Assembly: GCA_964558645.1 (NCBI GenBank)
Contig: CAZLEV010000002.1
Coordinates: 224,001-288,000, forward strand
Length of the DNA stretch: 64,000 bases
Reading direction: 5' to 3'
Source: an uncultured archaeon
Lineage (GTDB): Archaea; Asgardarchaeota; Thorarchaeia; Thorarchaeales; Thorarchaeaceae
Shown: positions 1-64,000 of the stretch, piece after piece
Position numbering within the stretch: position 1 is the first letter of the stretch
How the letters are laid out: each line of letters opens with the position of its first letter
The notes under the pieces: generated by a model
What the model saw: the letters and a program-made list of their open reading frames with translations, nothing else
Told to the model about the DNA's origin: nothing
Databases searched by the model: none
Made by a program: the position numbers and the translations under genes

Positions 1-1
1 G

Positions 2-3000
2 TCTTGGATCGTCTATACTGGTCCGTTCGTTTTGACAGGTGACGGAACCTATACTGTCTACTACTACTCCATTGATATGGCAGGCAATGTTGAAGAAACG
101 AAGTCAATCGGGGTGGGAATCGACACTGAGGCTCCAGAAACATCAGCTGGGATTGAGGGAGTCAAAGGGAACCAGCAATACTATCTCTCTGAAGTAACCG
201 TGACGATAACGGCCTCAGACGCGACATCAGGAGTTGACAGTATCTGGTATTCGTTCGATCAAGAGACATGGAGTCTCTATGATGCGCCATTCACCGTGAC
301 TATGGAGGGGGAGACTGTGTTCTATTACTGGGCCATTGACAACGCAGGAAATGAGGAACCGATCAAATCGACCACCATAGTCATTGACACATTACCGCCA
401 GTCACAACCGTACAGCTTGAGGGCGAGAGTACAGAGAGCGGGTGGTTTACATCAGAGGTCCTAGTGACACTATCCGCAACCGACACCGAATCGGGGGTGG
501 AGCAAACTGCATACAGTTTCGATGGCGAGGCCTGGTTGGTATATGATTCACCCTTCACATTTTCCCTGCCCGGAGTTACAACTGTCTACTACAAATCCAT
601 AGATGTTGCTGGGAATACAGAGGTCACAAAGACTGTGGAGATACGGATAGATGGAACACCGCCGGAAACCTCCATAATACTGACTGGCGCCAAGGGATTG
701 AATGAGTGGTATATCTCGGAAGTAGAGATCTCCCTCATCGCAACAGATGCAGAGGGATCACAGGTTGTAACCGCCTACAGTTTCGATGGAGAGAGCTGGA
801 TCATCTATACCGAGCCTTTCGTGATTTCAACTGAGGGACTCCATATCATCCATTACAACTCTACCGATGAGGCAGGGAACGTCGAAGACACTGATACGGA
901 GACCGTCCGAATAGACTTGACACGGCCGGAAGGAAGCATACATCTTATGGGCCAAGAGGGGACGAGCGACTGGTATCTCTCGGACGTGGAAGTCACAATC
1001 ATAGCCACAGATTCACCATCAGGCATCCTTCATGTACGGTACAGTCTGAACAATGGACCGTGGATGGACTACAACGGACCCTTCACCATAACAACAGAGG
1101 GTTCCAATTGTGTGGAATGGGAGTTGGTTGACCGTGCCGGTTGGATGTTGAATGGCTCGTTCAGCGCGAGTATAGACAAGACTCCGCCAACTACATCTCT
1201 GAGCTACGAGCAGATAAGCGGCATGGGCTCGATTGTGAATCTGACCGCAATCGACTCTGTTTCAGGGCTGGCCGCCATCAGCTATAGTACAGATGGAGTC
1301 ACTTGGTCAACATACTCGGAGCCCTTCCTTCTCAGCGAAGGGGGAATCGTGCCGGTCTACTTCAATGCGACAGATGTGGCTGGTAATGTAGAAGAGCCAA
1401 AGATGGGGCTTGTTGAGGTTGATGTCCTTCCACCGGAAACAAGCATCAGCCTTGATGGCGATCTCGGTCTGGACGGTTGGTACGTTTCTGACGTCATTGT
1501 GAGCCTATCTGCAGTTGATGATCTCATGGGTGTTGACCGGATTGCATATAGCTTCGATGGTCTGGTCTGGATCGAATACTCGAGTCCCTTTGTTATCACA
1601 GATGATGGCCTCACGGTCATCTACTTCAATGCAACTGATCTTGTGGGAAACATGGAGGACACCAAGACAGAGAAGGTTCGCATTGACAAGACTGCACCAA
1701 CAACGACGCTCACAGTCTCACCAGAACCCTACGGTACGGATCCCATTTTCGTTACCACTCTCTCTGAGTTCGAGCTTGAAGCATTTGATAGTCTGCCGGG
1801 TTCAGGAGTGGAACGGACGGAGTATCGGATAGCTGAGGGTAGCTGGATTATCTACGACAGGCCATTCGTTATGGACTCGATCGGGCAGTACGAACTTCAT
1901 TACCGTAGTATCGATGTGGCGGGGAATGAGGAACGTGTTCAGTCAATCACTATCATCGTCAACGGAACGTCAATCCACTATGTAGGGGAAACATCTGGGG
2001 TCTATTCAGATCCAGCACACTTGACGGCAACCCTTGTTGACCTCGCTTCGCAGTCTCCGATAGCGGGAGCCACTGTCTTCTTTTCGATAGGGAACCAAGT
2101 CGTCTCGGCCATCACTGATAGCGACGGCAGTGCAAGCGCAGTCCTCATACTTGAGCAACCAGCAGGGGTGTACACAGCCACGGCGCTGTTTGATGAGGGA
2201 GATGTCTATCTTGCTTCTTCAGACCAAACTGACTTCGTCATACATCGCGAGAGCGCTGAAGTATACTACACAGGCTCGACTGTAGTACCCTCAACAGCGG
2301 AATCGATCTGGCTGAGAGCAACCGTATTTGATGATGACGACGGCTACTGGGGAGATCTGACAGCTGTATACGTGACATTCTGTATCTATCTCACGACAAA
2401 CGATGAACTCTCCTTGTTACAGAGTGTCGGGCCATATGCAGTTGAAATGACCAGCATTGAGGGAGTAGGGACAGCGGTGGGAGAGATACCAAACCTTACA
2501 GAAGGCGAATATCTCGTTGTTGTCATCCTCGAAAAGGAGTATAACAGCTACTACGAAGCCCCCGACTCCGAGGGAGTCAGGGTTACTGTGTTCGAGCCGA
2601 CCCGCGATTTTGTCACAGGGGGAGGGTGGATCTGGGACGAGAATGAACAACGAAGCCACTTTGCGTTCGTCATCCGATATGATAAGACAGGCGTGGCAAA
2701 GGGGCAGGTTGTTTATACCTATATAGAAGGTGATTGGTTACATATCGTCAAGAGCAGAGCGATATTGGGCCTTGCGATTGAGGAGGAGCATGCATTCTTC
2801 GAGGCAACGTGTTTTATCGTCAAATTGAACCTGCGAACCGGCTGCTTGATCTGGACCAATGAGGAGTACAGGCTCAGAATTGATGTCTGGGATAAAGGCA
2901 AACGTGGGAGAAACGATATCTTCCAGATTCGTATCCTTGATCCCAATGGCATAGTCTATCATGAAAACGGGTTCGATCCCAGTGGAAACCTTGGTGGAGG

Positions 3001-3067
3001 AAACATCACAATCCATTACAGCGGGAAGAACCAGATGCATTGCTGCAAAAGAAAGAAACGCAGATGA
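2..3067 (+). CDS. Large surface/secreted protein with tandem Ig-like (OmpL47-type) repeats and a C-terminal VTGGGWI-type domain; 5'-partial
   Basis: Frame is open from base 2 (SWIVYTGPFVLTG continues the repeat). At least 7 full ~88-aa repeats D..PPET...G..GWY.S.V.V...A.D..SGV....YS.DG..W..Y..PF.....G...VYY...D.AGN.E. Confidence 0.85.
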   Translation, partial: SWIVYTGPFVLTGDGTYTVYYYSIDMAGNVEETKSIGVGIDTEAPETSAGIEGVKGNQQYYLSEVTVTITASDATSGVDSIWYSFDQETWSLYDAPFTVTMEGETVFYYWAIDNAGNEEPIKSTTIVIDTLPPVTTVQLEGESTESGWFTSEVLVTLSATDTESGVEQTAYSFDGEAWLVYDSPFTFSLPGVTTVYYKSIDVAGNTEVTKTVEIRIDGTPPETSIILTGAKGLNEWYISEVEISLIATDAEGSQVVTAYSFDGESWIIYTEPFVISTEGLHIIHYNSTDEAGNVEDTDTETVRIDLTRPEGSIHLMGQEGTSDWYLSDVEVTIIATDSPSGILHVRYSLNNGPWMDYNGPFTITTEGSNCVEWELVDRAGWMLNGSFSASIDKTPPTTSLSYEQISGMGSIVNLTAIDSVSGLAAISYSTDGVTWSTYSEPFLLSEGGIVPVYFNATDVAGNVEEPKMGLVEVDVLPPETSISLDGDLGLDGWYVSDVIVSLSAVDDLMGVDRIAYSFDGLVWIEYSSPFVITDDGLTVIYFNATDLVGNMEDTKTEKVRIDKTAPTTTLTVSPEPYGTDPIFVTTLSEFELEAFDSLPGSGVERTEYRIAEGSWIIYDRPFVMDSIGQYELHYRSIDVAGNEERVQSITIIVNGTSIHYVGETSGVYSDPAHLTATLVDLASQSPIAGATVFFSIGNQVVSAITDSDGSASAVLILEQPAGVYTATALFDEGDVYLASSDQTDFVIHRESAEVYYTGSTVVPSTAESIWLRATVFDDDDGYWGDLTAVYVTFCIYLTTNDELSLLQSVGPYAVEMTSIEGVGTAVGEIPNLTEGEYLVVVILEKEYNSYYEAPDSEGVRVTVFEPTRDFVTGGGWIWDENEQRSHFAFVIRYDKTGVAKGQVVYTYIEGDWLHIVKSRAILGLAIEEEHAFFEATCFIVKLNLRTGCLIWTNEEYRLRIDVWDKGKRGRNDIFQIRILDPNGIVYHENGFDPSGNLGGGNITIHYSGKNQMHCCKRKKRR

Positions 3068-3141
3068 TGCAGATTCGTCATGTCGGAGGCGAGTGTTCCT
3101 TCTGAGGAGTCAGAAAAGACCCAGCTCAGATGAGATATTGT

Positions 3142-3561
3142 CTATTCACCAATGACCTTAATCAAGACCCGCTTTGGTCTCCGTCCATCAAACTCTCCGT
3201 AGAAGATTGCCTCCCAAGGTCCGAGATCGAGCCGGCCATTGGTTATAGCAACAACCACTTCACGACCCATGACCTGCCGTTTGAGATGGGCATCACCATT
3301 ATCCTCTCCTGTACGGTTGTGTCGATACTGGCTGATGGGCTCATGGGGAGCGATTTCCTCAAGCCAGCGCTTATAGTCCTCATGTAGACCACTCTCGTTA
3401 TCGTTGATGAAGACACTGGACGTTATGTGCATCGAATTCACAAGACAGAGTCCTTCTTGAACCTCACTCTCGGCAACAGCCTTCTGGACCTTCGGAGTTA
3501 TGTGGACAAGATCCATGCGCTTTGGAACATTGAATGTTAGGTACTTTGTATGGCTTTTCAT
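3142..3561 (-). CDS. yjbQ: YjbQ/UPF0047 family protein (secondary thiamine-phosphate synthase-like)
   Basis: Motifs [46 protein letters not shown]. Confidence 0.92.
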
Positions 3562-3719
3562 TGCACCTGCCCACTTGACCTTGTTCGTAAAAGACTTGTC
3601 AATTGCCTCAATCGATTGCGCAATACAGACCTGTCTCTATGTTGTCCACAATATCCCTATAAAGATTCAAAACGATAAGCAATACAGCGCTGCCTTCCAC
3701 AGAGAAGGAATGAAAGGTG

Positions 3720-4826
3720 ATGAGGAGAAGTCCCCGCAGGCAATTCAAAGTCTGCCTGATAGGCGACGGTTATGTGGGCAAGACGTCAATCAGGCAGGAG
3801 TATCTGGGGAAGGGGTTTAAGGCAAGCTACATCCCCACCCTCGGAGTCGATTTCGCTCAGAAGTCGTTGATGTACGATGACAAAGAAACGCAACTTGTGA
3901 TATGGGATATCGCAGGGCAGCCCCTCTTCAAGAGCCTCCGCCAGAAGTACTATCAGGGCTGCAGCGGCATAATCCTCGTTTATTCTGTTGTGGACAGGAG
4001 CTCCTTTGACAACGCCTCAAAGTGGCTTGTTGAGGCCTACGGCTTCATGGGAGAGCTCCCACCCATAATAGTAGCGGCAAACAAGATAGATCTGCGATCA
4101 AACCGGCCAGAAGACGAGATAGTCACTTATGAAGAGGGGAAAGTCTTCGCGGAGAAGTTCAGTCAGAAACTGAATGCACCGGCCATTTTCATAGAAACGT
4201 CTGCACTGACAGGGGAGAACATCGAAGAGGCGTTTCAAGAACTGACAGAAATGATGGTTGAGAGAGTCGAGAGGCGCCTCCAAGGACTCAGAGAAGAATC
4301 GGCATCGACGATGCCAGAACAGGCCGCAGATACTCAAACCAGAGCAGTTGAATCGACAGAGACCTCTGCGTCAGGAGATTCAATGGGTTCGACCACTGCA
4401 AATACCGCACCCTCTGAGGCGGATTTTGACCCCGTGACCTCACTCATGAGCGACTCACCTCATCTACAGGAAGAGCAGATTGGAGAACATATGAGCAGAC
4501 TGCTCCAGTTGCGTAGTGAACTGAAGAGTGCAGAGGAAGAAATGGCACACCTCACCTCTCAGTATGAAACTAGGCTCTTGGAACTCAGAAACACCGTCCA
4601 TGTCAAGAAGCTGATGTATGAGCACCTCCAGACACAGATCAAGGAAACACGACAGGAGTGGTCTGATGCCTATGAGGAGTATGTGAAAATAGAGGAACAC
4701 AAGAACAGAGAGATAACACGACGGGGTAAGCAGATCGAGAGCATCCGAAAAGAAATAGAGCGTATAGGAAGGACAATAAGAACGAGGGTCGGCGACCTCG
4801 ATCTGAGAAAGGTTACTGGGTCATAG
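3720..4826 (+). CDS. Rab-like small GTPase with low-complexity linker and C-terminal coiled coil
   Basis: G1 GDGYVGKTS, G2 YIPTLGVDF, G3 WDIAGQ, KYYQG, G4 NKIDL, G5 ETSALT; heptad-rich C-terminal ~120 aa. Confidence 0.93.
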   Translation: MRRSPRRQFKVCLIGDGYVGKTSIRQEYLGKGFKASYIPTLGVDFAQKSLMYDDKETQLVIWDIAGQPLFKSLRQKYYQGCSGIILVYSVVDRSSFDNASKWLVEAYGFMGELPPIIVAANKIDLRSNRPEDEIVTYEEGKVFAEKFSQKLNAPAIFIETSALTGENIEEAFQELTEMMVERVERRLQGLREESASTMPEQAADTQTRAVESTETSASGDSMGSTTANTAPSEADFDPVTSLMSDSPHLQEEQIGEHMSRLLQLRSELKSAEEEMAHLTSQYETRLLELRNTVHVKKLMYEHLQTQIKETRQEWSDAYEEYVKIEEHKNREITRRGKQIESIRKEIERIGRTIRTRVGDLDLRKVTGS

Positions 4827-5056
4827 GACAGTTCACCGTTTCACTACGAACCATGCAATCACACTGATAGAAGAGTGTGGTACTTCCGTGGAATAGCATA
4901 CGAGCTTCTCTTTGAAACCTATATGGTGCTAGGGCAGACCCATTCTCGGTTCAACGCATGGATCTATAGGAGATTCTATCATTCGTCTTAAAGGGGGGTC
5001 TCATTGATAACCAGGTTACTTGTGGCTGTCGATAACCTCTCACCGTGCATCAGAAT

Positions 5057-5812
5057 TCAAGTCCTGGCAACCAAGTAACGCAGCCACATATGCCCACTAA
5101 GATCCGTATGCGCCGATATAAGATTGAGCCGCGTTGGTAGCTCTCCTTCTTGGAGATCTGGCGAGTCGAACAGGCTCGGCGTATCAGTCCCTCCCACAAG
5201 ACCCGGGACGATTTCGATGTTGACTTCATCAACCAGTCCAGCGCGAAGAAGTGCTCCATTGAGTTTCCCGCCTGGAGTCGCCAGTATGCATTCAACACCC
5301 AATAGCGAATGAAGCTTGTTGAACGTGGCATGCAGGTCAACATGACCATCCCCAGCAAGGAGGTAAGGGATTCCCTCTCGCTGGAGATAACCGAGGTACT
5401 CTCTGGGCGTATGATTACCAACCAGAATCAGGATATGCCATCCGGGCAGGTCATCGAAGGTCTTCGCCCATCCTCTCATTCTACCTCGGCCATCAACCGC
5501 CACACACCAGCCCCTCCGCTCTGGAGAATCAATGACTGAAGAGGGAAGAAAGTCCTGGTACAGGTCAGAATCTCCGATATCAGTCGAGGGCAGGGGTTCC
5601 GGTCTCCGATTCTCCGGAACAAAAGAACCACTTCCCTCCATTATTACGGTCGGCCTGTGGAGAGATATCAAATACTCTCTAACATTGATCTCGGGAGTTG
5701 ATGTGATGGTTTCGAATCTATCGTCGCCATCGAACATAGTCTTATTCGGTGCTATTGCTACTCGTCCGTCTGCAGATGCAACCGTGTACGTTACTACTCG
5801 GGGTCGATCCAT
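5057..5812 (-). CDS. RibD C-terminal/dihydrofolate reductase-like protein
   Basis: N-terminal RPRVV...ASADGRVA; AVDGRGR; GGKLNGALLRAGLVDEVNIEIVPGLVGG. Confidence 0.85.
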   Translation of the reverse strand: MDRPRVVTYTVASADGRVAIAPNKTMFDGDDRFETITSTPEINVREYLISLHRPTVIMEGSGSFVPENRRPEPLPSTDIGDSDLYQDFLPSSVIDSPERRGWCVAVDGRGRMRGWAKTFDDLPGWHILILVGNHTPREYLGYLQREGIPYLLAGDGHVDLHATFNKLHSLLGVECILATPGGKLNGALLRAGLVDEVNIEIVPGLVGGTDTPSLFDSPDLQEGELPTRLNLISAHTDLSGHMWLRYLVART

Positions 5813-5999
5813 TCAAAACTAGCTCCATGTGCTTTCTATGGGGCATTTCGAGGAGAAATATAATTCTGTTTCTCAGACACGACGAGCTTGACCACAACTG
5901 GGTGACGATTGGCGAATTACACAGCACTATCTCGTAAGAGATTGCGTATGAGGGTCGAAAAAGGTGGTCAAAAACCACACTGAGCAGTCTACGGGGCAT

Positions 6000-6182
6000 A
6001 CCAACAGCTACCGAAAACGTGGACAGAGTTGGGCATGTCAGCGCAGGAGTTTATGTGCTCCAGCCCATGAGAGCTGGTCATTTTCACAGTATCGCCGACC
6101 ACGACAGAAACCACCCACTGCCGTGACCTGAGGGGACAACTCTCTAGTACCAAGTTTGCTCAACATACAATGAACGGTTCTG
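6000..6182 (-). repeat. Dispersed non-coding repeat family 1, copy A
   Basis: Reverse complement aligns over ~180 bp with 26330-26512 and partly with 48221-48292; shared terminal motif CAAYNTACAATGAACG. Confidence 0.9.
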
Positions 6183-6229
6183 AAGGGAAAGAGTATTGAG
6201 ATAGCTCCCCTGATTCTCGGTGATGAACC

Positions 6230-6547
6230 ATGTCCGAACAGGAACCAGAATCAACGAAAGTCATTGCCGAACTTGTCATTGCGCCCTTTGGTGTAGGAAC
6301 AAGTCTGAGCAAGTATGTTCGAGAGTCTGTCAGAGTCATCGATGAATTTCCTGGCATAAGAGTCCAACACACTCCCATGAGCTCAATCATCGAAGCAGAC
6401 GATGTTGACAAGGTTCTAGCCGTGACCAAGGCGGCTCACGAGAGGATGTTCGAGGCGGGAGCCGAGAGAGTTTCCACCTTGCTTCGTATTGACGACAGAA
6501 GAGACAAGCCTCGTAGAATGGAGGATAAGGTGGAGTCTATATCGTAA
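6230..6547 (+). CDS. MTH1187/YkoF-like thiamine-binding protein
   Basis: IAP.G.GTSLSKYV, TPMSSIIE, RVSTLLRIDDRRDK...MEDKVES. Confidence 0.9.
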   Translation: MSEQEPESTKVIAELVIAPFGVGTSLSKYVRESVRVIDEFPGIRVQHTPMSSIIEADDVDKVLAVTKAAHERMFEAGAERVSTLLRIDDRRDKPRRMEDKVESIS

Positions 6548-6687
6548 GGCATGTAGGCTGCGAATGTATACACCTTACATCTAGACATGGGTTGCTCTTG
6601 AAGAGGTAACCGGGAGTAGTTTCTCCACAGGAGCGAGAGACAGCGCTAACCGAGTAGCCTATATCTTTGTGCATGGAAGTAGATACC

Positions 6688-7044
6688 ATGGTAGACAAAG
6701 AGGAAATCAAGACTGAGGATGACATCAGACGCGCCTTGAAAGGTTGGAGCGAGTTTGAGAAGGATGTTCTCGTTATCACCTCACGGATACCCAAGGGAAA
6801 GGTGAGTACCTACGGTCGAATCGCAAAGATGATTGGTCGACCTAGAGCCTATCGTGCTGTTGCCAACACGCTACACAAGAACCCACTACATCCTGAACCT
6901 GTTCCCTGCCACAGAGTTGTCAAGGCCGACGGCGGCTTTGGCGGAGAAAGACAAGCAGCTGCGAAAAGGAGAAAGCGGGTTGAGGAAGAGGGAGTTCCCG
7001 TCGAGAATGACCGGGTCAAGATAAGTGAGGACATCCTATTCTAG
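6688..7044 (+). CDS. ogt: Methylated-DNA-protein-cysteine methyltransferase (MGMT/Ogt DNA-binding domain only)
   Basis: IPKGKVSTYGRIA, RAVANTL..NP, active-site PCHRVV. Start chosen at ATG 6688. Confidence 0.88.
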   Translation: MVDKEEIKTEDDIRRALKGWSEFEKDVLVITSRIPKGKVSTYGRIAKMIGRPRAYRAVANTLHKNPLHPEPVPCHRVVKADGGFGGERQAAAKRRKRVEEEGVPVENDRVKISEDILF

Positions 7045-7058
7045 AGACTAGTTGAGTA

Positions 7059-8858
7059 TCAATGCTGGAAATAGGGGCTATCTATATCACTCTGGTCTTC
7101 GAATCCAACATCATCCAGCATGGAACCCATGGGTTGCGCACCACATGTCCACGATAAGCTGACAGTTCCATCTTCCTTGAAATCAAGTACTACATCCGGA
7201 AGGTCACCGAAGAGATTATGGTCGGCCTCCAGTACATCCTGATAGGCACCAGTCAAGCCAATCAGAAAATAGCCAACCTCGGCAGGGTCGGCCACAGGTA
7301 TGCCGGTGATCACTCTGTTCCTCGAACTCGTTATGAATCGATTGTCCTTGCTTAGTATCGGCTCATCAGGAGTGTGCCTAACGACAAAGGGAGAGATCTC
7401 CCCGTCACTGTCACAGGTCATGTCCACGAGCCGGACCGTTGCTGCAGGGTGTTTGTTGTGTCCAGAGAGAGGAATGACAGGAAAGTGCTGCTGAACAAAG
7501 ACATGGTCGAGACAGCTGTTGAAGACACTGAAATTACCTATCGAAATATAGTCCGGCTGCATGATCCAAGCGTAGAGATTCGCAGGCACGTGAATCCCTT
7601 TTTGCACAATACGTTTTCTAAGGATTGTCTTCAACAGAGTGACGAGTGTCTCGCGTTCAAGTAACTCGTCTAAGTCTCCCGTGGGCGTATCTGGTTCAAT
7701 GATCTCCCGCCAGATTGCATAGATAGCATCTTCACTCTGTGCTGCCTCAATCTTCTCTCTCCAACGAGCCAAGAGGGGATCTGACAAGTCAATCTCGGGC
7801 AGAAGACGGCGGGTCTCAATCACTTCCACAAGTATCATCGAACTCTGTGCAGTGATGGCTCTCCCCGCCTCTGTCATGATGTCCGGGTGATCTTCTGCAC
7901 CCTTCCGCTCACAGACATCCTGGATGGCTCTTAGAACCGTATTGAAATATACTGAAATGGGGTCCTTCGTAAAGAGACTCTCGTAATCAACCGGGATACC
8001 ACCACCCAAGTCTATGGTATCGAGCGCCCTGTAGCCCCTCTCCTTGAGAGAGAAGAATACTTCGGCCATATATTTTCCAAAATCGTGCATGTTTGTCTCA
8101 AGGTTGGTCAGCTGCGAGCCAATGTGAGCGTGGATTGTCCGAACATCGTCAAGGAGGCTGTTCTCTCTGAGGATATCTGTCACTTCGAATAAATCCTGAA
8201 CTGAGAGTCCGAACTTTGAATACCTACCGCCTGAGTGATGCCAGTGGCCGCTGGACTTGACGTATGGTTTGACTCTAAGGGCCAAATCGATATCACCGGG
8301 TTCGAAGAAATCAACCGCCAGATGCACTTCAGGAATGCTTTCGAGACAGACAAGTACATTGTGTCCAGCTTCAGATGCCTTCTTGGAGATGGTGAAGTAG
8401 TCTCTGTCTTTAACCCCGTTGCAGAAAATCAACCGATTCTTGTCTTCGCCGATAGCCCTCACGACCAAGAGCATTTCAGTCTTCGAGCCTGCTTCCAAGC
8501 CGTATCTGATGTCTGAGTTCAAGATGGTCCTGATGCAATCTACCTGCTGGTTAACCTTCACTGGGTAGAGAGGTTTGTACTCACCCTTGTACCCCTCTCT
8601 CAATCTATAGGACTCGAAGGCGTTGTTTAGTCTTCGAATCTTCATTGTTATGAATTGAGGAACACGGAGGGTGAAGGTAGAGGTATACCCCACTTCGGAG
8701 GAGTACTTACGGCGGACACGTTCTATCAAGTCTTGAAAAGGGAAGAGCCGGTCATCGAACTTGAGGCAGAGATTCCCGTCGGAATTGATGTCGAGGAAAT
8801 CCAAGTCACCACGGCCAACACCATGTATGAACTTGGCGTCCTCAACAGACCACATCAT
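7059..8858 (-). CDS. speA: Biosynthetic PLP-dependent arginine decarboxylase (bacterial SpeA type)
   Basis: WSVEDA N-terminus, PLP-lysine motif YPVKVNQ, GLEAGSK, CNGVKD, SKFGL, HAHIGSQ, DLGGG, EAGRA, NFSVF, DMTCDSDG, GAYQ...HNLFG. Confidence 0.9.
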   Translation of the reverse strand: MMWSVEDAKFIHGVGRGDLDFLDINSDGNLCLKFDDRLFPFQDLIERVRRKYSSEVGYTSTFTLRVPQFITMKIRRLNNAFESYRLREGYKGEYKPLYPVKVNQQVDCIRTILNSDIRYGLEAGSKTEMLLVVRAIGEDKNRLIFCNGVKDRDYFTISKKASEAGHNVLVCLESIPEVHLAVDFFEPGDIDLALRVKPYVKSSGHWHHSGGRYSKFGLSVQDLFEVTDILRENSLLDDVRTIHAHIGSQLTNLETNMHDFGKYMAEVFFSLKERGYRALDTIDLGGGIPVDYESLFTKDPISVYFNTVLRAIQDVCERKGAEDHPDIMTEAGRAITAQSSMILVEVIETRRLLPEIDLSDPLLARWREKIEAAQSEDAIYAIWREIIEPDTPTGDLDELLERETLVTLLKTILRKRIVQKGIHVPANLYAWIMQPDYISIGNFSVFNSCLDHVFVQQHFPVIPLSGHNKHPAATVRLVDMTCDSDGEISPFVVRHTPDEPILSKDNRFITSSRNRVITGIPVADPAEVGYFLIGLTGAYQDVLEADHNLFGDLPDVVLDFKEDGTVSLSWTCGAQPMGSMLDDVGFEDQSDIDSPYFQH

Positions 8859-10297
8859 TCCTCCTCCTCTGCTTCATCGATAAGAACATCCATCAGGCTG
8901 TCAAATGCCCGGGATAGGTCACCAATCTCGTCACCCCGAGATGTCTGTTTGACGTTGAGTTTCAGCTCTAACGGTTCAATAGAACTCTTGGTGAACTTCA
9001 CCACTGCAGCCTTTCGTATTCGTTCCATTATCTCCTGCAATGGTCCTGTCACCGTGCCTGCAACCCAATACCCAAGAATGCCTGAGATGATTATACCAAC
9101 CATCCCCACATACATGATCTGCTCAATTGTGAGTCTTAGAGTGGATGTGATCCGATTCTGAAGCAATGGAATTGCCTCCAAGACCTCATCGAGGGGGACT
9201 ATCAGCACACAGATGTATCCGCTCTTGCCGACAGGGGTATACACAAGGAGTCGTTCTTCTACTCCTCGCCGGTATTCAAGAGAGCCGTCTTCTCCTGAAG
9301 TGATTGCATCAATCTGGAGGAGTGTTAGCGAATCTGATTCGACTGCACTGAATTCGGGAAGCCCCTCTTCATATGCAGAATCGGGTACTTCAGGATGTGC
9401 AACTACCAGACCATCGCTTTGAATCAGAGTTGCGTAGCCATTCTCATACACATCTATGTCCAAGACGCGATTCTTGATGTCTTGGATTGTAATGTCTCCA
9501 GCGATGACACCTAGCATCTGATTGTTCTCATGGAACACAGCCTTACCGATCGATATCAGAAGCACTTCGTCTATCGGATCATAATATGGTTCTACAAAGA
9601 CGATGTCCCCATCTCCTGCTGCAATCTCAAGATACCAATCATCAAGAGTGGGATACCAGGGGTCCAGCTGCCTCTCTGCATCAGTTCCTCCTAGGATACT
9701 CCCGGGGTAGTTGATGAACATATCATTGTCTGCGAATGTGAAATAGAGCCATCTGAACTCCGGAACTCGATCTCGGATAGATCTGAAGATATTGTCCATG
9801 TTGGACACAAGGCCAAGGCGTTCTGAAGAGGCGCCTGCGTAGGTTGCCCAATTCGAGCTGTCAGACCCGGGAATGTACCAGCTGCTATACTCCCAAGAAA
9901 CATTGATTCCATAGTCCGGGTCAAACTCTATGTCGGCAGGATGCGGACCTTCGGAGGGGTTTTCGAAGAAATAGTCGTAATAGGTCTCACGGGCGAAATA
10001 GGTATTCTCATCACTGAAGAGGCGTTCTATCTCTTCAGCCATGCTGATGACCATTCCTTCAGCAGTGGTCAGTTTTTGGTTTATCACATTTGATGTGGTG
10101 ACGCCTGTGGCCAGCATATCATTGATTGCCTGCCCCTTGAGAGCATCTATGCTCCGAGAAGTCGTTGTGTCACCTATCAACACTCCAAACCCCATTGAGA
10201 AAGCAGTTGTCAGAGCAACAGATGCGGTTGTGATTACCAGAAAGGCCACCAGCATTGTTCTCTTGAAGCTAGTTCCGGTTGTTCTATTCTTTGCCAT
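8855..10297 (-). CDS. Membrane sensor TM-dCache-TM-HAMP with no output domain
   Basis: Two hydrophobic segments; Cache motifs FRWLYF...FINYPG, DDWY, EPYYD, GVIAGDIT, GYATLI..DG.VVAHP; HAMP ending GDEIGDLSRAFDSLM, then stop after ~11 residues. Confidence 0.85.
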   Translation of the reverse strand: MAKNRTTGTSFKRTMLVAFLVITTASVALTTAFSMGFGVLIGDTTTSRSIDALKGQAINDMLATGVTTSNVINQKLTTAEGMVISMAEEIERLFSDENTYFARETYYDYFFENPSEGPHPADIEFDPDYGINVSWEYSSWYIPGSDSSNWATYAGASSERLGLVSNMDNIFRSIRDRVPEFRWLYFTFADNDMFINYPGSILGGTDAERQLDPWYPTLDDWYLEIAAGDGDIVFVEPYYDPIDEVLLISIGKAVFHENNQMLGVIAGDITIQDIKNRVLDIDVYENGYATLIQSDGLVVAHPEVPDSAYEEGLPEFSAVESDSLTLLQIDAITSGEDGSLEYRRGVEERLLVYTPVGKSGYICVLIVPLDEVLEAIPLLQNRITSTLRLTIEQIMYVGMVGIIISGILGYWVAGTVTGPLQEIMERIRKAAVVKFTKSSIEPLELKLNVKQTSRGDEIGDLSRAFDSLMDVLIDEAEEEE

Positions 10298-10311
10298 TTG
10301 TTTGCCTCCTC

Positions 10312-13056
10312 TTAGAAGTCCACCTGTGTTCCTCCCATCTCGAGTTGAGTTTGCATCTCGTCCTCGATGCCTTCGAATCTCTGAAGAATTCCTTCCTGTT
10401 CTTTGCCAGCCTCTGAAACCGGCAGGTACGTGGCACCTTCAATCCGCTTGCACATTCTCTCTAGGACCCGTTCGTGATCTGAACTGCACATGACTCCGAT
10501 GATTCGCAGTTTTATATCACCCTCCAAACGATTGGCGAACCGAACGATAGAGTCTTCATTATGGGTCCTTGAAGAGTTGTCCTCGCCATCAGTGAGTGCG
10601 ACAATCCACCGCTCAGCATTCTGTTCGTTGGCAATGTTCATGAGAGCCAGACCGAGTGCGTCATAGAAAGCTGTGGCCCCGCCAAGGCGAAGCGCGCGGG
10701 CAATCTCCTTCCTTGCAGTAGAATAGTCTGGGCCCAATGGTGCAAGCCTGCGGAGTTCACTGACAACAGTGTCGAATGCCAACACACCAACACTATCATC
10801 AGGTTGCGCCACAGCATCAACCATCCTCTGAGCACCTGCAACTGCCGCCTTTATTCTACCGCTCTGCCCCATGCTCCCCGATTTATCGATGACGAAGACG
10901 ATGGCACGCCGCACTCGATGTCTCACAGTGGAACCCAGAATCTTCTCCGCCTGACGACGGATTTCATGACTCGGCTCACCCATATCTTCAAGAACATCAG
11001 CCAGAAGGGAGAGCGATCTGCCCGCAAGAGGCCACTCCTCATTCTCCTGTGACATGTTGGCAGCCTCAACAAGATCAGACCGGGCATCTTCGTACATTGC
11101 CATCTCGTAGTACATCATACCTCTGTGATAGTACACATAGGATTTTGACCGTTCATAGTATGTTCCTTCAAGAAGCTCAAGCGCCCGGTCAAACATCTCT
11201 CTGGCTTCATCAAACTCCTTCAGGGCCATCTTACAGACCCCGATGGTGTCGAATTGATTGGCCATGCCTCGATTGTTTCCCAGTTTCTTGTTGATTTCCA
11301 ATGCTTCCTCCAGATGGGTCAGGGCCTTGCGGTAGTTCTCCCTCTTTGGTGACATCTCGAGGGCGCCGAAGTTGTGCATGACATCGGCAATACGCACCTG
11401 AGCATCCTTTCTTTCTAGGTCAGTCTTTGCTTCTTTCAGCATCTGACGGGCTAGTCCTTCTGCAGATTGATACCTCGCCGATGCCTCCTGCAGTTGGCCT
11501 CTTTGTCTGTGAACATTTCCAATATTGAGGTCTGCAGCCTGGATGCCTTGAATCACCTTGAAATCGACACAGAGTTGTCGAAGCCGAGTATACGTTTCTA
11601 GAGCAAGTGCCAAGTTTCCTCTGATGAACTCCTTGTTGCCAGCTCGCATCGAGTCTTGGAGATTCTGAATTGCCTCCATGGTGATCTGCAGTTCCTTATA
11701 CCGCAGGTCATGTATGGGAACCATTCCAGTCAAGTCGCCACGGCTCATATTGATCAAGACATCTGTGGCTTGTGCAAGTGGTTTGGCCATCTCTTCGCCT
11801 TTTCTGGCCGCATATTTCGACGAAACATAGATTGTGACTGCTACACAGCCAACAAGAATCCCGATGATTATCAGGCTCTGAAAGCCAATCGCTGCGGAGA
11901 GAGCGAGTGCAGCTTCAATCACATCCGTTTCAGGAGTAACCGTACACAGAACCATACCGGTCGTAGGGACTCTCTCAAATGTTAGATACCATTTTCTGCC
12001 TTGCTTCGTATATTCAATCTGGCCACTACTGTTTGTCAGAATGTCAGGGAGAATAGAGGAGAATGCATCAGCCTCTGAAGATGCGGAGCCACCAAACTCA
12101 GCATCATAGATATCTTGGCCTTCAGCCGTAAACGAGGGGTGTGCTATCAGGCCCCCGGCGGTTCCAAGAAGGAAAGCATACCCGTTCTCACTAATCTCCT
12201 GAGAGAGTACTTCGTTGTTAATTGTGTCAAGAGTCACGTCAGCGGAAACAACACCAATCAGCGTGTTGTTGTCGAATCGGATGGGCCGGCCCATGGACAA
12301 TACAAGGCCAGTGGACGGATCACCATAGGGTTCTGTGACAGCAATGGAATCATCCAAGATATCGGCAGCGTTGAGATACCATTCCTCTGAATTGGGATCA
12401 TAATCCTCTCCTTCTCCATACCAGTCCAAGAAGTATTCCAGATTGTCATAGGGGTAGTTCCTGAATAGATGTCGATTCGAGATTGAGAGGTCAAAGCCCA
12501 TATACAGCCAGATATAGTCCGAACTCATTTCATGAAGCGACTGGAATATGTTGTCCATATTGGACGATGTGTCCAAGACATAGCGCATATCATCGTCCCA
12601 TTGGAATGGGTCGTCGTCAATGTAGTAGTCTCTAGGCATGTAGTAACAACTGACATCAAACGATATGCTGTCCGATTCATACTCATCGATGGATTGCAGA
12701 TTAGGGACTGTATAGCCCGTATTGGCGAGCTCAAGACTGGGATTCCAGAAGTAAGAGTGACGCGGGCTAGCATCATACCGTTCGTTGAATAGATTCTCGG
12801 CATAGTCCTCCATCATGTAGACACCATGGAAGTACTGCTCTATCCGCTCCTCAATGAAGGTGGCAGTATCAGCTGTTACCCTCTGCAGACTTCCCAGTTC
12901 CTCCTTAGTCAAAGCCTCTGCGGCTTCAGCCGTGTTCTGTTCTGACATGAAATACACGCTAGAAACCATGTATGAAGCAATCAGAAGCACGGAGATGATA
13001 ACTGAAGCGCTAAGGCCTCTTGTAACTTTCTTTGTAATACTCCAGGTCTCAAACAT
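10312..13056 (-). CDS. Membrane receptor TM-dCache-TM-HAMP-TPR-VWA
   Basis: Cache YIWLYMG..RNYP..YDPNSEEWY..EPYGD..GVVSAD; HAMP KPL...GDLT; several TPRs (LNIGNVHRQRGQLQEA, HNFGAL, DTIGVC, YHRGMMY); VWA MIDAS IDKSGSM / GGATAFYDAL / LTDGED. ATG 13056 has a GGAG upstream. Confidence 0.88.
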   Translation of the reverse strand: MFETWSITKKVTRGLSASVIISVLLIASYMVSSVYFMSEQNTAEAAEALTKEELGSLQRVTADTATFIEERIEQYFHGVYMMEDYAENLFNERYDASPRHSYFWNPSLELANTGYTVPNLQSIDEYESDSISFDVSCYYMPRDYYIDDDPFQWDDDMRYVLDTSSNMDNIFQSLHEMSSDYIWLYMGFDLSISNRHLFRNYPYDNLEYFLDWYGEGEDYDPNSEEWYLNAADILDDSIAVTEPYGDPSTGLVLSMGRPIRFDNNTLIGVVSADVTLDTINNEVLSQEISENGYAFLLGTAGGLIAHPSFTAEGQDIYDAEFGGSASSEADAFSSILPDILTNSSGQIEYTKQGRKWYLTFERVPTTGMVLCTVTPETDVIEAALALSAAIGFQSLIIIGILVGCVAVTIYVSSKYAARKGEEMAKPLAQATDVLINMSRGDLTGMVPIHDLRYKELQITMEAIQNLQDSMRAGNKEFIRGNLALALETYTRLRQLCVDFKVIQGIQAADLNIGNVHRQRGQLQEASARYQSAEGLARQMLKEAKTDLERKDAQVRIADVMHNFGALEMSPKRENYRKALTHLEEALEINKKLGNNRGMANQFDTIGVCKMALKEFDEAREMFDRALELLEGTYYERSKSYVYYHRGMMYYEMAMYEDARSDLVEAANMSQENEEWPLAGRSLSLLADVLEDMGEPSHEIRRQAEKILGSTVRHRVRRAIVFVIDKSGSMGQSGRIKAAVAGAQRMVDAVAQPDDSVGVLAFDTVVSELRRLAPLGPDYSTARKEIARALRLGGATAFYDALGLALMNIANEQNAERWIVALTDGEDNSSRTHNEDSIVRFANRLEGDIKLRIIGVMCSSDHERVLERMCKRIEGATYLPVSEAGKEQEGILQRFEGIEDEMQTQLEMGGTQVDF

Positions 13057-13060
13057 ATGT

Positions 13061-14521
13061 CTAACTCCCTTGCTCACTCAACAATTTGATAATCTCATCA
13101 ACTACTCTTTCAAGCTCTTCCTTTGACTCGAAAGCGAAGGATTTCGTGTCAATGAACTCGCCTGCAATCTGCCCTTTGCCACGCAGCAGAATAAGCGCTC
13201 TACGTATGGTCGCTGCGTCGAGCTCATGGTCTACATCAGGATCCTGTAGTGCGGCCTTCATATCAAGGAGGTCGCCGAACTCGATCTTGTTACCCGAAAC
13301 CACACTGGATAGTAATTTCCTTGCATCACGTTTTGACATCGACGGGGTGACCAAAGCGCCCCTCAAGCCAGTGAACACGAAAGTTCTACCATCGTCTTCA
13401 AAGTGACCAGATATCATCTCACGTCTAACCATCTCCTGCAGCTGACGGCGTAGGTTGTAGACAGCGGGACGGGGAAGTGATCGCCTGATGACTCTGTCAA
13501 GCTCCCTCAAAGTGATGCGGGGATTTAGTGATGTCACAGACAGTATGGTCTCACTGATGAATTCATCAATCTGCTGTGGCTGTAATGCATCCAGTATAGC
13601 CCCACAACTCGCACAGCTCGGCGTTTCTGGCGACACTGGGGCACCACAATGACCGCATCGAATAGCCCTCCGATAGACAGTTTCCTTCGTAGAAGATATC
13701 TCCTCGATGACTCGACGAGTGAGTGAAGACATCGCATTGCCTTTGACACGATATATCTCTAGGGCAGGAAGCCGTGTTCCGATAGCCAAGTAAAGGATGT
13801 CACTACGTGGGTGCCGATCTGCGTCAATGGCAAATGGGCGCTCTGAAAGATCCAATTCCTGTACCAGACCCCCACCCATATCCCAAATCCTCAGAGTACT
13901 CGACTTGTCCCCTGTGGCAAACAGTTTGTCGTTCTCCAAGTTCAGGACTGTACCTACTCGTATCTTCGAAGGAACCGTGAACTGTTTCAACAAGTAGCCA
14001 GCTGCAGATAGGATGCTGATATTGCCGCTGCGCTCCATCACAACTATCTCATATTCCGGATCATCCGTGATGTTCTCTAATCTGACAGAAACAACGGGTG
14101 ACGGAAACGATCGTGTAAACAGCTTGATGTCATCGTTCCACAAGGACACGGTATTATCGCGCATGGCAGCTGCAAACTCGTCCGCATAGTCGCCATCAAT
14201 ATCGGCCGCATCACAGGTTATGACCGGACTAGACTTTGCTATATGGTAGATAATCTGCCCTTTGTTGCCAATGACTATAACACAGTCCTTCGTCCCTGCA
14301 ACAATGTCGTCATAACCGTCAGCATCGATATCACCGATGGCTACGGTTCTAACCTTGGAGGTCCATTTTCGAGAACTTGTTTCTTTCCCGGCAGGAGAGA
14401 ATACTTTGAGTTTCTCGTCGTAGTCGATAGTGTATATCTCGACGCCCCTCTTTGTGGTTCTGACAAAGATGTCGTATATCAGGGACTCTGTATTCCTTAT
14501 TGATGTACGACTAATCTCCAT
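13061..14521 (-). CDS. FG-GAP-like beta-propeller + Zn ribbon + two PCI-like winged-helix domains
   Basis: GDIDADGYDDIVAG, ADIDGDYADEF, ENITDDPEYEIVV repeats and ATGD...LRIWD; CGHC...CASC; ITLRELD...LQEMVRREMISGHFED and TIRRALILLRGKGQIAGEFID. Start chosen at ATG 14521. Confidence 0.72.
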   Translation of the reverse strand: MEISRTSIRNTESLIYDIFVRTTKRGVEIYTIDYDEKLKVFSPAGKETSSRKWTSKVRTVAIGDIDADGYDDIVAGTKDCVIVIGNKGQIIYHIAKSSPVITCDAADIDGDYADEFAAAMRDNTVSLWNDDIKLFTRSFPSPVVSVRLENITDDPEYEIVVMERSGNISILSAAGYLLKQFTVPSKIRVGTVLNLENDKLFATGDKSSTLRIWDMGGGLVQELDLSERPFAIDADRHPRSDILYLAIGTRLPALEIYRVKGNAMSSLTRRVIEEISSTKETVYRRAIRCGHCGAPVSPETPSCASCGAILDALQPQQIDEFISETILSVTSLNPRITLRELDRVIRRSLPRPAVYNLRRQLQEMVRREMISGHFEDDGRTFVFTGLRGALVTPSMSKRDARKLLSSVVSGNKIEFGDLLDMKAALQDPDVDHELDAATIRRALILLRGKGQIAGEFIDTKSFAFESKEELERVVDEIIKLLSEQGS

Positions 14522-14680
14522 TTTGATAGATTGTACATTTTGAGCATATAAACAATGACTAAGATTTTCCAGTTTGAGAGCTGAAGATAGCTCCTGTATC
14601 AATGGATATATGATGAATCAGAGCAACGGAAGTTGAATCCGATCATTGTATGTCAGACTAGAGGACTCGTGAGGTTCAGA

Positions 14681-15499
14681 ATGAAAGAAATAGACTCGGG
14701 ATCAATCAAGGCATTCCAAGAGAGGGTCATGGGATGGTGGAGCAGCAATGCTAGAGAGCTTCCCTGGAGGAAACACCCTACTCCCTATCATGTTCTCGTG
14801 TCAGAGATGATGTTGCAACAGACGCAAGTCAGTAGAGTGATCCCTAAATATACCGAGTTTCTGAAGAAGTTCCCCGATCTCAAGGCATTAGCAGAGGCGG
14901 ATACCAAGCGCCTGCTTCAAGTCTGGAGCGGATTGGGGTATAATAGAAGAGCCTTATGGCTGAGAGATGCCGCAAGAGCAATAGTAGACAGGGGTGAGTT
15001 CCCCCGAAACGAGAAGGAACTCAGAAAGATGAAGGGCATTGGCCCCTACACCTCGCGGTCGATTCTGATCTTCGCATTCAATGAGGACTTAGCCGCGATT
15101 GACACAAACATTCGCCGAATCCTGATTGCATCCGGATTTGCAGATGAATGCACATCTCGATTAGAACTACAAGAAGTCGCAGAACACCTACTACTCAGGG
15201 GTAGGGCTCGTGACTGGCACAATGCACTCATGGACTACGGGTCGGGGGTATTGACATCCTCATCGACAGGTATCAGGCCAACCTCATACCAGAACAAGTT
15301 CGAAGGCTCATCACGGCAGCTCAGAGGGGACATCGTACGTATTCTCACGCATTGTGAAGAACTCTCTCTTGAGGATCTGGTTGCCCACCATGGCTGCAGC
15401 GATACGAATGCTGAACGAGTGAGATCCATTGTCAGGAGTTTGACGGAGGACGGCCTCGTTGAGCGAACCGACGCAAATCGTTTCAGAATTCCACGCTAA
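14681..15499 (+). CDS. MutY-like HhH-GPD adenine glycosylase lacking the Fe-S motif
   Basis: RELPWR, VSEMMLQQTQV, WSGLGYNRRA, MKGIGPYT, IDTNIRR; no CX6CX2CX5C. Confidence 0.88.
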   Translation: MKEIDSGSIKAFQERVMGWWSSNARELPWRKHPTPYHVLVSEMMLQQTQVSRVIPKYTEFLKKFPDLKALAEADTKRLLQVWSGLGYNRRALWLRDAARAIVDRGEFPRNEKELRKMKGIGPYTSRSILIFAFNEDLAAIDTNIRRILIASGFADECTSRLELQEVAEHLLLRGRARDWHNALMDYGSGVLTSSSTGIRPTSYQNKFEGSSRQLRGDIVRILTHCEELSLEDLVAHHGCSDTNAERVRSIVRSLTEDGLVERTDANRFRIPR

Positions 15500-15587
15500 T
15501 ATAATAGGGAAGAGATTCAGAATTGACTCAGGACCACAGCAAATCCTTCCGAAAGAGTGAATTCAGTAAGACTTCGTGTTGACTATC

Positions 15588-16388
15588 ATGTTCGAATGTG
15601 TGCCCTTCAACGATGACATACTCAGTCTCAAGACAGCCACAGGCCAGGAGAACGAACCCATCATGTGGGCTTATGCATACCAGATAGGGGATGTCTTGAT
15701 TGATGCAGGGTGCGCGAATGCAGCTGATGAACTTGAACGGTATCTCTCACAGACGTTAATCAGAAGAGCCCTTGTCACTCATCCACACGAGGACCATTTT
15801 GGAGGTCTATCTGTCTTGGGCGATGAAACAATTGTGTATGCACATCCTTCGGCAATTGACCAACTTCTGAATCCGCCCAAACTCGATGAGTTCTTCAAGT
15901 TCGTATGGGGGCAACCAGAGCCGGTTCATGAGGTCCAGCCAATCCCTGAGAGGCTATCTGTCGGAGAGTATACATTGGAGGTGGTAGATCTCTCGGGCCA
16001 CCATAGCAATATGATCGGTTTCTTAGAACGAACAAAGGGTTGGCTCTTTTCGGCGGATGCGGTACCTCTACCTTCGAGGAAGTACATAGCTATGCCAGAA
16101 GAGGATATCCTTCAAATGATCACAACCATGGAGCGCATTCAGAGAATGGATATCGGAGTTCTCTTCGACGGACATCTGGGACCGATAGTATCACCACATG
16201 AACACATACAGAAACGAATCGACCACCTTAGATCCGTACGTGGTCGAGTGATGGACCTCAGAGAGCAGGGAAAGTCAGTTTCAAAAATCATCGCAGAGCT
16301 GGGGTATGAGCCGCCATGGTATCTCGAGGCCACCAAGGGTAGGTTTTCCATCGAGTTCTTCATCGAGTCATTACTTCGTTCCAAGTAG
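15588..16388 (+). CDS. MBL-fold metallo-hydrolase
   Basis: LIDAG, THPHEDHFGG, GH, ADA, GH motifs. Confidence 0.88.
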   Translation: MFECVPFNDDILSLKTATGQENEPIMWAYAYQIGDVLIDAGCANAADELERYLSQTLIRRALVTHPHEDHFGGLSVLGDETIVYAHPSAIDQLLNPPKLDEFFKFVWGQPEPVHEVQPIPERLSVGEYTLEVVDLSGHHSNMIGFLERTKGWLFSADAVPLPSRKYIAMPEEDILQMITTMERIQRMDIGVLFDGHLGPIVSPHEHIQKRIDHLRSVRGRVMDLREQGKSVSKIIAELGYEPPWYLEATKGRFSIEFFIESLLRSK

Positions 16389-16460
16389 TATCTGCTATCC
16401 AACACTCTAGCACCAACATAGAAATATGTGGCAGCGCAATACCCACGATAGTTGGCCGAT

Positions 16461-18020
16461 ATGAGTATCATCAGCAAGACTGTTCTTCTGCTTGGCGCAT
16501 CGGGATCAATGGGATTCGAGGCATTCAGAGAGCTCTGGGCAAGAAGGGTGGAGGACAGACGACGTCGTTACAAGATAGTCCTCTTGCTTCGTCCGTCTAA
16601 GAAGAACAAGAGACTCTTTGCACCGTTTGAAGAAGAATGTGGCATCGAGAGTATCGGCGGTAGAGGATGTGTTGAGGGAGGTGGGCTTCGTATAGTCTGG
16701 GGAGATGCTACAGCGTATCCCGATATGCTTGAGGCTGTCCGTGACGTTGATTGGATACTCTGTCCGATGGCGTTCATCTCTCCTGCTGCGGATCATGACC
16801 CTGAGACCTCACAAGCAGTCAACACAACTGCCATCCAGTATATTATTGATGCGATCTATGAGCATGGGGGGCAGGACCATGTGAAGCTTGTCTACATCGG
16901 GTCAGTTGCCGAAACCGGTGACCGTTTGCAAGAGATTCATATGGGACGCGTCGGAGACCCACTGAAACCAAGTGTATTCGATTTCTATGCAACCTGTAAG
17001 ATTGCTGGCGAGAGAGCTGTCATCGAGTCAGGACTGAAATACTGGGTGTCTTTGCGTCAGACCTACATTGCGATACCCAACCCAATGAGTCTGATGGATC
17101 CTATCATGTTCCACCAGCCGATAGACACGTGCATCGAGCTGAACACCAGCAGGGACGCAGGGCGAGGGCTGGTGAATTGCCTTGATGTCCCTGATGACTC
17201 AGACTTCTGGCGTCGAGTCTATAATATGGGAGGAGGGCCAACATGTCGCATTGTCTACCACGACTACTTGCGAGATATGTTCAACCTCTTGGGGCTGGGT
17301 GATTTCAGAGAGATACTGGAGAGACGTTGGTTTGCACTGAGGAACTTCCACTGCCACTATTTCGAAGACAGTGACGTCCTGGATGAGTATATACACAACT
17401 GGGGCGACTCTATTGAGGACTATTACCAGCAAGTCCTGAACAACCTCCCTCTGTCTGTCAGGTTGGCCAGATGGTCCGCCAACATACCGGGACTGAGAGA
17501 GATGGTTAAGTGGGCTGCACGAAGAAGGATGAAGGATATGGTCTCACGGAAAGATGGGACGCTCTATTGGTACGAGCAGGACATGGTACAGAGGATTATT
17601 GCATTCTATGGTTCATTCGAGGCATACGAGAGGATTGGAGATTGGAATTCACCAGACATGCCGAACCTGAATCCTGAGTGGAAGAGACTGCATCACGGAT
17701 ATGATGAGTCAAAAGAAACGCTTGAGATAGAAGACCTGCAGGGAGCTGCTGAGTTTCGAGGAGGGTTTCTTCTCTCGGCCGCGTGGAGCGGGAGCATGTA
17801 TGAGAAACTCGAATGGAGATGTGCCTTTGCACACAGGTTTGAGGCAAGCCCGTACTTGGTTCTCAAGACCGGGCACTGGTGTCCCCAGTGTGCTCCTCCA
17901 CCATGGGACTACGGCAAAATCGCGGAAGTCAATCCGTTCTTCGCACAGATATGGTACTCCAATCACTCAAGAGAGGAACGAAACTTCTATCCAGCAGATT
18001 GTTACAAGGACGTACTCTAG
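16461..18020 (+). CDS. NAD-dependent epimerase/dehydratase (extended SDR) with C-terminal Zn-ribbon
   Basis: LLGASGSMG, YATCK catalytic YxxxK, C-terminal WRCAFAH...WCPQC. Confidence 0.8.
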   Translation: MSIISKTVLLLGASGSMGFEAFRELWARRVEDRRRRYKIVLLLRPSKKNKRLFAPFEEECGIESIGGRGCVEGGGLRIVWGDATAYPDMLEAVRDVDWILCPMAFISPAADHDPETSQAVNTTAIQYIIDAIYEHGGQDHVKLVYIGSVAETGDRLQEIHMGRVGDPLKPSVFDFYATCKIAGERAVIESGLKYWVSLRQTYIAIPNPMSLMDPIMFHQPIDTCIELNTSRDAGRGLVNCLDVPDDSDFWRRVYNMGGGPTCRIVYHDYLRDMFNLLGLGDFREILERRWFALRNFHCHYFEDSDVLDEYIHNWGDSIEDYYQQVLNNLPLSVRLARWSANIPGLREMVKWAARRRMKDMVSRKDGTLYWYEQDMVQRIIAFYGSFEAYERIGDWNSPDMPNLNPEWKRLHHGYDESKETLEIEDLQGAAEFRGGFLLSAAWSGSMYEKLEWRCAFAHRFEASPYLVLKTGHWCPQCAPPPWDYGKIAEVNPFFAQIWYSNHSREERNFYPADCYKDVL

Positions 18021-18139
18021 TCATTTCTTATGAAGTAATCTGAAAGAATGTTCTGTGGTAACTAGAGCTCTGTGTTCGAAAGCAGGTATTAGTAGGACTA
18101 TGCACACATACTTAACGATTTGAAACGCAAAAAGGGGAG

Positions 18140-18644
18140 ATGCGAAATCATGCTATCATCAAATTCCAGAGAATGCGGAACTTGTTTCTGTGTGTTGCCA
18201 CTCTTCCTGCTGTGAATCGCAGGTCTTGTCGCTGGAACGCAGAAGTATCTTACAGGGGAGGTTCACCAAATTGTAAGAAACAGATTATCAGGAACTTACT
18301 AAGACGAAAATCATCGAGATAGGTAGATGTCACTCCAAGATAACATTGGAAGAACTTAGTCGGCTCACAGGAAGCCGGTCGACAGGGTGCGAAACATCGT
18401 ATGCAATCCGATTTCAAGTGGAAACCTGAGTGGAACGATAGAAGGAATGACATTCATCCGTGACACTGCCGCTCCCGCAACGAAGACTGTTAAACGCGAG
18501 ATTATGGTGACTCGCAAGGTTCGGGAGAACTGCTTCAAGTGCAGAGCGAGCATCAATCCGCAAGAAGTCGAATGGATTGGGCCAGACACGGTAAGATGTT
18601 CACACTGCAGGGCAATACTATCTGTAAGAACCAAGAAACTGTGA
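18140..18644 (+). pseudogene. Decayed gene for a TM + PCI-like winged helix + Zn-finger protein
   Basis: Frame 1 KITLEELSRLTG (to 18372) joins frame 3 KPVDRVRNIV...ISSGNLSGTIEGMTFIR, followed by CFKC/CSHC; in-frame stops lie upstream. The 5' boundary is approximate. Confidence 0.6.
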
Positions 18645-18852
18645 TTGCCAGATCATCTGTGGTTTTAGATACTGTCCCACATCATCTGACGGTACCATAC
18701 GTATCAAAGACAGTTCCTTACTATCAGTTCCAAAAGACTCGTCGGTCGGACGGGTTCACAGGAGATTAGCCTTCCAAAAAGATGGTTACATTGGAACACG
18801 CGTTCCAAATGGCAGTAGCAATAGAACCGGGATGCTTCGCTTAGGATGGGTA

Positions 18853-20193
18853 TTACTGAGGGGCGCTCTGCTGAAGAGGAGATTCTAACTCAGATGGCCC
18901 CTTAGATTTCGATGCCATTTGCTGATTTGCCCGATCCTCCAAGTTCCGTGCTGCTGGTGCAAGCATAACCGCCGCACTCAGTACCGCGGTCACAACACCA
19001 GAGATTAGAAACCAGAGGGGTACGCCAAAGGCATCAGCAAATGGGCCTGCAAATGCAAGACCCACGGGCGACATTGCAGATGCACCACTTACGATGAGCG
19101 CAAAGACACGCCCTTGCATGTCGGCGGGAATAGTAATCTGAAGGAGAGCAAGGATCAGTCCATTGAATATGGGAATCATGAATCCGACTAAGAAGAGCAT
19201 CAATACAGCAAAGTGGAGATAGTCGGGTGGCGTGAGGCCGACAAGGACGGTCCCGACTCCCTCAATTACGAGAGCAAAGAGTGCTACTCGCATCTTCCGA
19301 CTTGGGCCACCCCAGATCGTGAGGAGTACTCCTCCGAGAACCATTCCTAAGGAGCTGGCGGACTGGAGAAGAGCGAGTGTGACCTCATCACCTCCGAAAT
19401 GAACGGTGCTAAGAATCGGTATAAGAGAGAAGGCTGGAGTCGATACCAGGTTCAATACCATTGCGAGAGCAAGAATCAGAATTGCCCCTGGCCAACCGCG
19501 TAGAAATCTCAAGCCTTCGACCATGTCCTTCAACGGATTACTCCCCGCCTCCATCGTTTCCTGTGGGGGTTTTGGGATGCGAATGAAAGCCAAGGACGAC
19601 ACAGCAGCCGCTGCAGTTAGGACATCAACTAGCAGGAGCTGATGCATGGGCAGGATGACAAATAGGAGAGCTGCAACGGGCGGGGCCAGCACGTTGGCGA
19701 GGCCATTCAGAGCCTGATTCATGCCGCCAACACGTGGAAGCTGATCCTCGGGAACAAGCATTGTTGTCGATGCTTGCATCGCTGGCCAATGAAAGGAACC
19801 CAGTACTGACCCGAGCAGTATGACAGCATACATATGCCATATCTGAACAATGCCAGGCAGAGCGAAGGAATTCAGATAGAACAGAAGTGCCAAACCTCCC
19901 GTGAGAACTGCAGTGAGCGAGTCTGCCACAATCATGACATGCCTACGATCCCATCTGTCGACCAGAGAGCCAGCAAAGGGAGTAATAGCAACCTGTGGAG
20001 CGACGGCTGCTATTGATGCTATTGCAAGAACCGTTGCAGACCCGGTCTCCAGAGTAAGCCACCAAACGATAACGAAACGGACCAGACGGCTACCGAAAAG
20101 CGAAAACGCCTGTCCCACCCACATGGTAGCAAATGGTTTCATCGATGCTGGGCGATGGATCTCACGCCCCGCAGGTGATTGCGTTTCGTTCAT
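18853..20193 (-). CDS. MFS transporter, DHA3/MefA-like
   Basis: WVGQAFSLFGS, GSLVDRWDRR, FHWPAMQAS, QGRVF; about 12 TM segments. Confidence 0.9.
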   Translation of the reverse strand: MNETQSPAGREIHRPASMKPFATMWVGQAFSLFGSRLVRFVIVWWLTLETGSATVLAIASIAAVAPQVAITPFAGSLVDRWDRRHVMIVADSLTAVLTGGLALLFYLNSFALPGIVQIWHMYAVILLGSVLGSFHWPAMQASTTMLVPEDQLPRVGGMNQALNGLANVLAPPVAALLFVILPMHQLLLVDVLTAAAAVSSLAFIRIPKPPQETMEAGSNPLKDMVEGLRFLRGWPGAILILALAMVLNLVSTPAFSLIPILSTVHFGGDEVTLALLQSASSLGMVLGGVLLTIWGGPSRKMRVALFALVIEGVGTVLVGLTPPDYLHFAVLMLFLVGFMIPIFNGLILALLQITIPADMQGRVFALIVSGASAMSPVGLAFAGPFADAFGVPLWFLISGVVTAVLSAAVMLAPAARNLEDRANQQMASKSKGPSELESPLQQSAPQ

Positions 20194-20440
20194 TATCAGG
20201 TCACGCTATGAAGGTGTGCGCTCGGAAGAGAGTTATAAGAGGTAGGTAACTAGCAAATGAAACCAATGCAAGAATCACCAAAGAGCACCCATCGCTAGGT
20301 TTCAATCAAGTGGCTCTGACGGGATTGAGCCGATGCTGGCATCGGTACGAATTCCAGTCCTGTCTGAGAGAAGCCCTGAAGAGTGCCGGTAACACAAATG
20401 CCTTTGATATGTGGTTGAAGCAGAAACTAGAGTGCTCCAA

Positions 20441-21067
20441 ATGGAAGGACCTGCAGTTCATCTCGCAGCAAGACAACTCAGTGTACTCGAGGGGCAGACC
20501 ATCCAAGAGGTACGTGGGAATACCCCTAGGCCCCTTGTTCGCCTACAAGGCGAGGAAATTGAAAAGGTACGAGCCATTGGAAATCGTCTCTTCATTGATA
20601 CAACTGGTCCATCCATGGTGACTGACTTCAGTATGGACGGTAGCTACAGTATCAACAATGATCAGGTAGACCCAGAGGAACTGGTCATCAGCTGTTCAAG
20701 AGACACGTTCAGTGTTTCCATCGACAACGTCAATGTATTGGATCCAGACAGCGATGAATACAGAGAACACAATCACCCGAGTCGCGATGTGCTGTCTGAA
20801 GATTTCGATAGAAAACGAGCCCTCAACGCGATGAGCAGCGATAACCGGGTTATCGCAGATGTACTGCTTGACCAAGACATATTCGGAGGTGTCGGGAGTA
20901 TCATACGGAACGAGACACTGCATGCGAGCAAGATTGACCCGAAGACTATATCTTCAAGCATTCCAAGAAGGAAAGCAGAGGAACTAGTTTCGCAGGTTAT
21001 CGAATTCGCGAACGGCTGGCTGGAGATAAAGACCAAGAGTGAGATTCTCCACCGCGTTCAGTTGTGA
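20441..21067 (+). CDS. Fpg/Nei-family DNA glycosylase-like protein (H2TH), degenerate/truncated
   Basis: MEGP start, LLDQDIFGGVGSIIRNETL H2TH motif; no N-terminal Pro and no Zn finger. Confidence 0.72.
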   Translation: MEGPAVHLAARQLSVLEGQTIQEVRGNTPRPLVRLQGEEIEKVRAIGNRLFIDTTGPSMVTDFSMDGSYSINNDQVDPEELVISCSRDTFSVSIDNVNVLDPDSDEYREHNHPSRDVLSEDFDRKRALNAMSSDNRVIADVLLDQDIFGGVGSIIRNETLHASKIDPKTISSSIPRRKAEELVSQVIEFANGWLEIKTKSEILHRVQL

Positions 21068-21160
21068 CTCCTTTAATGCTCTGTTCAAACAAGGATTCCG
21101 ATGATTAGCTACAGAATCATAGTCTGAGCCGAGGTAATCGGTGCTCGCGTTTCGGCCCTA

Positions 21161-22051
21161 TCACATCTTGGTAAAGAGCCATTCTATGAGACCTGTACCC
21201 TCTGCATCGCTACCGAGTAGCTTGTGTATTGCCATCTCTTCAAAGAGCTCAGTACGACCTCGGCCAAATTCCCGTTCAAATCGGACGAAAGAAGTCGGAG
21301 AAATGACCTTGGATTTGAATCTGTACTCATCATCGGTCTCAGTGATGACCGTGGTGAGGGCCCCAACTGGCATTCTGACTGGATCATCTACGAATTGAGT
21401 CTCGACATCCACAGATCTGACCTGAGCATATCCGTCCTTGGTTGAGAGTCCTCCAGACGGGTGGGCCTCTCCGTCCACAATGTCACGACGAAGACCAATA
21501 GAGAAATCGGGAAACTGAGCATGAAATGCATACCAACTATCTATGTGCCAATCACGAGCCCCCCAACTCTTGTCACGCTGCCCCAATCCGTTCAGTTGAA
21601 GGGTTCGTCCGTCTTCGATGTTGATAATCCCGGTGACCCGCCCCGATTGCTCGAAATGGCCGGCCCACGAAGTGCCACTCCCTCGCCCGAAGTCGAATGG
21701 CGGAAAACGGCCCTTCCATCGAATGTCTGCCTCCAGCGTGGGCCCCGTGAAGTTGATGGACCAATCACTCAAGGGTTTGTTCATCTTGAAGGACAGGTTC
21801 CCATCATCTAGAGCCTCCCCCATTTCGTCGGGAACAGAGCCCTCGGGCTCCATGAAATACACCTCTCGCCTGTCATCATAGAAGAGAGCAAATACAAACT
21901 CTCGTTTGTCCACGTTGGGTAGCAGCCCGATGGTTGTGAATCCGGATACCCCAGAGTCAGAATCCACCCAATTGAAGTAATAGCTCTCTCGCCAGTCTGG
22001 TCTCTCTCCAACCTTGTGCAGGTATTCGGCACTTGAATCGAGTTCAGTCAT
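21161..22051 (-). CDS. Beta-rich hypothetical protein (AttH/lipocalin-like double barrel)
   Basis: WRESYYFNW, HFEQSGRVTG, GQRDKSWGARDW motifs. Confidence 0.6.
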   Translation of the reverse strand: MTELDSSAEYLHKVGERPDWRESYYFNWVDSDSGVSGFTTIGLLPNVDKREFVFALFYDDRREVYFMEPEGSVPDEMGEALDDGNLSFKMNKPLSDWSINFTGPTLEADIRWKGRFPPFDFGRGSGTSWAGHFEQSGRVTGIINIEDGRTLQLNGLGQRDKSWGARDWHIDSWYAFHAQFPDFSIGLRRDIVDGEAHPSGGLSTKDGYAQVRSVDVETQFVDDPVRMPVGALTTVITETDDEYRFKSKVISPTSFVRFEREFGRGRTELFEEMAIHKLLGSDAEGTGLIEWLFTKM

Positions 22052-22077
22052 CTTTGGAGTTCTCCGATGTCGATTGT

Positions 22078-23235
22078 TCACTCAGGCAGCAGGTAGAATG
22101 TCGGGTCAGACTCCATCTCATCGTCGAGCCTGAACAGTCGAATGAAGGCAGGATCGGCCTCTTCGTCCATGAAGAACGGCACATGTTCTTCAATCACATC
22201 TGATGAGAGTTTCCAGTCTACTTTGTTGGTGATACCCACTCTGTCGGTGAATCGTTTGAATCCGCGCCAGTAGACCTCAGCACCAGCAATCAACAGCCTT
22301 CGTTTATCCCACTCAGCGAACTTCATGTATAACTCAGCTTGGGCCGCATCAGCTGCCTCAGCATACGCAGGGAGCTCGTCAAGTCCAAGACGTACCACCT
22401 TGTCGCCCTTCTTTGTGTACGCACCGATTCCCGTAACATACTTGGAGTAGTCACCTGGCTCAATAGTCATCGTTCCTATGTCATTGAATTTTGCATCCAC
22501 ACCCTTGATAGTCATTGCAACTCCAAGGGACGAGGTGGGCAGTTTTGCCTCAGTATCTGACCAAGGCATCCAGAGATCGCCCTGACCGTCATGCATGTTT
22601 GTGTATTCTGAGAAGACAAGAATCTCATCCTCGTTCACAGAGTAGGGCCCATGATCGATGATTTTCGCCCTTGCTTCACACTCGTCCAGGAAGGCATACA
22701 AGTCCACAGAACCCATTATTCGACGCGTCTTTTTGACCTGATCTTCTGAAACGGGTTCCATGATGCTCATCAACCAATCAACGGTCTCATTATCCATTGC
22801 ACGGTTGACTGCTCCCGATGCTGCGATGGTCGGCTCACCCGAGTTGAAGTAATTCGTTGCCAAACGGTACCAGTTTTCCAACATGTACTTCCATTGCTCT
22901 TGACGCTCAGCTGGCTCTTGTGACGGGTCACCATCCAGTTTATTGAAGATAACGCCCATCCTTGCCAATGCGTAGTATAGCCAGAGGTAGCTGATGGATA
23001 GACCATGTACCTCGGATAGCAGCGTCTTGCTCTGCTGCGCAAGCTCCTCGGGGGATATCCGCTCCCAGACCTGACTCGTGACATCATAGAGTCGTTCATA
23101 GGTCTGATAGAAACCGACACAGATGTATTCATTGACCGGAAAGAGCTCCGATTCAAGCAGTCCCCGTTCAACAAGAATGTCGGAGAATACACCGGATAGA
23201 TGTGCAATGAGTTTGTTGATTTCTCTGGTTTTCAA
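22078..23235 (-). CDS. Hypothetical protein, candidate substrate-binding subunit of the split dikinase
   Basis: 385-aa ORF with protein-like composition, divergent from the PEP-utiliser genes. The function is inferred from context only. Confidence 0.7.
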   Translation of the reverse strand: MKTREINKLIAHLSGVFSDILVERGLLESELFPVNEYICVGFYQTYERLYDVTSQVWERISPEELAQQSKTLLSEVHGLSISYLWLYYALARMGVIFNKLDGDPSQEPAERQEQWKYMLENWYRLATNYFNSGEPTIAASGAVNRAMDNETVDWLMSIMEPVSEDQVKKTRRIMGSVDLYAFLDECEARAKIIDHGPYSVNEDEILVFSEYTNMHDGQGDLWMPWSDTEAKLPTSSLGVAMTIKGVDAKFNDIGTMTIEPGDYSKYVTGIGAYTKKGDKVVRLGLDELPAYAEAADAAQAELYMKFAEWDKRRLLIAGAEVYWRGFKRFTDRVGITNKVDWKLSSDVIEEHVPFFMDEEADPAFIRLFRLDDEMESDPTFYLLPE

Positions 23236-23436
23236 GTGGATTCTACTCCTCTCTTGAGAAATCTGTCGAATGGTGGGTACGTATTAAAGATATCAGGAGA
23301 AGTGATGCGATGATTCGGCATCTTCTGATATCCGTGAAGACAATTGGGTAATCAACGACAAACACCGAACTGATGTTCATCATTCTTTTAAGATTCGCAT
23401 GGTGCGTAGTGAAAACCATTTGAGAGCGTTCCCATA

Positions 23437-23787
23437 TTGAAGAGAATTGGAAAAGGTCTAATCACATTGAAGTTGGAAGCCACTGGTGAACTCAGAGTAA
23501 TCGAGTCCATCCAAGATGTAATTAGCCTCTGGAAAGAAGGGGCGGAAGGAAAGATTGCCTTGGTCGAAGATGCGGGAACAACAACACTAGGCCCTATCAT
23601 GCCCAAGCTTGCAGGGGTCGTCTGCAGCTCTGGCGCACTTGGTTCACACCTAGCTATAGTAACGCGGGAATTTGAGATACCTGCACTTATGGGAACCACT
23701 CTTGAGACCGCTGAGAACCTAGATAGAAGATCTGTCACTATCCGCCCAGACGATAACGGCGCCGGACTCCTATTACTCAACGATTAG
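23437..23787 (+). CDS. Stand-alone PEP-utilising swivelling phospho-His domain
   Basis: GVVCSSGALGSHLAIVTREFEIPALMG matches the GG.TSHAAIVARE.GIP signature. Confidence 0.88.
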   Translation: MKRIGKGLITLKLEATGELRVIESIQDVISLWKEGAEGKIALVEDAGTTTLGPIMPKLAGVVCSSGALGSHLAIVTREFEIPALMGTTLETAENLDRRSVTIRPDDNGAGLLLLND

Positions 23788-23805
23788 AGGTGGGGATAGG
23801 TCAGT

Positions 23806-24789
23806 ATGACGGAGAGTCGAAATCTGAAGTTCTTAGACCAAATAGACCCGAATGAATCAGAAGGATACGGCGGGAAGACCTCGGGTCTTGCAAGGTTAAC
23901 CAGACAAGGCTTTCGGGTCCCTAAGGGATTTGCTGTTCCATGCGTCTATTTTCAGGACCTGCTCACAGTGAGACCTATGATTGGGCAAGCTCTAAGCAAC
24001 ATTAATGCGTCTACTGAACCGGAAGAGATTCTTCATGCATCGGCACTGATCAGAGATGCCCTCCAGGACTACACCCTCCCTGAGCACCTACAGAGAGAAA
24101 TCGAAGAGGCCTTCTCGAAGCTTGAGTGTGAATGCCTTGGAGCTCACGGTTACGCGGTGAGATCGTCAGCTAACATTGAAGACACAAGTACCGTTTCTTT
24201 CGCGGGACAGGCGACTACATCCCTCTGTGTTCCCGATCTCGAATCCGTCTTGACCTCGATAAGAGAGACTTGGTTTTCTCTCCTTTCGCTTGAGGGGCTG
24301 CTCTATCTGAAGGCGAAGAAAATCCGGATTGAAGATGTGCGCATGGGTGTTATTGTGCAGGAGATGGCAGCGGCAGATGTGTCAGGGGTTATGTTCACTG
24401 AAGATATCGTTGAGTCAAGGCCCGACAGAGTATTGATAGACTCGAGCTGGGGGCTTGGAGAAATGATTGTAGCGGGAAAGATTACGCCGGACAGCTTCGT
24501 CGTGCAGAAAGACCCACTTCATATCCTTCGGAGAAGATTGGGGTCGAAGAAGTTCATCGCAACGCCCAGTACAGGATCTGATCTGGACGGCTTCGCGGTC
24601 GCTGAAACATCAACCCAGAAGAGAGCAGAACTCTCGCTCGACGATGAACAGGTCCTGCAGATTGCAAGGACTGGATTGGAGGTTGAGGAGAAGATGGGGA
24701 CACCACAAGACATAGAGTGGTGTTTAGATGACAAAGGCATCATTCTTCTTCAGGCACGACCGATCACCACGCTCCAAAGCAGGTCCTAG
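23806..24789 (+). CDS. Stand-alone PEP-synthase/PPDK N-terminal ATP-grasp domain
   Basis: GGK, VPKGF, AVRSSA..ED...SFAGQ, VIVQEM, SGVMFT, WGLGE.IVAG..TPD, PQDIEW, LLQARPIT, then stop. Confidence 0.92.
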   Translation: MTESRNLKFLDQIDPNESEGYGGKTSGLARLTRQGFRVPKGFAVPCVYFQDLLTVRPMIGQALSNINASTEPEEILHASALIRDALQDYTLPEHLQREIEEAFSKLECECLGAHGYAVRSSANIEDTSTVSFAGQATTSLCVPDLESVLTSIRETWFSLLSLEGLLYLKAKKIRIEDVRMGVIVQEMAAADVSGVMFTEDIVESRPDRVLIDSSWGLGEMIVAGKITPDSFVVQKDPLHILRRRLGSKKFIATPSTGSDLDGFAVAETSTQKRAELSLDDEQVLQIARTGLEVEEKMGTPQDIEWCLDDKGIILLQARPITTLQSRS

Positions 24790-25022
24790 AACATGTTGAT
24801 GCAGATTGTCAGCGGCTTGATGAGCACAACATCATGCAGCAATCTCCCGGGTTATTCTTGACTCGCATGATTCAGGGCAAACTGAGGACGTTGCATGGGT
24901 CTCGGGTAGACCGCATTCTGGCCTGAGCCGCATCCCGTGCATTCATTTCGATGTCGTACAGCAAGCGATGTCAGTGCAGCATTATGCGCTTGACAGCTGA
25001 CCTAAATTGCAGAGAGAGCCGA

Positions 25023-25310
25023 TTATGGGGCCCTAAGGATACGCAGTGACTGACCGGGCTCGACAGCGATTGCGTCTTCGGGACAGGCGTCGACACATTT
25101 CATGCAGCCCATACACATGGAGGGCCATACCGGTGTAATCTTCCATCTCTCTGGGTTCCACGGGTCGGGATGTTCCTCCAATGTCGGATGCATGAGAAAC
25201 ACTGCTGGATCGCATACATACAGGCATTTCCTGCACTCACGAGGGTCTTGAGGGGCACCTGGGCCACATTTCGAGTAATCAATCGCGATCTTAGTCTTCT
25301 TCACCTTCAT
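25023..25310 (-). CDS. 4Fe-4S ferredoxin-like protein
   Basis: CRKCLYVC and CMGCMKCVDACP. Confidence 0.85.
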   Translation of the reverse strand: MKVKKTKIAIDYSKCGPGAPQDPRECRKCLYVCDPAVFLMHPTLEEHPDPWNPERWKITPVWPSMCMGCMKCVDACPEDAIAVEPGQSLRILRAP

Positions 25311-25315
25311 GCCTC

Positions 25316-26185
25316 CTAGTAGTTTCCCGCCTGACCCGGGACCTCCTCACGTGGAACCAGTTCGAGGGCATCATAATTGCATGCGTGTCTGCAGACACCA
25401 CAGCCGAAACACTTGTCCAAATCAACGACGACTCTTCCAACTGAAGGCAGGTACCTTAGGGCGTTGAACTGACACATGCTAACACACTGCTGACAGCCCT
25501 GACAATTATCTTGGTTGATGTTGATGACATACTCTGCCTTGTAAACGGTCTTCAGGCCGAAGTCGTTTCGGAGGCGGAGACCGCCACATTCAGGACTCTC
25601 ACAGGAACAGATTGCGTTGATGTACGGTATTGGCTGGAACCAAACAGAGGCCACGTATCCCTTCTTGTTCTGCCGTTCGAGGGCCTCAATTGCCTCTTCG
25701 CGGTCAAGACGATACTTGGTGTTTTCAGGGATATATCTCGGGAGTTTCTCGATGATGCCAGACAACTGACCAAAGTTGATACAGACAGCATCCTTTACAC
25801 CGCGTTGCATCCATCTGCACAGGCAGTAGTTCTTGATGATTGGCTCCGCAGCAAGGTTCCCGAGTATATGCTGGGCATCCTCAAGAGGAATCACCTGACC
25901 AAAGTGCCCGTCTGCTCGCTTCGGGACCCGAGCGTGACTCTCACTGTGTATCTGACGTTCTGCAGCTGCGCGCAAAACGCGTCCGATGATAGGCATCTGC
26001 ATCTTGTAGCCAAGACCAACCGAACTGAAGCCCATGACCTTTCGAATAAACAGCGTTTCCATGTTCTGCCACTGTTCTTCCAAGTATTCCCGCATGTTGT
26101 ATTCATCGGCTAGTTCGTCAGAATAGAGGCGAGCGTTGTTGTACCACTTACCGCCTTCTCCGTGCTTCATACACCATTCACACAA
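25316..26185 (-). CDS. 4Fe-4S dicluster-containing protein
   Basis: CQGCQQCVSMC, CFGCGVCRHAC, plus CLC and ICSC motifs. Confidence 0.87.
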   Translation of the reverse strand: MCEWCMKHGEGGKWYNNARLYSDELADEYNMREYLEEQWQNMETLFIRKVMGFSSVGLGYKMQMPIIGRVLRAAAERQIHSESHARVPKRADGHFGQVIPLEDAQHILGNLAAEPIIKNYCLCRWMQRGVKDAVCINFGQLSGIIEKLPRYIPENTKYRLDREEAIEALERQNKKGYVASVWFQPIPYINAICSCESPECGGLRLRNDFGLKTVYKAEYVININQDNCQGCQQCVSMCQFNALRYLPSVGRVVVDLDKCFGCGVCRHACNYDALELVPREEVPGQAGNY

Positions 26186-26329
26186 TTTGATTCACCGTGC
26201 CTGCTGAAGTACGACCATCAGAATTGCAGTATTTAAGACATGATGGCATATGGAGTGGTTACATCGTCACTAAGCTAAGTACTCCCACCTCCTTTGGAAC
26301 CTGTCTAACAGCACGGCGTCATGCCTTAG

Positions 26330-26512
26330 CGTTCATTGTATGTTGGACAAACTTGAACACCAGAGAGTTGTCCCCCTCAGCTAACGGCACTGGGTGGTTT
26401 CTGTCGTGGTCAGTGATACCGTGTGAGTGACCAGCCCTCAGTCATGGGCTGGAGGATATAGACTCCTACGCCGAAATGTCCAACTTCGTCCACGTTTTCA
26501 GTAGCTGTTGGT
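26330..26512 (+). repeat. Dispersed non-coding repeat family 1, copy B
   Basis: Aligns over its full length with the reverse complement of 6000-6176; contains hairpins TGGTCA/TGACCA and CCAGCCC/GGGCTGG. Confidence 0.9.
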
Positions 26513-26679
26513 GTACCAGATGTGCCTCACAAAGTCAGTGACAGCCAATCATTGAACGAGAAGCTGAGTTCTATCAGTTCACAGATAGAAGCCTTTCAAC
26601 CGAACAAAAACCCTTTTGTAGCCCATACATCTTCACTATTGATGCCTTCCTTAACAGCAGGAAGGAGGTATACCAAAAA

Positions 26680-27483
26680 ATGGCGGAAAAGGGACCCCTT
26701 GTCCTCGTCATGATTGTGGGCCTAGTTATTGGGCTTGGAGTGGGCTATGCAATTCCAACATTGCTAATCCCACCCGGAGAAACCACTGATCTCCTAGACA
26801 CAATCCAGAGCCGAGGATACATGGTCGTAGGTACTAGTTCTGGATGGCCACCATTCGAGATGGTCAACTCCACAACTCAGGAACTCTACGGCTTTGATAT
26901 AGATCTATGTGAACTGATAGCGAGTGAACTTGGAGTAGAAATCCAATGGTCCGATATGGACTTCGACGCACTGGTGGGTGCTGCCCAGACGGGTACAGTG
27001 GACCTTCTTGCGGCTGCAATGTTCATAACACCAGAGCGAGCCGACGTACTGGACCATTCAATCTGGTACATTCGTACAAACCAGATCGTCGTTGTAACAG
27101 GTGATTCCACCCTTGAGATCGAAAGTCTCGAGGATTTGGAAGGCTACACCGTTGGAGTACAGACAGGTACGGTCGAGGATGATGAACTCACTGACTTGGT
27201 CAGCGAAGGCGTCGGAATCACAATCCAGCGCTACCCACGGCCAGACACTCTGTTTGCGGATCTGGACGGCGGCACACTCGACGCGGTTTACGTAGATGAG
27301 CCAGTCATCACCGTTTACTCAAAAGCCTACAGTCTAAAGTCGATATTCACAGTACCGGCTCCACCGACTGCCCTCTTCATGAGGAAGGGTAATCCAGAAT
27401 TCAGGAATGCCGTGAATGATGTCATAGCAGAGGCATTTGCGGATGGATCACTGGATGAAATGATTGAGAAATGGTTCGGGTGA
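26680..27483 (+). CDS. Polar amino-acid ABC transporter substrate-binding protein
   Basis: N-terminal TM; VGTSSGWPPFE, GFDIDL, DFDALV, ITPER, VGVQTGT. Confidence 0.93.
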   Translation: MAEKGPLVLVMIVGLVIGLGVGYAIPTLLIPPGETTDLLDTIQSRGYMVVGTSSGWPPFEMVNSTTQELYGFDIDLCELIASELGVEIQWSDMDFDALVGAAQTGTVDLLAAAMFITPERADVLDHSIWYIRTNQIVVVTGDSTLEIESLEDLEGYTVGVQTGTVEDDELTDLVSEGVGITIQRYPRPDTLFADLDGGTLDAVYVDEPVITVYSKAYSLKSIFTVPAPPTALFMRKGNPEFRNAVNDVIAEAFADGSLDEMIEKWFG

Positions 27484-27490
27484 TTGAGAA

Positions 27491-28183
27491 ATGCAGCAGG
27501 CGCCACCGAGTCTCCTTGAACTGTTCATCAACGTGATCACGTTCGGCTTGCCGTGGACCCTGCTGCTCACTGTTTTATCCCTGATCGGCGGTTTTGTCAT
27601 TGGCGTCCTTCTGGCGCTAGGTGGAGTCTATGGACCACGAGAAGTACAGTGGGTGGCGAAGGGCTACGAGAGAATCTTCAGAGGTGTACCTCTCCTCGTC
27701 TTGCTCTTTCTATTCGCAGTAGCCACACCCATTTTCTACAATATCTTTGGACCTGGTCTACCGGCTATTGTTTCGGCTGCAATATTCTCTCTTGCAATCA
27801 GAAGCGCCGCATATCAGTCGCAGATATTCCGAGGCGCCATCCTCTCGGTTGAAGAGGGACAGATGCAAGCGGCTCAATCCCTTGGAATGACAGACACACA
27901 GGCAACTCGTAACATAGTGCTACCACAGGCCTTCCGACTGGCTCTGCCCAGCTGGTCCAACGAATATGCCGTGGTGATCAAGGATACTGCGTATGCATTG
28001 GCAATAGGTGTACCTGAGATGGTAAAGATTAGTTACAATCTTTCAGTTGACTACCCTGCATACTTCTTCATAATAATGCTGGTGATTACTGTAATCTACT
28101 TTCTCTTCACATATCCGGTTACGACCTTCGTGGGGGAGAGAATGACAAGGAAACTCAGAGACTTAGGGCTTGGAGGTAGATAG
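27491..28183 (+). CDS. Amino-acid ABC transporter permease
   Basis: FRGVPLLV, SAAYQSQIFRG, GQMQAAQSLGM, IVLPQA, IKDT. Confidence 0.93.
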   Translation: MQQAPPSLLELFINVITFGLPWTLLLTVLSLIGGFVIGVLLALGGVYGPREVQWVAKGYERIFRGVPLLVLLFLFAVATPIFYNIFGPGLPAIVSAAIFSLAIRSAAYQSQIFRGAILSVEEGQMQAAQSLGMTDTQATRNIVLPQAFRLALPSWSNEYAVVIKDTAYALAIGVPEMVKISYNLSVDYPAYFFIIMLVITVIYFLFTYPVTTFVGERMTRKLRDLGLGGR

Positions 28184-28187
28184 AAAA

Positions 28188-28949
28188 TTGACTGCAGTTC
28201 TGCAAGTACGGGACATATGGAAATCTTACGGCGATCTTGAGGTTCTCAAGGGAGTATCTTTTGACGTGGAAGAGAAAGAAGTCAAGGTGGTATTCGGTCC
28301 CAGTGGCTCAGGAAAGAGCACGCTGTTGAGATGCATAAACATGCTTGATCCACCTGAAAAGGGAGAAGTTCTCCTACGAGGCAAGAGCCTTATGGATGCA
28401 GACGAGGATGTCAACAAGCTGCGATCAAGGATTGGGTTTGTTTTTCAACAGTTCAACCTCTTCGCCCACCTCAAAGCAATCGATAATGTATCAATAGGCC
28501 CCAGACTGGTTCTTAAGCTGAGCAAGGAGGAGGCTCATGATAGAGCAATGGAGGCACTTGGGCGGGTTCATCTCCAAGACCGAGCAGACCACTATCCCGC
28601 AGAGCTCTCGGGGGGACAGAAACAGAGGGTTGGCATTGCACGAGCATTGGCCATGAAGCCGGATGTTATACTCTTTGATGAACCAACGTCAGCTCTCGAC
28701 CCAGAGCTCATCGGCGAGGTTCTTCAAGTCATGCTGGATCTGGCAAAAGAAGGAACAACTATGGTCTGTGTCACCCATGAGATGGGTTTTGCACGGGCAG
28801 TTGCCGACGAGATGCTGTTCATGGATGAAGGCGTGTTTGTTGAAAGAGGCACAGCCCAACACTTCTTCGAAGGAGCTGAAACAGAGCGCGCCAAGAGATT
28901 CCTGCATCGACTCGAAGTACTCTACGGTTCAGAAGAAACACCTGAATAG
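28188..28949 (+). CDS. Amino-acid ABC transporter ATP-binding protein (GlnQ-like)
   Basis: GPSGSGKST, VFQQFNLF, LSGGQKQR, LFDEPTSALDPE, VTHEMGFA; TTG start after GGAGGT. Confidence 0.95.
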   Translation: MTAVLQVRDIWKSYGDLEVLKGVSFDVEEKEVKVVFGPSGSGKSTLLRCINMLDPPEKGEVLLRGKSLMDADEDVNKLRSRIGFVFQQFNLFAHLKAIDNVSIGPRLVLKLSKEEAHDRAMEALGRVHLQDRADHYPAELSGGQKQRVGIARALAMKPDVILFDEPTSALDPELIGEVLQVMLDLAKEGTTMVCVTHEMGFARAVADEMLFMDEGVFVERGTAQHFFEGAETERAKRFLHRLEVLYGSEETPE

Positions 28950-28961
28950 GAGACTATATCG

Positions 28962-29735
28962 ATGTTCCTGCTACCCGACCAATCGTCGCTTGAGGCTCAG
29001 CAGATAACACAGATTGCCAATTACATGGATCAATTCATCCATGGACTGATGACCACTTTGGGACTGTACATATTTGCTCTCGCGATAGGCTTTGTCATTG
29101 GATTAGTCCTATCTATAGTCCGCCTCTACGGAGGTCCGGTCAGCTCTCGATTTGCAACAGGATATATAGAAGTGATTCGCGGAACTCCCCTTGTCACACA
29201 GATTTTCATATTCGCATATGCGCCAGATGCAATCAACACCGCACTGGAAATGGCGGGGCTGGCAACTTTCAATACCAGCTGGCGCATCTACATTCCCGAC
29301 CCCTTCGGAGGGCAGAGCATATTCCTCTCCACGAGAATTCTCATGGCGGCAGTCTGCCTTGCGTTGAACAGCGCTGCATATCAGGCGGAGTACTTGCGAG
29401 GAGCCATGGCATCGATCTCAGGAGGTCAACTACAGGCAGCTAAGTCTATGGGCATGACCCGAACACAAGGCATCCGTCACATTATCCTGCCCCAGAGTCT
29501 AAGGAGAGTCATCCCTTCGTGGTCGAATGAGGCGGCCTATCTCCCAAAGTACACTACGGTGGCATACTTCGTTGCAGTTGAGGAACTTTTTGCAAAGACC
29601 AAGCTGATTATCTCTCGGGTACCATATCCCTTTGAGATGTACCTGATAGTGGCAATAGTCTTCCTCGTCCTAATCAGTGCGGTTTCTCAGGCATTAGACC
29701 ACGTTTATGATAGGGTGAAGATTCCAGGCGTCTGA
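28962..29735 (+). CDS. Amino-acid ABC transporter permease
   Basis: IRGTPLVTQ, NSAAYQAEYLRG, GQLQAAKSMGM, IILPQ. Confidence 0.93.
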   Translation: MFLLPDQSSLEAQQITQIANYMDQFIHGLMTTLGLYIFALAIGFVIGLVLSIVRLYGGPVSSRFATGYIEVIRGTPLVTQIFIFAYAPDAINTALEMAGLATFNTSWRIYIPDPFGGQSIFLSTRILMAAVCLALNSAAYQAEYLRGAMASISGGQLQAAKSMGMTRTQGIRHIILPQSLRRVIPSWSNEAAYLPKYTTVAYFVAVEELFAKTKLIISRVPYPFEMYLIVAIVFLVLISAVSQALDHVYDRVKIPGV

Positions 29736-29925
29736 AAGCAGCCGCTATCCTTGCCGTCAATCTTCAGATGGCCGCTCACAAGGAATTCCTCCTGAAGTCT
29801 TCTAGGATAGGATTTGTGGAGCCCGCCATAATCATGAACACTGACAAGAAACCAATGGCTTCAGAGGGAAGTAGCAGTACATCCTTTTATGGGGCATACA
29901 GACTCTGAGTCTAGGAAGAGAGAAC

Positions 29926-30576
29926 ATGCTTGTTCGGATAGTATATGACAATATTGCTGAAGAGGGGTTCGAAGCCGATTGGGGGTTTTCTTGCCTTGTA
30001 GGCGATTCTCTCTTATTCGATACCGGAAGGAGCCTTCATATTCTCAGGCATAACATGCGAAGAATGGGAATACAGACCGACCTCATCAGTCATCTAGTCT
30101 TGTCACACAACCATCGGGACCATACCGGAGGGGTGGGTATTCTCGAAGATCTCGGAGAAGTCGAGGTATATGTTCCCCGATCATTCTCTAAGCCCATGAA
30201 GCAAAACCTGTCAGCATTCAGCAACGCAAAGATAGTTGAAATTACAGAGCCCCGACAAATCACAGAAGGGGTCTGGTCAACCGGAGAACTTGGCGGTAGA
30301 GTGAAAGAGCAATCGCTGGTTGTGAAGACAGAGAATGGTGTCAGTCTAATCACAGGCTGTGCGCACCCAGGACTAGAGAACATGATTGACGCGGCGCAAG
30401 AATTCGGGCGCCTGTTTGGTGTAATAGGAGGCTTCCATGAGTTTGATAGGCTAATCGCACTAGAAACGACGTCATTGATAGCACCATGCCATTGTACGAG
30501 CAAGAAAGAGGCGATTAGGGACCTGTACAACTACACCGCAAGAGAGTGCAGTGTCGGGAAAGCATTCGAAGTCTGA
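29926..30576 (+). CDS. MBL-fold metallo-hydrolase (MJ0448/DHPS-like family)
   Basis: WGFSCL, LFDTG, SHNHRDHTGG, EQSL, TGCAHPG, GGFH, PCHCT. Confidence 0.88.
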   Translation: MLVRIVYDNIAEEGFEADWGFSCLVGDSLLFDTGRSLHILRHNMRRMGIQTDLISHLVLSHNHRDHTGGVGILEDLGEVEVYVPRSFSKPMKQNLSAFSNAKIVEITEPRQITEGVWSTGELGGRVKEQSLVVKTENGVSLITGCAHPGLENMIDAAQEFGRLFGVIGGFHEFDRLIALETTSLIAPCHCTSKKEAIRDLYNYTARECSVGKAFEV

Positions 30577-30672
30577 TAGTAATCTCCGGTTGGAAACTGT
30601 CAGATACCATGCATCTTAAATGCATTCGATGACATTTTTGCTATAGTTAATTCGATATGGCAGGTATCAGGT

Positions 30673-31677
30673 ATGAAGTACAGACAAGTTGGAAACAGTG
30701 GATTGAAGATAAGTGAGATATCTATCGGATCTTGGTTAACCTACGGTGGTTCAGTCGAGAACAAGACTGCGAAGGAATGCCTCTCGACTGCAATCGAACA
30801 TGGTGTGAACTTCATAGACTCAGCTGAAGCCTATGCGAGGGGCGGAGCTGAGAAGGTAATTGGTGAATGGTTACAGGAAGAAGAAATGGACAGAGACGAT
30901 CTTGTCATCTCCAGCAAGGTCTTCTGGCCTATGAGTGAGACGATAAACGACTGGGGCCTCTCAAGGAAGAACATCATGCATGCGATAGATGGAACGCTTG
31001 AACGCTTGGGGACAGACTATATTGACATTTACTTCATGCACCGCTTCGACCATACCACACCCCTGAGAGAAACTATCATGACCCTTGACGATCTTATCCG
31101 GTCAGGCAAGGTAAGATACTGGGGAACATCAGTCTGGACCGCGGCCCAGCTGGAGCGAGTCCACGCTATCGCAAAGGAGATAGGAGCGCACAGGCCTATT
31201 GTCGAACAGCCAATGTACAATATGCTCTTTCGGCATATAGAGATCGAGATCATGCCAGTGGCTCAACGCAACGGCATGGGATTCACGGTCTGGAGCCCAC
31301 TGTATCAGGGAATCCTGACAGGAAAATACAACGATGGCATTCCAGAGGAGAGCAGAGCAGCCAAGGGAGATGAGGGATTTCTCAAGTATCTGACCGAGGA
31401 GGTCAGAATCAAACTGAACAAGCTGCAAGACATTGCTTCCTCACTAGGAAGCTCTCTACCCCAGCTGGCGTTGGCTTGGATTCTGAGAAGACCCGAGATA
31501 GCAGCAGTCTTGGTTGGCGCGTCCAAACCGGAACACGTCAAAGAGAACGTACAGGCGTCAGACCTGAAGCTCTCTGACAACACCATTGAGGAAATCGAAG
31601 AAATCCTCGATAACGCGCCAGAATGGCCCAGAACGTATGCGCCCAACACATACTACGAAGACAGGATAAGATACTGA
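30673..31677 (+). CDS. Aldo/keto reductase (Kv-beta-like)
   Basis: GNSGLKISEISIGSW, DSAEAY, SSKVFW, GLSRK, DIYFMHR, YWGTS, WSPL, QLALAW. Confidence 0.93.
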   Translation: MKYRQVGNSGLKISEISIGSWLTYGGSVENKTAKECLSTAIEHGVNFIDSAEAYARGGAEKVIGEWLQEEEMDRDDLVISSKVFWPMSETINDWGLSRKNIMHAIDGTLERLGTDYIDIYFMHRFDHTTPLRETIMTLDDLIRSGKVRYWGTSVWTAAQLERVHAIAKEIGAHRPIVEQPMYNMLFRHIEIEIMPVAQRNGMGFTVWSPLYQGILTGKYNDGIPEESRAAKGDEGFLKYLTEEVRIKLNKLQDIASSLGSSLPQLALAWILRRPEIAAVLVGASKPEHVKENVQASDLKLSDNTIEEIEEILDNAPEWPRTYAPNTYYEDRIRY

Positions 31678-31730
31678 GAACCAGTAGTTGATTGTGGTGG
31701 TATGACAGATCATTGGGGCCTGGAACTGCC

Positions 31731-32118
31731 TCATAACGGGTTCGAATCTATCCTGAGCCTTCTCCGGTTTGCTTCGGTATCGGCATAGACACGCCATTCG
31801 GATACGAAACCCCCCGTGACTTGAGCCGTCCATATGGGGGGCATCCAATCCCTTCTCAGAACAGGTCGACTGGCCACTCATGATAACCAGCCCGTCACGA
31901 TATTCTACAGTCTGAAATACATTGACGTAGTCGGGATATCGGAGAAAGAAGTCATGCCATGCCTCAACGATCTCTTTCCGCCCCTCAACCACATCATCAG
32001 ATGCATCGACAAAACGATTATTTTCTGTCATCAGGGAGTTCAGAGTATCGAGGTCATGTTCTGTTATGCATCTGTTGAATCCGGAAACTACATCAATCGC
32101 GCGTTCCTTGCTCATCAT
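31731..32118 (-). pseudogene. SnoaL/NTF2-like protein with frameshift at a C6 run
   Basis: N-part ...GQSTCSEKGLDAP; the family-like ending IWTAQVTGGFVSEWRVYADTEANRRRL* lies in another frame after the G6 at 31836-31841 (stop at 31731). Confidence 0.75.
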
Positions 32119-32417
32119 ATTCTCGGCTCCCGACGATAGTGCGAAGAAATCTTGTTTGGAGCACGACCCCCATCATCGTACGAGAGAGGACGAGGATGTC
32201 TATCTGTCCCACAACAGGCATAATCGCATAGTGTGGTAATCACAGCATAGATGAGGAAGCCAAGCACTATTGCCAAGAACTCCAGAGGATGGTCCAGAGG
32301 GGAACCGACAAATGTCAGGGTAAAGACAACGAAGAAGACAGTAGCTATGACTCCCATCGCAAGATATCTCATTACAGGAGGCTTGTTCTCTTCCTCTGGA
32401 TTCATGAAGATAACCAC
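32115..32417 (-). CDS. Small two-TM membrane protein
   Basis: Two hydrophobic stretches; its stop overlaps the start of the next gene (ATGA). Confidence 0.6.
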   Translation of the reverse strand: MVIFMNPEEENKPPVMRYLAMGVIATVFFVVFTLTFVGSPLDHPLEFLAIVLGFLIYAVITTLCDYACCGTDRHPRPLSYDDGGRAPNKISSHYRREPRI

Positions 32418-32592
32418 ATCTTACTGATGACGCTTCTTTACAGCTGAGGTTTCAGCTGGTTACACGTAGACGAGTTTGCTTTTCACTGATTCGCAAATGA
32501 CTGCCAGCCACAGTAGTCAGCTCGAGAGTAAAGATATTTCAAGAGTACCTCGTCCTAGCATGTCATATCTTATCAGAATCTGGTGCACAGAA

Positions 32593-33723
32593 ATGGAACG
32601 AGTTCAGAGTCCTTCATATCGAAACTTCGGAGAGCCGGCCCTAGTCATCATCGCTGCGGGAGCGGTCTTGACTCTTTCGACGCTGGTTTACTTCTTGATA
32701 GCGTTGTTCGTCCCATTCGTTTCGTACCAGGGGGTGATGGCCAATCTATACAGCGGATTCATCTCCCAGATGGTCACTGCGATGGTTCTGCTCCTGATGC
32801 TCTCACCGCTTAAAGTGAGAAGAGTTGACTATGCGAAGCCCGATATGAAAGGGCTCAAACAGACGATGCTTACCATTGCGGGTATCATGGGCGTCATGCT
32901 CGCGGGAACCCTCGTACTGAACTCTATGTTCCTACTGCTCGGCCTCATCCCTGAAACTGGCTATACAGGTGTGATATTGATTGGCGAAGAACACCTTGCC
33001 GATCCTATGAACGTGGTCATCTTCTATGCAGTCGGAAGTGTTGGAGCCCCGATATTTGAAGAACTGCTATACAGACGAATCACCATCCCGATGTGCGAAT
33101 CGCGGGGGATGGGAACGTTCAGCGCCGTCTTTACCTCAACCCTAGCCTTTGCATTTGCCCACGTCCCCCTGGACATTCTGAATGGGAATCTTGCTGGCGC
33201 CACCCTACACTTCTGGACCACTTTCATCACAGGATTTGGTCTGGGCGTTCTGTATGTCCTGACACGTAACATCCTCTTCCCGATTCTTGTGCATGCTGCC
33301 TTCAATGCGCTCTCATTCACGGCATACATAGGGACGTTGACAGAGAGTCTGCTGTACTTGACAGGATTAGTTGGACTGCTCTACTTGATATTGATACCTA
33401 CTGGCTTGATAACCGTGTTCTACTACGGTTTCTGGAGATCAGAAAGATACGAAAAATGGCAGAGTCTGAAAGATGAGCCCCTTATGGGGAAATCAACCAA
33501 GGCCATCATATTCTTTGTGGGCCTCTACCTCATCATACTGACGCTTCTCGAAGTCGGTGATATTGCCCTGTGGGCACTGATAGGTACACAGGATGTGCTC
33601 TACTACATTCTCTCCATGACCGTTGTCAACCTTATGGTGGCAACCCTCGGTTTCACTATCGCCTCAAGAGCACAACGTATCAAGACGCCCAGAAAGCTCG
33701 AAGCCGAAAAGTCATCCCGGTAA
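32593..33723 (+). CDS. CPBP (Rce1/Abi, type II CAAX protease) family intramembrane metalloprotease
   Basis: APIFEELLYR, FAFAH, HAAFN motifs; multiple TMs. Confidence 0.9.
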   Translation: MERVQSPSYRNFGEPALVIIAAGAVLTLSTLVYFLIALFVPFVSYQGVMANLYSGFISQMVTAMVLLLMLSPLKVRRVDYAKPDMKGLKQTMLTIAGIMGVMLAGTLVLNSMFLLLGLIPETGYTGVILIGEEHLADPMNVVIFYAVGSVGAPIFEELLYRRITIPMCESRGMGTFSAVFTSTLAFAFAHVPLDILNGNLAGATLHFWTTFITGFGLGVLYVLTRNILFPILVHAAFNALSFTAYIGTLTESLLYLTGLVGLLYLILIPTGLITVFYYGFWRSERYEKWQSLKDEPLMGKSTKAIIFFVGLYLIILTLLEVGDIALWALIGTQDVLYYILSMTVVNLMVATLGFTIASRAQRIKTPRKLEAEKSSR

Positions 33724-33868
33724 TGCTCTGCACGTTGAATTGTCCCATTGTTCGGAACGTTATAGGATATCTTATCCTATAGATGCGCGTATTGATATTC
33801 ATATCGAGAGCTAGATATGCAGATGATTAACAAATGCCATAAACCCGCATAGCTACATCTAAATCAAG

Positions 33869-34492
33869 ATGACTCTGTGGTTTTCGATATGCCTAGCGGG
33901 CTTCATTCTGATACAACCGATTCTCTACAAATCGTATGAACATGAGGCACTAAGGTCACGCTTCGAACCAGAGAAGGCGGAGAGAGTGGGCAGGATACTA
34001 GGAATAGTGAGCGGTTATGCATTCTTTGCCTTTTGGATTGGGTTGTGGATTGCCCCACAGCCAAGATTTGAGATTGGGTTCTTCCAAGAAGTCGTCATTG
34101 TGATACCGTTTTTGCTTCCCTATATCTCCTGGAGGGTTCCGATTGTCCATTTCCTTGCCGGTGCCGCTTTTTTCCTGCCGGGCGGATGGCTAGGACTCAA
34201 GGGAATGACCGAACTCACACTTCAAGTTTCACAGAGCCATAATCCAAGTGAGGTGGTCAGATCAGGCATCTACTCCAGTATCAGACATCCGCAATATCTT
34301 GGAGGATTATTGTCACATCTCGGGATGACACTGTTCCTATCATCTTGGCTATCGCTTGCCTGCACACCTATTGTTGCCGTAGTCATCTATATGCTATGCA
34401 GAAAGGAGGAGAGAGAGCTCATCAGGGAGTTCGGAGATGAATATAGAGAGTATAGGCAGCAAGTACCAGGGTTCATTCCTGATCTACACTAG
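33869..34492 (+). CDS. Isoprenylcysteine carboxyl methyltransferase/PEMT family membrane protein
   Basis: VVRSGIYSSIRHPQYLG, EERELIREFGDEYREYRQQVP. Confidence 0.9.
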   Translation: MTLWFSICLAGFILIQPILYKSYEHEALRSRFEPEKAERVGRILGIVSGYAFFAFWIGLWIAPQPRFEIGFFQEVVIVIPFLLPYISWRVPIVHFLAGAAFFLPGGWLGLKGMTELTLQVSQSHNPSEVVRSGIYSSIRHPQYLGGLLSHLGMTLFLSSWLSLACTPIVAVVIYMLCRKEERELIREFGDEYREYRQQVPGFIPDLH

Positions 34493-34558
34493 GCTTGAGA
34501 AACATAGAGTCCCGATGGAACTACCATCGTATACTTGTTACTGCAGTTCAAACAGTGA

Positions 34559-34924
34559 TTATTCGATTCCAATCCTGCCAGCAATCTTTACAATCACAAA
34601 CACAACAAATGCCACGATTATGAATGTTAGCAAGGCTCCCGCAAAGTGGCCGACCCTGAACATGTAGAAAGTGATATCCTCCCAGTTAATCTCCCCCAGG
34701 GGTATCTGGACGATGGGCATAATCAAGTCGTTCACCAATGCTTGAACAAGATTTCCGATGTAGATGCCCAGGATGAAAGCCACAGCCAACCCTAGCACCT
34801 TGTACTTGCTCAAGAAGTTCACGAATTCATCAACGAATCCCTCAGGTTTCGGCTCCGGCGGAGCCGGTTCGAGAAGCTTTCTGATATTGCGTAATTCCTC
34901 CAGAATCTCGTCATTTCTCTCCAT
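34559..34924 (-). CDS. mscL: Large-conductance mechanosensitive channel family protein
   Basis: EFVNFL..YKVLGLAVAFILG, LVNDLIMP, GHFAGALLTFIIVAFVVF. Confidence 0.85.
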   Translation of the reverse strand: MERNDEILEELRNIRKLLEPAPPEPKPEGFVDEFVNFLSKYKVLGLAVAFILGIYIGNLVQALVNDLIMPIVQIPLGEINWEDITFYMFRVGHFAGALLTFIIVAFVVFVIVKIAGRIGIE

Positions 34925-35003
34925 ATGATAACCACCTTTGACTGACGAGCTAATGGTATGGAGCCTGCCTTATACAGATATTGCATTTCTCGAAATCGGG
35001 ATG

Positions 35004-35615
35004 CTATTCCGTCCTGAGGGAGGCGGGAATCTCAAGTTCATCCGCAACGAACTGGGCCACATCGTTCCCATGGATAATCTCCAAGAGACGGAGACCTAAC
35101 GGGATGGATGACGCGACTCCTGCAGCAGTGATTACTCTGCCATCGAAGACGACTCGGTCATTCGTAACTTCGGCATAGTCCTCAAGCTCCCTCATGACAC
35201 TCCAATGAGTAGTGGCTTTCTTTCCCTCTAGAATTCCAGCAGCTCCTAAGATGAGAGCCCCAGTACAGACAGAGCAGATGGGTTTTGTCTTGCTGAACCC
35301 TCGCAGCCGATCAAGCATCTGGTTGTCCTGCATTACGTCTCGAATACCTCTCCCGCCTGGCACTATGACGAAATCATATCTCGAGGGGTCGTCTGTAATA
35401 GTATGGGGCTTAACAACCAGGCGATTAGCACACTCAATCGTTTTGAAGGGAGAGAAAATCTCAACATCCACGGGATCATCGATATCTAGCAGGCCCTCGT
35501 CAACGAGAGTCTTCACACTGGCTAGTATCTCATAAACTCCCGCAAAATCGAGCTCCTCAGCAAAGGGGAACAGGTATATTCCGATTTTCCTGACTTCTTT
35601 GAGTTCGAGGGACAT
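35004..35615 (-). CDS. DJ-1/PfpI family protein
   Basis: EELDFAG, VPGG, SVCTGA, ATTHW, VITAAGV. Confidence 0.92.
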   Translation of the reverse strand: MSLELKEVRKIGIYLFPFAEELDFAGVYEILASVKTLVDEGLLDIDDPVDVEIFSPFKTIECANRLVVKPHTITDDPSRYDFVIVPGGRGIRDVMQDNQMLDRLRGFSKTKPICSVCTGALILGAAGILEGKKATTHWSVMRELEDYAEVTNDRVVFDGRVITAAGVASSIPLGLRLLEIIHGNDVAQFVADELEIPASLRTE

Positions 35616-35643
35616 AGTATCTTTCTCCTGCTTCGTTTCAGCT

Positions 35644-36897
35644 CTACTTGCTGACTGGACTCACGTTGCCGCTATCATGGACCACCAAGACATCGATATT
35701 CGTTCCCAGCTTGTCGATTGCTGCATCGATGGCGGCTTGAACAGTCTTGAAGCCCTTCATATGCATGCTACAGACTTTCTCGTCAGGCATCTCGGTGACC
35801 ATCCAGAGGTCATTCTTCTCCAGAAATGGAGGAACGGACCCCACTTTGTGCCAACCGAGCTCATAATCTTCCTTGACCTCAAGGAACTTCCGGTACATTT
35901 CCTCTACGCTTTCAGCGGATGTCATCATGCGTTCATAATCATCAGAACCAATCCCACCGGGACAGGCAGCAACTAGTACGAGAATCCCGCCGTCCCTTAC
36001 TGCCATGCGCGTGTTCTCAAATCCCTTGGCGCCTTGATAGAGATCTTGGTCAAGTGGCGAATGGACAACAGAGAGAACGAGGTCAGCGGGTCGCTCAATC
36101 TCGGGAGCGTAGATTTCGCGAGCGGTCTCCGCCCCCACATAGAGCTGCTTGAATATGTCACCAGCAACGACTCGAGCAACCTTTCCCTCGCCATCTTGGA
36201 TGATGTTGATTGCGAATGTGGGATGATTCTCTAGAAGTATGTGTACGGCTTCTTCCATGTCTTCGTGCAAGGGATTGCCTTCCAGATGAAGAAGCCGTGC
36301 CTCGTCCAGAAGTGCCATAGAGTGGTTGGCTTCTACAGTTTCATACGCGGCTATGCCAGGGAACAGGCTCTTCCGTCCGCCCGTGAAGCCTGCGAAATAG
36401 TGAGGCTCGATCGAGTTGATTGCAATGAATGCCTTGAAGTTGTTCACCGCAGCATTGAACTTGAGGGGGGTTCCACGACTGGTCGTGCCCAGTTCGTGCA
36501 TCTCACTCTCCTTTGCACTGTGAAGTATGACTGAATCACGAAGCTCATCATAGAACTCACCGAGGATGATGTCGCGAATGTCTTCCTCAGAGGGTCGTGC
36601 ATGGGTTCCACTTGCAATTATAATCTGGAACTCCTTGCCTTCAAGGAATGGTAATATCTCTCTTAGAACAACAGGCGTTGGAGTGCTCCGCGCATGGTCG
36701 TTCACAATCACCAAGAATGATTCGTAGGTCTTGACAAATGCTTCGAAGGAAACAGACTCTATTGGGTCATTCATCGCCTCTCGGATCATTGCGCTCTCAG
36801 ATTCTGAAGTCTGAACCGATTTTGGTTCAACGACGTGAACATTGCAGGTATCAGGAATCTCAATCTCTTCTTCAGAAACACTGTATTTGACTTTCAT
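35644..36897 (-). CDS. larA: Nickel-pincer-dependent lactate racemase family protein
   Basis: VNDHARSTP, ASGTH, GTTSRGTP, EPHYFAGFTGGRKS, NPLHEDM, DLYQGAK. Start chosen at ATG 36897. Confidence 0.88.
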   Translation of the reverse strand: MKVKYSVSEEEIEIPDTCNVHVVEPKSVQTSESESAMIREAMNDPIESVSFEAFVKTYESFLVIVNDHARSTPTPVVLREILPFLEGKEFQIIIASGTHARPSEEDIRDIILGEFYDELRDSVILHSAKESEMHELGTTSRGTPLKFNAAVNNFKAFIAINSIEPHYFAGFTGGRKSLFPGIAAYETVEANHSMALLDEARLLHLEGNPLHEDMEEAVHILLENHPTFAINIIQDGEGKVARVVAGDIFKQLYVGAETAREIYAPEIERPADLVLSVVHSPLDQDLYQGAKGFENTRMAVRDGGILVLVAACPGGIGSDDYERMMTSAESVEEMYRKFLEVKEDYELGWHKVGSVPPFLEKNDLWMVTEMPDEKVCSMHMKGFKTVQAAIDAAIDKLGTNIDVLVVHDSGNVSPVSK

Positions 36898-37052
36898 GCG
36901 CAAGAAGATATCACCATGGTTAAATCTCGCAACGTCCAATATAGGTGTAAGGAAATGGCCAAATCCAGCCTTCTGCACCGATGGAAACATATTCTCTGGC
37001 AGTGTGGACTGCAACATGGTCTGTGAATGATGAATGAGAGGTTGCTCGAATA

Positions 37053-38183
37053 ATGAAACTTGATGAATTTCACTTGGAGAGAATACAGTCCAGATGGGAA
37101 CACGTGGTTGAGTACAACTTGAGCGAGAGTGGTATTGAGCCCCTGAGACTCAATGAACTGATCCCGGACAACAGGTTGCAGAGAACCATTCTGGAAACCA
37201 AGCTCGGCTATCCGCAGACAAATGGGACTATCCCCCTGCGAAGAAACATCAGCCACCTCTATGAAGAAGCAACAGAAGAGAACGTTCTCGTCACAAATGG
37301 CGGCTCTGAAGCAAACATGGTCAGCATTTGGAACATGGTGCATGAGAGTAAAGACCGAAAAGAGATTGTCATTGAACTCCCCAATTACATGCAGATATGG
37401 GGGTGTTCGAGAGCCCTTGGAGCTGATGTGAAGTCATTCTGGCTGACGAACGAGGATGGTGCGTGGGTCCCCGATATCGAGGGGCTGAAAGATGTTGTTT
37501 CAAACAAGACCGGGCTGATTGCGCTCTGTAACCCGAACAACCCAACAGGTGCAGTGATGAATGAAGAGCATCTGAAGGCAATCGCGGACATAGCAGAAGA
37601 CCACGGAGCATGGATACTCTCAGACGAGATCTACTCGGGAGCGGAGCTGATTGAAGAGAGAACTCCAACGATGTGGGACTACTATGACAAGGTACTTGTC
37701 ACCTCGGGACTCTCGAAGGTATACGCTCTGCCGGGTCTTAGAATCGGATGGATAGCATGTAAGAATGAGGACAAGGTGAGTGAGCTGTGGGCGTATTCGG
37801 ATTATACGAGCATTGCACCCTCGATGCTGGGAGATACACTAGGACAGATTGCACTCCAGCCTGAGATGCGAGAGTTGATAGAGAAGAGGACGAAACAGAT
37901 TCTGAGGGAGAATTGGGCCGCCATGGAGAGTTGGTTGGAAGAGAATGAAGATGTATTCGACTGTATTCCCCCTCAGGCATCTCCCATATGCCTGATCAAA
38001 TACGATGATGACATCAAATCTACGGAGCTGGCGGAGAGGTTGATATCGGAAAAGAGTGTCCTCATTGCACCCGGAGACCATTTTCTACTACCCCACAGAA
38101 TTAGAATCGGCTATGGTCATGACAGGAAGAGGCTCGTCAAGGGGCTTTCCCTCATCGCGGATTTTCTGAGAGAAGAGAAGTAG
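37053..38183 (+). CDS. Class I/II PLP-dependent aminotransferase
   Basis: NLSES, CNPNNPTG, SDEIY, GLSKVYALPGLRIGW. Confidence 0.92.
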   Translation: MKLDEFHLERIQSRWEHVVEYNLSESGIEPLRLNELIPDNRLQRTILETKLGYPQTNGTIPLRRNISHLYEEATEENVLVTNGGSEANMVSIWNMVHESKDRKEIVIELPNYMQIWGCSRALGADVKSFWLTNEDGAWVPDIEGLKDVVSNKTGLIALCNPNNPTGAVMNEEHLKAIADIAEDHGAWILSDEIYSGAELIEERTPTMWDYYDKVLVTSGLSKVYALPGLRIGWIACKNEDKVSELWAYSDYTSIAPSMLGDTLGQIALQPEMRELIEKRTKQILRENWAAMESWLEENEDVFDCIPPQASPICLIKYDDDIKSTELAERLISEKSVLIAPGDHFLLPHRIRIGYGHDRKRLVKGLSLIADFLREEK

Positions 38184-38205
38184 GTGGGGGAAGTCCCCAC
38201 CTTTT
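38182..38205 (+). terminator. Hairpin plus T-tract between convergent genes
   Basis: AGGTGGGG-gaagt-CCCCACCT followed by TTT, directly at the aminotransferase stop. Confidence 0.65.
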
Positions 38206-38229
38206 GGTCTTCAGAGGGCATGACTGATC

Positions 38230-39036
38230 TCAGTCTCTTGCGAGATAGAAGTCAGATATCTTCGTCTTCTTGACTACAGGTAGAATTGCAATCAGGATTG
38301 CAACCAGTATGGCTACTCCAGCCGCCGTGAAGAATATCACTGGACTCGCAATCTGCTTGAGTGCGATTCCGGTTGAGGCCCATATGACCACTAGGCCAAA
38401 GGCGAAGTCACGCCGCTGGATGAGCATGAGCAGGGTCAGAACAAAGGCCACAATCACCATTGCAGCAGTTGCAAACTCTTGAACTGCAATCGGAATCCCC
38501 GGAATGAGAACGTTCAATACAGATGCTACATTAGCTATGGTGGCTAGGGATATCCAGCCAAGATAGACACTCGCAGGCAGGTGTACTGCCAGCTTCTCAC
38601 GCAGGGGCACCTCTTTCAGTCCGATTCCGAGTCGCATGTAGATGAAGAGAAGTGAGACCAGAAGAAGCAAGATGGGCACTGTGGATGCCACTAACAGAAT
38701 GGGAATTCCAGCAGAGTAATGGAAGAGGAGTATCCAGACTACATTACCGATTGCTCCCAGAAGGTGCCAGTAACCAATCTTGGACAGATATTCAGCATGC
38801 TGCTGCGAGGGTCGTGCCTGATATATCATGAACACCACCAACAGTACGTAGATCGCACCCCAGATTGCGAATACCCAACCGGGTGGAGTGAAGAGATTGG
38901 GATAGGAGTCTGCAACATCGCCAGTAGAGACCCCATTGATTGGAATGATATTGGCCAGCGCATTCACAATCAGTGTCATCAAGATTGCGATGATGTTGAC
39001 CACTTGAAAAATCCGGTAATCATTACTTTCCGTCAT
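38230..39036 (-). CDS. TspO/MBR-related tryptophan-rich membrane protein
   Basis: NALANIIPING, YPNLFTPPGWVFAIWGAIY, SVYLGWISLATIAN. Start chosen at ATG 39036. Confidence 0.8.
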   Translation of the reverse strand: MTESNDYRIFQVVNIIAILMTLIVNALANIIPINGVSTGDVADSYPNLFTPPGWVFAIWGAIYVLLVVFMIYQARPSQQHAEYLSKIGYWHLLGAIGNVVWILLFHYSAGIPILLVASTVPILLLLVSLLFIYMRLGIGLKEVPLREKLAVHLPASVYLGWISLATIANVASVLNVLIPGIPIAVQEFATAAMVIVAFVLTLLMLIQRRDFAFGLVVIWASTGIALKQIASPVIFFTAAGVAILVAILIAILPVVKKTKISDFYLARD

Positions 39037-39182
39037 GGTCGCACGAGATTTCACAATTGTTAATAAGGTTGTCCCTTCAAAGTAGGACGTATCTCCATTG
39101 CTCCCATTCTTCAATAAATGGAAGCGTGGGAGCATCAATCCTGCGTGGGCTAGCCGTTCGATTTTGAGTGAAGGCAGGAGAT

Positions 39183-39905
39183 TTACTCGGCCGCTTTGAC
39201 AGGCGCACCGCAGTACGGGCAGAATCTGTCCTCGGATTTCAATGCGAATCCACAATAGACACAAGCACCAGCAGCCTCCTTGACCGAATCAGGAATTCGA
39301 ACAGGTGTGGGTATAGTCCCTCCCGTGGAGGGATCAAACCAGATGTCAGTGGACCCACGTCTCTTCTCTCGGACGATGTGTTCTCTAGCCTTCTCTTGTG
39401 GTACACCGGCGCTGTCAGCAATATCGGACACAGTCCGACCAGAACCCAGACGAATCTCTCGAGCCACCTCAGAACGGCCACGAGTACTCTTATGCAGGGT
39501 CGATACGAGTGAGGCAATCAGGACAAGCAGGGGAATGAGAAAGAGCCAGCTTCTGGTGATCCAATATAGCCATCCAATGATTATGATGGGGATGAACGTC
39601 CCACAGGTCACTCCCTCCTCTCGCTGTCGTTTCCGGTCATAGAGGGGTTTGGTGGAGCGAGATGTCTTCTCGAGGGTGGGACCTGAGGTCGGAGTGTCAG
39701 CATCTGGCGCTCGCCAGTAGTCAACCTCTCTCTCGGTCCTGTTGATCTTTTCCTCTTCGGTTCTATCTGACACCAGCACGCATACCAAGATGAAGATGGG
39801 AATGAAGAGCCAACCATTACCTGTTATCAAGAACACAATGAACAGAACACCGATAGGAATCAACAGTCCCCGGTTACTGTCGTCGTCAAAGTCGTCCGTA
39901 TGCAT
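39183..39905 (-). CDS. Membrane protein with HTH-like segment and C-terminal Zn-ribbon
   Basis: Two hydrophobic hairpins; TVSDIADSAGVP; CVYCG...FCPYCG. Confidence 0.7.
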   Translation of the reverse strand: MHTDDFDDDSNRGLLIPIGVLFIVFLITGNGWLFIPIFILVCVLVSDRTEEEKINRTEREVDYWRAPDADTPTSGPTLEKTSRSTKPLYDRKRQREEGVTCGTFIPIIIIGWLYWITRSWLFLIPLLVLIASLVSTLHKSTRGRSEVAREIRLGSGRTVSDIADSAGVPQEKAREHIVREKRRGSTDIWFDPSTGGTIPTPVRIPDSVKEAAGACVYCGFALKSEDRFCPYCGAPVKAAE

Positions 39906-39998
39906 TAAGATGGCCCCGTGTGAATGCGTGTCATCAAGAACGTGAACGCTTATTGGTCTTGCTTGTTGGGGGTTTTTCGGACCGCGTGAACGATTGTA

Positions 39999-41018
39999 TC
40001 ATCTTCTTCTTACAACAATCAATCCAACAGCTATCGCCAAAGCAACGAGTGCCATGAGTAGGAAGGGACTGGCTGGAAGTGTGGGGAGTGTTGGAGTACC
40101 GGTATCTGTAGTCGATGTTGTTGTGCTAGATGTCGTGCTCGTGGTTGTTGCACCTGTTGGGACCCATCCCGCAAGCCGTGCCGCAAGCCACCAGAAGGCT
40201 CGCCCCTTCTGTTCACAGCTTGTGTACGTGGTGTGGCCGGCCTCGTTACCGTTGAAGTCTGAATGTTCCACAGGGATGTCTAACGTTGTTCCTTCGTTCT
40301 CGTATTCGTATGTGGCGTAATCACCATTGCTCCAACAATCCAAGTCCGCAAAATCAAACAGAATCTTGCCATTCTCTTGACAGTATTCCCGAATTTGCTC
40401 GTTCCGTAACCACCTGTTGTATCCGTCAGCACCAGTGGATTGAGCGTTACAGGTCATGTACACAAATGTGACATCAGTATTTGCGTTCTCCAGACCAGAT
40501 ATAGTATCAAGATATGCTTGTGTCTGTGATTCAGAATAGTAGTTCAGTTGTGCGCACCAGGACCACAAGGAGATGGTGAGGGAGGGGTTTTCATCAAGAG
40601 TTGACTGTGTTAGCTGTAAGCCGCTCGTTGATTCCCAGTACAATTCGGGAGTGATATACGATTGATCCCCATTTCCATCGTAGATACACAGGGCTCCAAC
40701 CTCATCAGGCAGATATCGGTCTCCCCGCGATTGGCTGAAAGTCGAGTTAGCGGACTCGATTCGCGACAGTCCAGTGGTTACCTGACTGCCATGACTGGTA
40801 TGGGCGTAGTGTATCTTCAACTCGTCCTTGGCAGTATCGATCCATTCGGACGGAATCTGACCGAGCTCAATACAAGTATGGTCAATCAGAATATGCTCAT
40901 TTGACTGAGCAGGAAACCGCCGGTTCGATTGAGCCGGTGGCACTCCTGCATCGAACATAGTAATTGCAGAAACAAGGACTACAGCAAGCGTGATAGAGAT
41001 GAACCTGTGGGGCGGCAC
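39999..41018 (-). CDS. Secreted, C-terminally anchored protein (possible SGNH-like hydrolase)
   Basis: Signal peptide; [21 protein letters not shown]; Thr-rich linker, TM and RRR tail. Confidence 0.75.
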
Positions 41019-41150
41019 GGTCTTTTCCTCCTGTTTCTATCTGCCTAAAAAGATAATATCTCTTCTTCCGTGAAACCACTAGTCAGAACATTCAATTGTT
41101 TCAAGGACATTGGAACTCCCAGAAACATCCTAGCAGGAGAAACAGACGCG

Positions 41151-41660
41151 ATGGAAGAATCAAGATTATGGCTCATTGTCTTCACTCTCGTTATCTCGGC
41201 TGGAATCATGCTGAAGTTGGTACTCACTCCACTAGGTATTGATGTTGTAGTGGTCAATGGCGTCCGCCTTCTATCGATATTCTTGGGTATGTTGGGAGGT
41301 ATAGCTCTGGGAGAGTATCTGAAGATCCGTAAGAATGAGAAGACGGGGGATATCCTTCTTTCAGACCTCACGGAGGAGCTCAGAGTCAATCGAGAGCTGC
41401 TTGGAAAGGACATCCCATTGAGAAAGGGGTTCTGGATCCTTGGTGTGAGGTCAGGACGTGCGGAATATATACCCGAAACAGAGAGACGAATGCTTTGGGG
41501 AATCTATCCAGTAATCACGCACTACAACGACGATCTTGCTCAGGTCCATCGAGCCGAACTCATAGGTAAAGATGTAAGCCCCAAAGTTCAATCCGAGTTG
41601 GAACGACTTGCTGCAGATATTAGGAATAAGATTGACGAGTTCTTGGAGAGCCAAGATTGA
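41151..41660 (+). CDS. Hypothetical membrane protein
   Basis: Two N-terminal TMs; AGGAG upstream of ATG 41151. Confidence 0.65.
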   Translation: MEESRLWLIVFTLVISAGIMLKLVLTPLGIDVVVVNGVRLLSIFLGMLGGIALGEYLKIRKNEKTGDILLSDLTEELRVNRELLGKDIPLRKGFWILGVRSGRAEYIPETERRMLWGIYPVITHYNDDLAQVHRAELIGKDVSPKVQSELERLAADIRNKIDEFLESQD

Positions 41661-41705
41661 TAGGTAGCATCTTACTGCCTATCCACAAAGAAACGGTGAG
41701 CGGAA

Positions 41706-42497
41706 ATGGTGATGTTCATATCCTGTTCGACCCTCGGTGGCCTGCGGACTGACTCAGACTCAGAGATCTTTCTCATTGACCAGATAACTACCCTTTACAG
41801 AGTCAAACACTCTGGATATGACTGTGTCGAACTATACTACCGGCCTCATCCGAGCTGGGTGAAAGACACGATAGTTGCAGCACTTGAAGACCTCGAGCTG
41901 GCCGCCTATTCCATCCATCTCCCCAAGTTTCTGTTTGGATATGAAGAGAACGAGTTCCGTGAGATTCTTGAGCATGCTTTCGGTCTGGCCGGTGATGCTG
42001 AGGTCGAGGTTGTAGTACTTCACCCACCAAATGAAGCTGATCTGAAAGGAGATCTCTGGCGCGGCTATATGGAGAGGATGTTAGAGGCCTGCAACGAGGC
42101 GAACTGCACCCTCACGCTTGAGATTGTTCCCTATCTGACGAATGTTCACGAGTTCATCCGCGACCAAGTCGAGTTCTATGATGAGCATGACTTGGGTGTA
42201 ACAATCGACCTTGAGTTCATGCATATCCAAGGACTCCGAATTGAAACCCTGATGGATATGTTTGGGGACAGGGTCAGCAATATACATTTCAGAGATAGTG
42301 ATGGAGAACTCCTAGACCAAGAGGGACGGAGAAAATACTTGGTTCCAGGCAGTGGAGAGATTGACCTGAAAAACGTCATCAAGGTGCTGAAAAACAATGA
42401 CTATGAAGGAGCGGTGACAGTGGAGGTTTCTCATAAGAAGCGTAAGGATATAGTCACAGCCAAGCAGTACCTTGACTATCTTCTCTCGATAACGTGA
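41706..42497 (+). CDS. Sugar-phosphate isomerase/epimerase (AP endonuclease 2 TIM barrel)
   Basis: SIHLP, VVLHPP, LE, TIDLE, IHFRD, PGSGEID, VEV. Confidence 0.85.
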   Translation: MVMFISCSTLGGLRTDSDSEIFLIDQITTLYRVKHSGYDCVELYYRPHPSWVKDTIVAALEDLELAAYSIHLPKFLFGYEENEFREILEHAFGLAGDAEVEVVVLHPPNEADLKGDLWRGYMERMLEACNEANCTLTLEIVPYLTNVHEFIRDQVEFYDEHDLGVTIDLEFMHIQGLRIETLMDMFGDRVSNIHFRDSDGELLDQEGRRKYLVPGSGEIDLKNVIKVLKNNDYEGAVTVEVSHKKRKDIVTAKQYLDYLLSIT

Positions 42498-42596
42498 ACA
42501 TTTGTTCTGAGAAATGACCGTTATACATGACGTACGTCGCCACTGCAATCATGATGAGTATGTATCATCTCGCCAAGACGGAATGGAGGCCGAAGA

Positions 42597-42953
42597 ATGA
42601 GTTACTACCAAGACACTAGTGGAATGCTGTCGCGGAGGGAGCTAGCAGACCTAAGAAGATTGAAGGCTGTACGGGAAGCGCTGGATGAACTGAAACGAAA
42701 GGGAATCTCAACAGATATTCCAGTGTGTCCAAACTGCAAGAGCGTCCGATTGGTCGACCTGACATCTTATCATGATCTGGGATATATCGGATCATTCCAG
42801 CCTGCATACTACTGTCTGGACTGTGGGTGGTATGGTAGAGTACTGACAATCATGTCAAATCGGGATGAACAGGATGCAATCTTGAAGGACATGCGGGATA
42901 CATTTCCATCAATGCTTGATGATGTAGAATCGACAGAGAGAAACAGACCTTGA
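42597..42953 (+). CDS. Zn-ribbon hypothetical protein
   Basis: CPNC...YYCLDCGWYG; GGAGG upstream. Confidence 0.7.
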   Translation: MSYYQDTSGMLSRRELADLRRLKAVREALDELKRKGISTDIPVCPNCKSVRLVDLTSYHDLGYIGSFQPAYYCLDCGWYGRVLTIMSNRDEQDAILKDMRDTFPSMLDDVESTERNRP

Positions 42954-43045
42954 TGTTCATCCTAGCTGCTTTGTCCCGGTCACCTACAGTGCGTGTCTCC
43001 TGCCCTTTTCACATACTGTAGTAGTACCACAATTCTCTTTCAGAG

Positions 43046-43708
43046 CTAAGCCATAGAGAGGAAATAGCTACAGTGTCGACTCAGAATACACTGATCACAC
43101 AGGGGATTTCTGGCTCGGCAAATCTGGCGCCCATGTGTCACTAGGTTGTGATTCAATGAATAGATGCAGGATTTGGGGATGATTGCCTCAAGGAGTTCAT
43201 GAGCCTTCTCTCTTGTAGTGTCGGAATCGATTAATCCCAGACGTTTCGTCACTCTCCAGACGTGAGTGTCGACGGGTAATGCTGCGCGGCCGAATGAGAA
43301 TAAGAGAACGATTGCAGCAGTCTTGGGACCTACGCCATGTAATGAGGTCAACCAGTCTTTCGCTTCGGCCAATGGCAAGTCTTTCAAGTGGGAGATATCG
43401 AGAGAACCGACCCTTTTCTTGATCTCAGAGAGTGCAGCCTTGATTCTCTCCGTCTTTATGCGGAAGAAGCCTGAAACACGGATAGCATCCTCGACCTCTT
43501 CATTGGGCGCCTTCAGCAGTTCCTCCCAGTTTGAGAATCTCTTCTTCAGTCTTGCAAAGGCACGACTGGTATTGACATCGGAGGTGTTCTGACTCAATAT
43601 TGTGAGAACCAGTTCATCGATGGCGGGTAAGCGTCTCGTGGCAATCCTGTCACCGTATCCCTCCGAAAGAGCATCACAAATTCGTTGCGCTTTCCGCTCG
43701 ACCGACAT
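43046..43708 (-). CDS. nth: Endonuclease III
   Basis: ILSQNTSD, LHGVGPKTA, PVDTHV, Fe-S motif CRARNPLCDQCILSRHC. Confidence 0.92.
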   Translation of the reverse strand: MSVERKAQRICDALSEGYGDRIATRRLPAIDELVLTILSQNTSDVNTSRAFARLKKRFSNWEELLKAPNEEVEDAIRVSGFFRIKTERIKAALSEIKKRVGSLDISHLKDLPLAEAKDWLTSLHGVGPKTAAIVLLFSFGRAALPVDTHVWRVTKRLGLIDSDTTREKAHELLEAIIPKSCIYSLNHNLVTHGRQICRARNPLCDQCILSRHCSYFLSMA

Positions 43709-43711
43709 CTC

Positions 43712-45511
43712 TCATCCAGCCATTGCTTGATGTGCCTGAATCTGCAGCTCGTACAAGGAGTAGTACTTACCCCTCTTCTTCATGAGTTCAGCATGACTTC
43801 CCGATTCAACAATCTCGCCATCTTCGAGGACAAGGATTCTATCAGCCTTGACAATAGTGGAGAGTCTGTGAGCGATGACTATTGATGTCCGATTTCTCAG
43901 GAGTGCCTTCATTCCTTTCTGGATTGCATATTCGGTATACACATCTATTGAACTCGTAGCCTCATCCAGCACCAAGATTCGAGGATTTGCTAGCAACGCA
44001 CGAGCGAAACTCACGAGCTGACGCTCACCCTCGCTAAGCCGCTCACCGCGCTCGCCCACTTCTGTATCAAGTCCGTTCTCGAGCCCTTCAATAATTCTTC
44101 GAGCACCAATTGCGTCGACAGCAGAAACTACCTCCTCATCACTGGCATCTGGCCGCCCGTACTTAATATTCTCTCTGACAGTACCCATGAACAGGAAGGA
44201 GTCCTGAAGAACCAGGCCGATAGTCGCTTGGAGTGAGTCTAGAGTCACATCTCGAATATCAATACCGTCAATTCTGACAGATCCCTTGTCTACGTCGTAG
44301 AATCTGTTGAGAAGACTGACGACCGTTGTCTTTCCGGCACCAGTGTCACCAACGAGGGCTATCGTCTCTCCGGCTTGTATCTCGAGGTTAAAGTTCTCAA
44401 GTACGTTCTTACCCTCAACATAGCTGAATGTGACATCGTCAAACTCGATGTGGCCATCCACATGAGGCATCTCGATTGCGCTCGGCCGGTCACGTACCGT
44501 TGATTCAGTGTCCATGACTGTGAAGACTCGCTCACCACCAGCAAATGCGCTCTGTACGCTGGTGTAGAAGTTAGAGATGATCAGAATCGGCCTGAAGAAC
44601 TGGTCGCTGAAGCGGATGAACATGACGACTGTTCCGAGGGTCACAAGACCTTGAATGAGCCGCATTCCTCCAAACCACAGTATGAGGAATGTTCCAAGAC
44701 CACCGATGAAACGGATGGAGGGAAAGAAGGTAGACTGTGCCTTTCCTGCATCTACGTTGGACTCGTAGTCTGCTCGGTTCACCGTATCGAAGTTCTCCAC
44801 GTTTATTCTCTCGCGTGCAAAGCTCTTCGTGACCTTAGCGCCTGATATGCTCTCAGCCAGGTTCGCAGTGACAACCGAAATGGTCTTTCGGGTCTGCCTG
44901 TAGGCCTCCTTTAGCCGCTTTCGATAGTATACGGTTGAAACCAAGAGGAGAGGAACCACGGCCAACGTGACCAGAGCAAGCTCCGTGTCCACGGTGAAGA
45001 TGACTCCTCCGATGGCAACTACAATGAATACCTGAGCGAAGGCATTGATGAGGCCACCATTGAGCAGTTCACTCATTCTGTCGATATCGTTTGTCAGTCG
45101 AGAGATGACTCGGCCACTTGCAGATTCATCATAGAAGTCTTGGGAGAGCCCCTGTAGATGGGAAAAGAGATCTTGCCTGATATCGTAGATGGCATTCTGA
45201 CCCATCCAACTCATGAGATACTCACTACCATATGTCGATACCCAAGAGAGAATCTGCAGAATCACATAGATAGTTGCTGTCATCAGGAGAGCCTGAAGGT
45301 CTCCACTGGGAAAGTCAACATCTATAGCCTGTCTTAGTGCAAACGGGATCAAGACACTGGTCACGATTCCGAGTACTACGAAGGCAACCACTGCAGCAAA
45401 AGCTCGGGGATATCGTAGGAGATATCCAACCATCCGTTTCAGAAGCTGTGTATCAGAGAACTCGTAGGTTCTGGCCTCTGGCTCGTCCTGTTGGTTAAGA
45501 GCACTACTCAC
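43712..45511 (-). CDS. Heterodimeric ABC exporter subunit (TM288-like)
   Basis: TMD + NBD; GDTGAGKTT, degenerate LSEGERQ, LDEATS, IAHRLST. GTG start after GGAGGT overlaps the upstream stop. Confidence 0.92.
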   Translation of the reverse strand: MSSALNQQDEPEARTYEFSDTQLLKRMVGYLLRYPRAFAAVVAFVVLGIVTSVLIPFALRQAIDVDFPSGDLQALLMTATIYVILQILSWVSTYGSEYLMSWMGQNAIYDIRQDLFSHLQGLSQDFYDESASGRVISRLTNDIDRMSELLNGGLINAFAQVFIVVAIGGVIFTVDTELALVTLAVVPLLLVSTVYYRKRLKEAYRQTRKTISVVTANLAESISGAKVTKSFARERINVENFDTVNRADYESNVDAGKAQSTFFPSIRFIGGLGTFLILWFGGMRLIQGLVTLGTVVMFIRFSDQFFRPILIISNFYTSVQSAFAGGERVFTVMDTESTVRDRPSAIEMPHVDGHIEFDDVTFSYVEGKNVLENFNLEIQAGETIALVGDTGAGKTTVVSLLNRFYDVDKGSVRIDGIDIRDVTLDSLQATIGLVLQDSFLFMGTVRENIKYGRPDASDEEVVSAVDAIGARRIIEGLENGLDTEVGERGERLSEGERQLVSFARALLANPRILVLDEATSSIDVYTEYAIQKGMKALLRNRTSIVIAHRLSTIVKADRILVLEDGEIVESGSHAELMKKRGKYYSLYELQIQAHQAMAG

Positions 45512-47429
45512 CACTGACACCTCCCACTGTAACCTTCGCGGTGTCTTCCTCGTCAGGAACGGATGCTGCAAGTTCCATCTCTGTCAGGGTGGAATGAATA
45601 CCTGCATAGAGCCCGTCCTTGGCTAGCAGCTCTTCATGGCTACCCATCTCAATGATCCTCCCTCGTTCCATCATCACTATGATGCTGGCATTGCGGATAG
45701 TGCTAAGCCTGTGAGTGATGATGAAGGTGGTTCGACCCTCCATTAGATACTCCATGGCCTCTTGGATGAGTTTCTCTGTGTTGGCATCAACAGAGCTTGT
45801 CGAATCGTCGAGAATCAGAATCTGCGGATCCGCAAGGAGTGCCCGTGCAATGGCAATCCTCTGCTTCTGACCCCCGCTCAATGTCACACCGCGTTCGCCA
45901 ACAACCGAGTCATACCGCTCATCAAGGGTCATGATGTAGTCGTGGATTCTAGCGGCTCTTGCGGCATCTTTCACCTTCTCTAATGGAACATCAGGACAGG
46001 CGAACGCTATGTTCTCACGGATTGTGGCTGAGAACAGGAAAGGATCCTGATGTACCATGCCAATCTTCGCACGTAGTTCTCGAATTCTGAATCGCCTGAC
46101 ATCGATGCCATCGATGAGGACGCTCCCCGGAGGACATATCTCGTACTCCTTTCCCTCAATCTCAACAACGCCATTTTTGACTGGGTACTTCTGTTCGTCA
46201 ATTCTGACAAACTCACCATCAATGACTCGACGCACCTGTCCGTCATAGTAGATTGTGGGGTCCGAACTGACATCATAGAATCGGGGAATCAGGTTCATGA
46301 GACTGCTCTTTCCAGAACCTGTCCCACCAAGAAGCGCCACCACAGCACCCGGCTCCACAGAGAAATCTATGTCTTTGAGCTGGTACTTCTCTCCACTGTA
46401 GCTGAAATAGACATGCTCGAAATCTATTGCGCCCTGTATCTCATCGATATCAACAGGATCTTCAGGGTCAGTGACCTCTTCTTCATGGTCTAGTATGTAG
46501 AAAGTCCTCTCAGCTGCTGCAGAGGCACGTTGATACATACCCACACCCCAGCTTAGAAAACGAGCGGGGAGGATGAGCATACTCACTAGTGTGATATATG
46601 CAACAAACTTGCCGTATGTGAGGCCTTCGAAGACGAAAGACACACCACCTAGGTAGATGAGGAATCCTATCGCCAGGCCAAACAGAGTGGGCAGCATTGG
46701 CCGATAGAGAGCAAGAAGTCGGAATGCCTCAGTCGCGAGATCGCGGTATTTGCTGTTCTCCACTTCAACACGTGCGTTTTCCCGTTCCTTTGAGGCGTAG
46801 GACTTGACAACCTTCATGCCTACGATGTTCTCAGCAAGGACTGAGCTGAGCTCACCGTATTGGCTACGGGTCTTGTAGAAGACCGGTCGAACCTTCTTTG
46901 CAAAGACATAGACAAATGTGCCAATGACGAGGAGCATGGGGAGCATGTATAGTGTCAGTGTGGAGCTGATTGTCCACATGACGGCATAGGTGCCAACCAG
47001 AGTGGCAAGACCGATGACAATCACCCTGTACCCCCAATACAGGAACTCACGCATGGTGGTGACATCAGTCGTGACTCGAGCCAGCAGTTGACCGGTCTCA
47101 TTGGCATCGTAGAACGAGAGGTCTTTCTCCATCAGTGATTCATATAGCTCGCTTCTCATGTCATAGATCGACTGCTGAGAGGAGAGAGCAGCACCGTATC
47201 GACCAGCAATATCGAATAGTGCATATAGACCGGCCAGTGCCAAATAGAGGAACACATTGGGGACAAGGGCGCTGTAGTCCTGTGCAGGTATGACTTGGTC
47301 TATGATCTGTTCAATGACGATTGGCGTCAGTACGTTGAATACAGTCCCAGCTATTGCACACGATAAGAATCCGAGAAACAACTTTCGGTTCCTGAGAGGA
47401 TAGCTGGTTAGACGCGAGATGTAGCCCAT
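45504..47429 (-). CDS. Heterodimeric ABC exporter subunit (TM287-like) with a 45-aa NBD insertion
   Basis: GGTGSGKSS, LSGGQKQR, degenerate Walker B LDDSTS. Confidence 0.92.
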   Translation of the reverse strand: MGYISRLTSYPLRNRKLFLGFLSCAIAGTVFNVLTPIVIEQIIDQVIPAQDYSALVPNVFLYLALAGLYALFDIAGRYGAALSSQQSIYDMRSELYESLMEKDLSFYDANETGQLLARVTTDVTTMREFLYWGYRVIVIGLATLVGTYAVMWTISSTLTLYMLPMLLVIGTFVYVFAKKVRPVFYKTRSQYGELSSVLAENIVGMKVVKSYASKERENARVEVENSKYRDLATEAFRLLALYRPMLPTLFGLAIGFLIYLGGVSFVFEGLTYGKFVAYITLVSMLILPARFLSWGVGMYQRASAAAERTFYILDHEEEVTDPEDPVDIDEIQGAIDFEHVYFSYSGEKYQLKDIDFSVEPGAVVALLGGTGSGKSSLMNLIPRFYDVSSDPTIYYDGQVRRVIDGEFVRIDEQKYPVKNGVVEIEGKEYEICPPGSVLIDGIDVRRFRIRELRAKIGMVHQDPFLFSATIRENIAFACPDVPLEKVKDAARAARIHDYIMTLDERYDSVVGERGVTLSGGQKQRIAIARALLADPQILILDDSTSSVDANTEKLIQEAMEYLMEGRTTFIITHRLSTIRNASIIVMMERGRIIEMGSHEELLAKDGLYAGIHSTLTEMELAASVPDEEDTAKVTVGGVSGE

Positions 47430-47484
47430 AGTATCTTCTTCCTGCCCTCAATCATTGTGTATGATAAGAGTTGTGAAAACTACA

Positions 47485-47916
47485 TCAAACTTTCGGATTC
47501 TTGGCGCATTGCCGGGCCAAGGCAACACCCAGCTCCCGACAGGCATCAAGATCCCGACCGTAAGGATGGTCCTTGACCTTGAGTGGACTCTCTGCTACCA
47601 GTACCGCTCCGACATTTGCCAAGTGCTCAGCAATGATGTCCGGAGCTTCACCGCTCCATCCGTAAGACCCAAAGGCTGCAGCAGGTATCTCGTCAATCTC
47701 AGCAAGCTCTGCGAGTATCTGACGAACCTTGGGCAAGGGTTTCTTCATCCGTGTTGAGCTTCCGATGGCAACAGCACAGTCATCAACTACTCCGTCGAAC
47801 TTGCGTGCCTCAACGAGTCTGCATTCAAGGCCCTCTGACTCGACCCCCTCACAGATCGTTTCGGCCATCTTCTTTGTTCTACCCATGGTACTCTCATATA
47901 TGACCAGTATTCGCAT
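47485..47916 (-). CDS. Flavodoxin-domain protein
   Basis: YESTMGRTKKMA, IGSST, AFGSYGWSGEA. Confidence 0.9.
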   Translation of the reverse strand: MRILVIYESTMGRTKKMAETICEGVESEGLECRLVEARKFDGVVDDCAVAIGSSTRMKKPLPKVRQILAELAEIDEIPAAAFGSYGWSGEAPDIIAEHLANVGAVLVAESPLKVKDHPYGRDLDACRELGVALARQCAKNPKV

Positions 47917-48220
47917 CTGAATCAGGACTCATGTGTTAGCCTCTGTTTTCTAATTAAATTGTCCGATAAGAGTGTCAGATTCCCTGTTGTTTGCCCCTGA
48001 AGAAACCATACTCAAAGGAGATTATATACCACCGTCACGACTAGCATACCGGACTGGGTGAGTGAGCCAGTGCGGCAAGAGCAGCACCGAGGCTGCCACC
48101 GAAAACTCGGAGGAAACATATCTCCGAAGGGAAGTCCTCACTCTCCATCAAAGGAACTGCATCAGCTCCCGGAGAGTCCGCGGCTGTTCACCTTGCTCAA
48201 TCGAGCCTCGCTGCCTTCAG

Positions 48221-48292
48221 CGACGGATACCACCCAGTGCCGTTACCCAGGGAGATAACTCTCTGGTGTCCAATATACAATGAACGGTTCTG
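48221..48292 (-). repeat. Dispersed non-coding repeat family 1, copy C (partial/diverged)
   Basis: CGACGGATACCACCCAGTGCCGTTACCCAGGGAGATAACTCTCTGGTGTCCAATATACAATGAACGGTTCTG matches 6102-6182; a CCGAAAAC block near 48099 suggests it extends further. Confidence 0.82.
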
Positions 48293-48318
48293 CAACAAGC
48301 ATCTTCCTTGTCAGGAGG

Positions 48319-48355
48319 AAAAATAAACGGAAGGGGACGCCCTAACGGCGTTCCC
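48319..48355 (-). terminator. Hairpin plus T-tract after the 48367-49092 gene
   Basis: Minus strand GGGAACGCC-gttag-GGCGTCCCC followed by TTCCGTTTATTTTT. Confidence 0.6.
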
Positions 48356-48366
48356 AAAGATGGGGT

Positions 48367-49092
48367 CTACTCCCAGTTGTAGAAGTCGTCATCCTCGGAT
48401 ACTCTTGATGAGAACCTCTTGATCTTCTTCATCGAGCGGCTGACAGCTCGTTCAACTTGGTCTCCTATACGCTCTCCAAGGTTCTCAAGATCTTCAAGGC
48501 CTTGGATCCCGTTCTTAGTCACCAGTATCTCCTTGCCGTTAGAGCCTCTGACAGATACTCCCTCTTTTCCAACAGAGACCATCTTGTCCTCGCTCACAAC
48601 ATAGACGCGTTTGCCGTAGGTGAGGACCAGCTCATCTTCTTTGACAACCAGAACGATTTTGGTGTCTGATTCATCTCTGCCGATGAACACCTTACCATCA
48701 GGCTCATAGTTGCCTGATTTCTGGTCATGCTGACCCAAGATGGATGCAGCTTCTGCAAGGAACTCAGCCTTACCTTTGAATCCAGCTCCTGGGAGATCTT
48801 CATCCTCAGCCGTTCTGGAGTGCCCTTCGATGTCGGGCTTGTAAAACAGCAGCTGCACTCCTTTCAGATTGCCACTCTCGGATTTGCCCACCGCACCTGC
48901 ACGGGTCTCCGCAATGGCATCGACCACGAATCTGGCCGGCCCTGCAAAGACAATCCCTACTCTTCTATCACCTAGAGTAACATAGGACCAGACACACTCT
49001 GGCCCCATCTCGATGATAGCCTTGTCTGTGGATATCGGCAAGTAGGCCTCGGTTGTTACCATGACTCGCTCGTCAATCTCCAGCCGTACCAT
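48367..49092 (-). CDS. Hypothetical protein
   Basis: 241-aa ORF coupled (TAATG overlap) to the upstream regulator. Confidence 0.7.
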   Translation of the reverse strand: MVRLEIDERVMVTTEAYLPISTDKAIIEMGPECVWSYVTLGDRRVGIVFAGPARFVVDAIAETRAGAVGKSESGNLKGVQLLFYKPDIEGHSRTAEDEDLPGAGFKGKAEFLAEAASILGQHDQKSGNYEPDGKVFIGRDESDTKIVLVVKEDELVLTYGKRVYVVSEDKMVSVGKEGVSVRGSNGKEILVTKNGIQGLEDLENLGERIGDQVERAVSRSMKKIKRFSSRVSEDDDFYNWE

Positions 49093-49883
49093 TACTCTTC
49101 ATCCTCCTCTGAGTAGTTCTCTGATGTGCATTCCGATTGCTCCGCAGAGTCTTCGGGTTTGCCCTCGTCGAATTCGACACCCACTTCGTCCTCATCCTCT
49201 CGAACTTGGCCATTTGTCAACTGATACTCAACCCTGCTGGTGAGCCATTGAGCGAGCCGATAGGCAAGGCGGCCTACCACAGTCACATAATAGGTACCAC
49301 GGACCTCACCCTTGATGATATATCCTGCGTCCAGGAGAGGATTCAGATGATGTGTCAGAGAACTCCCGGTCTTCCCGGTGTGAGCCTCCAACTCGTTGAA
49401 CGACTTCCCGCCATCTTTGAGGAAGTCCAGTATCTTCAGACGTTCTTCACTGCCAAGTGGGCTTATGACCTCCGCCACACGTTCGGGCGGAATCTTCTCG
49501 ATCTCCCGCTTCTTGTGCTTGCGTCTGTGTTTCACCTTGAACTGGGGAAAGTTGAGACTTGCTTCGATTCCCTCAATGCCTCTCAGGCTTGCCGAGATCT
49601 GCTCACCTAGCCCGTCCATCATCTCTTCTAGACTCTCTGTGAGACCCTCAAGATTGATGGTTGCACCGTAGGGTCTTGGTGGATGAGGGGGACCAATCTT
49701 CTTTGGAGGGATAGGTTTCTTTGGACGTTCATGTCTTGGATGCCGTCGCCGTCCCTCTGACTCCCTCAGTCGCTTCTTCTCTTCACGAACTTCCTCGACC
49801 TCCTTCTGCAGAGCCTCCTTGAGCCTGCGAACTTCCTCGAGTTCATCCTTGATTCTGTCTATGTCATCACTCAATTGTATCAC
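49092..49883 (-). CDS. ArsR-type winged-HTH regulator with N-terminal coiled coil
   Basis: PLGSEERLKILDFL...SFNELE..TG..GSSLTHHL..L..AGYI....RGTYYVT..G. Confidence 0.85.
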   Translation of the reverse strand: MIQLSDDIDRIKDELEEVRRLKEALQKEVEEVREEKKRLRESEGRRRHPRHERPKKPIPPKKIGPPHPPRPYGATINLEGLTESLEEMMDGLGEQISASLRGIEGIEASLNFPQFKVKHRRKHKKREIEKIPPERVAEVISPLGSEERLKILDFLKDGGKSFNELEAHTGKTGSSLTHHLNPLLDAGYIIKGEVRGTYYVTVVGRLAYRLAQWLTSRVEYQLTNGQVREDEDEVGVEFDEGKPEDSAEQSECTSENYSEEDEE

Positions 49884-50224
49884 TGATCCTTAGACTATCA
49901 TGTATGAACGGAGTGCGCTTGTACCATAGCGACTGACTGGAATTGTAATTTCTTCAGTGTCTGGTGTCAAATGGTTACCATCGCATCCTGAACTTTCAAT
50001 CTCCTGCAGTGCAGTATCGACTTCGTCGCACATGATTCTCGCCTAACTGTATTACAGTACATTATTACATATAAGCGTTTTCATTCGGTCAAATTACAGC
50101 AAGGCCAGCAGGGTCAAAATAGTTTTTACTTGGTTATGAACTCATTATGGATAATCTAAGCGGAGCATAGACAAGCAAGTACCACTCAAGTTGCTCTTAG
50201 AGATACAGACCCAAAATACACGCC

Positions 50225-50241
50225 TAAAAAACCCTTATTAA
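50225..50241 (+). promoter_or_regulatory. Putative BRE/TATA promoter of the histone gene
   Basis: A-run followed by CCCTTATTAA, upstream of the histone CDS; a similar AAAAACCCTTTT lies upstream of the ABC operon (~26606). Confidence 0.45.
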
Positions 50242-50381
50242 CAATATACAGCCTCTCTATACTCTCACGCCTTGGTATTGGATGTTTGCGTGGATGCGGA
50301 GGAGATGCCCCCTCTCATCGATTGAGGGCACATCCACGATGCGTAGACGTTCAGCCAAAAAGAGACGGGTGTGCAAAAAAG

Positions 50382-50579
50382 ATGGCAAAGAAGAAGAAAG
50401 CAACTAAGACGGACTATGTAGTCAAGAAAGCTGTACAAGATTTTGCTCGGGCAAATGACATGATGGTTGGATCCGATTCGTATGATGCGATAAACGCGGG
50501 AATCCATGCCATGCTAGAAGGGGCAGCAGAACGCGCTAAGGCTAACAAGAGAAAGACTCTCAAGGCCTACGACTTCTAG
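50382..50579 (+). CDS. Archaeal histone-fold protein with short Lys-rich N-terminal extension
   Basis: MAKKKKATKTDYVVKKAVQDFARANDMMVGSDSYDAINAGIHAMLEGAAERAKANKRKTLKAYDF; histone A..RA....RKT....D motif. Confidence 0.88.
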   Translation: MAKKKKATKTDYVVKKAVQDFARANDMMVGSDSYDAINAGIHAMLEGAAERAKANKRKTLKAYDF

Positions 50580-50698
50580 TTCTAGTATATCCGTTGGGGC
50601 GTGCTCTGCAGAACGCGCCCCACTATTCATCCGTTCCCTCTTATCGGCTTGCCCAAGAGCCAGACGCTGCTTTGACGCTAGAGCGTTTGAAGAGGATC

Positions 50699-51592
50699 TC
50701 ATCCCAGCCCTGCATCTTCGAGAAGATAGTCCATAACGCTCTTCCAGATCTTATTGTCCTCACGCATCTTGTTCTCAAAATTGTTGGTGTTGATGTATTC
50801 TTGCAGAGCAATCTCAGCCGCTTTGCTAAAGCCCTCTTCTGAGGGGGTAGAGAGATAGCCGAGCTCTGACAGTGCCTTCATAATCTTTGAAGCAACATCA
50901 CCCTTTATTGTCAAGAGGTTGCTTGGGTCTTCACGGCTCAGAAGAGTCATGTCATAGATGGAGAAGACACGCTCGAGCTCCTCGATGGGACTTGAATGGT
51001 CATCAACACGGACATCGACATACCTGTCAGTGCCTCCCTCGTAGCCGCCACCCTCCCTGACCACCAGAATTGCAGCTGACTGCATACCACGACGGTCCCC
51101 TCCCTTGCTCTGTCCTGCCTTCAGCGCAGCAAAGAGCCTGTCTATGAGGTCGCCTTGTGTGGCCTCGAAGGTTTCAGCCATAGCACTGACAACCTCAGGT
51201 CCAGATAGGATGTTCCCCTGACAAGCGTACTCGTCACCCACACGGTGCCCGGCCCACTCCATGCACTCCTCACCAGTATGCACAGCCACATTCCCCCTGG
51301 AGTCCACGATAGCTACCTGTCTGTGTTCACGTCCCTCATCTGCAGCAAGAAGGACATCCAAGACCTCGGACGCGTTCATTCCACTCTTTAGAAAGTCAAG
51401 ACCCTTCGGGCCATACGAAACATTCGCCCACGCCTGGGTTGCGATTGCCCCGATCTCGGCCTCTGCCCAAGGGACAAGAGAGCCCACTGCAGGGAACTTG
51501 CTCTGTACTATCACTCCGAGGTCCCCGTTTTCAGGGTCGCGGGCAACCATCGAGAACGTCGAGAGCCTCGGGAGACGTGTGTTGATACTCAT
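50699..51592 (-). CDS. DUF1028 family Ntn-hydrolase-like protein
   Basis: TFSMVARDP, AVGSLVP, GAIATQ, RQVAIVD, CQGNIL, GGDRRGMQSAA, VRVDDH. Confidence 0.9.
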   Translation of the reverse strand: MSINTRLPRLSTFSMVARDPENGDLGVIVQSKFPAVGSLVPWAEAEIGAIATQAWANVSYGPKGLDFLKSGMNASEVLDVLLAADEGREHRQVAIVDSRGNVAVHTGEECMEWAGHRVGDEYACQGNILSGPEVVSAMAETFEATQGDLIDRLFAALKAGQSKGGDRRGMQSAAILVVREGGGYEGGTDRYVDVRVDDHSSPIEELERVFSIYDMTLLSREDPSNLLTIKGDVASKIMKALSELGYLSTPSEEGFSKAAEIALQEYINTNNFENKMREDNKIWKSVMDYLLEDAGLG

Positions 51593-51722
51593 GTCCTATC
51601 CACCAATCAGTGTACGTCAACCAGACTAAGAGATCTTCATGACATAAAACCATCCGGGTTTGATAAGATTACGAGAAGAGCTAGATTGAAGAGGAACGGA
51701 GTCAAGATGATTGAATCGGGTG

Positions 51723-52064
51723 ATGGTCGAGTTGGAGGATATCTCAACTCTCACGTTGTGCGGACATGACTGTTCATTCTGTCCCAGCTTCAGAGGAGAT
51801 GCCGAGCAACGGTGTCAGGGATGTAATGGTCAGAGCGGCAGGCCATGGTGGGGCGAGTGCAAGGTGTACAGATGCGCCGGCGACAGAGACGTCGACCACT
51901 GCGGGCTTTGCAATGAGTTTCCTTGCGACTTACTCGCAGGACACTACGATCCTGACAACCCAGAGGGACAGAAGAATGCAGTCGTGAGAATGGGAGTCTT
52001 GGCCTACCGACGAAGACATGGGGATAGGAACGCTCTGGCGCTTCTAAGGAAGACAAGAGGATGA
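51723..52064 (+). CDS. DUF3795-like Cys-rich protein
   Basis: CGHDCSFCP, CQGC, CKVYRC, HCGLCNEFPC. Confidence 0.82.
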   Translation: MVELEDISTLTLCGHDCSFCPSFRGDAEQRCQGCNGQSGRPWWGECKVYRCAGDRDVDHCGLCNEFPCDLLAGHYDPDNPEGQKNAVVRMGVLAYRRRHGDRNALALLRKTRG

Positions 52065-52091
52065 GGATCTTGCACGCGGGGTGGGTAAGAT

Positions 52092-52346
52092 ATGGAGTTT
52101 GATGGTTATGGAACGCCCTGTCTGCTCTACTGCGGCTCGTGTCGCTACTTCATGAACGCGGAATGCAAGGGCTGTGGAACGGAGAGCAGAGAAGGGTGCA
52201 GCATCTACGAGTGCTGCAGGAACAAGAGGGGTCTGAAGTTCTGTTCAGAGTGTGAACAGTTCCCCTGTGACACCCTGAAACAGAGCGTGGGAGTTCATCC
52301 CAAGTGGCTGGAGGATCAAGCCCAGTTTCCGGCAAAGAAATGGTGA
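52092..52346 (+). CDS. DUF3795-like Cys-rich protein
   Basis: CLLYCGSC, CKGC, CSIYECC, FCSECEQFPC. Confidence 0.82.
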   Translation: MEFDGYGTPCLLYCGSCRYFMNAECKGCGTESREGCSIYECCRNKRGLKFCSECEQFPCDTLKQSVGVHPKWLEDQAQFPAKKW

Positions 52347-53095
52347 GAATCGATTGAGGGCTGCGAAGAAGCCGGACACATGTGTGTAGGTGCTTATTGA
52401 TGATGGTACTCTCTTGAGGCCATCCCTATACGATACAAGACCTCACAGAGTCATTCCCAATACCGTTGCTGGGTGGGCCATTCTGGCCTCCTGCGTCTAG
52501 GTTACAATCAACGCTTTGGCAGATTCATCAGAAGATATACCCCCGACCGAGTTCCCTCCAGAACCCCCCAAATCAACGCGAACATAGTCACAAATTGTGA
52601 CTTCATTGTGTGACCCTCCATTGTGGCTTCGCATTATATACTGATTCTGAGTGGTATTCCTTGTGAAATACAATGGCTCTAGCTACCAATGACCAAGTTT
52701 CATTCGAGAAGAAGAACAGATTCCAGGGCAACACCCACGCGGTCAACGCCCTCTACTACGCATACATCTATCGGAGGTGATAGCACAATGGCAATTACTC
52801 TGGACAACAAGCATCCCAAGGACAGCATCCCGAAGAGGCAACTCTCCACGAAGGCTATCGCGGATGCCTACTTCAGGAGATAGAATCACCATGGATGATT
52901 CTACAGAAAGAAACGCATCTGACAGGGCGAACGCCAGGTCAGACCGCAGCAAGAGTGGCTCACTCTCGCTTGCTGAAGTGCTCGCGTTGGAAGCAACGTG
53001 AGCTTTCTCCTTTTTCCGCAAGTCCCGAACCAGACTATGCATGAGTAGATTCATGCCCTGCTGCAACCGTTCATTGTAAGTTGGCTCTTGAAACA

Positions 53096-53635
53096 CTATC
53101 CCTGCTGCCTATTGATCCTGTGGATATAGACGAGCCCAATGATAGAAATCAAGATAGGAATTGGAACCGGTATCAAGCCTGTTAGCATCCACATGTCAGG
53201 CGGAGAGGACAGCGTGGCCAGCACTGGCATGCAAATCTGCACCACCAATGCCGCAAAGACTGAAACCAATCCCAGTGAGAGTCGGTCGACATCGCTTCCT
53301 CCCTTCCACACGACAACTGCAAGGAGAATCCCAACTACAAGAATTACGGAAACAACCAATGACTCCAGCGCAATCATGGGAAAGTCTGCGGTTCCAACAA
53401 GCATGATGAATGCAAACGCACCAGACTCACCAGAGCCGAGGTATAATCTCCAGAAAGGAAAATACCAGATGAAACCATGGACAAACAGCGCTGTGGTGTA
53501 TTCTTGAACGGCATATGGTGTGAAAAGTGTGCTGATGACTATGAGCACAGGCAGTAGGTTTTCTGCCTTTCTGAAATCTCGATTCAACTCGATTCCACAC
53601 CACGGGATCACATATCTCGTGTAAGATTCACCCAT
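53096..53635 (-). CDS. Hypothetical multi-pass membrane protein
   Basis: About 4-5 hydrophobic segments. Confidence 0.65.
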   Translation of the reverse strand: MGESYTRYVIPWCGIELNRDFRKAENLLPVLIVISTLFTPYAVQEYTTALFVHGFIWYFPFWRLYLGSGESGAFAFIMLVGTADFPMIALESLVVSVILVVGILLAVVVWKGGSDVDRLSLGLVSVFAALVVQICMPVLATLSSPPDMWMLTGLIPVPIPILISIIGLVYIHRINRQQG

Positions 53636-53730
53636 GGAAGCTCATATGGTTTTTGAATCCAATCCCCAGCGCGGATTGGGGCAGTACCAGCAAGCCTCTA
53701 TGAAAGAGATTCGGGAGAAATAACCCCCGG

Positions 53731-53773
53731 AAGGTGTTCAACCATAAATCTCAGAAGCCGCCAACCTGTTGAG
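53731..53773 (+). repeat. 43-bp intergenic repeat family 2, copy 1
   Basis: AAGGTGTTCAACCATAAATCTCAGAAGCCGCCAACCTGTTGAG; 40/43 identical to 58288-58330. Confidence 0.88.
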
Positions 53774-53984
53774 ATTCAAACAACAAGGGTCTTCGTGACA
53801 GGGATTAGGCCAGAGAAGCATGGACTATCACAGGCATGATAATCTCAAGATTTCAGATATTGGACTGGGCTGCTGAAATAAGAGCCAAGTGATTTCAATG
53901 GTGTCCACAGGCGAATCCATTCGTCCCCTTCTTGTGCGCTAGTTTATATTGATTTGAATCCTCCACTGTGGGAAGGTTTTTGAT

Positions 53985-56825
53985 ATGAAACGCGCTCTAC
54001 CACTACTACTTCTTGCTATATTCTTAGTTGGCATTTTTGCTGTGCCTGAAGACCCGAATCGGAACTTCGCACGCCTAGATGAGATATCGCTTGATGATGA
54101 GATTATCAATAAGGATATTGTATCGTCTAATGGGCCATATCAGAAACTTATCCGGGTGGCGATATATGACCAACCGGAGGCGGAACTCCCAACATATGCA
54201 ACAGGTGGAAGATATACGAACAACGTCCAGAATGTCGCTGAAATATTGGATGCTTCAGGTCATGCTGTGACTGTTTTGTCCAACCAAGAGATTCTTGATC
54301 ATAAGCTCCGGACTGTTGACTTCGATGTGTTCGTTATCGTCGACAACTTACCCCGCGATAATATCACCGACATTGTTAAGGAGTACTGGCTTGGAGGGGG
54401 TAGTCTCCTTTCATTTAACGGAGCACTCGGGTTCCTTTTCTATCATGGCATGATGTACCCCGGTCTTGAGGGCGACTTCGGCCTAGCTGGAGCTGGCTCT
54501 CTGCAAGACTGGAACTACAACTCTGTTGGAAACCTGGACATTACTGCTAGACATCCTGCAGCCAAGGATTACCATATCGGTGATGAGATTTCACGTCCTG
54601 CTGAGGAGAATGTAATCTGGAATAACAATGCTATGCCTGACGAAATTGGTGAGCATTTCACCACTATTGCTACTGATTCATCCTTTCCAGCCACAGGCTT
54701 AGTATTTGGAATCGACAACCCCGATAGGGGCGGAAAGATTGTCCAGATTCCTGGAGACTGCAGTGTTGTTTCGCCGTGGCAGGAATCTATTCTCCTTGAT
54801 GCTGTAGACTGGCTCTGTCCTAGACCAAAAGGAAGGATTCTCTTTGACCTATCACACAAACCGTACTACGGCGTTGATCTTTGGGAAACAGGATATGCAA
54901 GCTTCCCCAATAAATATGCAGACTGGCGCGATACTCTTGTGAATAAGACTTACACATTTGACAAGCTCTGGCCATCAGCAGACGGGAACCTGACCGCACA
55001 GAATCTTGCAGGCTATGATATACTGATTGTTGTAGCCCCAGGCCTTAGCTTCATAGCAGATGAAGTCAATGCAGTCACGAACTGGATAGACTCAGGTGGG
55101 AGTCTACTTGCTCTTGGCGACCAAGAAGGTTTCTTTAATGATGAGCAAATCCATATGAACTACCTTTTGACTAGCTTTGGACTGGAATGGAACACCACGC
55201 ACAACGCAGTCGGCACGATTGATGGGATGACAATCCATCCCTCCTGTGAGAGTGTGAATCTACTAACTAGTGGCCTTGTTGGTATAGTCAATTACCAAAG
55301 CCCTGCATTCCCGGTCGTGACAACAGACCTTGATGAGATCATAGTTGCTGCAGAGGAGTATGGAGATGGTCGAATAGTACTGACTGCTGACATCAACTTC
55401 TTTGATACGAGCAATATTGAGGACTCGGATAACATGAGATTCGGCGTGAATCTTGTCAACTGGTTGTCTGCCGCAAAAGCAAATGTGTTGGTCTATACAG
55501 ATGGCGGATGGAGGATTGACACGGACTACAATTACTATAGGTCTCAGCTGGCCAGCGCGTTGAACGAGTTGGATCTCAGGTTCCAGATGTCCAACAATGG
55601 ATCATTCTTCAACAATAGTCTGGTCAACGAGCAGTGGGACCTTGTGATCTGGGATCAGAACTATCAAGGCATGGATCCGTACCATGGCCATCTAATGGAC
55701 TACTTGGATTCAGGAGGCCGTGCGATTGTTAGGTCGTGGGATATTAAGTCTGCTGATATCTGGGCATATCTAGGGATAAAATGGAACCATACTGTAGAGA
55801 TATCTGGCCCCATGCCTGTCTATCTCTGGGAAAGCGGACATGAAATCTTTCACATCCCACACGACTATGGAGCAAATAACATCTCAGCCAATGTCAACTA
55901 CTATTTCACTGACTACACGTACGTTGAACCTTATGCAAATGCTACTGCTATTGCGGGGATAACTGAAACTCCTTCAGGTAACACATCTGCTATCATCCTC
56001 AACAACGAAGTCCCAGCAATAACAAATGCATTCTCGATATCGCAGTATCTCAATGACACTGATGACTCGACATACCCAGACGGATACGAGATATTCATGA
56101 ATGAAATTGCATATCTTCTGCGTCCTACGATAGATAGCCCGAGTGACAAGGTCGTTGAAGTAGGGAGCACTGGAGAAACAATCACTTGGACTCCTAGCAG
56201 TGATCGACCACACTCATACAAGATAATGCGGAACGCAATCGAGATAGAGAGTAATCCATGGAACGGTAATCCCATCACTCTGGATCTGATGGAGAACAGC
56301 CTGGGTACTGTGTCCTTTACCATCACCGTCTATGACTCAGCGGGCTATTCTGCAACCGACGTGGTGTCTGTGACAAAGGAAGACACAACAAGTCCAACAC
56401 TGGTAAACGCCCCAACGAACCTCCAGTATGAGGAAGGCAAGCTAATTCATCTCTTCAACTGGACCTTTAATGAACTACTGCCAGACACCTATGTTCTCTA
56501 CTTCAATGAAACTCTGGAAGAAACCAATCCTTGGGACGGCTCAATGATTTCTGTCAATGTCGGAGGACTACCTGTTGGAATCTACAATATGACCCTCCGA
56601 GTCAATGACACATCCGGGAATCACGCGACATCCTCAGTCTTTCTGAACGTCACAGCGGTTCCCACAACAACGACTACAACCACAACCAGCACCACAACAA
56701 CGACTAGCACTACACCACCTACTGCATCACCTCAAGGTGATAACGTCATGTTGATTGTGATCATTGCGTTTGCAGCGGCTGCAGTAGTCATAATCATTAT
56801 AGTCGTTATGCGGAAGAGACCTTAG
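53985..56825 (+). CDS. Large membrane-anchored surface glycoprotein with GATase-like (DUF4350/GIFT-like) domains and Ig-like domains
   Basis: Signal peptide; ILFDLSH...DILIVVAP...WIDSGGSLLALGD...GRIVLTADINFF; many NxS/T sequons; Thr-rich linker, TM and RKRP. Confidence 0.82.
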   Translation: MKRALPLLLLAIFLVGIFAVPEDPNRNFARLDEISLDDEIINKDIVSSNGPYQKLIRVAIYDQPEAELPTYATGGRYTNNVQNVAEILDASGHAVTVLSNQEILDHKLRTVDFDVFVIVDNLPRDNITDIVKEYWLGGGSLLSFNGALGFLFYHGMMYPGLEGDFGLAGAGSLQDWNYNSVGNLDITARHPAAKDYHIGDEISRPAEENVIWNNNAMPDEIGEHFTTIATDSSFPATGLVFGIDNPDRGGKIVQIPGDCSVVSPWQESILLDAVDWLCPRPKGRILFDLSHKPYYGVDLWETGYASFPNKYADWRDTLVNKTYTFDKLWPSADGNLTAQNLAGYDILIVVAPGLSFIADEVNAVTNWIDSGGSLLALGDQEGFFNDEQIHMNYLLTSFGLEWNTTHNAVGTIDGMTIHPSCESVNLLTSGLVGIVNYQSPAFPVVTTDLDEIIVAAEEYGDGRIVLTADINFFDTSNIEDSDNMRFGVNLVNWLSAAKANVLVYTDGGWRIDTDYNYYRSQLASALNELDLRFQMSNNGSFFNNSLVNEQWDLVIWDQNYQGMDPYHGHLMDYLDSGGRAIVRSWDIKSADIWAYLGIKWNHTVEISGPMPVYLWESGHEIFHIPHDYGANNISANVNYYFTDYTYVEPYANATAIAGITETPSGNTSAIILNNEVPAITNAFSISQYLNDTDDSTYPDGYEIFMNEIAYLLRPTIDSPSDKVVEVGSTGETITWTPSSDRPHSYKIMRNAIEIESNPWNGNPITLDLMENSLGTVSFTITVYDSAGYSATDVVSVTKEDTTSPTLVNAPTNLQYEEGKLIHLFNWTFNELLPDTYVLYFNETLEETNPWDGSMISVNVGGLPVGIYNMTLRVNDTSGNHATSSVFLNVTAVPTTTTTTTTSTTTTTSTTPPTASPQGDNVMLIVIIAFAAAAVVIIIIVVMRKRP

Positions 56826-56883
56826 TCCGGTGGAGACTGCAGAGAGTAGTTTCCTCTCCCTTTCTCTCCTGAAACAGGATTGA

Positions 56884-57186
56884 CTATACGGGTGTCAGAC
56901 GCGTAGCCTCGAAATCGGTTCGGATTTCTTTCACTCTTTCAGTCAACTGGCGGTACTTCTCGTCCTCTCTCAGTTCCTGCACAGTCTTCTGGTACTCGTC
57001 TTCGTTCTCGTATCGTGCCATGTAGTAGCTGACATGCGGATTCTCGCGGTCCCGCCAGTGGCCCATTATGTCCACATCATGCTTCTCATAGAGGTCCATG
57101 AATTCCTGTCGGAGGTTCTCTATCTTCTCTACCCTGTCGGGAGTGGTTTCGTTTCTATACATCATCACTAATGCCAATCGAATCAC
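56884..57186 (-). CDS. NIPSNAP-like protein
   Basis: LYEKHDVDIMGHW...YYMARYE pattern; 100 aa. Confidence 0.7.
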   Translation of the reverse strand: MIRLALVMMYRNETTPDRVEKIENLRQEFMDLYEKHDVDIMGHWRDRENPHVSYYMARYENEDEYQKTVQELREDEKYRQLTERVKEIRTDFEATRLTPV

Positions 57187-57632
57187 CTTAGTTTACTATA
57201 GTTAATTCTGTGTTTATTAAGATTGGGAAATCGCTACCGGTTGCGGGAGGGGGCTCGTGTGACGTGGTGATGGGTTCTTTCCGTATGTTGGTCTGAATGG
57301 TGCTCTGGGAAAAACAGCTCGTTAGTCGGTATGAACGGAGAAGTGCCATGTGGAATCGTGTGAACAACAAGACACAATGCATGGTGGTTGCCTTTGGTTG
57401 CCAATAGCGCTCTTGGTGGCTGGAGGCAGAGGATTCAGCGCAACATGTATTGCTCTGAAAGAAGGGTGGATCTCACTCTATGTGAACAGACCGGAGCATG
57501 CTTGTCTCTCCGCCTGATCTCGTCGATGATTGCAGAAACCACATCGAACAGCGCAGTCATGATACCAAAGTCCGCAGTCTAGAAGATCTGAGTCCAAGGC
57601 CTTTGTTCACGGGAAACATGGTGTCATCTTTC

Positions 57633-58052
57633 TTACTGGGAAAACGAACGAGGTGTCCAGACAATGGCAAGAATGCCGCCTAATACTCCAAGTATCACGC
57701 CTAGACCCATTCCGCCCATTCCTCCAAAGATGCTCAGGGCTGACAGTACTATGATTGCTGCACCCCATCTCTCATGCTCATAGGGCCTTCTACGCAGCAT
57801 TATGGCAGAGAGCACGACACCTACTCCGGACAGAATGCCCAGATAACCTGCGGCAAAACCCAGGGTACCGAAATCCATGAAATGCAAGTGCCCATCAATG
57901 CCGTGCATGAAACCGTCATACCAGTTCATCCAATCGGGAAACCAGCCAACAGCCATGGCGTAAAGCCAAAGCACTCCTGCTGTTGCGATTGCCAGACCAG
58001 CAACAAGGGATATTATGAACGCTCCTTCGGGCCGGTCATCCATCTCATTCAT
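57633..58052 (-). CDS. Hypothetical membrane protein
   Basis: Four Gly-rich TMs (AFIISLVAG...WGAAIIVLSALS...GVILGVLGGILA). Confidence 0.7.
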   Translation of the reverse strand: MNEMDDRPEGAFIISLVAGLAIATAGVLWLYAMAVGWFPDWMNWYDGFMHGIDGHLHFMDFGTLGFAAGYLGILSGVGVVLSAIMLRRRPYEHERWGAAIIVLSALSIFGGMGGMGLGVILGVLGGILAIVWTPRSFSQ

Positions 58053-58287
58053 TTTGTCTCATCTCCAGTTCTTGGCATATCCAGTATCATCAACTCTTAC
58101 GTTCAGAGCACACTTGCAAATGGGAATGCCCCTGAACGCATCGGCTTAACTATAGTTATCGGCCTATAATAGGTTGCCGGTTCGGCAGAGTAGCAGAGGG
58201 ACTGTTGAAAACCGGAGCCTCGGGGGGTTTTTCACGGCAACCATAGTGTCGCTCGAGGACATTCCTGCTGGATGGTTGGAAAACAGC

Positions 58288-58330
58288 AAGGTGTGCAACC
58301 ATGAATCTCAGAAGCCGCCATCCTGTTGAG
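58288..58330 (+). repeat. 43-bp intergenic repeat family 2, copy 2
   Basis: AAGGTGTGCAACCATGAATCTCAGAAGCCGCCATCCTGTTGAG. Confidence 0.88.
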
Positions 58331-58400
58331 CTGTACACAAGAAGGTTCAAGAACCGAATCTGCTATCAAGGGATTGTAGTAGCTGAGGGGTATTCCCAAG

Positions 58401-59000
58401 ATGAAACATTGCAGACGCATGCCTGTTCTGATTGTGTTCTGTCTATTGCCGGTCGTCCCTCTTGCGATGATGTGTTCAGCTATATCGGTCCAAGTTGGTC
58501 AATGGGTCCCTGATAATCAAGGACCCACCATAACGCCGGAGATGCCCAACTTCATAGATACCATTGGGACAGGAGAGTGTGACGAGTATTACCTGGTTCT
58601 TCGTGCCAGCGTGAATGATTCCGAAGGCGTGGCAGCAGTAATTGGCAGCTATTGCAACAGGTCAGAGGGTGTCTGGCACAATGTGACCATGTCAGTCAAC
58701 CCTGAATTCGAAAACGGAATCGTCTATGAATCAGAGCCGGTCAACTATACCCTGTGTAACTACAACAGCGGCGTGGTCTGGGACATCAGATTCTACGCCC
58801 AGAACTCCTTGGGCGTATGGTCAATGGGGAACACATCTCAGAGCGTCTGCAGGATATGGATCTCAAACAGCAGAACTACAACACCCGCAGATCTCTCAGG
58901 AGTTACTATTCTGCTGATATTCAGTGTGCCGGCAGCCATCATCGCCATTGTGGTATACGTGAAACGTGTCGGTTCTTCAGCATCCGACCAAACCAGTTGA
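58401..59000 (+). CDS. Small secreted, membrane-anchored Ig-like protein
   Basis: Signal-like N-terminus; DNQGPTI...ASVNDSEGV...FYAQNSLG.W; C-terminal TM + KR. Confidence 0.72.
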   Translation: MKHCRRMPVLIVFCLLPVVPLAMMCSAISVQVGQWVPDNQGPTITPEMPNFIDTIGTGECDEYYLVLRASVNDSEGVAAVIGSYCNRSEGVWHNVTMSVNPEFENGIVYESEPVNYTLCNYNSGVVWDIRFYAQNSLGVWSMGNTSQSVCRIWISNSRTTTPADLSGVTILLIFSVPAAIIAIVVYVKRVGSSASDQTS

Positions 59001-59225
59001 TGAAGTATGTCACGGCGTCGACAACAAGTGCGATTAGGATGGATATCCAACAGCAATTCGCCTTGGCATCGCTTAGAGAGGGCGGTCAATACCGAAGAGC
59101 ACAACGACGGGGGTTAGTGAAGGACAGAATCTAGAGTTTTCAGTTCATCAGGGGGACAAGGTGCGGAGATTCCGCCTGAACTAGAACCACTGAAGACACC
59201 GTGTCGCGCCATTGTCTTGGACTGT

Positions 59226-60680
59226 CTAATCAGACACAGCAGATGGAGACCTATACCCTAGCCGGTGGAGAACTATCAGTACTGAGAAGACGACTGCAAC
59301 AGAGGTTCCGACAAGAGTCAGCAGGAGAGATACGGGACTCAGGAAGGGGATGTCCTGAGATGATGAAGGATGGACTATGACCATCACGGTATCAGATGCA
59401 ACGTTGCCAGCGAGGTCGCGGACCAGCAGCGTGTAGTTGTAGGTCCCTACCTCAAGCCCGTCGATGGTGATACTAATAGTTGATGTCTCCCACGCACCAG
59501 TGTCGATGAGAGTACCGTTCCGGTACAGCTCGTAGGAGCCGGGATGCAGGTCTGAAACGTGCCAGGTGATGGAATGCCCTGTGGTGTCGGCTTCATACTC
59601 GATGTGTCCTGGATGCTCAATCTCTGGGTCGAGGAGATCATAGAGGACAGGATGTTGGTCGACGCTCTGAGCAGCGCCCGGCACCTCATAGTCCCCGACT
59701 CCGTCATAGTCATCCCAGTAGTTGCCATGGGTCCCGTTGTCCCACCGGTTCATGGCACCATCATCGTATCCGTTCGCAGTGTTGTTGAACAGGGTGTTCA
59801 GATACATGAGGCTCCCACTGGCATCCCCTAGGAGATACACACCACGCCTGTTGTATGATGCCGTGTTGCGAATGATGGTGCAATTCCTGACAGAGACGAG
59901 TATGAATCCATCTTCTACATTCGCAGTTGCAGTGTTGTTCTCCAGGGTGCAGTTCTCGGACGGCAGGTGCTCGAAACCGAACCCTAGGGTATAACTGAGG
60001 TTGAAGCCGTGTTGGGTGTTATTGGAGGCCATATTGTCCTTGAGATACAGTCCAACAGCGTAGCGTAAAACGAAGCCTGTCCCCCCATTTGCTGCGGCTG
60101 TGTTTCCAAATACGATGCAGTCAGAGCAATCCGTGAGAAACAGCCCGCTCCCGTTGTTCTCCACCAGCGTGTTTTCAGCAATTGTACACTGCTTCGCGCC
60201 CCAGATAGAAATACCTGTACCGCAGTGAATCACAGTGTTGTTTGTGATAGTGATATCTCTACAGTCTAAGAGGCTGATGCCGATGCCGCAATGGCTGATG
60301 ATGCATCCCTCCACGGCGCCATGTCGAACCCGCTGGAAACGGATGCCGTTATTAGCCATTGTGTCAGGAGAGGAGATGAAGCAGTCGCGGATGACGAAGT
60401 AGACGGTGGTCTGGGAGATAGAGATGGCGGTGTCGTTACTTGTAATGTTCAGCCCCGAGATGACGTAGGGATCCTCCTCGGTGCCGGAGCCGGGCCAGCC
60501 CTGGTCGGTGAAGTTGGTATCTGATGTTATGACGATGGGGTCGTGGGGAGTGTACGATGCGAGTTGCGAGACTCCAGACGCTTGCTGTGATTGAGTCAGC
60601 AGACCACCAGACCCAGGCGGACCATGAATGATCAGCAAGACCATGATGGGTGTGATAGCAGTGGCAGATCTGAAATTCAA
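59226..60680 (-). CDS. NosD/CASH right-handed beta-helix surface protein with Ig domain and C-terminal TM
   Basis: HDPIVI...WPGSGT..DPYVISGL, repeated GI.L....N.TI.NN, GNYWDDY.G.G.Y, TM. Confidence 0.88.
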   Translation of the reverse strand: MNFRSATAITPIMVLLIIHGPPGSGGLLTQSQQASGVSQLASYTPHDPIVITSDTNFTDQGWPGSGTEEDPYVISGLNITSNDTAISISQTTVYFVIRDCFISSPDTMANNGIRFQRVRHGAVEGCIISHCGIGISLLDCRDITITNNTVIHCGTGISIWGAKQCTIAENTLVENNGSGLFLTDCSDCIVFGNTAAANGGTGFVLRYAVGLYLKDNMASNNTQHGFNLSYTLGFGFEHLPSENCTLENNTATANVEDGFILVSVRNCTIIRNTASYNRRGVYLLGDASGSLMYLNTLFNNTANGYDDGAMNRWDNGTHGNYWDDYDGVGDYEVPGAAQSVDQHPVLYDLLDPEIEHPGHIEYEADTTGHSITWHVSDLHPGSYELYRNGTLIDTGAWETSTISITIDGLEVGTYNYTLLVRDLAGNVASDTVMVIVHPSSSQDIPFLSPVSLLLTLVGTSVAVVFSVLIVLHRLGYRSPSAVSD

Positions 60681-60941
60681 CGAACACTCCTCCAGATGCA
60701 GTCAGCGCCGCCTACATATTGTCCCGCTAACCTATAAACACACTACATCCCGCATGTCACCTAGGAGTGGCTTTGCCCAGAGTTGATGATGGGCATTGAA
60801 TCTTATGTGGGGCCCTGATAATCCTTTTACTAAAGCATTCGTTAGCCAAAAAAAACTTTTTATAGATTCGTAGTACAATACATCAAACAAGTCTGTCCTC
60901 ATGATTAATCAAGAGAGATAGGCGGGAGAGGAGATCGTGAT

Positions 60942-61916
60942 ATGAACGAATCTAAGTGTCATCTAACAGTAATCTATCTAGTTCTTCCACTGGTGTTTCT
61001 GTCCTTCTGCTTGGGACCTGTTGTCCTTGCCATTGGTCCCTCAGCACATGAGGAGAGCATCGATGTGTCTGCACATGACGCGTTCTCGACCCTGTCAACG
61101 ATACCGGTCAGTCTAATGTCCAGAGAGACAAGTGGAAACCTATACAGCGAGATGAAAGCAATACGAGAGCTCTTTGTCCAGTACAATCAACAATATGGAA
61201 GCCGTTTGGATATCAACACCGCGACGGGTTCTTCAGCCACCCTCAGCAGAATGCAGTCGTACATCTTGACGACTGAACGTATGCACCTCACGGCTCACGG
61301 CTCCTATGGTGACGAGGGCCCGACACTCCAGTTGTATGGGGGTTACCTCACAAGTAAGGTTGTTAAGGACTGGAGTCTCGAGAGTGGGCTCTGCAAACTG
61401 GTCTACCTCAGCGCGTGTAACGGGATGGGCAAAAACGGTATGCTCAATACTGACTTAGCATACAACCTGCGGCGACGAACGTCGGTCGAAACGGTGCTTG
61501 GTTTCAAGGATGAGATTAGCATAGTCACAGCCACGACAATAAGTCAGTCATTCTGGATGTTCCACGTGACCTATTCCTTTGCAGGAGGTATGTCTGCAGG
61601 AAGCTCGTATCTCAATACTCTTGATAGGATCAACAATAAGATTCTGATAGCCAAAGTCTTAGCCGTTACCTCTGTTGCAACTGCGGTCAGCTACCTTGTT
61701 GCACAACTCGGACTCTCTGCACTTGGCTCAGCATTCATTTCATCTTTGTTAGGCGGGATAACAACGGAACTACTATTAGAGTACCTATTTGGTGAAATGG
61801 AGCGTGGACTGAACAACTGGGAGATCTACGGTAATCATGACTTACCAGGGCTCTGGTGGTATTCCTCCGGCGGAGGAGGAGGAGGCGGAAGTGGTCCCAT
61901 ACATCTTCCATACTAG
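60942..61916 (+). CDS. Secreted protein with CHAT/caspase-like His-Cys motifs, hydrophobic hairpin and Gly-rich tail
   Basis: Signal peptide; MHLTAHG and LVYLSACNG; VLGF; NWEIYGN; SSGGGGGGGSGP. Confidence 0.65.
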   Translation: MNESKCHLTVIYLVLPLVFLSFCLGPVVLAIGPSAHEESIDVSAHDAFSTLSTIPVSLMSRETSGNLYSEMKAIRELFVQYNQQYGSRLDINTATGSSATLSRMQSYILTTERMHLTAHGSYGDEGPTLQLYGGYLTSKVVKDWSLESGLCKLVYLSACNGMGKNGMLNTDLAYNLRRRTSVETVLGFKDEISIVTATTISQSFWMFHVTYSFAGGMSAGSSYLNTLDRINNKILIAKVLAVTSVATAVSYLVAQLGLSALGSAFISSLLGGITTELLLEYLFGEMERGLNNWEIYGNHDLPGLWWYSSGGGGGGGSGPIHLPY

Positions 61917-61974
61917 CTAGAGGGAGCCAGAATCCAGAGGGGTTATATTCCCTCCTTCTCAAGAGGTGATGAGG

Positions 61975-63327
61975 ATGCAAAGCTCAAGGGTTCCTATACA
62001 GGCAATCGTACTGATATCGATCATAGGCCTTTCTGCGATGGTGCCCTCATGGCCTGCGGAAACTATGATGCCACAAGAGGGTGGTGTTCCACGTGACTGT
62101 GATCACATCTCTGCTGGTTATCAGACCACCCGAATCGATGCGATCATAGACTATTTGTCAGTGCTGTATTCAGCAGAGGACAGGGTATTCCGGGGATGGC
62201 TGAGTGCAACCCCCTTTGACCCGAGAATCGGGTTATATCCGAGCATATACGAGGTCTATGACCCCTTCAGAATTGTAAGGCAACTGGGGCGGGAACATGA
62301 CTTCAACTGGACAGACCCCATCGAGTTCCTCAGAGGCCTTGTGAACACAGACCCGGCATCTCCATACTACGGGCTGGTAAACGATTCGATAAGCCATTCC
62401 ACCTCCGTGATAACACTTGCTGTTGCAGTGGAGCTGTTCCCCCAGCTCGGGCTGGAGGACTGGCTCTATCCTCAGGAGATTGCGAATTACATCGCGCAAG
62501 CCCAGACGCCTCAGGGAGGATTCAGACTACATGCGACCGATACAGAATACATTCCCGACATGATCGTGACCCGGCGTGCCTTGGAAGCCCTGCACGCCCT
62601 TGACCTGCTCTCGGAGATCGATGCGGTTGCTGCACTGGAGTGGGTCATGTCCTGCTACCAAGAGGATGGCGGCTTCTCCAACTGGCCGGAGGTCGAGCCC
62701 CTTCCGGATGTCGTTCCTCTGGGGCTCTTCAGTCTGGAATACCTAGGCCGGACCGACCTCATTCGGGTCGAGGACACCACTGAGTATCTCTTGCAGTACT
62801 GGGACAACAGCACGGGTTGTGCCAGAGGGGGGACCATTGTGAACACGGAACGGCTCGTCTGGTCCCTGTTGACCCTTGGGACCTTTGACAGGATCGACGA
62901 GACTGCTCTGCTAGAGTGGGTGCTGGCATGCCAGACCAGTCATAATGGAGCATTCTTATCCCACCCGGCTGCGGAGTCCAGCAATGAGCGCATGGAGTGG
63001 TGCCGGGCTGCCGTGCACATCTTGTATCTGTGTGACAGACTGGACCTGCTGGAAGAGGAGATTACCGTGCAAGTGGCTCCTGAATACACAGTTGACCCAT
63101 GGTACATAGACTATGTCAATGAACATTTTGGGACCACCACAACGCCCGGAAACTGGTTCTATCCGGTCCTGCCCAACATTGACCTGCTCGGGATGCTTGT
63201 GACAGCCATGCCCTACGTTGTCATAGGGGCCATTGTTGCGTCTCCGGGGCTCTACATCCTGTGGGCACGAGAGAAGAAGCGAGCTGAGCGTCGTGCCATG
63301 CGAGAAAAGCGCAAGAGGGGAAGATAA
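61975..63327 (+). CDS. Prenyltransferase/squalene-oxidase-repeat (alpha/alpha barrel) protein, secreted and membrane-anchored
   Basis: Repeats YIAQAQTPQGGF, WVMSCYQEDGGFS, WVLACQTSHNGAF; N-terminal signal; C-terminal TM + basic tail. Confidence 0.82.
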   Translation: MQSSRVPIQAIVLISIIGLSAMVPSWPAETMMPQEGGVPRDCDHISAGYQTTRIDAIIDYLSVLYSAEDRVFRGWLSATPFDPRIGLYPSIYEVYDPFRIVRQLGREHDFNWTDPIEFLRGLVNTDPASPYYGLVNDSISHSTSVITLAVAVELFPQLGLEDWLYPQEIANYIAQAQTPQGGFRLHATDTEYIPDMIVTRRALEALHALDLLSEIDAVAALEWVMSCYQEDGGFSNWPEVEPLPDVVPLGLFSLEYLGRTDLIRVEDTTEYLLQYWDNSTGCARGGTIVNTERLVWSLLTLGTFDRIDETALLEWVLACQTSHNGAFLSHPAAESSNERMEWCRAAVHILYLCDRLDLLEEEITVQVAPEYTVDPWYIDYVNEHFGTTTTPGNWFYPVLPNIDLLGMLVTAMPYVVIGAIVASPGLYILWAREKKRAERRAMREKRKRGR

Positions 63328-63519
63328 GAGCAACGCAGTTGATTATGCTGGCGTTAATGGTCCTTCATGCTCAGAGTTGGATTCATCATCAGAAGGCTAC
63401 CAGGAGGGGGCTGGAATCTTAGTAGCTAGAAGTTGGTATGATGCCTGCATGCTTTAGAATCTCGCCTCAAAATGAAAGGAAAGCGAGTGCCTCCTCCAAA
63501 AGAGCAGGCACTGTTGGGG

Positions 63520-63667
63520 TTATCTCTGAGCTTGAAGTTGCTTGATTGCATTGATTATCTCTGGCACAACATCAAATAAGTCGCCGACAATACCAAAGTC
63601 CGCAATCTCGAAGATTGGTGCCTCAGGATCTTTGTTCACTGCAACCACTATGTCTGACGACGACATG
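63520..63667 (-). pseudogene. etfA: Electron transfer flavoprotein alpha subunit, 3' remnant
   Basis: [35 protein letters not shown] is the EtfA C-terminus; the upstream sequence is unrelated and lacks GISGA.QH.AG. Confidence 0.82.
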
Positions 63668-63871
63668 TCGACAAAGGGATTTCTTCTTAATCTATAGACA
63701 AGAGGTTGCTTCTTGTTGAGAATCCACCGCAGTTCATGAGATATCTCAGAATTGGATGGCCATTCTGGCACTGTGTCCATTCTTTGGAATCTTTCTAGAG
63801 AGAGATCGAATCTTTCAAACGGTAAGTTTATTTGAGAAGTTGACAAATGAGTATTGATTGGGGGTCGTAAT

Positions 63872-64000
63872 ATGGTTGCAGTAGACTTGAAAAAACTAAG
63901 AGTACTGGCAGTTGCTACTGCTATATATACTGCTGCTTTTGCAGTCTTGATTCCTGCAACAATTGCACTTCCTGCTCAGAAGATTGGTTTAGTTGTTGAT
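63872..64000 (+). CDS. Start of a secreted/membrane protein (3'-partial)
   Basis: [32 protein letters not shown]... signal-like; open to the window end. Confidence 0.55.

What the first reader, a model, noticed from the sequence alone, without database searches (positions are those of the whole stretch)
6000..6182. Dispersed ~180-bp structured non-coding element in three intergenic regions
Seen: copies at 6000-6182 (-), 26330-26512 (+) and 48221-48292 (-, partial); A and B are roughly 80% identical by eye. Differences preserve stems as G-U pairs on one strand: CCAGCCC/GGGCTGG vs CCAGCTC/GGGCTGG with a 4-nt indel in the loop, TGGTCA/TGACCA vs TGGTCG/TGACCA, and ACGGCA/TGTCGT. Adjacent stems overlap. 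That strand always points toward the next gene (ribD-like, amino-acid ABC, flavodoxin), but TATA-like boxes lie between the element and the gene in at least two cases. Inference: an unannotated sRNA family or a non-autonomous mobile element, less likely a riboswitch.
Basis: partly seen in the sequence, partly recalled or inferred. Interest (0 to 1): 0.72.

Follow-up and report, generated by a model that had tools for sequence, protein, structure and literature searches.

The report
Miniature IS607-type transposon copies (Thorarchaeota)
The ~186-base repeat is a gene-less miniature copy of a known kind of jumping gene (IS607-type: serine-recombinase transposase plus RNA-guided TnpB nuclease) that multiplied in an Asgard (Thorarchaeota) genome; it is ordinary mobile-DNA debris, not a new host RNA or riboswitch.

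Summary
The repeat is real. The window holds four copies: A 5998-6178, B 26328-26514, C 48214-48288 and a decayed fourth at 52437-52515. The genome holds about 39, and relatives of the same family hold many more.

It is not an sRNA family or a riboswitch.
- **Left end:** the other end matches the left end, plus the first ~10 codons, of MerR-HTH + resolvase (IS607-type) transposase genes in related genomes.
- **Parents:** two ~8-kb parents carry both ends.
- **Mobility:** copies are precisely present or absent between congeneric genomes. They sit at a GG(G)T core, with no terminal inverted repeats and no target duplication.

Only the last ~80 nt shows real covariation, in three helices including a pseudoknot. 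This is the 3' module of the predicted TnpB guide-RNA (omegaRNA) scaffold.

Copies decay evenly (~10%), and no RNA contig covered copy B.

This genome has 11 tnpB-like genes but no transposase was found.

Earlier agents of this scan reached the same IS607 reading on other pieces of this genome. I re-tested it here and it holds. It is a new member of a known kind, of low interest.

The parts
5998..6178 (+). Copy A, a full-length miniature element of 181 nt. The + strand is the tnpA/tnpB sense strand. The left end starts at 5998 (ATACCAACAGCTACC...) and the right end finishes ...ACAATGAACGGT at 6178.
   Evidence: Alignment with 28 other copies. Covariance model (CM) R1 hits 6095-6178(+) at 73.5 bits. 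G001:C16 has only 2 nt (CT) in place of window 5996-6178.
5994..5997 (+). GGGC, the GG(G)T-type core flanking the left end of copy A. The consensus at other copies is GGGT.
   Evidence: Flank tabulation. The empty site in G001 reads ...TCTGCC-GG-CTTCTG.
26328..26514 (-). Copy B, a full-length miniature element of 187 nt. The - strand is the tnpA/tnpB sense strand. The right end lies at 26328 and the left end at 26514.
   Evidence: CM R1 hits 26328-26413(-) at 93.9 bits. Contigs of other copies in DNA runs start and stop matching at 26330 and 26512/26517.
26328..26413 (-). Right-end module of copy B. It is the 3' part of the predicted TnpB omegaRNA scaffold: helices S1 (CAGAA/CTCTG), S2 (CCCAG/CTGAG..., loop TGCCGTT) and P1 (GGACAA/TTGTCC), followed by the single-stranded tail AACATACAATGAACGCT. 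It also carries two TGTYCAA motifs.
   Evidence: CM R1. Covariation counts. 73-81% identity to the sequence at the stop codon of 719-aa TnpB ORFs.
26415..26514 (-). Left-end part of copy B. It holds AACAGCTAC, two (G/T)TGGAC motifs, the hairpin GGAGTCTATATCCTCC with a TATA-like loop, and a remnant of the first ~10 codons of tnpA (...CGGTATCACTGACCACGAC).
   Evidence: Alignment with the DNA just upstream of serine-recombinase genes in five related genomes.
48214..48288 (+). Copy C: only the right-end module of the family.
   Evidence: CM R1 at 55.2 bits, E = 1.6e-10.
47929..48213 (+). The rest of the block that holds copy C. It is absent from G001. Its inner part (about 48130-48227) matches the 3' coding DNA of the second TnpB group of this genome, and other repeats in G001 and G002. 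It is a composite, not a member of the A/B subfamily.
   Evidence: G001:C36 has 26 nt in place of window 47929-48287. Match to the C26 tnpB 3' region.
52437..52515 (+). Copy D: a decayed right-end module with no recognisable left end. It lies just after a stop codon.
   Evidence: CM R1 at 41.6 bits, E = 3.5e-7.

Best explanation
The element is a non-autonomous miniature derivative (MITE-like 'mini-IS') of an IS607-type transposon of Thorarchaeota.

**Parent.** The parent is about 8-8.7 kb. In order it carries: left end, tnpA (serine recombinase with an N-terminal MerR-type HTH), a giant ORF on the other strand, a ~720-aa TnpB-like RNA-guided nuclease, and the right end.

**What the miniature keeps.** An internal deletion left ~105 nt of the left end: the TnpA-binding-type tandem TGGACA motifs, the tnpA leader and ~10 codons. 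It also left ~80 nt of the right end: two inverted TGTCCAA motifs and the 3' module of the predicted TnpB guide-RNA scaffold.

**Shown.**
- Identity of both ends with the parents.
- Precise presence/absence between congeneric genomes.
- A GG(G)T core at both junctions and in empty sites.
- No terminal inverted repeats and no target-site duplication.

**Inferred.**
- Copies were moved in trans by a TnpA serine recombinase, through crossover at the GG core as in IS607.
- The burst is old: copies sit ~10% from their consensus, about the divergence between the two congeners.
- The copies are now stranded, because no tnpA was found in this genus.
- Any transcript through the right end would be an omegaRNA whose guide is the flanking DNA, able to aim the genome's TnpB at the empty allele. 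That is a by-product of the architecture; it is not shown to be used.
For: **Right end.**
- The last 64 nt (tnpB sense) are 73-81% identical to the DNA overlapping and following the stop codon of TnpB-like ORFs at G000 C14, C1, C6 and C5.
- Those ORFs carry PF07282 and a weak PF01385 match.

**Left end.**
- The other end matches DNA directly upstream of ~200-aa resolvase genes in 5 of 14 loci from related genomes, in the expected orientation and running into the ATG.

**Complete parents with both ends on one strand.**
- L151 (G021): RE 3427-3508, TnpB 3438-5615, giant ORF 5688-11279, TnpA 11318-12010, LE ~12096.
- L152 (G049): same layout.
- TnpA is MerR/HTH_17 (aa 4-54) followed by Resolvase (aa 83-226).

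**Empty and filled sites.**
- Window A against G001.
- The C block against G001.
- G000 C15:56934-57139 against G001:C48 (empty CTCTGTG-ACCC-TCTT).
- The reverse case, a G001 copy inserted after GGGT where G000 has GGAT.

**Literature.** IS607-family elements have no TIR, no TSD, short subterminal motifs, GG termini and a GG target (PMC6188088).

**Context and distribution.**
- Neighbours are housekeeping genes.
- The family was found in 16 of 24 genomes of the taxonomic family searched and in 0 of 16 outside it.

**Right-end helices.** 81 double-change cells against 26.8 +/- 4.4 in shuffles (0/500); covariation score 0.243 against 0.131.
Against: - No serine recombinase (PF00239) and no Y1 transposase were found in this genome (92.8% complete) or in its two congeners, so current mobility is unproven.
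- No parent with a left end close to the A/B subfamily was found. The left-end match to the parents is motif-level, not high identity.
- The TnpB-linked right ends in this genome share only ~64-100 nt with the miniature.
- The giant ORF has no Pfam match here. A role for it (or for an Asgard Cas1-type protein, as suggested in PMC10691335) in transposition is not excluded.
- Copy C is a composite that does not fit a simple LE+RE deletion.
Confidence: 0.88

Rival explanations
1. The copies are more than debris. They act as stand-alone omegaRNA genes that supply extra guides in trans to the 11 TnpB-like nucleases of this genome, for homing or retention or for a domesticated RNA-guided function.
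For: - Each copy keeps the covariation-supported 3' scaffold module right up to the element boundary.
- Each copy keeps the tnpA leader with a TATA-like box upstream.
- The flank after the right end equals the sequence after GGGT in the empty allele.
- TnpB genes with a compatible right end are present.
- Stand-alone omegaRNAs that work in trans are described (PMC10691335).
Against: - Divergence is uniform along the element (11.5%, 10.9% and 9.4% from consensus), so the scaffold part is not visibly protected.
- Within the main subfamily there is no compensatory change.
- G.U and A.C counts are balanced, and many copies have broken helices.
- The one RNA run that matched covers only the neighbouring gene, not copy B.
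- Only ~80 nt of scaffold is kept, and it is unknown whether that suffices for these 720-aa TnpBs.
Confidence: 0.12
2. It is an IS200/IS605-type element (a PATE) moved as single-stranded DNA by a Y1 HUH transposase, inserting 3' of a GGGT target motif.
For: - No TIR and no TSD, a conserved tetranucleotide at the left flank, hairpins near the right end, and a link to tnpB.
- A canonical Y1 tnpA-tnpB pair exists in one related genome, G023.
Against: - Y1_Tnp was found in only 3 of 41 family genomes and not in this genus.
- That Y1 locus shows no match to the element's ends.
- The left end sits upstream of serine-recombinase genes instead.
- The same GG(T) occurs at both junctions, as expected for a crossover core.
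Confidence: 0.04
3. It is an independent structured host RNA: an sRNA family, or a 5' leader or riboswitch acting on the downstream gene.
For: - Intergenic location.
- A and B lie in divergent intergenic regions.
Against: - No Rfam match at gathering or at E <= 10.
- Fold z-scores are not significant.
- Orientation to genes is mixed, and many copies sit at gene 3' ends.
- Orthologous sites in a congener lack the element with the genes intact.
Confidence: 0.02

Closest known systems
IS607-family insertion sequences (IS607, IS1535, ISC1926) and their mini-IS derivatives
   Same: - TnpA is a serine recombinase with the DNA-binding HTH at the N-terminus.
- tnpB lies at the right end.
- No terminal inverted repeats and no target duplication.
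- GG at both termini and at the target.
- Short repeated subterminal motifs.
   Different: - The parents are ~8-8.7 kb and carry a giant extra ORF (1223-1863 aa) on the opposite strand.
- TnpB is ~720 aa, with a ~480-aa N-terminal extension.
- The host is an Asgard archaeon.
- The element studied has lost all genes.
- The core looks like GG(G)T rather than bare GG.
Stand-alone (effector-less) omegaRNA loci of OMEGA systems (Altae-Tran et al. 2021, as summarised in PMC10691335)
   Same: A mobilised, protein-free element that keeps the guide-RNA scaffold end, so the guide is read from the flank. It lies in a genome that also holds compatible TnpB genes.
   Different: Function in trans is not shown here. 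Only the 3' ~80 nt of the scaffold region is kept, and the copies look neutrally decaying.
PATEs / IS1341-type MITEs of haloarchaea (IS200/IS605 derivatives)
   Same: Short gene-less archaeal derivatives that keep the two ends of a tnpB-bearing IS. They are intergenic and multi-copy.
   Different: Those are tied to Y1 transposases and single-strand hairpin ends. Here the left end belongs to a serine-recombinase gene and the junctions share a GG core.
aCas1-associated TnpB loci of Asgard archaea (Cas1H-Asgard-1/-2; PMC10691335)
   Same: Oversized Asgard TnpBs. The second TnpB group of this genome ends with the published GTTCACTCA motif, and its 3' DNA is what fills the interior of window copy C.
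   Different: Copies A and B derive from the serine-recombinase-linked group. I did not test whether the giant ORF has a Cas1 domain.

Membership tests
IS607-family transposon (as a non-autonomous derivative) | The transposase is a serine recombinase with an N-terminal HTH followed by the catalytic domain. | tested here: met
   The ORFs next to the matching left ends in L151 and L152 have HTH_17/MerR (aa 4-54) followed by Resolvase (aa 83-226). This holds for the parents in related genomes. No such gene was found in this genome.
IS607-family transposon (as a non-autonomous derivative) | No terminal inverted repeats and no target-site duplication. | tested here: met
   The ends ATACCAACAGC... 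and ...ACAATGAACGGT are not inverted copies of each other. Four empty/filled comparisons show no duplication beyond the shared GG(T).
IS607-family transposon (as a non-autonomous derivative) | GG at the termini and insertion at a GG target. | tested here: met
   The left flank is GGGT in most copies and the right end is ...ACGGT. Empty sites read GGGT, GGAT and CCGGC. The definition comes from PMC6188088.
IS607-family transposon (as a non-autonomous derivative) | Short repeated subterminal motifs at both ends (TnpA binding sites). | tested here: inconclusive
   There are two (G/T)TGGACA motifs at the left end and two TGTCCAA motifs, inverted, at the right end. They are conserved in the miniatures and the parents. 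Binding by TnpA was not tested.
IS607-family transposon (as a non-autonomous derivative) | tnpB lies downstream of tnpA, ending at the right end. | tested here: met
   In L151 and L152 the TnpB ORF overlaps the CM R1 hit at the right end. The same holds for TnpB ORFs in G000.
IS200/IS605 (Y1) derivative / PATE | A Y1 HUH transposase is associated with these ends. | tested here: not met
   PF01797 gave 0 hits in G000 and hits in 3 of 41 family genomes. The G023 Y1 locus has no match to the ends.
Stand-alone omegaRNA (OMEGA) | A conserved structured scaffold ends exactly at the transposon right end, with the guide read from the flank. | tested here: met
   Helices S1, S2 and P1 have compensatory changes and run up to 17 nt before the boundary. 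The boundary is fixed by empty sites.
Stand-alone omegaRNA (OMEGA) | The RNA is transcribed and used by a TnpB in trans. | not testable with these tools
   The one RNA run with any match covers only 25906-26182, not the element. There are no raw reads of this organism.
Riboswitch / cis-acting 5' leader | Fixed position and orientation upstream of the regulated genes. | tested here: not met
   Orientation is mixed. 11 of 23 copies lie between convergent genes, and several lie 1-35 nt after a stop codon.
Known Rfam RNA family | A match to a curated covariance model. | tested here: not met
   No match at gathering score in the 64-kb window. Around copy B only noise appears at E <= 10.

The most novel reading that the evidence does not exclude
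In a genus where no transposase was found (neither the serine recombinase nor a Y1), the ~40 miniature copies could persist as a library of stand-alone guide-RNA genes for the 11 resident TnpB-like nucleases. Each would aim at the empty allele of its own site. That would be a transposase-independent, RNA-guided drive or retention system in an Asgard archaeon.
Probability: 0.1. Interest if true: 0.55.

Novelty: new member of a known kind. Interest (0 to 1): 0.22.

Why it matters
The main value is for annotation. The result removes a false lead (a 'structured sRNA family') and names about 40 intergenic blocks of this genome, plus hundreds in related Thorarchaeota, as IS607-type miniature transposons.

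It also gives:
- exact boundaries for these elements;
- the GG(G)T insertion core;
- a covariation-supported model of the right-end (omegaRNA 3') module for the oversized TnpBs of Asgard archaea.

These could help anyone trying to reconstitute those nucleases. The element itself is an ordinary relic.

Tried and rejected
1. **Rfam.** The whole window at gathering score, and 26200-26700 at E <= 10, gave nothing.

2. **A coding partner next to the copies.** The neighbouring ORFs are housekeeping genes: cysteine desulfurase, permease, alkaline phosphatase, sensor kinase, radical SAM, glutamate dehydrogenase and others.

3. **My first reading, an IS200/IS605 PATE moved by a Y1 transposase with a GGGT TAM.** I dropped it for three reasons:
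   - PF01797 was not found in this genome and is rare in the family.
   - Earlier scan notes pointed to IS607.
   - My own tests then placed the left end beside serine-recombinase genes.

4. **The inverted pair of 55-bp units at C16:23816/25649, taken as possible IS ends.** The ORF between them looked to me like a Gfo/Idh/MocA-type oxidoreductase from its N-terminal sequence (not searched). I saw nothing transposase-like in it.

5. **Whole-element consensus folding on both strands.** No supported structure emerged.

6. **A generic best-helix scan with shuffles for S1.** The background was too high to be informative. The column-based count was used instead.

7. **Using G.U against A.C counts to assign the RNA strand.** The counts are balanced.

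8. **Expression.** Among the runs found, the single RNA run holds only the neighbouring gene. It consists of contigs only, so it is no evidence either way for the element.

9. **Parent search in the Y1 locus and the G024 contig ends.** The contigs stop inside the repeat, so this was uninformative.

Full report
**Observation.**
Reading the three places and aligning them confirms a shared block. A and B align end to end and are 83% identical. C shares only the first ~75 nt and a short stretch near the far end.

The repeat is far from a chance match.
- A BLAST of copy B against the window's own assembly gives 28 matches. That assembly is G000: 3.63 Mb, 37 contigs, 92.8% complete, with the window at C2:224001-288000.
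- An nhmmer profile of the full-length copies gives ~39 hits. Fourteen are near full length at 75-90% identity; the others are more distant subfamilies of 189-211 nt.
- Boundaries are sharp.
- Contigs of other copies in DNA metagenomes start and stop matching at 26330 and 26512/26517.

Titles of matching public contigs show that the organism is a Thorarchaeota (Asgard) MAG. The repeat was found in 16 of 24 genomes of the same family that were searched, and in 0 of 16 from other families of the phylum.

**What it is not.**
- Rfam has no match.
- The whole element does not fold better than shuffled sequence on either strand, with z = -0.23 and -1.06.
- On 29 distinct full-length copies from three congeneric genomes, RNAalifold gives a covariation term of about zero in both orientations.
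- Orientation relative to genes is mixed. With crude ORF calls, 11 of 23 full-length copies sit between convergent genes, several 1-35 nt after a stop codon. The 'points at the next gene' pattern of A and B is an accident of two divergent intergenic regions.
- The adjacent ORFs are ordinary housekeeping genes.

**Right end.**
A scan of the genome for PF07282 found 11 TnpB-like ORFs. These are C1:~837, C14:53933, C6:821, C5:227012 and C16:1581.

Read in the tnpB sense, the genes end ...CCAGTGCCG(C/T)T..CTGGAC..GTCCAAG.TTGTCCAA.TTACAATGAACGG. The stop codon lies ~30 nt before that end. The last 64 nt of the miniature element are 73-81% identical to this sequence.

Pfam shows two TnpB groups.
- One is ~720 aa, with the TnpB core at aa ~480-705.
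- The other is ~560-590 aa, with a C-terminal extension.

The interior of window copy C matches the 3' coding DNA of the second group. That group's elements end with GTTCACTCA, the motif published for aCas1-associated Asgard TnpBs.

**Mobility and junctions.**
- *Copy A.* In the congener G001 the site of copy A is empty. The flanks align up to window 5995 and from 6179, with only CT in between.
- *Copy C block.* The 359-bp block holding copy C is replaced by 26 nt in G001.
- *A cleaner case.* G000 C15:56934-57139 is precisely absent from G001:C48. The empty site reads CTCTGTG-ACCC-TCTT. The filled site reads CTCTGTGA[CCGTTCATT...TTAACA]ACCC.
- *The reverse case.* A G001 copy lies right after GGGT where G000 has GGAT and no element.

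In the tnpB sense every copy reads GG(G)T | ATACCAACAGC ... ACAATGAACGGT | flank. There are no terminal inverted repeats and no duplication beyond the shared GG(T).

**Which transposase.**
I first read this as an IS200/IS605 derivative. However, the Y1 transposase family was not found in G000 and is rare in the family, at 3 of 41 genomes. The one canonical Y1 tnpA-tnpB locus shows no match to these ends.

Earlier notes of this scan on other pieces of the same genome called the same repeat a mini IS607-type element. I treated that as a lead and tested it.
- Resolvase (PF00239) was not found in G000, G001 or G002. Resolvase matches occur in 16 of 41 family genomes, most of them ORFs of about 200 aa.
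- The miniature's other end matches the DNA directly upstream of five of fourteen such genes, in the expected orientation. The shared pattern is GGGT, about 6 nt, AACAGCT(A/G)C, about 7 nt, two (G/T)TGGACA motifs, a leader, then ATGTTTTC.GTATC. The miniature keeps about ten codons of that ORF.
- Two complete parents carry both ends on one strand. L151 (G021) has RE 3427-3508, TnpB of 725 aa, a giant ORF of 1863 aa on the other strand, TnpA of 230 aa and LE at ~12096, about 8.67 kb in all. L152 (G049) has the same layout at about 8.1 kb.
- The TnpAs have a MerR/HTH_17 domain (aa 4-54) before the Resolvase domain (aa 83-226), which is the IS607 domain order.
- Published definitions of the family fit point by point: no TIR, no TSD, short subterminal motifs, GG termini and a GG target (PMC6188088).

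**Structure that is real.**
Across subfamilies and TnpB-linked right ends, the last ~80 nt keep three helices.
- S1: CAGAG(N)/(N)CTCTG.
- S2: CCCAG/CTGGG, around the invariant loop TGCCGTT.
- P1: GGACAA(A)CT/AGTTGTCC. Its 5' strand lies inside S1, so the two form a pseudoknot.

S1 occurs as CAGAGT/ACTCTG, CGGAGT/ACTCCG, AGGAGC/GCTCCT, GGGAGT/ACTCCC, CCGAGC/GCTCGG and CAAAGC/GCTTTG. P1 occurs as GGACA/TGTCC, GTACA/TGTAC, GCAC/GTGC and GGGCAG/CTGCCC.

I built a covariance model of this module. It finds 92 instances in the DNA held, including four in the window. On its alignment:
- 81.6% of cells pair.
- 81 cells carry a change on both sides, against 26.8 +/- 4.4 in shuffles (0 of 500).
- The covariation score is 0.243 against 0.131 (0 of 500).
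- Slid registers give 0.025-0.10.

This is what the 3' part of a TnpB omegaRNA scaffold would look like, ending 17 nt before the transposon boundary.

The strand cannot be read from wobble pairs, because G.U = 77 and A.C = 91. The tnpB-sense assignment rests on context and on published OMEGA biology (PMC10691335).

The compensatory changes lie between subfamilies, that is, between different master elements. Within the main subfamily the differences look neutral. Divergence from consensus is 11.5%, 10.9% and 9.4% in the left, middle and right thirds.

**Mechanism.**
*Shown:* the architecture, the junctions, the insertion polymorphism and the identity of the parents.

*Inferred:*
- Mobilisation occurred in trans by a TnpA serine recombinase through a GG crossover.
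- The burst was old, roughly at the time the congeners split.
- The copies are now stranded in a genus where no tnpA was found.

Any tnpB-sense transcript through a copy would carry the flank as its guide and match the empty allele next to GGGT. Whether that is used is open. The only RNA run with any match covers just the neighbouring gene.

**Verdict.**
This is a real repeat, correctly suspected to be a non-autonomous mobile element, but read on the wrong strand and over-interpreted as a structured RNA. It is a new member of a known kind: a miniature IS607-type transposon carrying the end of the TnpB guide-RNA scaffold. The same scan had already reached this reading on other DNA of this genome, and my independent tests agree.

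Noticed in passing
It lies directly after a stop codon and has no recognisable left end.
   Followed up: partly
window 47929-48213: The block holding copy C is a composite. Its interior matches the 3' coding DNA of the second (560-590 aa, GTTCACTCA-ended) TnpB group and other repeats in G001 and G002. G001 has 26 unrelated nt there, and the start codon of the downstream flavodoxin-like gene differs between the two genomes.
   Followed up: partly
G000 C16:23816-23870 and 25595-25649 (L091 3817-5650): Two 55-bp units in inverted orientation, CCGTTCATTGCAAGTTGGACAA(GA/TC)TTGTCCAACTTCTA.ACTGCTGTCTGCTATC. They share the family's terminal 22 nt plus a perfect hairpin, and they bracket a 360-aa ORF that I judged by eye to be a Gfo/Idh/MocA-type oxidoreductase (not searched). 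They may be solo end fragments. Their meaning is unknown.
   Followed up: partly
G000 C14:53964-56123, C6:134003-136160, C2:25187-27388 (L115, L117, L118): Oversized TnpB-like ORFs (718-733 aa) with the recognisable TnpB core only in the last ~230 aa. Several further copies are cut by contig starts (C1, C6, C28, C16), which suggests near-identical, recently active copies.
   Followed up: partly
G000 C26 ~35400 and C2 ~432900 (L116, L120): Both second-group TnpB elements end (…GTTCACTCA) within ~100-250 nt of a tRNA gene on the opposite strand.
   Followed up: no
G023 and G024 (for example G024:C91, C57, C16, C94 at 35-138): In these two related genomes many copies of the right-end part sit exactly at contig ends, a sign of high-copy, near-identical (recent) repeats. 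Both genomes also have serine recombinases and a Y1 transposase.
   Followed up: partly
L151 5688-11279 (G021) and L152 2217-5888 (G049): A giant ORF (1863 and 1223 aa) lies between tnpA and tnpB on the opposite strand, with no Pfam match at E <= 0.01. Earlier scan notes call it Cas1-like; I did not test that.
   Followed up: no
window 26330-26517, runs X2-X4: In sediment metagenomes of other studies the summed contig depth over the element is about 5 to 40 times that of the flanks (up to ~2900 against ~70 in X3). Related copies are therefore abundant in freshwater and marine sediment communities.
   Followed up: no

Follow-up and report, generated by a model that had tools for sequence, protein, structure and literature searches.

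Cache-HAMP receptors are the commonest extracellular sensors of prokaryotes and usually end in a kinase, an MCP, a cyclase or a phosphatase. The bacterial dCache_1AA receptors PctA, PctB, PctC, Mlp24 and Mlp37 share a TM-dCache_1-TM-HAMP layout. R126 of PctA binds the carboxylate of the ligand, and the dCache_1AM amine sensors (PctD, PacA and McpX) are derived from an amino-acid sensor, with the conserved Arg lost and the distal Asp kept; the class is reported in archaea solely for Halobacteriota and has a characteristic insertion with R103/D133 (PMC10589655; Cerna-Vargas et al., 2023). In dCache domains that recognize polyamines or agmatine, equivalent Tyr/Asp/Asp residues in a negatively charged pocket hold the primary amine; for one such receptor, McpU, the KD for agmatine is 0.48 µM (PMC6234866).

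The locus described here comes from a window of 64,000 nucleotides (the whole stretch of DNA that was analysed) from a member of the Thorarchaeota, in line with the earlier note, which took the host for a probable Asgard archaeon. Its features, all on the minus strand, are as follows.

7059..8858, minus strand: SpeA-type biosynthetic arginine decarboxylase (P0001; PLP, fold type III), 599 aa, from NCBIfam profiles and structure alignment
8855..10297, minus strand: co-receptor (P0002), TM1-dCache_1-TM2-HAMP with an acidic tail, from Pfam (dCache_1 64.9 bits, HAMP 24.4 bits)
10312..13056, minus strand: main receptor (P0003), TM1-dCache_1-TM2-HAMP-like-TPR-VWA, 914 aa from ATG 13056, from Pfam and alignment
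10873..10887, minus strand: MIDAS DxSxS motif (DKSGS) of the cytoplasmic VWA domain, from invariant alignment columns
12376..12402, minus strand: receptor pocket motif YDPNSEEWY, from phmmer alignment to the PctA/PctC structures
13061..14521, minus strand: soluble beta-propeller protein (P0004), 486 aa from ATG 14521, from Pfam, an AlphaFold model and Foldseek
14546..14552, minus strand: candidate archaeal promoter TTTATAT, TATA-like, read by eye

The genes run in the order beta-propeller/Zn-ribbon/tandem winged-helix protein, main receptor, co-receptor and decarboxylase, and the close packing claimed for them at 7059–14521 was confirmed by reading the junctions directly. The propeller gene ends in a TAG that is followed after 4 bp by the receptor ATG, and the receptor gene ends in a TAA that is followed after 14 bp by the co-receptor ATG (10297). 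The SD-like motifs said to precede both Cache genes are present as a GGAG 9 nt upstream of the first ATG and a GGAGG 7 nt upstream of the second. The co-receptor and SpeA genes share an ATGA, with GAGGAGGAGGA standing ahead of the overlap. The open reading frames span 13061–14602 (or 14521), 10312–13077 (or 13056), 8855–10297 and 7059–8858, with alternative starts in brackets. Orthologues of the propeller protein begin in the alignment at the same Met as ATG 14521, and the upstream TTG at 14602 is the less likely start. The TTTATAT element, whose centre precedes ATG 14521 by about 28 nt, is a candidate promoter for a leaderless operon transcript.

The main receptor shares the layout of the bacterial dCache_1AA receptors up to its HAMP-like region. 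Both it and the co-receptor exceed the dCache_1 gathering cut-off (PF02743, 45 bits) with 68.8 and 64.9 bits, and the best PDB sequence matches of the receptor ectodomain are PctC (1.9e-11) and PctA (2.6e-10). The HAMP signal of the receptor is weak (14.7 bits against the PF00672 cut-off of 25), but two orthologues lie above the cut-off (L071, 32.2 bits; L074, 25.5 bits) and Pro433 and Glu462 are invariant in this region of the receptor alignment. The cytoplasmic arm that follows contains TPR_12 (57.4 bits), VWA_2 (49.8 bits) and VWA (42.3 bits) matches. The VWA domain has a complete MIDAS of the DxSxS...T...D type, with D731, S733, G734, S735, T802, D830 and G831 invariant among 12 orthologues. 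The co-receptor is a paralogue of the receptor (26% identity) that stops right behind helix AS2 of the HAMP domain. It had been described as output-less, which holds in that no output domain follows; a HAMP domain, at 24.4 bits just under the cut-off, is nevertheless probably present. In bacterial dCache_1-HAMP receptors the output is an MCP signalling domain, a kinase or a cyclase, whereas in the Asgard proteins it is TPR-VWA or nothing, and these receptors form an obligate adjacent pair. Two sensor-less variants (L071 and L072) retain the HAMP-TPR-VWA protein, the HAMP stub and the propeller.

The ligand pockets differ from those of PctA-type receptors at the Arg126 position. The receptor motif YDPNSEEWY aligns with PctA Y121–Y129, placing Glu231 at the site of the carboxylate-binding Arg126; the full set of pocket residues from the PctA/PctC alignment is Y226, E231, W233, Y234, Y251, D253 and D280. 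The co-receptor pocket (WYPTLDDWY ... EPYYD ... AGD) has Asp at the Arg126 position. Neither domain thus has the Arg of dCache_1AA, while the W, Y, Y, D and D residues are retained in both, and equivalents of PctA W128, Y129, Y144, D146 and D173 are conserved in the Asgard receptors. In pocket motif tables drawn up over 40 and 89 receptors, the Arg is missing from all 58 SpeA-linked receptors, which keep the amine-binding Tyr/Asp residues, and SpeA is nearby in none of the eight Arg-type receptors, three of which could be assessed. On a midpoint-rooted FastTree of the receptors, the contrast between Arg-less receptors with SpeA and Arg-type receptors recurs in two distinct clades and, as genomes within one family are kin, amounts to about two independent contrasts. 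Counterexamples are the co-receptors of families f22 and f23, which have acidic pockets without SpeA. As judged from the aligned residues, the evidence supports two Cache pockets that would fit a ligand with an amine and without an alpha-carboxylate. The polyamine, agmatine and histamine chemoreceptors McpU and TlpQ, which hold a primary amine with a Tyr/Asp/Asp triad in an acidic pocket, are MCPs that feed CheA, and the likeness to them lies in the triad, with no close sequence relationship seen. The dCache_1AM domains of Cerna-Vargas et al. (2023) were compared at the shared motif positions; the nearest PDB relatives of the Asgard domains are of the AA type. Since the Asgard domains look like AA-type domains without the Arg, this residue was probably lost by an independent route.

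The propeller protein consists of a BBS2/FG-GAP-like propeller with DxDxDG loops, a linker helix, a CxxC..CxxC Zn ribbon, two winged helices and a C-terminal helix (AlphaFold model, pLDDT 80). Pfam gives BBS2_Mid (29.8 bits, cut-off 27), FG-GAP_3 just below its threshold (26.2 bits, cut-off 26.9) and Zn_ribbon. Foldseek returns the generic propellers WDR5, BBS1 and G-beta, with E about 1e-13 and a target-normalized TM of about 0.6 for WDR5 and BBS1, and the atlas neighbours of the protein are Asgard BBS2_Mid/BBS7-type clusters. By Pfam match and fold it is a beta-propeller of the BBS2/FG-GAP type. The C-terminal part had been assigned to PCI, a label that finds no support: PF01399 gives no Pfam match, there is no PDB profile match to PCI (best E 0.058, to the Zn ribbon), and the modelled tail is a Zn ribbon with two winged helices and lacks the helical-repeat part of PCI. 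Foldseek with this part of the model gave no match at E ≤ 0.001. It resembles generic winged helices (best Z 7.7), and in VIA-align the PCI winged helices of CSN7 and eIF3 tie at Z 6–6.7 with Stn1, cullin, ORC and ESCRT-II. The winged-helix tail is confined to Thorarchaeota. The Zn-ribbon modules are mobile: at two loci (L061 and L074) they have shifted between propeller protein and co-receptor.

The decarboxylase aligns over residues 26–587, near its full length, with Campylobacter jejuni SpeA (3NZP) and in two segments (21–391 and 441–584) with the Escherichia coli enzyme (3NZQ). It retains YPVKVNQ, HAHIGSQ (HxHxGSQ), GGG, TCDSDG and GAYQ, and so shares the PLP and catalytic motifs of the E. 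coli, C. jejuni and Vibrio vulnificus (3N2O) proteins. Orn_Arg_deC_N scores 104 bits. Unlike these bacterial references, however, it falls below both SpeA equivalog cut-offs (NF003763, 350.6 against 369; TIGR01273, 323.1 against 624.1) and is therefore a divergent SpeA-type enzyme, encoded with sensors and replacing the archaeal PdaD. It looks catalytically intact, with arginine as the predicted substrate. The host genome has a single SpeA copy as its sole arginine decarboxylase, together with an agmatinase-like gene and TiaS, the latter meaning that agmatine is needed for tRNA modification; PdaD and spermidine synthase were not found in this genome, which is 93% complete.

PdaD is the usual pyruvoyl enzyme of archaea. 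It is absent from the SpeA-linked families f1 (Thor, 0/85), f11 (0/22), f13 (0/12) and f14 (0/19) and frequent elsewhere (f21, 14/14; f22, 118/135; f23, 3/4). The Loki-type families in which 14/14 and 118/135 genomes carry PdaD have no SpeA, and four genomes without the linkage likewise have PdaD and no SpeA orthologue. The exception is provided by some f10 and f8 genomes, which combine a linked SpeA with a weaker PdaD-like match.

The four genes are one conserved unit. In Thorarchaeota, tblastn places SpeA after the receptor pair at 43/43 assessable loci, with the propeller ahead of the pair at 50/50; counts based on open reading frames were 42/43 and 49/50, and both misses were filled by tblastn matches. 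Of 400 genomes from the phylum, 133 have a receptor homologue. There are 94 unique receptor loci; among the 53 with at least 2.5 kb on each side, 43 have SpeA, 47 the propeller, 37 both and none neither, and wherever the sequence extends far enough the co-receptor adjoins the receptor. The linkage of speA to the Cache genes, on which the earlier note had staked its reading, holds in Thor, Heimdall, Hod, Hermod and family f10 genomes. The gene order differs in Heimdall-, Hod- and Hermod-type genomes; by family, SpeA is linked in other orders in f8, f10, f11, f13 and f14. In the SpeA and receptor trees the families are monophyletic, and the position of f10 differs between the two. The f10 and f13 clusters consist of receptor, co-receptor and SpeA with no propeller nearby; an unlinked search with our own profile found no propeller orthologue at 1e-5 in f10 or f8 genomes. 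The f13 genomes contain many paralogous, unassigned FG-GAP-like matches to this profile. Lokiarchaeum ossiferum, which is in culture, has a related triad, and triads without SpeA, some with amino-acid-type or degenerate pockets, occur in Loki, f22 and f23 genomes. The genes flanking the operon in the window recur solely in a genome of the same genus; a Ras GTPase, RibD_C, HhH-GPD, MBL and MFS were considered as further conserved neighbours and set aside, being kept within the genus only. A literature search found no paper in which Asgard archaea are treated together with arginine decarboxylase, or with both Cache and vWA, and those on Asgard archaea and dCache concern other matters; within that search, the conserved Asgard sensor–SpeA unit is undescribed so far.

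Several eukaryotic proteins share parts of this architecture. The alpha2delta proteins and CACHD1 (8s7c), which are among the PDB matches of the receptor ectodomain, combine Cache and MIDAS-VWA in one polypeptide as the Asgard receptor does, but their VWA domain is extracellular whereas that of the receptor is cytoplasmic, behind HAMP and TPR. A protein of the chytrid Phlyctochytrium bullatum (P0023; dCache-TPR-VWA) is collinear with the receptor along 692 aa (E 7e-24); it is encoded by an intron-containing gene next to a divergent one for a protein with dCache alone. Unlike the SpeA-linked Asgard receptors, it has a pocket of the Arg type, and neither SpeA nor a propeller is encoded nearby. 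The operon also encodes side by side the two domain types of the integrin head, the FG-GAP propeller of the alpha and the MIDAS I-like domain of the beta subunit, but in the Asgard case these lie on separate cytoplasmic proteins and the likeness is an analogy only; the propeller matches generic seven-bladed propellers no better than integrin.

No kinase, receiver, MCP signalling or cyclase domain was found in the four operon proteins or ten neighbours. Profile searches of the whole host genome gave 23 HATPase_c matches, five Response_reg and one Pkinase, none of them on the contig holding the window (C2), which is thus without a detected histidine kinase, response regulator or Ser/Thr kinase. 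The claim that such domains are missing from the operon and its surroundings accordingly stands contig-wide for kinases and receivers, and across the four proteins and ten neighbours for MCP and cyclase domains. The operon does not belong with two-component, chemotaxis or Ser/Thr-kinase systems. A reading as anti-phage defence was rejected, PADLOC having given nothing beyond a generic TPR match.

We infer that this locus is best read as a homeostatic sensor of amines whose signal is passed on by protein contacts. The two sensors would hetero-oligomerize via their HAMP helices, and their ligand would be a cationic amine outside the cell, for instance agmatine or putrescine. Signalling through HAMP might then alter the binding preference of the TPR-VWA arm, whose likely partner would be the propeller protein, touched through the MIDAS site. 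Nucleic acid, or some other partner, might be contacted by the Arg-rich Zn-ribbon/winged-helix tail of the Thorarchaeota propeller protein. Overall, SpeA expression or activity would be tuned and synthesis fitted to the external supply; the operon probably adjusts the making of agmatine or polyamines to the amines outside the cell. As no propeller was found with our profile in f10/f8 and the winged-helix tail is specific to Thorarchaeota, a propeller/winged-helix output cannot be the universal relay. The complete proposal, in which a transmembrane sensing module that is Asgard-wide and lacks enzymatic output has in its Thorarchaeota form been placed in an operon with the sole arginine decarboxylase, as a homeostat of SpeA against external amines, leads the field but is put forward tentatively. 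It might be instead that the module and SpeA are functionally independent and share no more than a promoter, with the module sensing some environmental cue and acting on a different target, for instance small GTPases, membrane traffic or the cytoskeleton. The SpeA-free triads and their varied pockets are consistent with this, as is the resemblance of the propeller to GTPase-docking BBS1/BBS2-type propellers. It is nevertheless unlikely, because SpeA stays beside the pair across at least three gene orders and about five families, with every other neighbour changing, and because the pocket change coincides with the SpeA linkage.

Direct post-translational control, in which the TPR-VWA arm binds SpeA (MIDAS to acidic tail) and switches the enzyme in an antizyme-like manner with the propeller as an accessory, would account for the propeller-free f10/f13 clusters, the invariant MIDAS and the acidic tails on SpeA and the co-receptor. 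However, the arm is also conserved in lineages without SpeA, which cannot therefore be its general ligand, and this mode of control is somewhat more doubtful than independence. The earlier note went further towards an autoinducer-like signal. Its operon is real and kinase-free, the speA linkage is conserved and the pockets fit an amine, but its PCI assignment is unsupported and the autoinducer idea is weakened. A circuit in which secreted agmatine is read by the receptor pair for cell density or syntrophic partners draws on the same evidence as amine sensing, namely SpeA linkage with Arg-less pockets. Against it, SpeA as the only arginine decarboxylase, the absence of PdaD and the presence of TiaS mark agmatine as a housekeeping compound and not as a dedicated signal, the family-wide replacement of PdaD suits metabolic displacement over a dedicated signal synthase, and no exporter is conserved beside the cluster, where the flanks vary; we regard such a circuit as improbable. 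The scores below the equivalog cut-offs would also allow an enzyme acting on another basic amino acid, with the receptors sensing its product, but the collinearity with C. jejuni SpeA, the retained motifs and the need of a TiaS-containing genome for an arginine decarboxylase, for which no other candidate was found, make this the most improbable of the alternatives. A bolder extension of homeostatic amine sensing, for which the chances appear slim, is that the Cache pair, TPR-VWA arm and propeller represent Asgard signalling purely by regulated assembly through an integrin-like MIDAS-VWA/propeller contact, with ancestry shared with eukaryotic receptors (the chytrid pair, perhaps alpha2delta/CACHD1); Thor- and Heimdall-type lineages would have co-opted the system to keep polyamine/agmatine levels steady.

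What is unusual here is a Cache receptor that ends in a TPR-VWA docking arm and is accompanied by a truncated twin and a eukaryote-like propeller, across Asgard archaea. The linkage to SpeA suggests definite candidate ligands, agmatine or putrescine, and a definite output that can be measured, and experiments are conceivable because of the related triad in cultured L. ossiferum. The exchange of PdaD for SpeA, family-wide in Thor, Heimdall and Hermod lineages, is useful for understanding Asgard metabolism, and the locus offers a concrete, testable case for possible signalling by complex assembly in the closest prokaryotic relatives of eukaryotes.

The four genes sit on contig C2 of the host genome G000 (3.63 Mb, 37 contigs, completeness 93%), and ORF calling on the window gives the following arrangement:

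7059-14521, minus strand: four ORFs, encoding the propeller protein, the main receptor, the co-receptor and a SpeA-type decarboxylase
about 28 nt upstream of ATG 14521: TATA-like TTTATAT, candidate promoter element

The tight coupling claimed in the earlier note is borne out at every junction. The stop codon of the propeller gene (TAG) is separated by 4 bp from ATG 13056, which has GGAG 9 nt upstream; the receptor stop (TAA) is separated by 14 bp from ATG 10297, with GGAGG 7 nt upstream; and the co-receptor and SpeA genes overlap at ATGA. The position of TTTATAT would fit a leaderless archaeal transcript of the operon. The kinase-free character ascribed to the operon also holds, as a whole-genome search found no HATPase_c, Response_reg or Pkinase match on contig C2, all such matches in G000 (23, 5 and 1, respectively) being elsewhere. 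Defence-system models (PADLOC) gave nothing except one generic TPR match. A Ras-family small GTPase of 369 aa (window 3717-4826, plus strand; Ras 144.9 bits) is found 2 kb from the operon; it ends in an MbeD/MobD-like coiled segment and its position is conserved in the same-genus genome only. The remaining window neighbours also recur only in the same-genus genome, and the edges of the conserved block are therefore those of the four genes.

The main receptor (P0003, 914 aa from ATG 13056) consists of a TM segment, a dCache_1 domain, a second TM segment, a HAMP-like linker, TPR repeats and a VWA domain. The HAMP score is weak in this protein (14.7 bits), but orthologues score clearly (L071, a family f22 locus, reaches 32.2 bits). 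The MIDAS residues of the VWA domain (DxSGS, T and DG) are invariant across 12 orthologues with identity down to 26%. The co-receptor (P0002, 480 aa) is formed from TM, dCache_1, TM and HAMP; its chain stops, in an acidic tail, directly past HAMP helix AS2. A sensor-less module is seen at two f22 loci (L071:8054-12238 and L072:5747-9945), made up of a HAMP-TPR-VWA protein of about 575 aa, a TM-HAMP stub of 150 aa and a propeller protein of 610 aa with a C-terminal Zn ribbon.

The propeller protein (P0004, 486 aa from ATG 14521) has a predicted structure with pLDDT 80, in which a β-propeller (1-260) leads through a helix and a Zn ribbon (287-310) to a pair of winged-helix domains, with one more helix at the C-terminus. 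The propeller gives structure matches to the generic propellers WDR5, BBS1 and G-beta, and its sequence also scores on Pfam BBS2_Mid. The C-terminal half, modelled separately (pLDDT 74), finds generic winged-helix matches only, the best being Stn1 (Z 7.7) with cullin WHB, ORC/Cdc6, ESCRT-II and PCI winged helices all level with it; Foldseek gave no match at E ≤ 0.001, and the sequence profile found none in the PDB. The PCI label proposed earlier for this tail is thus unsupported, tandem winged helix being the accurate description. In Thorarchaeota the tail is Arg-rich, with R346 invariant and R343, R347 and R358 near-invariant in an alignment of orthologues. A Zn ribbon also occurs on the co-receptor at two loci, where dCache-HAMP-Zn ribbon is joined to a RING/FYVE-like finger (L061:6563-8197, a second Heimdall copy) or to HEAT repeats (L074:293-2290, Hermod). 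The module thus moves between co-receptor and propeller protein, which lends weak 'Rosetta-stone' support to an association of the two.

Within the phylum, 133 of 400 genomes have a receptor homologue; for its own family the figure is 70 of 85. Of 242 relatives obtained by scanning one genome per species, the best 79 have Asgard-type or unclassified-archaeon titles, bar one MAG labelled Bathyarchaeia; where a group is named it is Thor, Heimdall, Hod, Hermod, Sigyn or Loki, and the cultured Lokiarchaeum ossiferum is among them. For synteny, about 120 loci were retrieved and the four gene types placed by tblastn, giving 94 unique receptor loci, 53 with at least 2.5 kb on each side of the Cache pair (adjacent receptor and co-receptor genes). 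Among these 53, SpeA is a neighbour in 43, the propeller in 47, both in 37 and neither in none. Thorarchaeota have the order propeller, receptor, co-receptor, SpeA. The linkage of speA to the Cache genes held in related genomes, with a SpeA ORF at 42 of 43 assessable Thorarchaeota loci and a propeller ORF at 49 of 50; both misses are tblastn matches with a broken ORF. At a single Thor locus (L094, CP070658.1, Thorarchaeota bin8) an in-frame TAA interrupts the receptor, the co-receptor match covers residues 1-126 only and no SpeA lies within the next 7 kb downstream; here the cluster looks decayed or misassembled. Outside Thorarchaeota the order differs, with the Cache pair still beside a partner gene:

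Gene order around the Cache pair outside Thorarchaeota
Heimdall-type f11, Hod: upstream SpeA in divergent orientation; downstream propeller/Zn-finger gene in convergent orientation
f8: upstream SpeA in divergent orientation; propeller match absent
f10, f13: receptor, co-receptor, SpeA
Hermod f14: upstream SpeA at a distance of 6 kb
Loki f21, f22, Sigyn f23: receptor, co-receptor, propeller; SpeA absent

The SpeA-type PLP decarboxylase (P0001, 599 aa) scores under both NCBIfam equivalog cut-offs (350.6 against 369; 323 against 624). Its alignment to C. jejuni SpeA (3NZP) is close to full length, spanning residues 26-587, and that to E. coli SpeA (3NZQ) falls into two segments. The enzyme retains the PLP lysine (YPVKVNQ), HxHxGSQ, the GGG loop, TCDSDG and GAYQ. 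In G000, at 93% completeness, no PdaD (PF01862, the pyruvoyl arginine decarboxylase), second SpeA or spermidine synthase (PF01564) was found. The genome encodes one agmatinase-like gene (C12:99051-99875) and TiaS (C4:207322-207666), which draws on agmatine to form agmatidine in tRNA-Ile2; the cell thus requires agmatine regardless, and SpeA is a housekeeping enzyme in this genome. PdaD is distributed by family as follows:

Genomes with PdaD, by family
f1 (Thor): 0/85
f11: 0/22
f13: 0/12
f14 (Hermod): 0/19
f21 (Loki): 14/14
f22: 118/135
f23: 3/4

Four genomes without SpeA linkage have PdaD and give weak LysA-like matches only in the SpeA search; SpeA is the only one of the two enzymes in the Heimdall genome G065. 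This looks like non-orthologous displacement of arginine decarboxylase, PdaD and SpeA being complementary across Asgard families, and the complementarity is not absolute since some f10 and f8 genomes also give weaker PdaD-like matches. In Heimdall-type f13 a second fold-type-III decarboxylase lies directly downstream of the linked SpeA (L052:14715-16154; also in L073, L131, L135, L136 and L147); it is LysA-like (196 bits, below cut-off).

The distal module of the receptor aligns by phmmer with the bacterial amino-acid sensors PctA, PctB and PctC. PctA Y121, R126, W128, Y129, Y144, D146 and D173 correspond to Y226, E231, W233, Y234, Y251, D253 and D280, so that the dCache_1AA amino-acid motif fails at its defining Arg. 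In PctA, R126 hydrogen-bonds the ligand carboxylate, while D173 and aromatic residues are common to amino-acid and amine sensors (PMC10589655). In TlpQ and McpU, which bind polyamine, agmatine and histamine, the equivalent Tyr/Asp/Asp grips the primary amine and the pocket is strongly negative; the KD of McpU for agmatine is 0.48 μM (PMC6234866). The co-receptor pocket reads W-Y-P-T-L-D-D-W-Y ... EPYYD ... AGD. Across 89 full-length receptors placed on a midpoint-rooted FastTree, Arg is missing from the R126 position in all 58 SpeA-linked receptors, its place taken by E, Q, W, F, Y or S, and SpeA is nearby in none of the eight Arg-type receptors, three of which are assessable. As kin are not independent, this association amounts to about two events: one sets the Loki clade against the rest, and the other falls inside the f10/f11b clade (L061 and L058 with Arg; L056, L057 and L060 with Q or S and SpeA). 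The f22 and f23 co-receptor pockets are acidic although SpeA is absent.

The sensor half has an ordinary dCache_1-HAMP receptor layout, and CACHD1 and alpha2delta are matched by the ectodomain; in archaea the dCache_1AM motif is reported for Halobacteriota only (PMC10589655). A dCache-TM-TPR-VWA protein of the chytrid Phlyctochytrium bullatum (974 aa) is collinear with the receptor (E 7e-24 over 692 aa):

L155:4658-11188 (JADGJI010000515.1): chytrid locus, receptor gene with introns

It adjoins a divergent dCache-only gene (604 aa) that matches Asgard co-receptors. In contrast to the Arg-less, SpeA-linked Thorarchaeota operon, the chytrid pocket is Arg-type (YNPRCRPWY) and no SpeA or propeller match is found near the locus. 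The literature yielded no described counterpart for a TPR-VWA receptor with a truncated twin and a propeller output without an enzyme; the operon would be a Cache-HAMP receptor system whose output is assembly rather than enzymatic, linked to polyamine/agmatine metabolism.

Set beside the observed anatomy, conservation, enzyme complementarity and pocket pattern, homeostatic amine sensing with tuning of SpeA is the preferred reading, at a little short of an even chance. The two Cache paralogues would assemble via their HAMP helices and bind an external cationic amine, and the resulting conformational change would shift MIDAS-site binding by the TPR-VWA arm. The arm's likeliest partner would be the propeller protein, whose Arg-rich winged-helix tail in Thorarchaeota could touch nucleic acid or a further protein, and SpeA would be tuned as the outcome.

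The remaining probability is shared by four readings: the enzyme is controlled directly, SpeA is hitch-hiking beside an unrelated sensor, the operon is an autoinducer circuit, or the decarboxylase has a different substrate. Direct VWA-SpeA contact is a live alternative to a propeller-mediated output, especially apt in f10 and f13, where the propeller is not linked. Agmatine as a dedicated autoinducer, close to one of the two circuits (autoinducer-like or homeostatic) offered in the earlier note, is disfavoured by the complementary SpeA/PdaD pattern, by SpeA being the sole arginine decarboxylase found and by the presence of TiaS. As read from these genomes, the SpeA/PdaD pattern favours control of an essential pathway.

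Follow-up and report, generated by a model that had tools for sequence, protein, structure and literature searches.

The gene analyzed here encodes a transmembrane protein, designated CTV. Somewhat more likely than not, CTV is the longer of two subunits that make up a transmembrane receptor without a kinase; this receptor is conserved throughout Asgard archaea, and its output would be protein docking. No binding, ligand or expression data are available for this system. CTV consists of a transmembrane segment (TM), a dCache_1 domain, a second TM, a divergent HAMP domain, about 5.5 TPRs, a linker helix and a VWA domain with a complete MIDAS. In the window, i.e. the whole stretch of 64,000 nucleotides analyzed, the gene belongs to a tightly packed four-gene operon encoding a beta-propeller protein, CTV, a short co-receptor and SpeA (Table 1). 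A 111-bp region (14522-14632) precedes the operon.

Table 1. Positions of the receptor gene, its domains and the partner genes in the window
Feature	Residues	Position	Strand	Basis or remark
Long receptor subunit CTV		10312..13056	(-)	914 aa from ATG
TM1	~22-44	12946..13014	(-)	Hydropathy; Lys/Arg-rich N-terminus before it
Extracellular dCache_1 domain	~45-398	11884..12945	(-)	Pfam and alignment
Pocket motif YDPNSEEWY	226-234	12376..12402	(-)	Alignment to PctA and PctC
TM2	~399-421	11815..11883	(-)	Hydropathy
Divergent HAMP	~428-486	11620..11796	(-)	Conservation, Pfam matches of relatives, AlphaFold2
TPR solenoid	~478-698	10984..11646	(-)	Pfam, AlphaFold2, structural likeness to the LGN/Pins TPR domain
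Linker helix between TPRs and VWA	700-721	10915..10980	(-)	Complex model, conservation
Cytoplasmic VWA domain	723-913	10339..10911	(-)	Pfam, AlphaFold2, fold and sequence matches
MIDAS loop 1, DKSGS	731-735	10873..10887	(-)	Family alignment
Upstream gene: cytosolic beta-propeller (1-260), helix, Zn ribbon, two winged helices		13061..14521	(-)	Pfam, model
Short co-receptor, TM-dCache_1-TM-HAMP, no output domain	480 aa	8855..10297	(-)	Pfam, alignment
SpeA-type PLP-dependent arginine decarboxylase		7059..8858	(-)	Pfam

Domain organization of the receptor

Residue numbers refer throughout to the 921-aa form of CTV, an open reading frame (10312..13077, minus strand) starting at the upstream GTG at 13077. 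The original prediction had placed the gene end at 13056; this held as an ATG start at Met8, with the reading frame extending further to the GTG. The two nearest homologues both comprise 914 aa, which matches the ATG start.

The dCache_1 model (PF02743) matched residues 222-379 of CTV (E 6.9e-19; at 68.8 bits the score exceeds the cut-off of 45) as well as 26 out of 26 relatives, and in CTV the domain is flanked by TM helices on both sides. Matches to TPR_12, TPR_1 and TPR_2 covered approximately residues 480-680, and VWA_2 and VWA matched at 726-877 (E 5.8e-13 and 1.2e-10, respectively). The MIDAS residues D731-x-S733-G734-S735, T802 and D830 were unchanged in 26 family members across the phylum. 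The HAMP assignment rests on relatives: the Pfam model (PF00672) found no match in CTV itself, and among 26 relatives it matched the aligned segment of 9, with E 2.3e-9 at best. Pro433 and Glu462 in this region are invariant in the family alignment.

AlphaFold2 modeled residues 428-921 with a pLDDT of 85 as a helix-loop-helix following TM2, 10-11 TPR helices, one linker helix (with His704, Arg707, Arg708, Glu711 and Lys712 as residues of note) and a Rossmann-type VWA domain. The second HAMP helix is continuous with the first TPR. Residues 912-921, the tail of the VWA domain, are disordered in the model; in the family alignment the C-terminal tail is conserved and both acidic and aromatic, e.g. 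EVGG..DY or VEGF. Foldseek searches with this 494-residue model returned generic TPR and VWA matches only. The nearest sequence and fold relatives of the VWA domain are those of CLCA1, ITIH4, BatB and CMG2, with CMG2 and BatB as matches of the fold.

The N-terminal charge of CTV (+5/-1) and the positions of TM1 and TM2 place the Cache domain outside and the HAMP-TPR-VWA part inside the cell. The cytoplasmic location of the TPR-VWA part is a topology prediction from hydropathy and charge. An extracellular dCache domain, a HAMP domain, TPRs and a cytoplasmic VWA domain with a complete MIDAS had been claimed from the sequence alone. These claims held, the HAMP domain by relatives only, and the proposed number of about 6 TPRs was near that in the model. 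An extracellular VWA domain, which would have refuted the proposal, is not what the topology predicts.

Partner genes

CTV is always encoded beside a short Cache-HAMP paralogue: in the 55 loci analyzed, the co-receptor gene follows CTV wherever the contig continues. Among Cache-less forms of 575 aa, a 154-aa TM-HAMP stub and the propeller gene follow in 5 of 10 such loci. These systems keep a TM-HAMP stub as partner, which suggests HAMP as one contact. In the window, the start of speA overlaps the co-receptor stop (ATGA overlap). The Thor co-receptor ends in the acidic run DEAEEEE; outside Thor its tail is of mixed Glu/Lys composition or extended and not dependably acidic.

The propeller gene adjoins CTV in 32 out of 55 loci, in Thor, Hod and Loki-like lineages. 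In the Thor family, 68 genomes possess both CTV and the propeller gene and 14 possess neither, five of the latter being 93-98% complete. Only 4 genomes were discordant, at least 3 of which are fragmented or cut by a contig end. Lineages in which speA adjoins CTV are Thor, Hod, f8, f10, f13 and f14, some of them without a propeller gene; we summarize them as Thor and Heimdall lineages. It was not found beside CTV in the Loki-like and Sigyn loci (f21-f23) nor in the eukaryotic copies.

The propeller/Zn-ribbon/winged-helix protein has no TM segment. Its propeller matched the Pfam models FG-GAP_3, FG-GAP and BBS2_Mid (E 6.7e-7), and the top Foldseek matches were BBS1, BBS9 and G-beta, with E-values barely apart from those of other seven-bladed propellers. 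The winged helices were modeled with moderate confidence (pLDDT 40-78). DNA binding is a guess. That the protein serves as an adaptor of the receptor is a model-based prediction, the evidence for which is given below.

Predicted docking of the propeller on the linker helix

Complex modeling of CTV with the propeller protein gave a score of 0.69, as against 0.00 for the best of 3 controls. Of 80 solved complexes, 58 attain the mark that this score passed, as do 2 of 110 mismatched pairs. These benchmark counts are only roughly valid because custom alignments were used, and the score is the model's own confidence. Model runs shared at least 53% of contacts, with a partner pLDDT of at least 78. 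It is possible that part of the pass reflects resemblance to solved structures with a helix or peptide in a propeller, which are common.

The predicted interface comprises CTV residues 700-721 and propeller residues 10-16, 34-35, 55, 58, 78, 99, 121, 142 and 252. The propeller is thereby predicted, without binding data, to dock on the TPR-VWA linker helix and away from the MIDAS. In 26 out of 26 propeller sequences Tyr16 is invariant and position 34 is Tyr or Phe. An integrin-like contact between MIDAS and propeller was also considered and was dropped, since the passing model puts the interface on the linker helix. The MIDAS is the best-conserved feature of CTV and lies outside the predicted interface; its role is therefore unexplained.

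The linker residue His704 is confined to lineages possessing the propeller gene. Counted by locus, 32 had both, 21 had neither, 2 had the His only, and none had the propeller gene only; both His-only loci sit at contig ends. No propeller orthologue was detected anywhere in the genomes whose CTV lacks His704, and a control genome scored 3e-91. The propeller gene is missing from subfamily B and from the f8/f13/f14 clade. On the tree, this association comes down to about two independent transitions: one where subfamilies A and B diverge, the other a single joint loss in the f8/f13/f14 clade.

Cache pockets and putative ligand

In the dCache_1AA amino-acid sensors the motif Arg binds the ligand carboxylate (Gumerov 2022). 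CTV and the co-receptor depart from the corresponding motif, Y....R.WY ... Y ... D, at the Arg; its other positions are retained. Glu231 of CTV aligns with the carboxylate-binding Arg126 of PctA, and the co-receptor pocket, WYPTLDDWY, has an Asp where the Arg would be. Both Cache pockets retain the Tyr and Asp responsible for binding the ligand amino group. The acidic residue replacing Arg in both pockets, together with speA alongside, suggests a cationic amine as ligand. This is inferred from sequence and gene neighborhood, and ligand data are lacking. Amine sensors of the dCache_1AM type carry an AM_motif, of which aromatic cage residues and a small insertion in the pocket are parts, and in archaea this motif was reported solely from Halobacteriota (Cerna-Vargas 2023).

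Subfamily B and the eukaryotic copies carry the canonical Arg, in YDPRCRPWY. None of the 7 canonical-Arg loci had an adjacent speA, in contrast to 23 out of 36 non-Arg loci. Some of the f21-f23 loci without speA still have Glu at position 231, and an acidic pocket thus does not imply a link to speA.

Distribution and eukaryotic copies

Full-length CTV orthologues with 24-48% identity were found in nine family-level Asgard groups. The genome from which the window derives has one copy, and across the phylum CTV is a single-copy orthologue with linkage to a housekeeping enzyme. Among 135 hits, every named homologue is Asgard, so that the outcome that would have counted against the original prediction, an architecture common in bacteria with bacterial closest homologues, was not seen. 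When 185,579 prokaryotic species genomes were scanned by pattern, 109 relatives emerged, of which the best 80 are all Asgard. One cluster member resides on a 9.4-kb MAG contig labeled Deltaproteobacteria (JACNJB010000432.1); a DNA search of this contig against 400 Asgard genomes found no match and was uninformative. Among prokaryotes the family appears Asgard-only, a verdict drawn from the best 80 of the 109 relatives and with this contig unresolved. Two further searches contributed little. A word-indexed search with nothing but the cytoplasmic part returned only 6 weak hits, missed known short forms and did not settle the distribution. An exhaustive profile search gave 461,732 hits at E <= 1e-3, mostly TPR proteins, among which only hits spanning the full length in a single stretch were usable.

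Among eukaryotes (EukProt), the jakobids Stygiella incarcerata (a transcript) and Andalucia godoyi (gene model ANDGO_00932) have proteins of 930-941 aa with dCache, HAMP, TPR and VWA domains. Protist proteins of similar layout had been mentioned in the original prediction; this held, the protists being jakobids and not the ciliates, oomycetes or chytrids proposed there. Two more homologues are encoded on contigs that also carry a Drp1-type dynamin, PEX11, D123 and a PARP2-type gene (GCA_040384185.1, SRR12245243). On the eukaryote-type contigs the co-receptor lies beside CTV and aligns with the co-receptor profile over its entire length (E 1e-45 to 1e-62), and each eukaryotic homologue of the same layout is accompanied by a co-receptor. 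Jakobids and unidentified protists are the only eukaryotic carriers seen, in a survey of eukaryotes that is incomplete. To our knowledge from the literature searched, there is no description of the CTV architecture from Asgard archaea or from jakobids.

Within subfamily B (100), the eukaryotic clade (SH-aLRT 96-98) stands beside Heimdall and Hod copies; its exact sister is unresolved. The trees were a FastTree and a 31-row quick tree, supported by SH-aLRT only and without bootstraps. The eukaryotic copies form a clade inside the Heimdall/Hodarchaeales-type subfamily, for which vertical descent and old transfer were not distinguished. With orthologues in eukaryotic genomes, CTV fulfils one of the criteria of a eukaryotic signature protein, with absence from bacteria and non-Asgard archaea, vertical descent and a broad distribution in eukaryotes not established. 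This supports the suggestion made in the original prediction, the question of inheritance or transfer being not settled. CTV is accordingly a candidate signaling system common to archaea and eukaryotes.

Proposed mechanism

In our model, the long and short subunits would pair via their Cache, TM and HAMP parts; no model of this pairing is available. Binding of an external ligand would be relayed by HAMP to the TPR solenoid; the solenoid and the second helix of HAMP are directly fused. The output would be regulated protein docking without catalysis. The linker helix, with His704 as a plug, is predicted to insert into the top face of the propeller, which is aromatic (Tyr16, Tyr34), and the propeller/Zn-ribbon/winged-helix protein would be held at the membrane or released. 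The variable C-terminal half of this protein may carry the downstream effect, possibly by DNA binding, and the invariant MIDAS would bind an acidic residue of an unidentified second partner. For the window copy, a cationic amine lacking an alpha-carboxylate, e.g. agmatine or a polyamine, is the probable ligand, in which case the system would monitor the product pathway of the co-transcribed SpeA.

Alternative explanations

One possible alternative is a receptor-clustering scaffold, in which the TPR-VWA part drives self-association or lattice formation, the MIDAS binds the acidic C-terminal tail of a neighboring long or short subunit, and the propeller protein is an accessory and does not carry the signal. 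In favor of this are the conserved acidic and aromatic CTV tail that is disordered in the model, the acidic tail of the Thor co-receptor, the invariant MIDAS outside the predicted propeller interface, and the fact that subfamily B and the f8/f13/f14 clade function without a propeller gene. However, the co-receptor tail is not dependably acidic outside Thor, and the propeller gene is kept and lost together with the receptor. For the former reason, the acidic co-receptor tail as MIDAS ligand was rejected as a stand-alone explanation and is retained only within the scaffold hypothesis.

Direct enzyme control appears unlikely. Here, the TPR or VWA domain would bind SpeA and tune arginine decarboxylase post-translationally to external amines, the role of the propeller being separate. 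This is supported by the adjacency of speA even in lineages without a propeller gene, and by the translational coupling of speA to the co-receptor in the window. On the other hand, Loki-like, Sigyn and eukaryotic copies without a speA neighbor retain the TPR-VWA part and the MIDAS, and there are no interaction data.

A bacterial-type VWA system, i.e. a substrate adaptor of a MoxR-class AAA+ ATPase (BatA/BatB or RavA-ViaA type) or a vWA conflict or defense system, is favored by the nearest matches of the VWA domain and by the occurrence of TPR and VWA combinations in Bat-type operons, but is very unlikely, given that none of the 55 CTV loci has a conserved ATPase or effector neighbor, that no MoxR-type ATPase is encoded near CTV (the closest AAA_3 match in the genome of the window, at C2:366228, is ~130 kb away), and that CTV is a single-copy, phylum-wide orthologue tied to a housekeeping enzyme.

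Significance

Prokaryotic Cache-HAMP sensors are known to end in enzymes or chemotaxis signaling domains. The CTV family ends in protein-docking modules, and its fixed partner gene set is shared by lineages ranging from Thorarchaeia to Hodarchaeales and Loki-like ones. Under the docking model, which we prefer, it would provide a concrete case, among the archaea closest to eukaryotes, of transmembrane signaling that works without a kinase and through regulated recruitment. Eukaryotic receptors typically use such recruitment. The presence of the receptor pair in jakobid and other protist genomes, branching with Heimdall-type copies, bears on the sensory equipment of the archaeal ancestor of eukaryotes. 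The link to speA hints at how Asgard archaea might monitor polyamines.

A bolder reading, which can be regarded as no more than possible, is that the two-subunit receptor was present in a Heimdall/Hodarchaeales-like ancestor of eukaryotes, was vertically inherited and survives in jakobids and a few protists, and that it may also be the origin of the eukaryotic Cache-VWA pairing. If true, this would be a eukaryotic signature system at the level of receptors, from which the joining of Cache and VWA in alpha2delta and CACHD1 may have started. This pairing is now ascribed to bacterial transfer followed by domain insertion at LECA.

Comparison with known systems

PctA, PctB and PctC of Pseudomonas aeruginosa and Mlp24 of Vibrio (PDB 3c8c) share the TM-dCache_1-TM-HAMP input and its topology with CTV. 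Position by position, their pocket scaffold aligns with that of CTV, which retains WY, the distal Asp and the Tyr of EPY.D. CTV differs in that TPR-VWA replaces an MCP, kinase, cyclase or phosphatase output, in the exchange of Arg for Glu or Asp, and in the output-less paralogue that is always alongside.

Like CTV, alpha2delta and CACHD1 combine dCache_1 and a MIDAS-bearing VWA domain in one polypeptide, and the Cache domains of CTV and the co-receptor match those of CACHD1 and alpha2delta-1 in sequence (E 5e-7 and ~1e-6). In these proteins the VWA domain is inserted inside dCache_1 and both are extracellular (PMC8915833). An alpha2delta-like extracellular VWA domain was rejected for CTV on topology, its VWA domain being C-terminal to TM2, HAMP and the TPRs; the contrast drawn in the original prediction between an extracellular and a predicted cytoplasmic VWA domain thus held. 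The VWA domains of alpha2delta were absent from the sequence matches of the CTV VWA domain. The eukaryotic CTV copies run against the statement that every eukaryotic dCache_1 protein carries VWA as an insertion (PMC8915833).

As in the integrin head, an FG-GAP-type propeller is paired with a MIDAS-bearing VWA protein, and the aromatic propeller face is predicted to receive a basic or His side chain as a plug. Integrins likewise plug their propeller with such a side chain. In contrast to integrins, the pair is cytoplasmic and contact is predicted with the helix in front of the VWA domain rather than with its body or the MIDAS; no homology was shown beyond the common folds. The propeller also resembles BBS1/2/7/9 of the BBSome and G-beta. 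Like G-beta, it is soluble and predicted to dock on a receptor-side helix, and no BBSome or G-protein partners are encoded at this locus. The TPR solenoid structurally resembles the TPR domain of LGN/Pins. In E. coli, Mlc is held by the glucose transporter PtsG, which provides an analogy, without homology, for the inferred mechanism of a membrane protein that holds or releases a soluble winged-helix protein on an external signal.

Gene cluster and receptor architecture

Our best reading, which the evidence favors only modestly in the absence of binding data, is that the protein would serve as the long subunit in a two-subunit Cache receptor that lacks a kinase and would signal through regulated protein docking. 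Its gene belongs to a four-gene minus-strand cluster whose members are separated by 4 and 14 nt or, at one junction, overlap in an ATGA. The cluster is flanked on the opposite strand by unrelated genes, an HhH-GPD glycosylase and a methylguanine-methyltransferase-domain gene. Many archaea use a pyruvoyl-type arginine decarboxylase instead of the SpeA type found here.

Features of the window, with the four cluster genes and other annotated genes
Feature	Position	Strand	Description
Ig-like repeat protein	32-3067	+	1011 aa; bacterial Ig-like repeats (Big_13, Big_1, DUF7743); probably surface protein
Small GTPase	3717-4826	+	Ras/Roc family, Pfam Ras E 2e-42; ~190-aa C-terminal extension, typical for Asgard genomes
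SpeA-type arginine decarboxylase	7059..8858	-	PLP-dependent; NCBIfam PRK05354, E 1.8e-104, 350.6 bits, just below the cut-off of 369
Co-receptor	8855..10297	-	480 aa, TM-dCache_1-TM-HAMP, ends shortly past HAMP
Receptor	10312..13056	-	Second gene of cluster
Propeller protein	13061..14521	-	486 aa, no TM; Pfam FG-GAP, BBS2_Mid, Zn ribbon
ORF	16452-18020	+	522 aa; sole match marginal 3Beta_HSD
DUF7065/DUF7064 protein	21161-22081	-	DUF7065 and DUF7064 domains

The original prediction of a TM-dCache-TM-HAMP-TPR-VWA architecture was confirmed, the HAMP call alone resting on relatives. The open reading frame (10312..13077, minus strand) has a GTG start and encodes 921 aa, the version used for residue numbering; an ATG at Met8 (start at 13056) gives 914 aa, the length of the two nearest homologues. 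Pfam matched dCache_1 at residues 222-379 (E 6.9e-19), several TPR families across residues ~480-680 and VWA/VWA_2 at 726-877 (E 1e-10 to 6e-13). Hydropathy indicated two TM helices (~22-44 and 399-421) which, together with an N-terminal charge of +5/-1, place the Cache domain outside and everything past residue 421 inside. Pfam did not match HAMP in the window receptor itself; it did so in the aligned segment of 9 out of 26 relatives (best E 2.3e-9), and Pro433 and Glu462 of this segment are invariant in the family alignment.

An AlphaFold2 model of residues 428-921 (28-row alignment, pLDDT 85) starts with a helix-loop-helix whose second helix is continuous with the first TPR. The TPR part of ten to eleven helices is followed by a single linker helix (704-719), a Rossmann-type VWA domain (723-913) and a disordered tail. 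All 26 sequences compared across the phylum share the MIDAS residues D731, S733, S735, T802 and D830. The VWA domain is nearest to CLCA1, ITIH4 and BatB by sequence and to CMG2 and BatB by fold, and the TPRs resemble LGN/Pins; these likenesses assign no function. In an alignment against window positions 10339-10911 (minus strand), most Thor orthologues carry two VWA insertions of ~20-30 and 20 residues, after the DNSS loop and before the last strands, which the window receptor and its two nearest relatives lack.

Distribution and phylogeny

The architecture is real and conserved. A word-indexed search returned 135 receptor homologues, nearly all full length (~914-965 aa) and carrying the same combination of Pfam domains; those with names were all Asgard, mostly Thorarchaeota. 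The window's own genome holds one copy. Among 400 Asgard genomes searched, a match was present in 70 out of the 85 that belong to the window's family, and full-length hits with 24-36% identity turned up in eight further family-level groups. Scanning 185,579 species genomes of bacteria and archaea by pattern yielded 109 relatives, of which the best 80 were all Asgard, with titles naming Thorarchaeota, Heimdallarchaeota, Candidatus Hodarchaeum mangrovi, Hermodarchaeota, Candidatus Sigynarchaeum and Promethearchaeota. One relative labelled Deltaproteobacteria lies on a 9.4-kb MAG contig (L105; GCA_014382765.1, JACNJB010000432.1) carrying the receptor and co-receptor pair next to a 1299-aa multi-PAS protein. 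The contig may be Asgard DNA assigned to the wrong bin, or the copy may be genuinely bacterial. With this case unresolved, the architecture appears to be Asgard-specific among prokaryotes.

Trees split the family into two subfamilies. Subfamily A contains the Thor copies, the first Hod copy, the family-level groups f8, f13 and f14, and the Loki-like copies; subfamily B contains Heimdall f10, the second Hod copy and unlabelled metagenome sequences. Both occur in one single-contig Heimdall/Hodarchaeales chromosome (G065, loci L021 and L022), where copy A combines a Glu pocket and His704 with neighboring propeller and speA genes, and copy B has an Arg pocket and neither His704 nor a propeller or speA neighbor.

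Conserved partner genes

We fetched 55 loci and scored partner genes with profiles from alignments made in this analysis. The co-receptor gene directly follows the receptor wherever the contig continues. The propeller gene adjoins the receptor in Thor (f1), Hodarchaeales (f11), f21, f22 and f23; it was not adjacent in f8, f10, f13 and f14, nor beside the second copy in the Hodarchaeales chromosome. No propeller orthologue was found anywhere in the f13, f10 and f8 genomes, while a control genome scored 3e-91. speA adjoins in f1, f11, f8, f10, f13 and f14 and was not adjacent in the f21-f23 loci. In the Thor family, receptor and propeller are both present in 68 genomes and both missing in 14 (5 of these 93-98% complete); at least 3 of the 4 discordant genomes are fragmented or cut by contig ends.

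One large Loki/Hermod-labelled family (L032, L033, L086-L093) also has Cache-less receptors of ~575 aa with a TM-HAMP-TPR-VWA layout. At 5 of these 10 loci the next gene encodes a 154-aa stub, whose match to the co-receptor profile is confined to its TM-HAMP end, and a propeller gene follows. At sequence level this is the same signalling core without the extracellular sensor. Since the trio can persist without Cache, gene content points to the HAMPs as a possible contact between long and short subunits.

Predicted docking of the propeller protein

In its model, the propeller protein begins with the propeller (1-260, pLDDT ~90), after which come a helix, a Zn ribbon and, less confidently predicted, two winged helices. 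Its best fold matches, BBS1, BBS9 and G-beta, stand barely above other propellers. The region after the propeller differs outside Thor, so the propeller itself is likely to be the constant docking module, as inferred from sequence comparison.

A complex model of receptor residues 477-921 with the propeller protein scored 0.69, compared to 0.00 for the best of 3 controls. The score mark was reached by 58 out of 80 solved complexes and 2 out of 110 mismatched pairs, counts which are rough because our own alignments were used. The runs share at least 53% of contacts, with a partner pLDDT of at least 78. In the predicted interface, linker helix 700-721 (His704, Arg707, Arg708, Glu711, Lys712) sits on the propeller top face, where Tyr16 never varies and position 34 holds Tyr or Phe in 26 out of 26 sequences. 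In this model the propeller contact is the linker helix, and neither the MIDAS nor the VWA body.

His704 occurs in all 32 loci with a propeller neighbor and is missing from 21 loci without one; the only two loci that have His but no propeller both end at contig edges. As an independent check this association leans in favor of docking, without being strong statistics because it reflects about two independent transitions on the tree. The complex model supports binding without demonstrating it, and a mere likeness to solved helix-in-propeller complexes is not excluded. The propeller protein remains the best-supported predicted partner of the receptor; the MIDAS partner and the ligand were not identified.

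Ligand pocket

Compared to PctA, a dCache_1-HAMP receptor of Pseudomonas aeruginosa, the pocket scaffold is kept and the carboxylate-binding Arg126 is replaced by Glu231 (HMMER alignments to solved receptors). The co-receptor has Asp at this position. Both pockets retain the Trp-Tyr, the Tyr of EPY.D and the distal Asp. Retained amino-group ligands with the Arg exchanged for an acid would fit a cationic amine, and co-transcription of speA makes agmatine or a polyamine the obvious guess. This is a possibility by inference only, with no binding data and without the published amine motif having been applied. Position 231 is Arg in 7 loci, none with speA beside it, and non-Arg in 36, of which 23 have speA. 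Against this link, however, Loki-like copies retain Glu without a speA neighbor.

Eukaryotic homologues

The suggestion that this could be a eukaryotic signature protein remains a live hypothesis, on the strength of homologues in protist genomes. A profile search followed by look-ups identified jakobid homologues in EukProt, of 941 aa in the Stygiella incarcerata transcriptome and of 930 aa in Andalucia godoyi (ANDGO_00932), and a 988-aa metagenomic relative on a 13.6-kb contig. These three share 39-45% identity with each other and 25% with the window receptor over ~900 residues (E 1e-50). All have the dCache, HAMP, TPR and VWA layout, two TM helices, DxSGSM and LTDGxDN. A further two relatives are encoded on contigs 25 and 32 kb long. 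One of these contigs also encodes a Drp1-type dynamin of full length (E 1e-49), PEX11 and D123, and the other a PARP2-type enzyme (E 9e-78). On both and on the 13.6-kb contig, the receptor adjoins a gene of 496-534 aa that aligns with the co-receptor profile over its whole length (E 1e-45 to 1e-62). Of the 6 eukaryote-clade proteins, 5 have an Arg-type pocket like YDPRCRPWY; Andalucia reads YIPLCRPWF.

Archaeal co-receptors have short charged tails. Two out of the three co-receptors next to eukaryote-clade receptors instead have Pro/Tyr-rich tails ending in PPxY-like motifs (PPSY on L102:7976-9574 and PPTY on L101:4985-6589, both minus strand), a class that eukaryotic ubiquitin ligases recognize through their WW domains. 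The third tail, on L104:8381-9871 (minus strand), is Asn-rich without such an ending.

The eukaryotic sequences group together as a single clade (SH-aLRT 96-98) within subfamily B (100), with the exact sister unresolved. Descent from a Heimdall-like ancestor and an old transfer from that lineage are both possible and were not distinguished. We found no description of this architecture in the literature searched. According to PMC8915833, every eukaryotic dCache_1 protein has a VWA domain inserted within Cache; compared to those proteins, the jakobid-type copies represent a layout not covered there.

Follow-up and report, generated by a model that had tools for sequence, protein, structure and literature searches.

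For almost all archaeal receptors the ligand is unknown, and the literature searched shows no Asgard sensor with an assigned signal. The window, a 64,000-nucleotide stretch of DNA from an uncultured member of the Thorarchaeales, encodes two membrane proteins with dCache_1 sensor domains, CacheB and CacheA, beside a SpeA-like decarboxylase. In both domains an acidic residue stands where amino-acid receptors have the arginine that binds the ligand carboxylate, which raises the question of what these proteins sense. The original prediction was that the ligand is a decarboxylated, cationic amine and matches the product of the co-encoded SpeA.

Organization of the gene cassette

The genes of the cassette lie on the minus strand, and translations of the plus strand are meaningless here. 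The first gene (13061-14602, minus strand) encodes a cytoplasmic protein of 513 amino acids, for which Pfam gave an FG-GAP/BBS2-like beta-propeller and a zinc ribbon, followed by a C-terminal helical part. It was syntenic in each of the 16 family loci with sequence upstream of CacheB, and the order propeller, CacheB, CacheA, SpeA was kept through the whole family. In other families only a weak propeller relative was present near the Cache pair.

CacheB (10312-13077, minus strand) is a membrane receptor with an open reading frame of 921 amino acids. Its residues are numbered from the GTG start at 13077; a start at the ATG at 13056 would move the numbers by -7. Two hydrophobic segments, TM1 (residues ~20-45) and TM2 (residues ~398-421), enclose an extracytoplasmic dCache_1 domain (Pfam, 68.8 bits against a gathering cut-off of 45). 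TM2 is followed by a weak HAMP domain, by TPR repeats (residues ~480-693, Pfam TPR_12) and by a VWA domain with the DxSxS motif (residues ~719-877, Pfam VWA_2/VWA). No kinase, MCP or cyclase output was found in CacheB by the Pfam domain search. CacheA (8855-10297, minus strand) is a membrane protein of 480 amino acids consisting of TM1, dCache_1 (64.9 bits, cut-off 45), TM2, HAMP (24.4 bits) and a short acidic tail. The Pfam domain search found no output domain in it, and CacheA is probably a co-receptor. The two proteins are the only dCache_1 genes of the genome.

The start codon of the SpeA-like gene (7059-8858, minus strand) overlaps the stop codon of the CacheA gene (ATGA). Its product of 599 amino acids is a PLP-dependent decarboxylase of fold III (Pfam Orn_Arg_deC_N); it was the only PF02784 match in the genome and the only candidate for an arginine decarboxylase found there. 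The best relatives in the PDB were the arginine decarboxylases 3NZQ, 3NZP and 3N2O (E 2e-63 to 1.5e-53). With 3NZQ, YPVKVNQ paired with YPIKVNQ (the PLP-lysine motif), HAHIGSQ with HFHLGSQ, and TCDSDG with TCDSDG (the C-terminal CDSDG substrate loop). The protein is a full-length but divergent homologue of the solved arginine decarboxylases. Because its scores lie below the NCBIfam equivalog cut-offs (NF003763, 350.6 against 369 bits; TIGR01273, 323.1 against 624.1), arginine is a putative and not a proven substrate. A CacheA-SpeA fusion suggested by an open frame of 1146 amino acids in genome G015 was rejected, as the frame consists of two ORFs split by a TAG stop.

Searches of the genome, which is 93% complete, found no gene for PdaD, AdoMetDC or spermidine synthase. 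TiaS, which requires agmatine, and one agmatinase-family protein are encoded. The amines expected from the host cell are therefore agmatine and perhaps putrescine.

Replacement of the carboxylate-binding arginine

In PctA, the ligand carboxylate is bound by Y121, R126 and W128 and the amino group by Y144 and D173 (PMC8915833, PMC6974571), and the premise of the original prediction on the carboxylate-binding Arg agrees with this literature. These positions (Y121-R126-W128...Y144...D173) form the motif of dCache_1AA, the universal amino-acid sensor that includes PctA, PctB, PctC, Mlp24, Mlp37 and CtaA (Gumerov et al. 2022, PMC8915833).

The corresponding segment of CacheB, YDPNSEEWY (12376-12402, minus strand; residues 226-234), contains Y226, E231, E232, W233 and Y234, and the codon of E231 (12385-12387, minus strand) replaces that of PctA R126. 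Farther downstream, EPYGD (12319-12333, minus strand) supplies Y251 and D253, which align with the amino-group contacts Y144 and D146 of PctA, and D280 in GVVSAD (12238-12240, minus strand) occupies the column of D173, an essential amino-group ligand. When residues 225-315 were aligned with PctA (phmmer against the PDB), no gap occurred across the motif, and YDPNSEEWY paired with YDPRSRPWY, TEPYGD with TEPYVD, and GVVSAD with GVVGGD. Y226 and W233 are retained, and as their PctA equivalents help to bind the carboxylate, this speaks against an amine ligand.

In CacheA, the segment WYPTLDDWY (9632-9658, minus strand; residues 214-222) contains W214, D219, D220, W221 and Y222, and it paired with WDPRVRPWY of the Vibrio Mlp receptors, again without a gap (phmmer against the PDB). 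Here R126 is replaced by D219 (codon 9641-9643, minus strand). EPYYD (9578-9592, minus strand) provides Y238 and D240 as the counterparts of Y144 and D146 of PctA, and D268 in GVIAGD (9494-9496, minus strand) is invariant in the D173 column. P237, Y238 and D240 were likewise invariant across the alignment of CacheA orthologues. The positions first reported for both segments were thus correct, and the claims that both pockets have an acidic residue in place of Arg and keep the amino-group residues were borne out, E231 and D219 both aligning gaplessly onto the R126 column.

Position 231 was Glu in 17 of 17 CacheB family orthologues, at overall identities of 37-94%, and 17 of the 18 CacheA orthologues had Asp or Glu at position 219. 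Judged by these alignments, the substitution is not due to chance in either protein. AF2 models gave a pLDDT of 96 for residues 40-400 of CacheB and of 87.8 for CacheA, the sensor part of which exceeded 90. From the ungapped motif alignment and the confident dCache model, E231 and D219 are predicted by homology to point into the ligand pocket.

The CacheB sensor is about 100 residues longer than dCache_1AA domains, with an insertion after the first helix that bears W111, D112 and E116, and its lid loop is lengthened and strongly acidic and aromatic. CacheB proteins linked to SpeA share additional group-specific acidic residues (E60, D70, E90, D112, E116 and D225) and have gained no basic one. 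The net charge of the pocket segment was -5 to -17 in these proteins (most -8 to -14) and +1 to -9 in Arg-type relatives. CacheA has lineage-specific conserved arginines, R103, R182 and R209, which are missing from Arg-type relatives. R209, in the lid loop directly before the motif, could stand in for R126, an observation that counts against an amine ligand.

An amino acid might still be sensed, for example arginine as the substrate of SpeA, if its carboxylate were held by the kept Tyr and Trp together with an Arg from elsewhere, and its basic side chain by the acidic residue. Equivalents of Y121 and W128 are indeed kept in both proteins, the R126A exchange in PctA lowered the affinity 61-fold and did not abolish binding (PMC8915833), the three CacheA arginines could contribute, and sensing the substrate of a neighbouring enzyme is common regulatory logic. 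This explanation is nevertheless considered unlikely, since Arg to Glu or Asp is a reversal of charge at the carboxylate site and not a neutral loss, and the group-specific gains of CacheB are all acidic. Furthermore, the arginine-binding dCache domains PctB and Mlp24, which appeared as Arg-motif matches in the sequence and structure searches, retain the Arg, and families f20 and f12 have an aromatic residue at the position with an Asp next to it.

The acidic cluster (E231/E232 or D219/D220 plus two Asp) could also bind Ca2+ or Mg2+ or sense pH, the link to SpeA then reflecting a stress or acid response. In favour of this are the predicted clustering of several carboxylates, the strong negative charge of the CacheB lid, and the use of arginine decarboxylation in bacterial acid resistance. 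The acid-resistance enzyme AdiA, however, belongs to a different enzyme family from the SpeA type. Conservation extends to the Tyr of the amino-group triad, and the Phe, Tyr, Trp or Gln found in CacheB of f20 and f12 would fit cation-pi contacts to an organic ammonium and not metal coordination, so that this explanation appears quite improbable.

Fold and relation to known dCache families

Both sensors have a double PAS-like fold with a long N-terminal helix, located between two transmembrane helices. Foldseek and VIA searches against the PDB gave Z scores of 18-22 to many solved dCache domains. Among the ligand-bound structures to which the motif aligned without gaps, those of PctA, PctC and Mlp, the best structural fit was to PctC (Z 19.7, rmsd 2.1 Å over 220 residues).

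The resemblance to dCache_1AA is close: the fold matched with Z 18-20, and four of five motif positions as well as the structural Tyr129 are retained. The Y121 position is aromatic (Y226 in CacheB, W214 in CacheA), and W128 with Tyr129 is kept as W233/Y234 and W221/Y222. The nearest Asgard relatives, family f26, have the same architecture with the full motif. Differences are the Glu (CacheB) or Asp (CacheA) in place of Arg, the additional loss of Arg124 of the Asp122-Arg124 bridge, and the output, which is TPR-VWA or none here and MCP, kinase or cyclase in dCache_1AA receptors. An assignment of the two domains to dCache_1AA was rejected, as E231 and D219 take the place of R126.

The amine sensors of dCache_1AM comprise PctD, PacA, McpX and the M. 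mazei sensor mmHK1S-Z3 (PDB 3LIB) (Cerna-Vargas et al. 2023, PMC10589655). They typically bind methylamines and quaternary amines, archaeal reports come only from Halobacteriota, and the gene of the M. mazei sensor kinase is linked to an amine-metabolism gene (PMC10589655). CacheB and CacheA share with them the loss of Arg and would share the evolutionary idea of an amine sensor that arose from an amino-acid sensor. PctD F188/Y189, an aromatic pair, and D235, the last Asp, have counterparts in W233/Y234/D280 and W221/Y222/D268, but these positions are common to the AM and AA motifs (PMC10589655). From the AM motif the first Tyr is missing, and frequently also the equivalent of Tyr144, whereas CacheB and CacheA keep the first aromatic residue and Tyr144. 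In the AM domains an insertion located over the pocket contributes an Arg103-Asp133 pair, and Trp155, Met215 and Ser217 also belong to the motif. The CacheB insertion follows helix 1. In CacheB and CacheA the charge at R126 is reversed directly. The best sequence matches of CacheB in the PDB were of the amino-acid type (PctC, 7e-11; PctA, 1e-9), ahead of amine-type structures (3lib, 3e-4; 7psg, 0.03; all phmmer).

The chemoreceptors McpU and TlpQ (PDB 6F9G, 6FU4) bind ligands that include agmatine and putrescine (PMC6234866). TlpQ, which binds histamine and polyamines, holds the primary amine with a Tyr/Asp/Asp triad (Y208/D210/D239) in a highly negative pocket, and an extra Glu contacts the second nitrogen of the ligand (PMC6234866). 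The triad residues are present at identical spacing in CacheB and CacheA, and the pocket segment of CacheB is strongly acidic. Glu170 of TlpQ probably lies outside the R126 column, judged by its sequence position. With phmmer, neither protein matched 6fu4 or 6f9g at E<=1, the structural Z to 6fu4 (18.1) was no higher than that to unrelated dCache domains, and McpU and TlpQ differ as bacterial chemoreceptors with MCP output. The suggested kinship to dCache_1AM or McpU/TlpQ was not upheld, the nearest relatives in the tree being canonical amino-acid-type domains. PacG, a known agmatine-binding chemoreceptor (PMC13215616), offers no residue-level precedent for the pocket of CacheB and CacheA.

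Co-distribution of arginine loss and SpeA

In a survey of 52 Asgard loci, neither gene had Arg at the R126 column where SpeA was adjacent, without exception. The SpeA-linked non-Arg families were f1, f5, f12, f14, f18 and f20; in f12, SpeA lies 6 kb upstream rather than adjacent, and Arg is likewise missing. A reduced set of 47 proteins contained 37 that were non-Arg and SpeA-linked, none that was Arg-type and linked, five that were Arg-type and unlinked, and five that were non-Arg and unlinked, namely L067_A and four f9/f27 proteins of L086 and L087. L092_A also lacks Arg, on a contig too short to judge SpeA linkage. Among the 145 nearest cluster representatives (50% identity) that have the R126 column, 110 had Arg, 27 Glu or Asp, and 8 another residue. 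The Arg was replaced by an acidic residue or by an aromatic residue or Gln with an adjacent Asp, never by a basic one. The latter type occurred in CacheB of f20 and f12 (Phe, Tyr, Trp or Gln), and some f14 CacheB proteins had also lost the Tyr144 equivalent.

In both genes of the f26 pairs, in contrast to the SpeA-linked families, the motif is the canonical YDPRxRxWY. A search of 14 f26 genomes found SpeA in none of them, while PdaD was present in both of the f26 genomes tested and was not found in the SpeA-type genomes tested. SpeA occurs without the Cache pair in genomes G013, G393 and G006, and G003 has a decayed Cache remnant. As several genomes keep SpeA without the pair, the enzyme does not require the sensors, which, like the five unlinked non-Arg proteins, counts against the amine reading.

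A tree of 62 rows was calculated with LG+G4 in a quick search with SH-aLRT as the only support measure; redundant family members (L013, L016-L018, L020, L022, L023, L025, L026, L030, L079, L098, L066, L088, L094, L096, L074 and L097) were omitted. CacheA and CacheB proteins formed separate paralogue clades with the Arg-type f26 members basal in each, a topology that indicates independent loss of Arg in each paralogue. Parsimony gave four changes of the Arg. Only two to three phylogenetically independent contrasts were available (sign test, p ~0.5), so that the co-distribution of Arg loss and SpeA could reflect one shared history.

The small number of contrasts and the genomes with SpeA alone would also fit a pair whose distal pocket is free of ligand, the proteins forming a structural or scaffolding membrane complex or sensing through the proximal module or a partner, with SpeA nearby by descent only. 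Both proteins lack an enzymatic output domain, and the loss of Tyr144 in some f14 CacheB proteins points in the same direction. On the other hand, the strict conservation of E231, Y251, D253 and D280 at identities as low as 37%, and of the corresponding CacheA residues, argues for a working pocket, and Arg was apparently lost in parallel in two paralogues. A ligand-free pocket is accordingly given little credence.

Proposed ligand and signalling

From the pocket residues, the models and the neighbourhood we infer that CacheB and CacheA are old paralogous, outward-facing dCache_1 sensors retuned from amino acids to a cationic, carboxylate-free ligand, most likely agmatine or a near relative among primary amines and diamines, such as putrescine. 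The probability of this reading is put at roughly 0.55. Comparative genomics supports an amine ligand and does not demonstrate it. The primary ammonium of the ligand would be gripped as in amino-acid receptors by Tyr/Asp/Asp (Y251/D253/D280 and Y238/D240/D268), and the Glu or Asp at the Arg site, or in some families the aromatic residue followed by Asp, would repel a carboxylate and accept a cationic chain. The part of the original prediction that tied the ligand to the SpeA product gains from the conservation of the cassette and from the tracking of Arg loss with SpeA linkage; its weak side is the opposite location of the outward sensors and the cytoplasmic enzyme. Sensing of the SpeA product would consequently need an export or uptake step, and among the genes of the cassette no exporter or antiporter for agmatine was identified.

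For the path of the signal and the direction of regulation, we infer that TM2 and HAMP could relay the signal to cytoplasmic scaffolds without enzymatic activity, that is, the TPR repeats and MIDAS-type VWA domain of CacheB and the neighbouring propeller/zinc-ribbon protein. These might tune how much of the SpeA-type arginine decarboxylase encoded beside them is made, or how active it is. Such an output through scaffold domains would be unlike the enzymatic outputs usual in prokaryotic receptors. The sensor would be tied to the supply of agmatine, which archaea require for decoding of AUA codons via TiaS. A more far-reaching and rather doubtful scenario is that a bacterial-type SpeA displaced PdaD and came to lie beside an ancestral pair of amino-acid sensors, and that each paralogue was then retuned separately, by charge reversal at the carboxylate-binding Arg, to agmatine or a polyamine, the pair now controlling agmatine synthesis through the scaffolds (TPR, MIDAS-VWA, propeller/zinc ribbon) without phosphorylation or second messengers, as an Asgard-specific system.

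Under this doubtful scenario, the pair would form a ligand-specific subfamily, new and descended from dCache_1AA, and would exemplify a new mode of signal transduction in archaea. If retuning to an amine is correct, a single charge reversal at R126, parallel in two paralogues, is a route from amino-acid to amine sensing. The concrete prediction is that agmatine or diamines, but no amino acids, should bind to the two soluble sensor domains, with the Arg-type f26 orthologues as a natural control. The set of domains (Cache with VWA, FG-GAP propeller with VWA) recalls the eukaryotic alpha2delta proteins and integrins. Alpha2delta and CACHD1 likewise combine an amino-acid-type dCache_1 domain with VWA, and alpha2delta chains were among the top structural matches (Z 20-22). 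In alpha2delta, however, the VWA domain is extracellular and inserted in the Cache domain, whereas it is C-terminal and cytoplasmic here, and alpha2delta keeps the Arg lost from CacheB and CacheA and binds gabapentin and leucine. CacheA of family f26 matches Pfam VWA_N, a further similarity to alpha2delta.

Sensor cassette and domain architecture

The minus strand encodes a 513-aa FG-GAP-type propeller/zinc-ribbon protein (13061-14602), followed downstream by CacheB (10312-13077; 921 aa), CacheA (8855-10297; 480 aa) and a 599-aa SpeA-like decarboxylase (7059-8858), the ATG of which overlaps the CacheA stop. With 68.8 bits for CacheB and 64.9 bits for CacheA, both sensors passed the Pfam dCache_1 cut-off of 45 bits, and no other dCache_1 gene occurs in the genome (3.63 Mb, 93% complete). 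According to Pfam, the sensor part is followed in CacheB by TPR repeats and a VWA domain, and in CacheA by HAMP and a short acidic tail only. Hydrophobic helices lie at the N-terminus and after the sensor of each protein, with basic residues on their cytoplasmic side; the Cache domains therefore face outward. About 4 kb from the cassette lies a 446-aa transporter of the MFS H+-antiporter family (18853-20193, minus strand), which could be a candidate amine exporter.

Residues at the ligand pocket

The original prediction was that both pockets carry an acidic residue in place of the carboxylate-binding Arg of amino acid sensors and keep the amine-binding residues. Minus-strand translation gave YDPNSEEWY at 12376-12402 (CacheB) and WYPTLDDWY at 9632-9658 (CacheA), at the positions predicted, while the plus-strand translations were meaningless. 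When phmmer was run against the PDB, CacheB residues 225-315 aligned with PctA and PctC without gaps in the motif, placing YDPNSEEWY over PctA YDPRSRPWY, TEPYGD over TEPYVD and GVVSAD over GVVGGD. WYPTLDDWY of CacheA lay, likewise ungapped, over WDPRVRPWY of Vibrio Mlp receptors. In the published AA_motif, Y121, R126 and W128 contact the carboxylate and Y144 and D173 the amino group; R126A lowers affinity 61-fold and D173A abolishes binding (PMC8915833, PMC6974571). From these alignments and the AA_motif definition, R126 corresponds to E231 in CacheB and D219 in CacheA, Y121 to Y226 and W214, and W128 to W233 and W221. The Y144/D146/D173 columns hold Y251/D253/D280 in CacheB and Y238/D240/D268 in CacheA, and both the acidic replacement and the retained amine site were therefore confirmed.

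Structure prediction, which had been proposed as a check, gave confident models with AlphaFold2 (pLDDT 96 for CacheB residues 40-400; 87.8 for CacheA, with the sensor part above 90). Both are ordinary dCache folds (Z 18-22 against many solved domains), and the tightest fit was to PctC with GABA (rmsd 2.1 Å over 220 residues). In both models the acidic residue stands directly before the helix starting at Trp-Tyr, at the same sequence position as R126, and the side chains of E231 and D219 would, judging from homology, face the pocket.

The group-specific columns of SpeA-linked CacheB proteins (E60, D70, E90, W111, D112, E116 and D225) are all acidic or aromatic, several of them within an insertion absent from Arg-type relatives, and their lid loop is longer and contains many Asp, Glu, Tyr and Trp residues. 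Between the second strand and D280 the net charge is -5 to -17 in these proteins, mostly between -8 and -14, compared with +1 to -9 in Arg-type CacheB. This resembles, as far as sequence charge can tell, the 'highly negatively charged' pocket of TlpQ, where Tyr208/Asp210/Asp239 bind the primary amine and the second nitrogen is contacted by an additional Glu (PMC6234866). The case of CacheA is less clear. Its charge differs little from that of Arg-type proteins, and it has three conserved, lineage-specific arginines (R103, R182 and R209), of which R209, in the loop directly before the motif, could in principle take over the role of R126, which is a rival reading.

Conservation in the family and among relatives

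Of 24 genomes sampled from the window's own family, 19 had the sensor gene pair. Eighteen loci were fetched, 17 from this family and one (G039) from family f14, and the gene order propeller, CacheB, CacheA, SpeA was kept throughout, except that G039 has no propeller gene; in G014 the cassette genes are split over two contigs. The CacheB R126 column holds Glu in 17/17 family orthologues, at 37-94% identity, and Gln in the f14 locus. In CacheA, 17 of 18 orthologues have Asp or Glu and the remaining one has Gln. Both sets show almost no variation at the amino-group residues. Among the 145 nearest representatives with this column, drawn from 1.84 billion proteins clustered at 50% identity, 110 have Arg, 27 Glu or Asp and 8 another residue; within this mainly canonical family the acidic form is therefore a distinct minority.

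The propeller/zinc-ribbon gene is strictly syntenic within the window's family only. In family f18 (L066, L080) a weak relative with 24-25% identity is found a few kilobases away from the pair, on the other side.

Arginine loss and SpeA linkage in Asgard archaea

The sensor pair was found in many Asgard families, and 52 loci were tabulated for the R126-column motif and the SpeA neighbourhood. Wherever SpeA was adjacent, neither sensor gene had Arg in this column. In f14, f20 and the window's family SpeA follows CacheA co-directionally, and in f5 and f18 it is divergent from CacheB (head to head); in f12 it lies 6 kb upstream of the pair, and both sensors likewise lack Arg. The residue at SpeA-linked loci is usually Glu or Asp. 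CacheB of f20 and f12 has Phe, Tyr, Trp or Gln, then Asp, often with Glu before, and f14 CacheB has Gln or Ser where SpeA is linked and Glu on two short contigs, all of these f14 proteins also lacking the Tyr144 equivalent.

YDPRxRxWY was kept in all five f26 loci, one of them from a 6.0-Mb single-contig genome: in both genes of four, and in CacheA only of L085, whose CacheB is cut before the motif. SpeA was not found in f26 genomes (0/14), and PdaD was present in both f26 genomes tested; PdaD was not found in the four SpeA-type genomes tested (G000, G021, G094, G120). In several Asgard families PdaD, the usual enzyme of archaea, seems to have been replaced by the SpeA-like one. Where f14 and f18 have a second copy that is not linked to SpeA, it mostly retains Arg (L067_B, L076_B, L091_A, L093_A/B). 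The exceptions, with neither Arg nor an adjacent SpeA and in part on short contigs, are L067_A, L092_A and the divergent pairs of f9 and f27. In a reduced set of 47 proteins with determinable context, 37 without Arg were SpeA-linked and 5 unlinked, against 0 and 5 with Arg. As there are only two to three independent contrasts, a sign test cannot reach significance, and the pattern is suggestive, not statistical proof.

In a maximum-likelihood tree of 62 sensor domains (LG+G4, SH-aLRT only), CacheA and CacheB formed separate paralogue clades. The Arg-type f26 members, which have the same two architectures, were basal in each, which means that the two paralogues lost Arg independently; parsimony requires four changes.

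The decarboxylase and amine metabolism

Over its full length the SpeA-like protein is homologous to the solved biosynthetic arginine decarboxylases 3NZQ, 3NZP and 3N2O (E 2e-63 to 1.5e-53), and in the alignment it keeps the PLP-lysine motif and the CDSDG loop. Arginine is its likely, though unproven, substrate, since it scored below both NCBIfam arginine decarboxylase equivalog cut-offs. No other fold-III decarboxylase occurs in the genome, which also has one agmatinase-family gene and TiaS, an agmatine consumer; searches of the 93%-complete assembly for PdaD, AdoMetDC and spermidine synthase found none of them. From this inventory agmatine is the amine that the cell is expected to make.

SpeA probably has a housekeeping role, and in agreement with this several genomes keep it without the sensors (G013, G393, G006). 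The sensors are therefore an accessory module not required by SpeA, and presumably a regulatory one. In G003 the sensor genes have decayed while SpeA was kept: a short CacheA remnant (L103, C7, 8032-8340; HAMP region with TAG and TAA stops) adjoins an intact SpeA. In two f5 genomes, each a single contig and lacking the Cache pair (L102, G051:C1:1149642-1154359; L105), SpeA is duplicated in tandem, one copy inside an 874-aa ORF whose tail matches the KaiC ATPase family. A KaiC-like gene flanks the copies, which suggests that the enzyme stands in another regulatory neighbourhood in these genomes.

Proposed mechanism and relation to known sensors

The amine interpretation is partly supported. Comparison gives strong evidence that the function has shifted away from binding carboxylates and that the sensors are linked, as predicted, to the co-encoded SpeA (gene neighbourhood at 52 Asgard loci); we infer the amine ligand itself. 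The membrane-distal module would bind a cationic amine from outside the cell, agmatine or putrescine being the most likely. The Tyr/Asp/Asp triad would hold the ammonium group of the amine, and Glu/Asp (or an aromatic residue plus Asp) in the former carboxylate site would exclude amino acids. The signal might then pass via TM2 and HAMP to the TPR/VWA part and the propeller protein, which would act on SpeA. CacheA, having no output domain, probably works with CacheB, as both changed in parallel.

Assignment to dCache_1AA was ruled out because the defining Arg (R126) is missing. In dCache_1AM the first Tyr is lost, the Tyr144 equivalent is usually lost, and an insertion with Arg103-Asp133 and Trp155 is added (PMC10589655), whereas CacheB and CacheA keep the aromatic residue (Y226/W214) and the Tyr (Y251/Y238). 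Their nearest relatives are canonical amino-acid-type proteins, which argues for an origin independent of dCache_1AM. The suggested comparison with the polyamine sensors McpU and TlpQ found no significant sequence similarity to either protein (phmmer against the PDB). If the amine reading is true, the pair is a further dCache_1AA derivative besides the amine, purine and uracil classes (PMC12415202). In the literature collection searched, nothing was found on Asgard Cache sensors, agmatine-sensing dCache domains or this operon.

Alpha2delta chains were among the best structural matches to the CacheB model (10312-13077; Z 20-22). The Arg-type f26 CacheA (L073:6787-8220) matches Pfam VWA_N, which represents the N-terminal half of the Cache domain in eukaryotic alpha2delta, and many relatives of about 900 aa carry YDPRCRGWY. 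The origin of alpha2delta/CACHD1 is currently attributed to bacterial transfer, and Asgard Cache+VWA proteins may bear on it. In f12, CacheA (L072:296-2305, minus strand; L097:2694-4652, plus strand) has a C-terminal zinc ribbon and HEAT repeats after HAMP, a further scaffold output that is not enzymatic and is comparable to the TPR-VWA part in CacheB.

Elsewhere in the window's genome (L031, G000:C10:124412-126689), an archaeal 16S rRNA match spans 2278 nt against a model of 1478 positions, so about 800 nt are inserted in the gene, possibly an intron or homing element.
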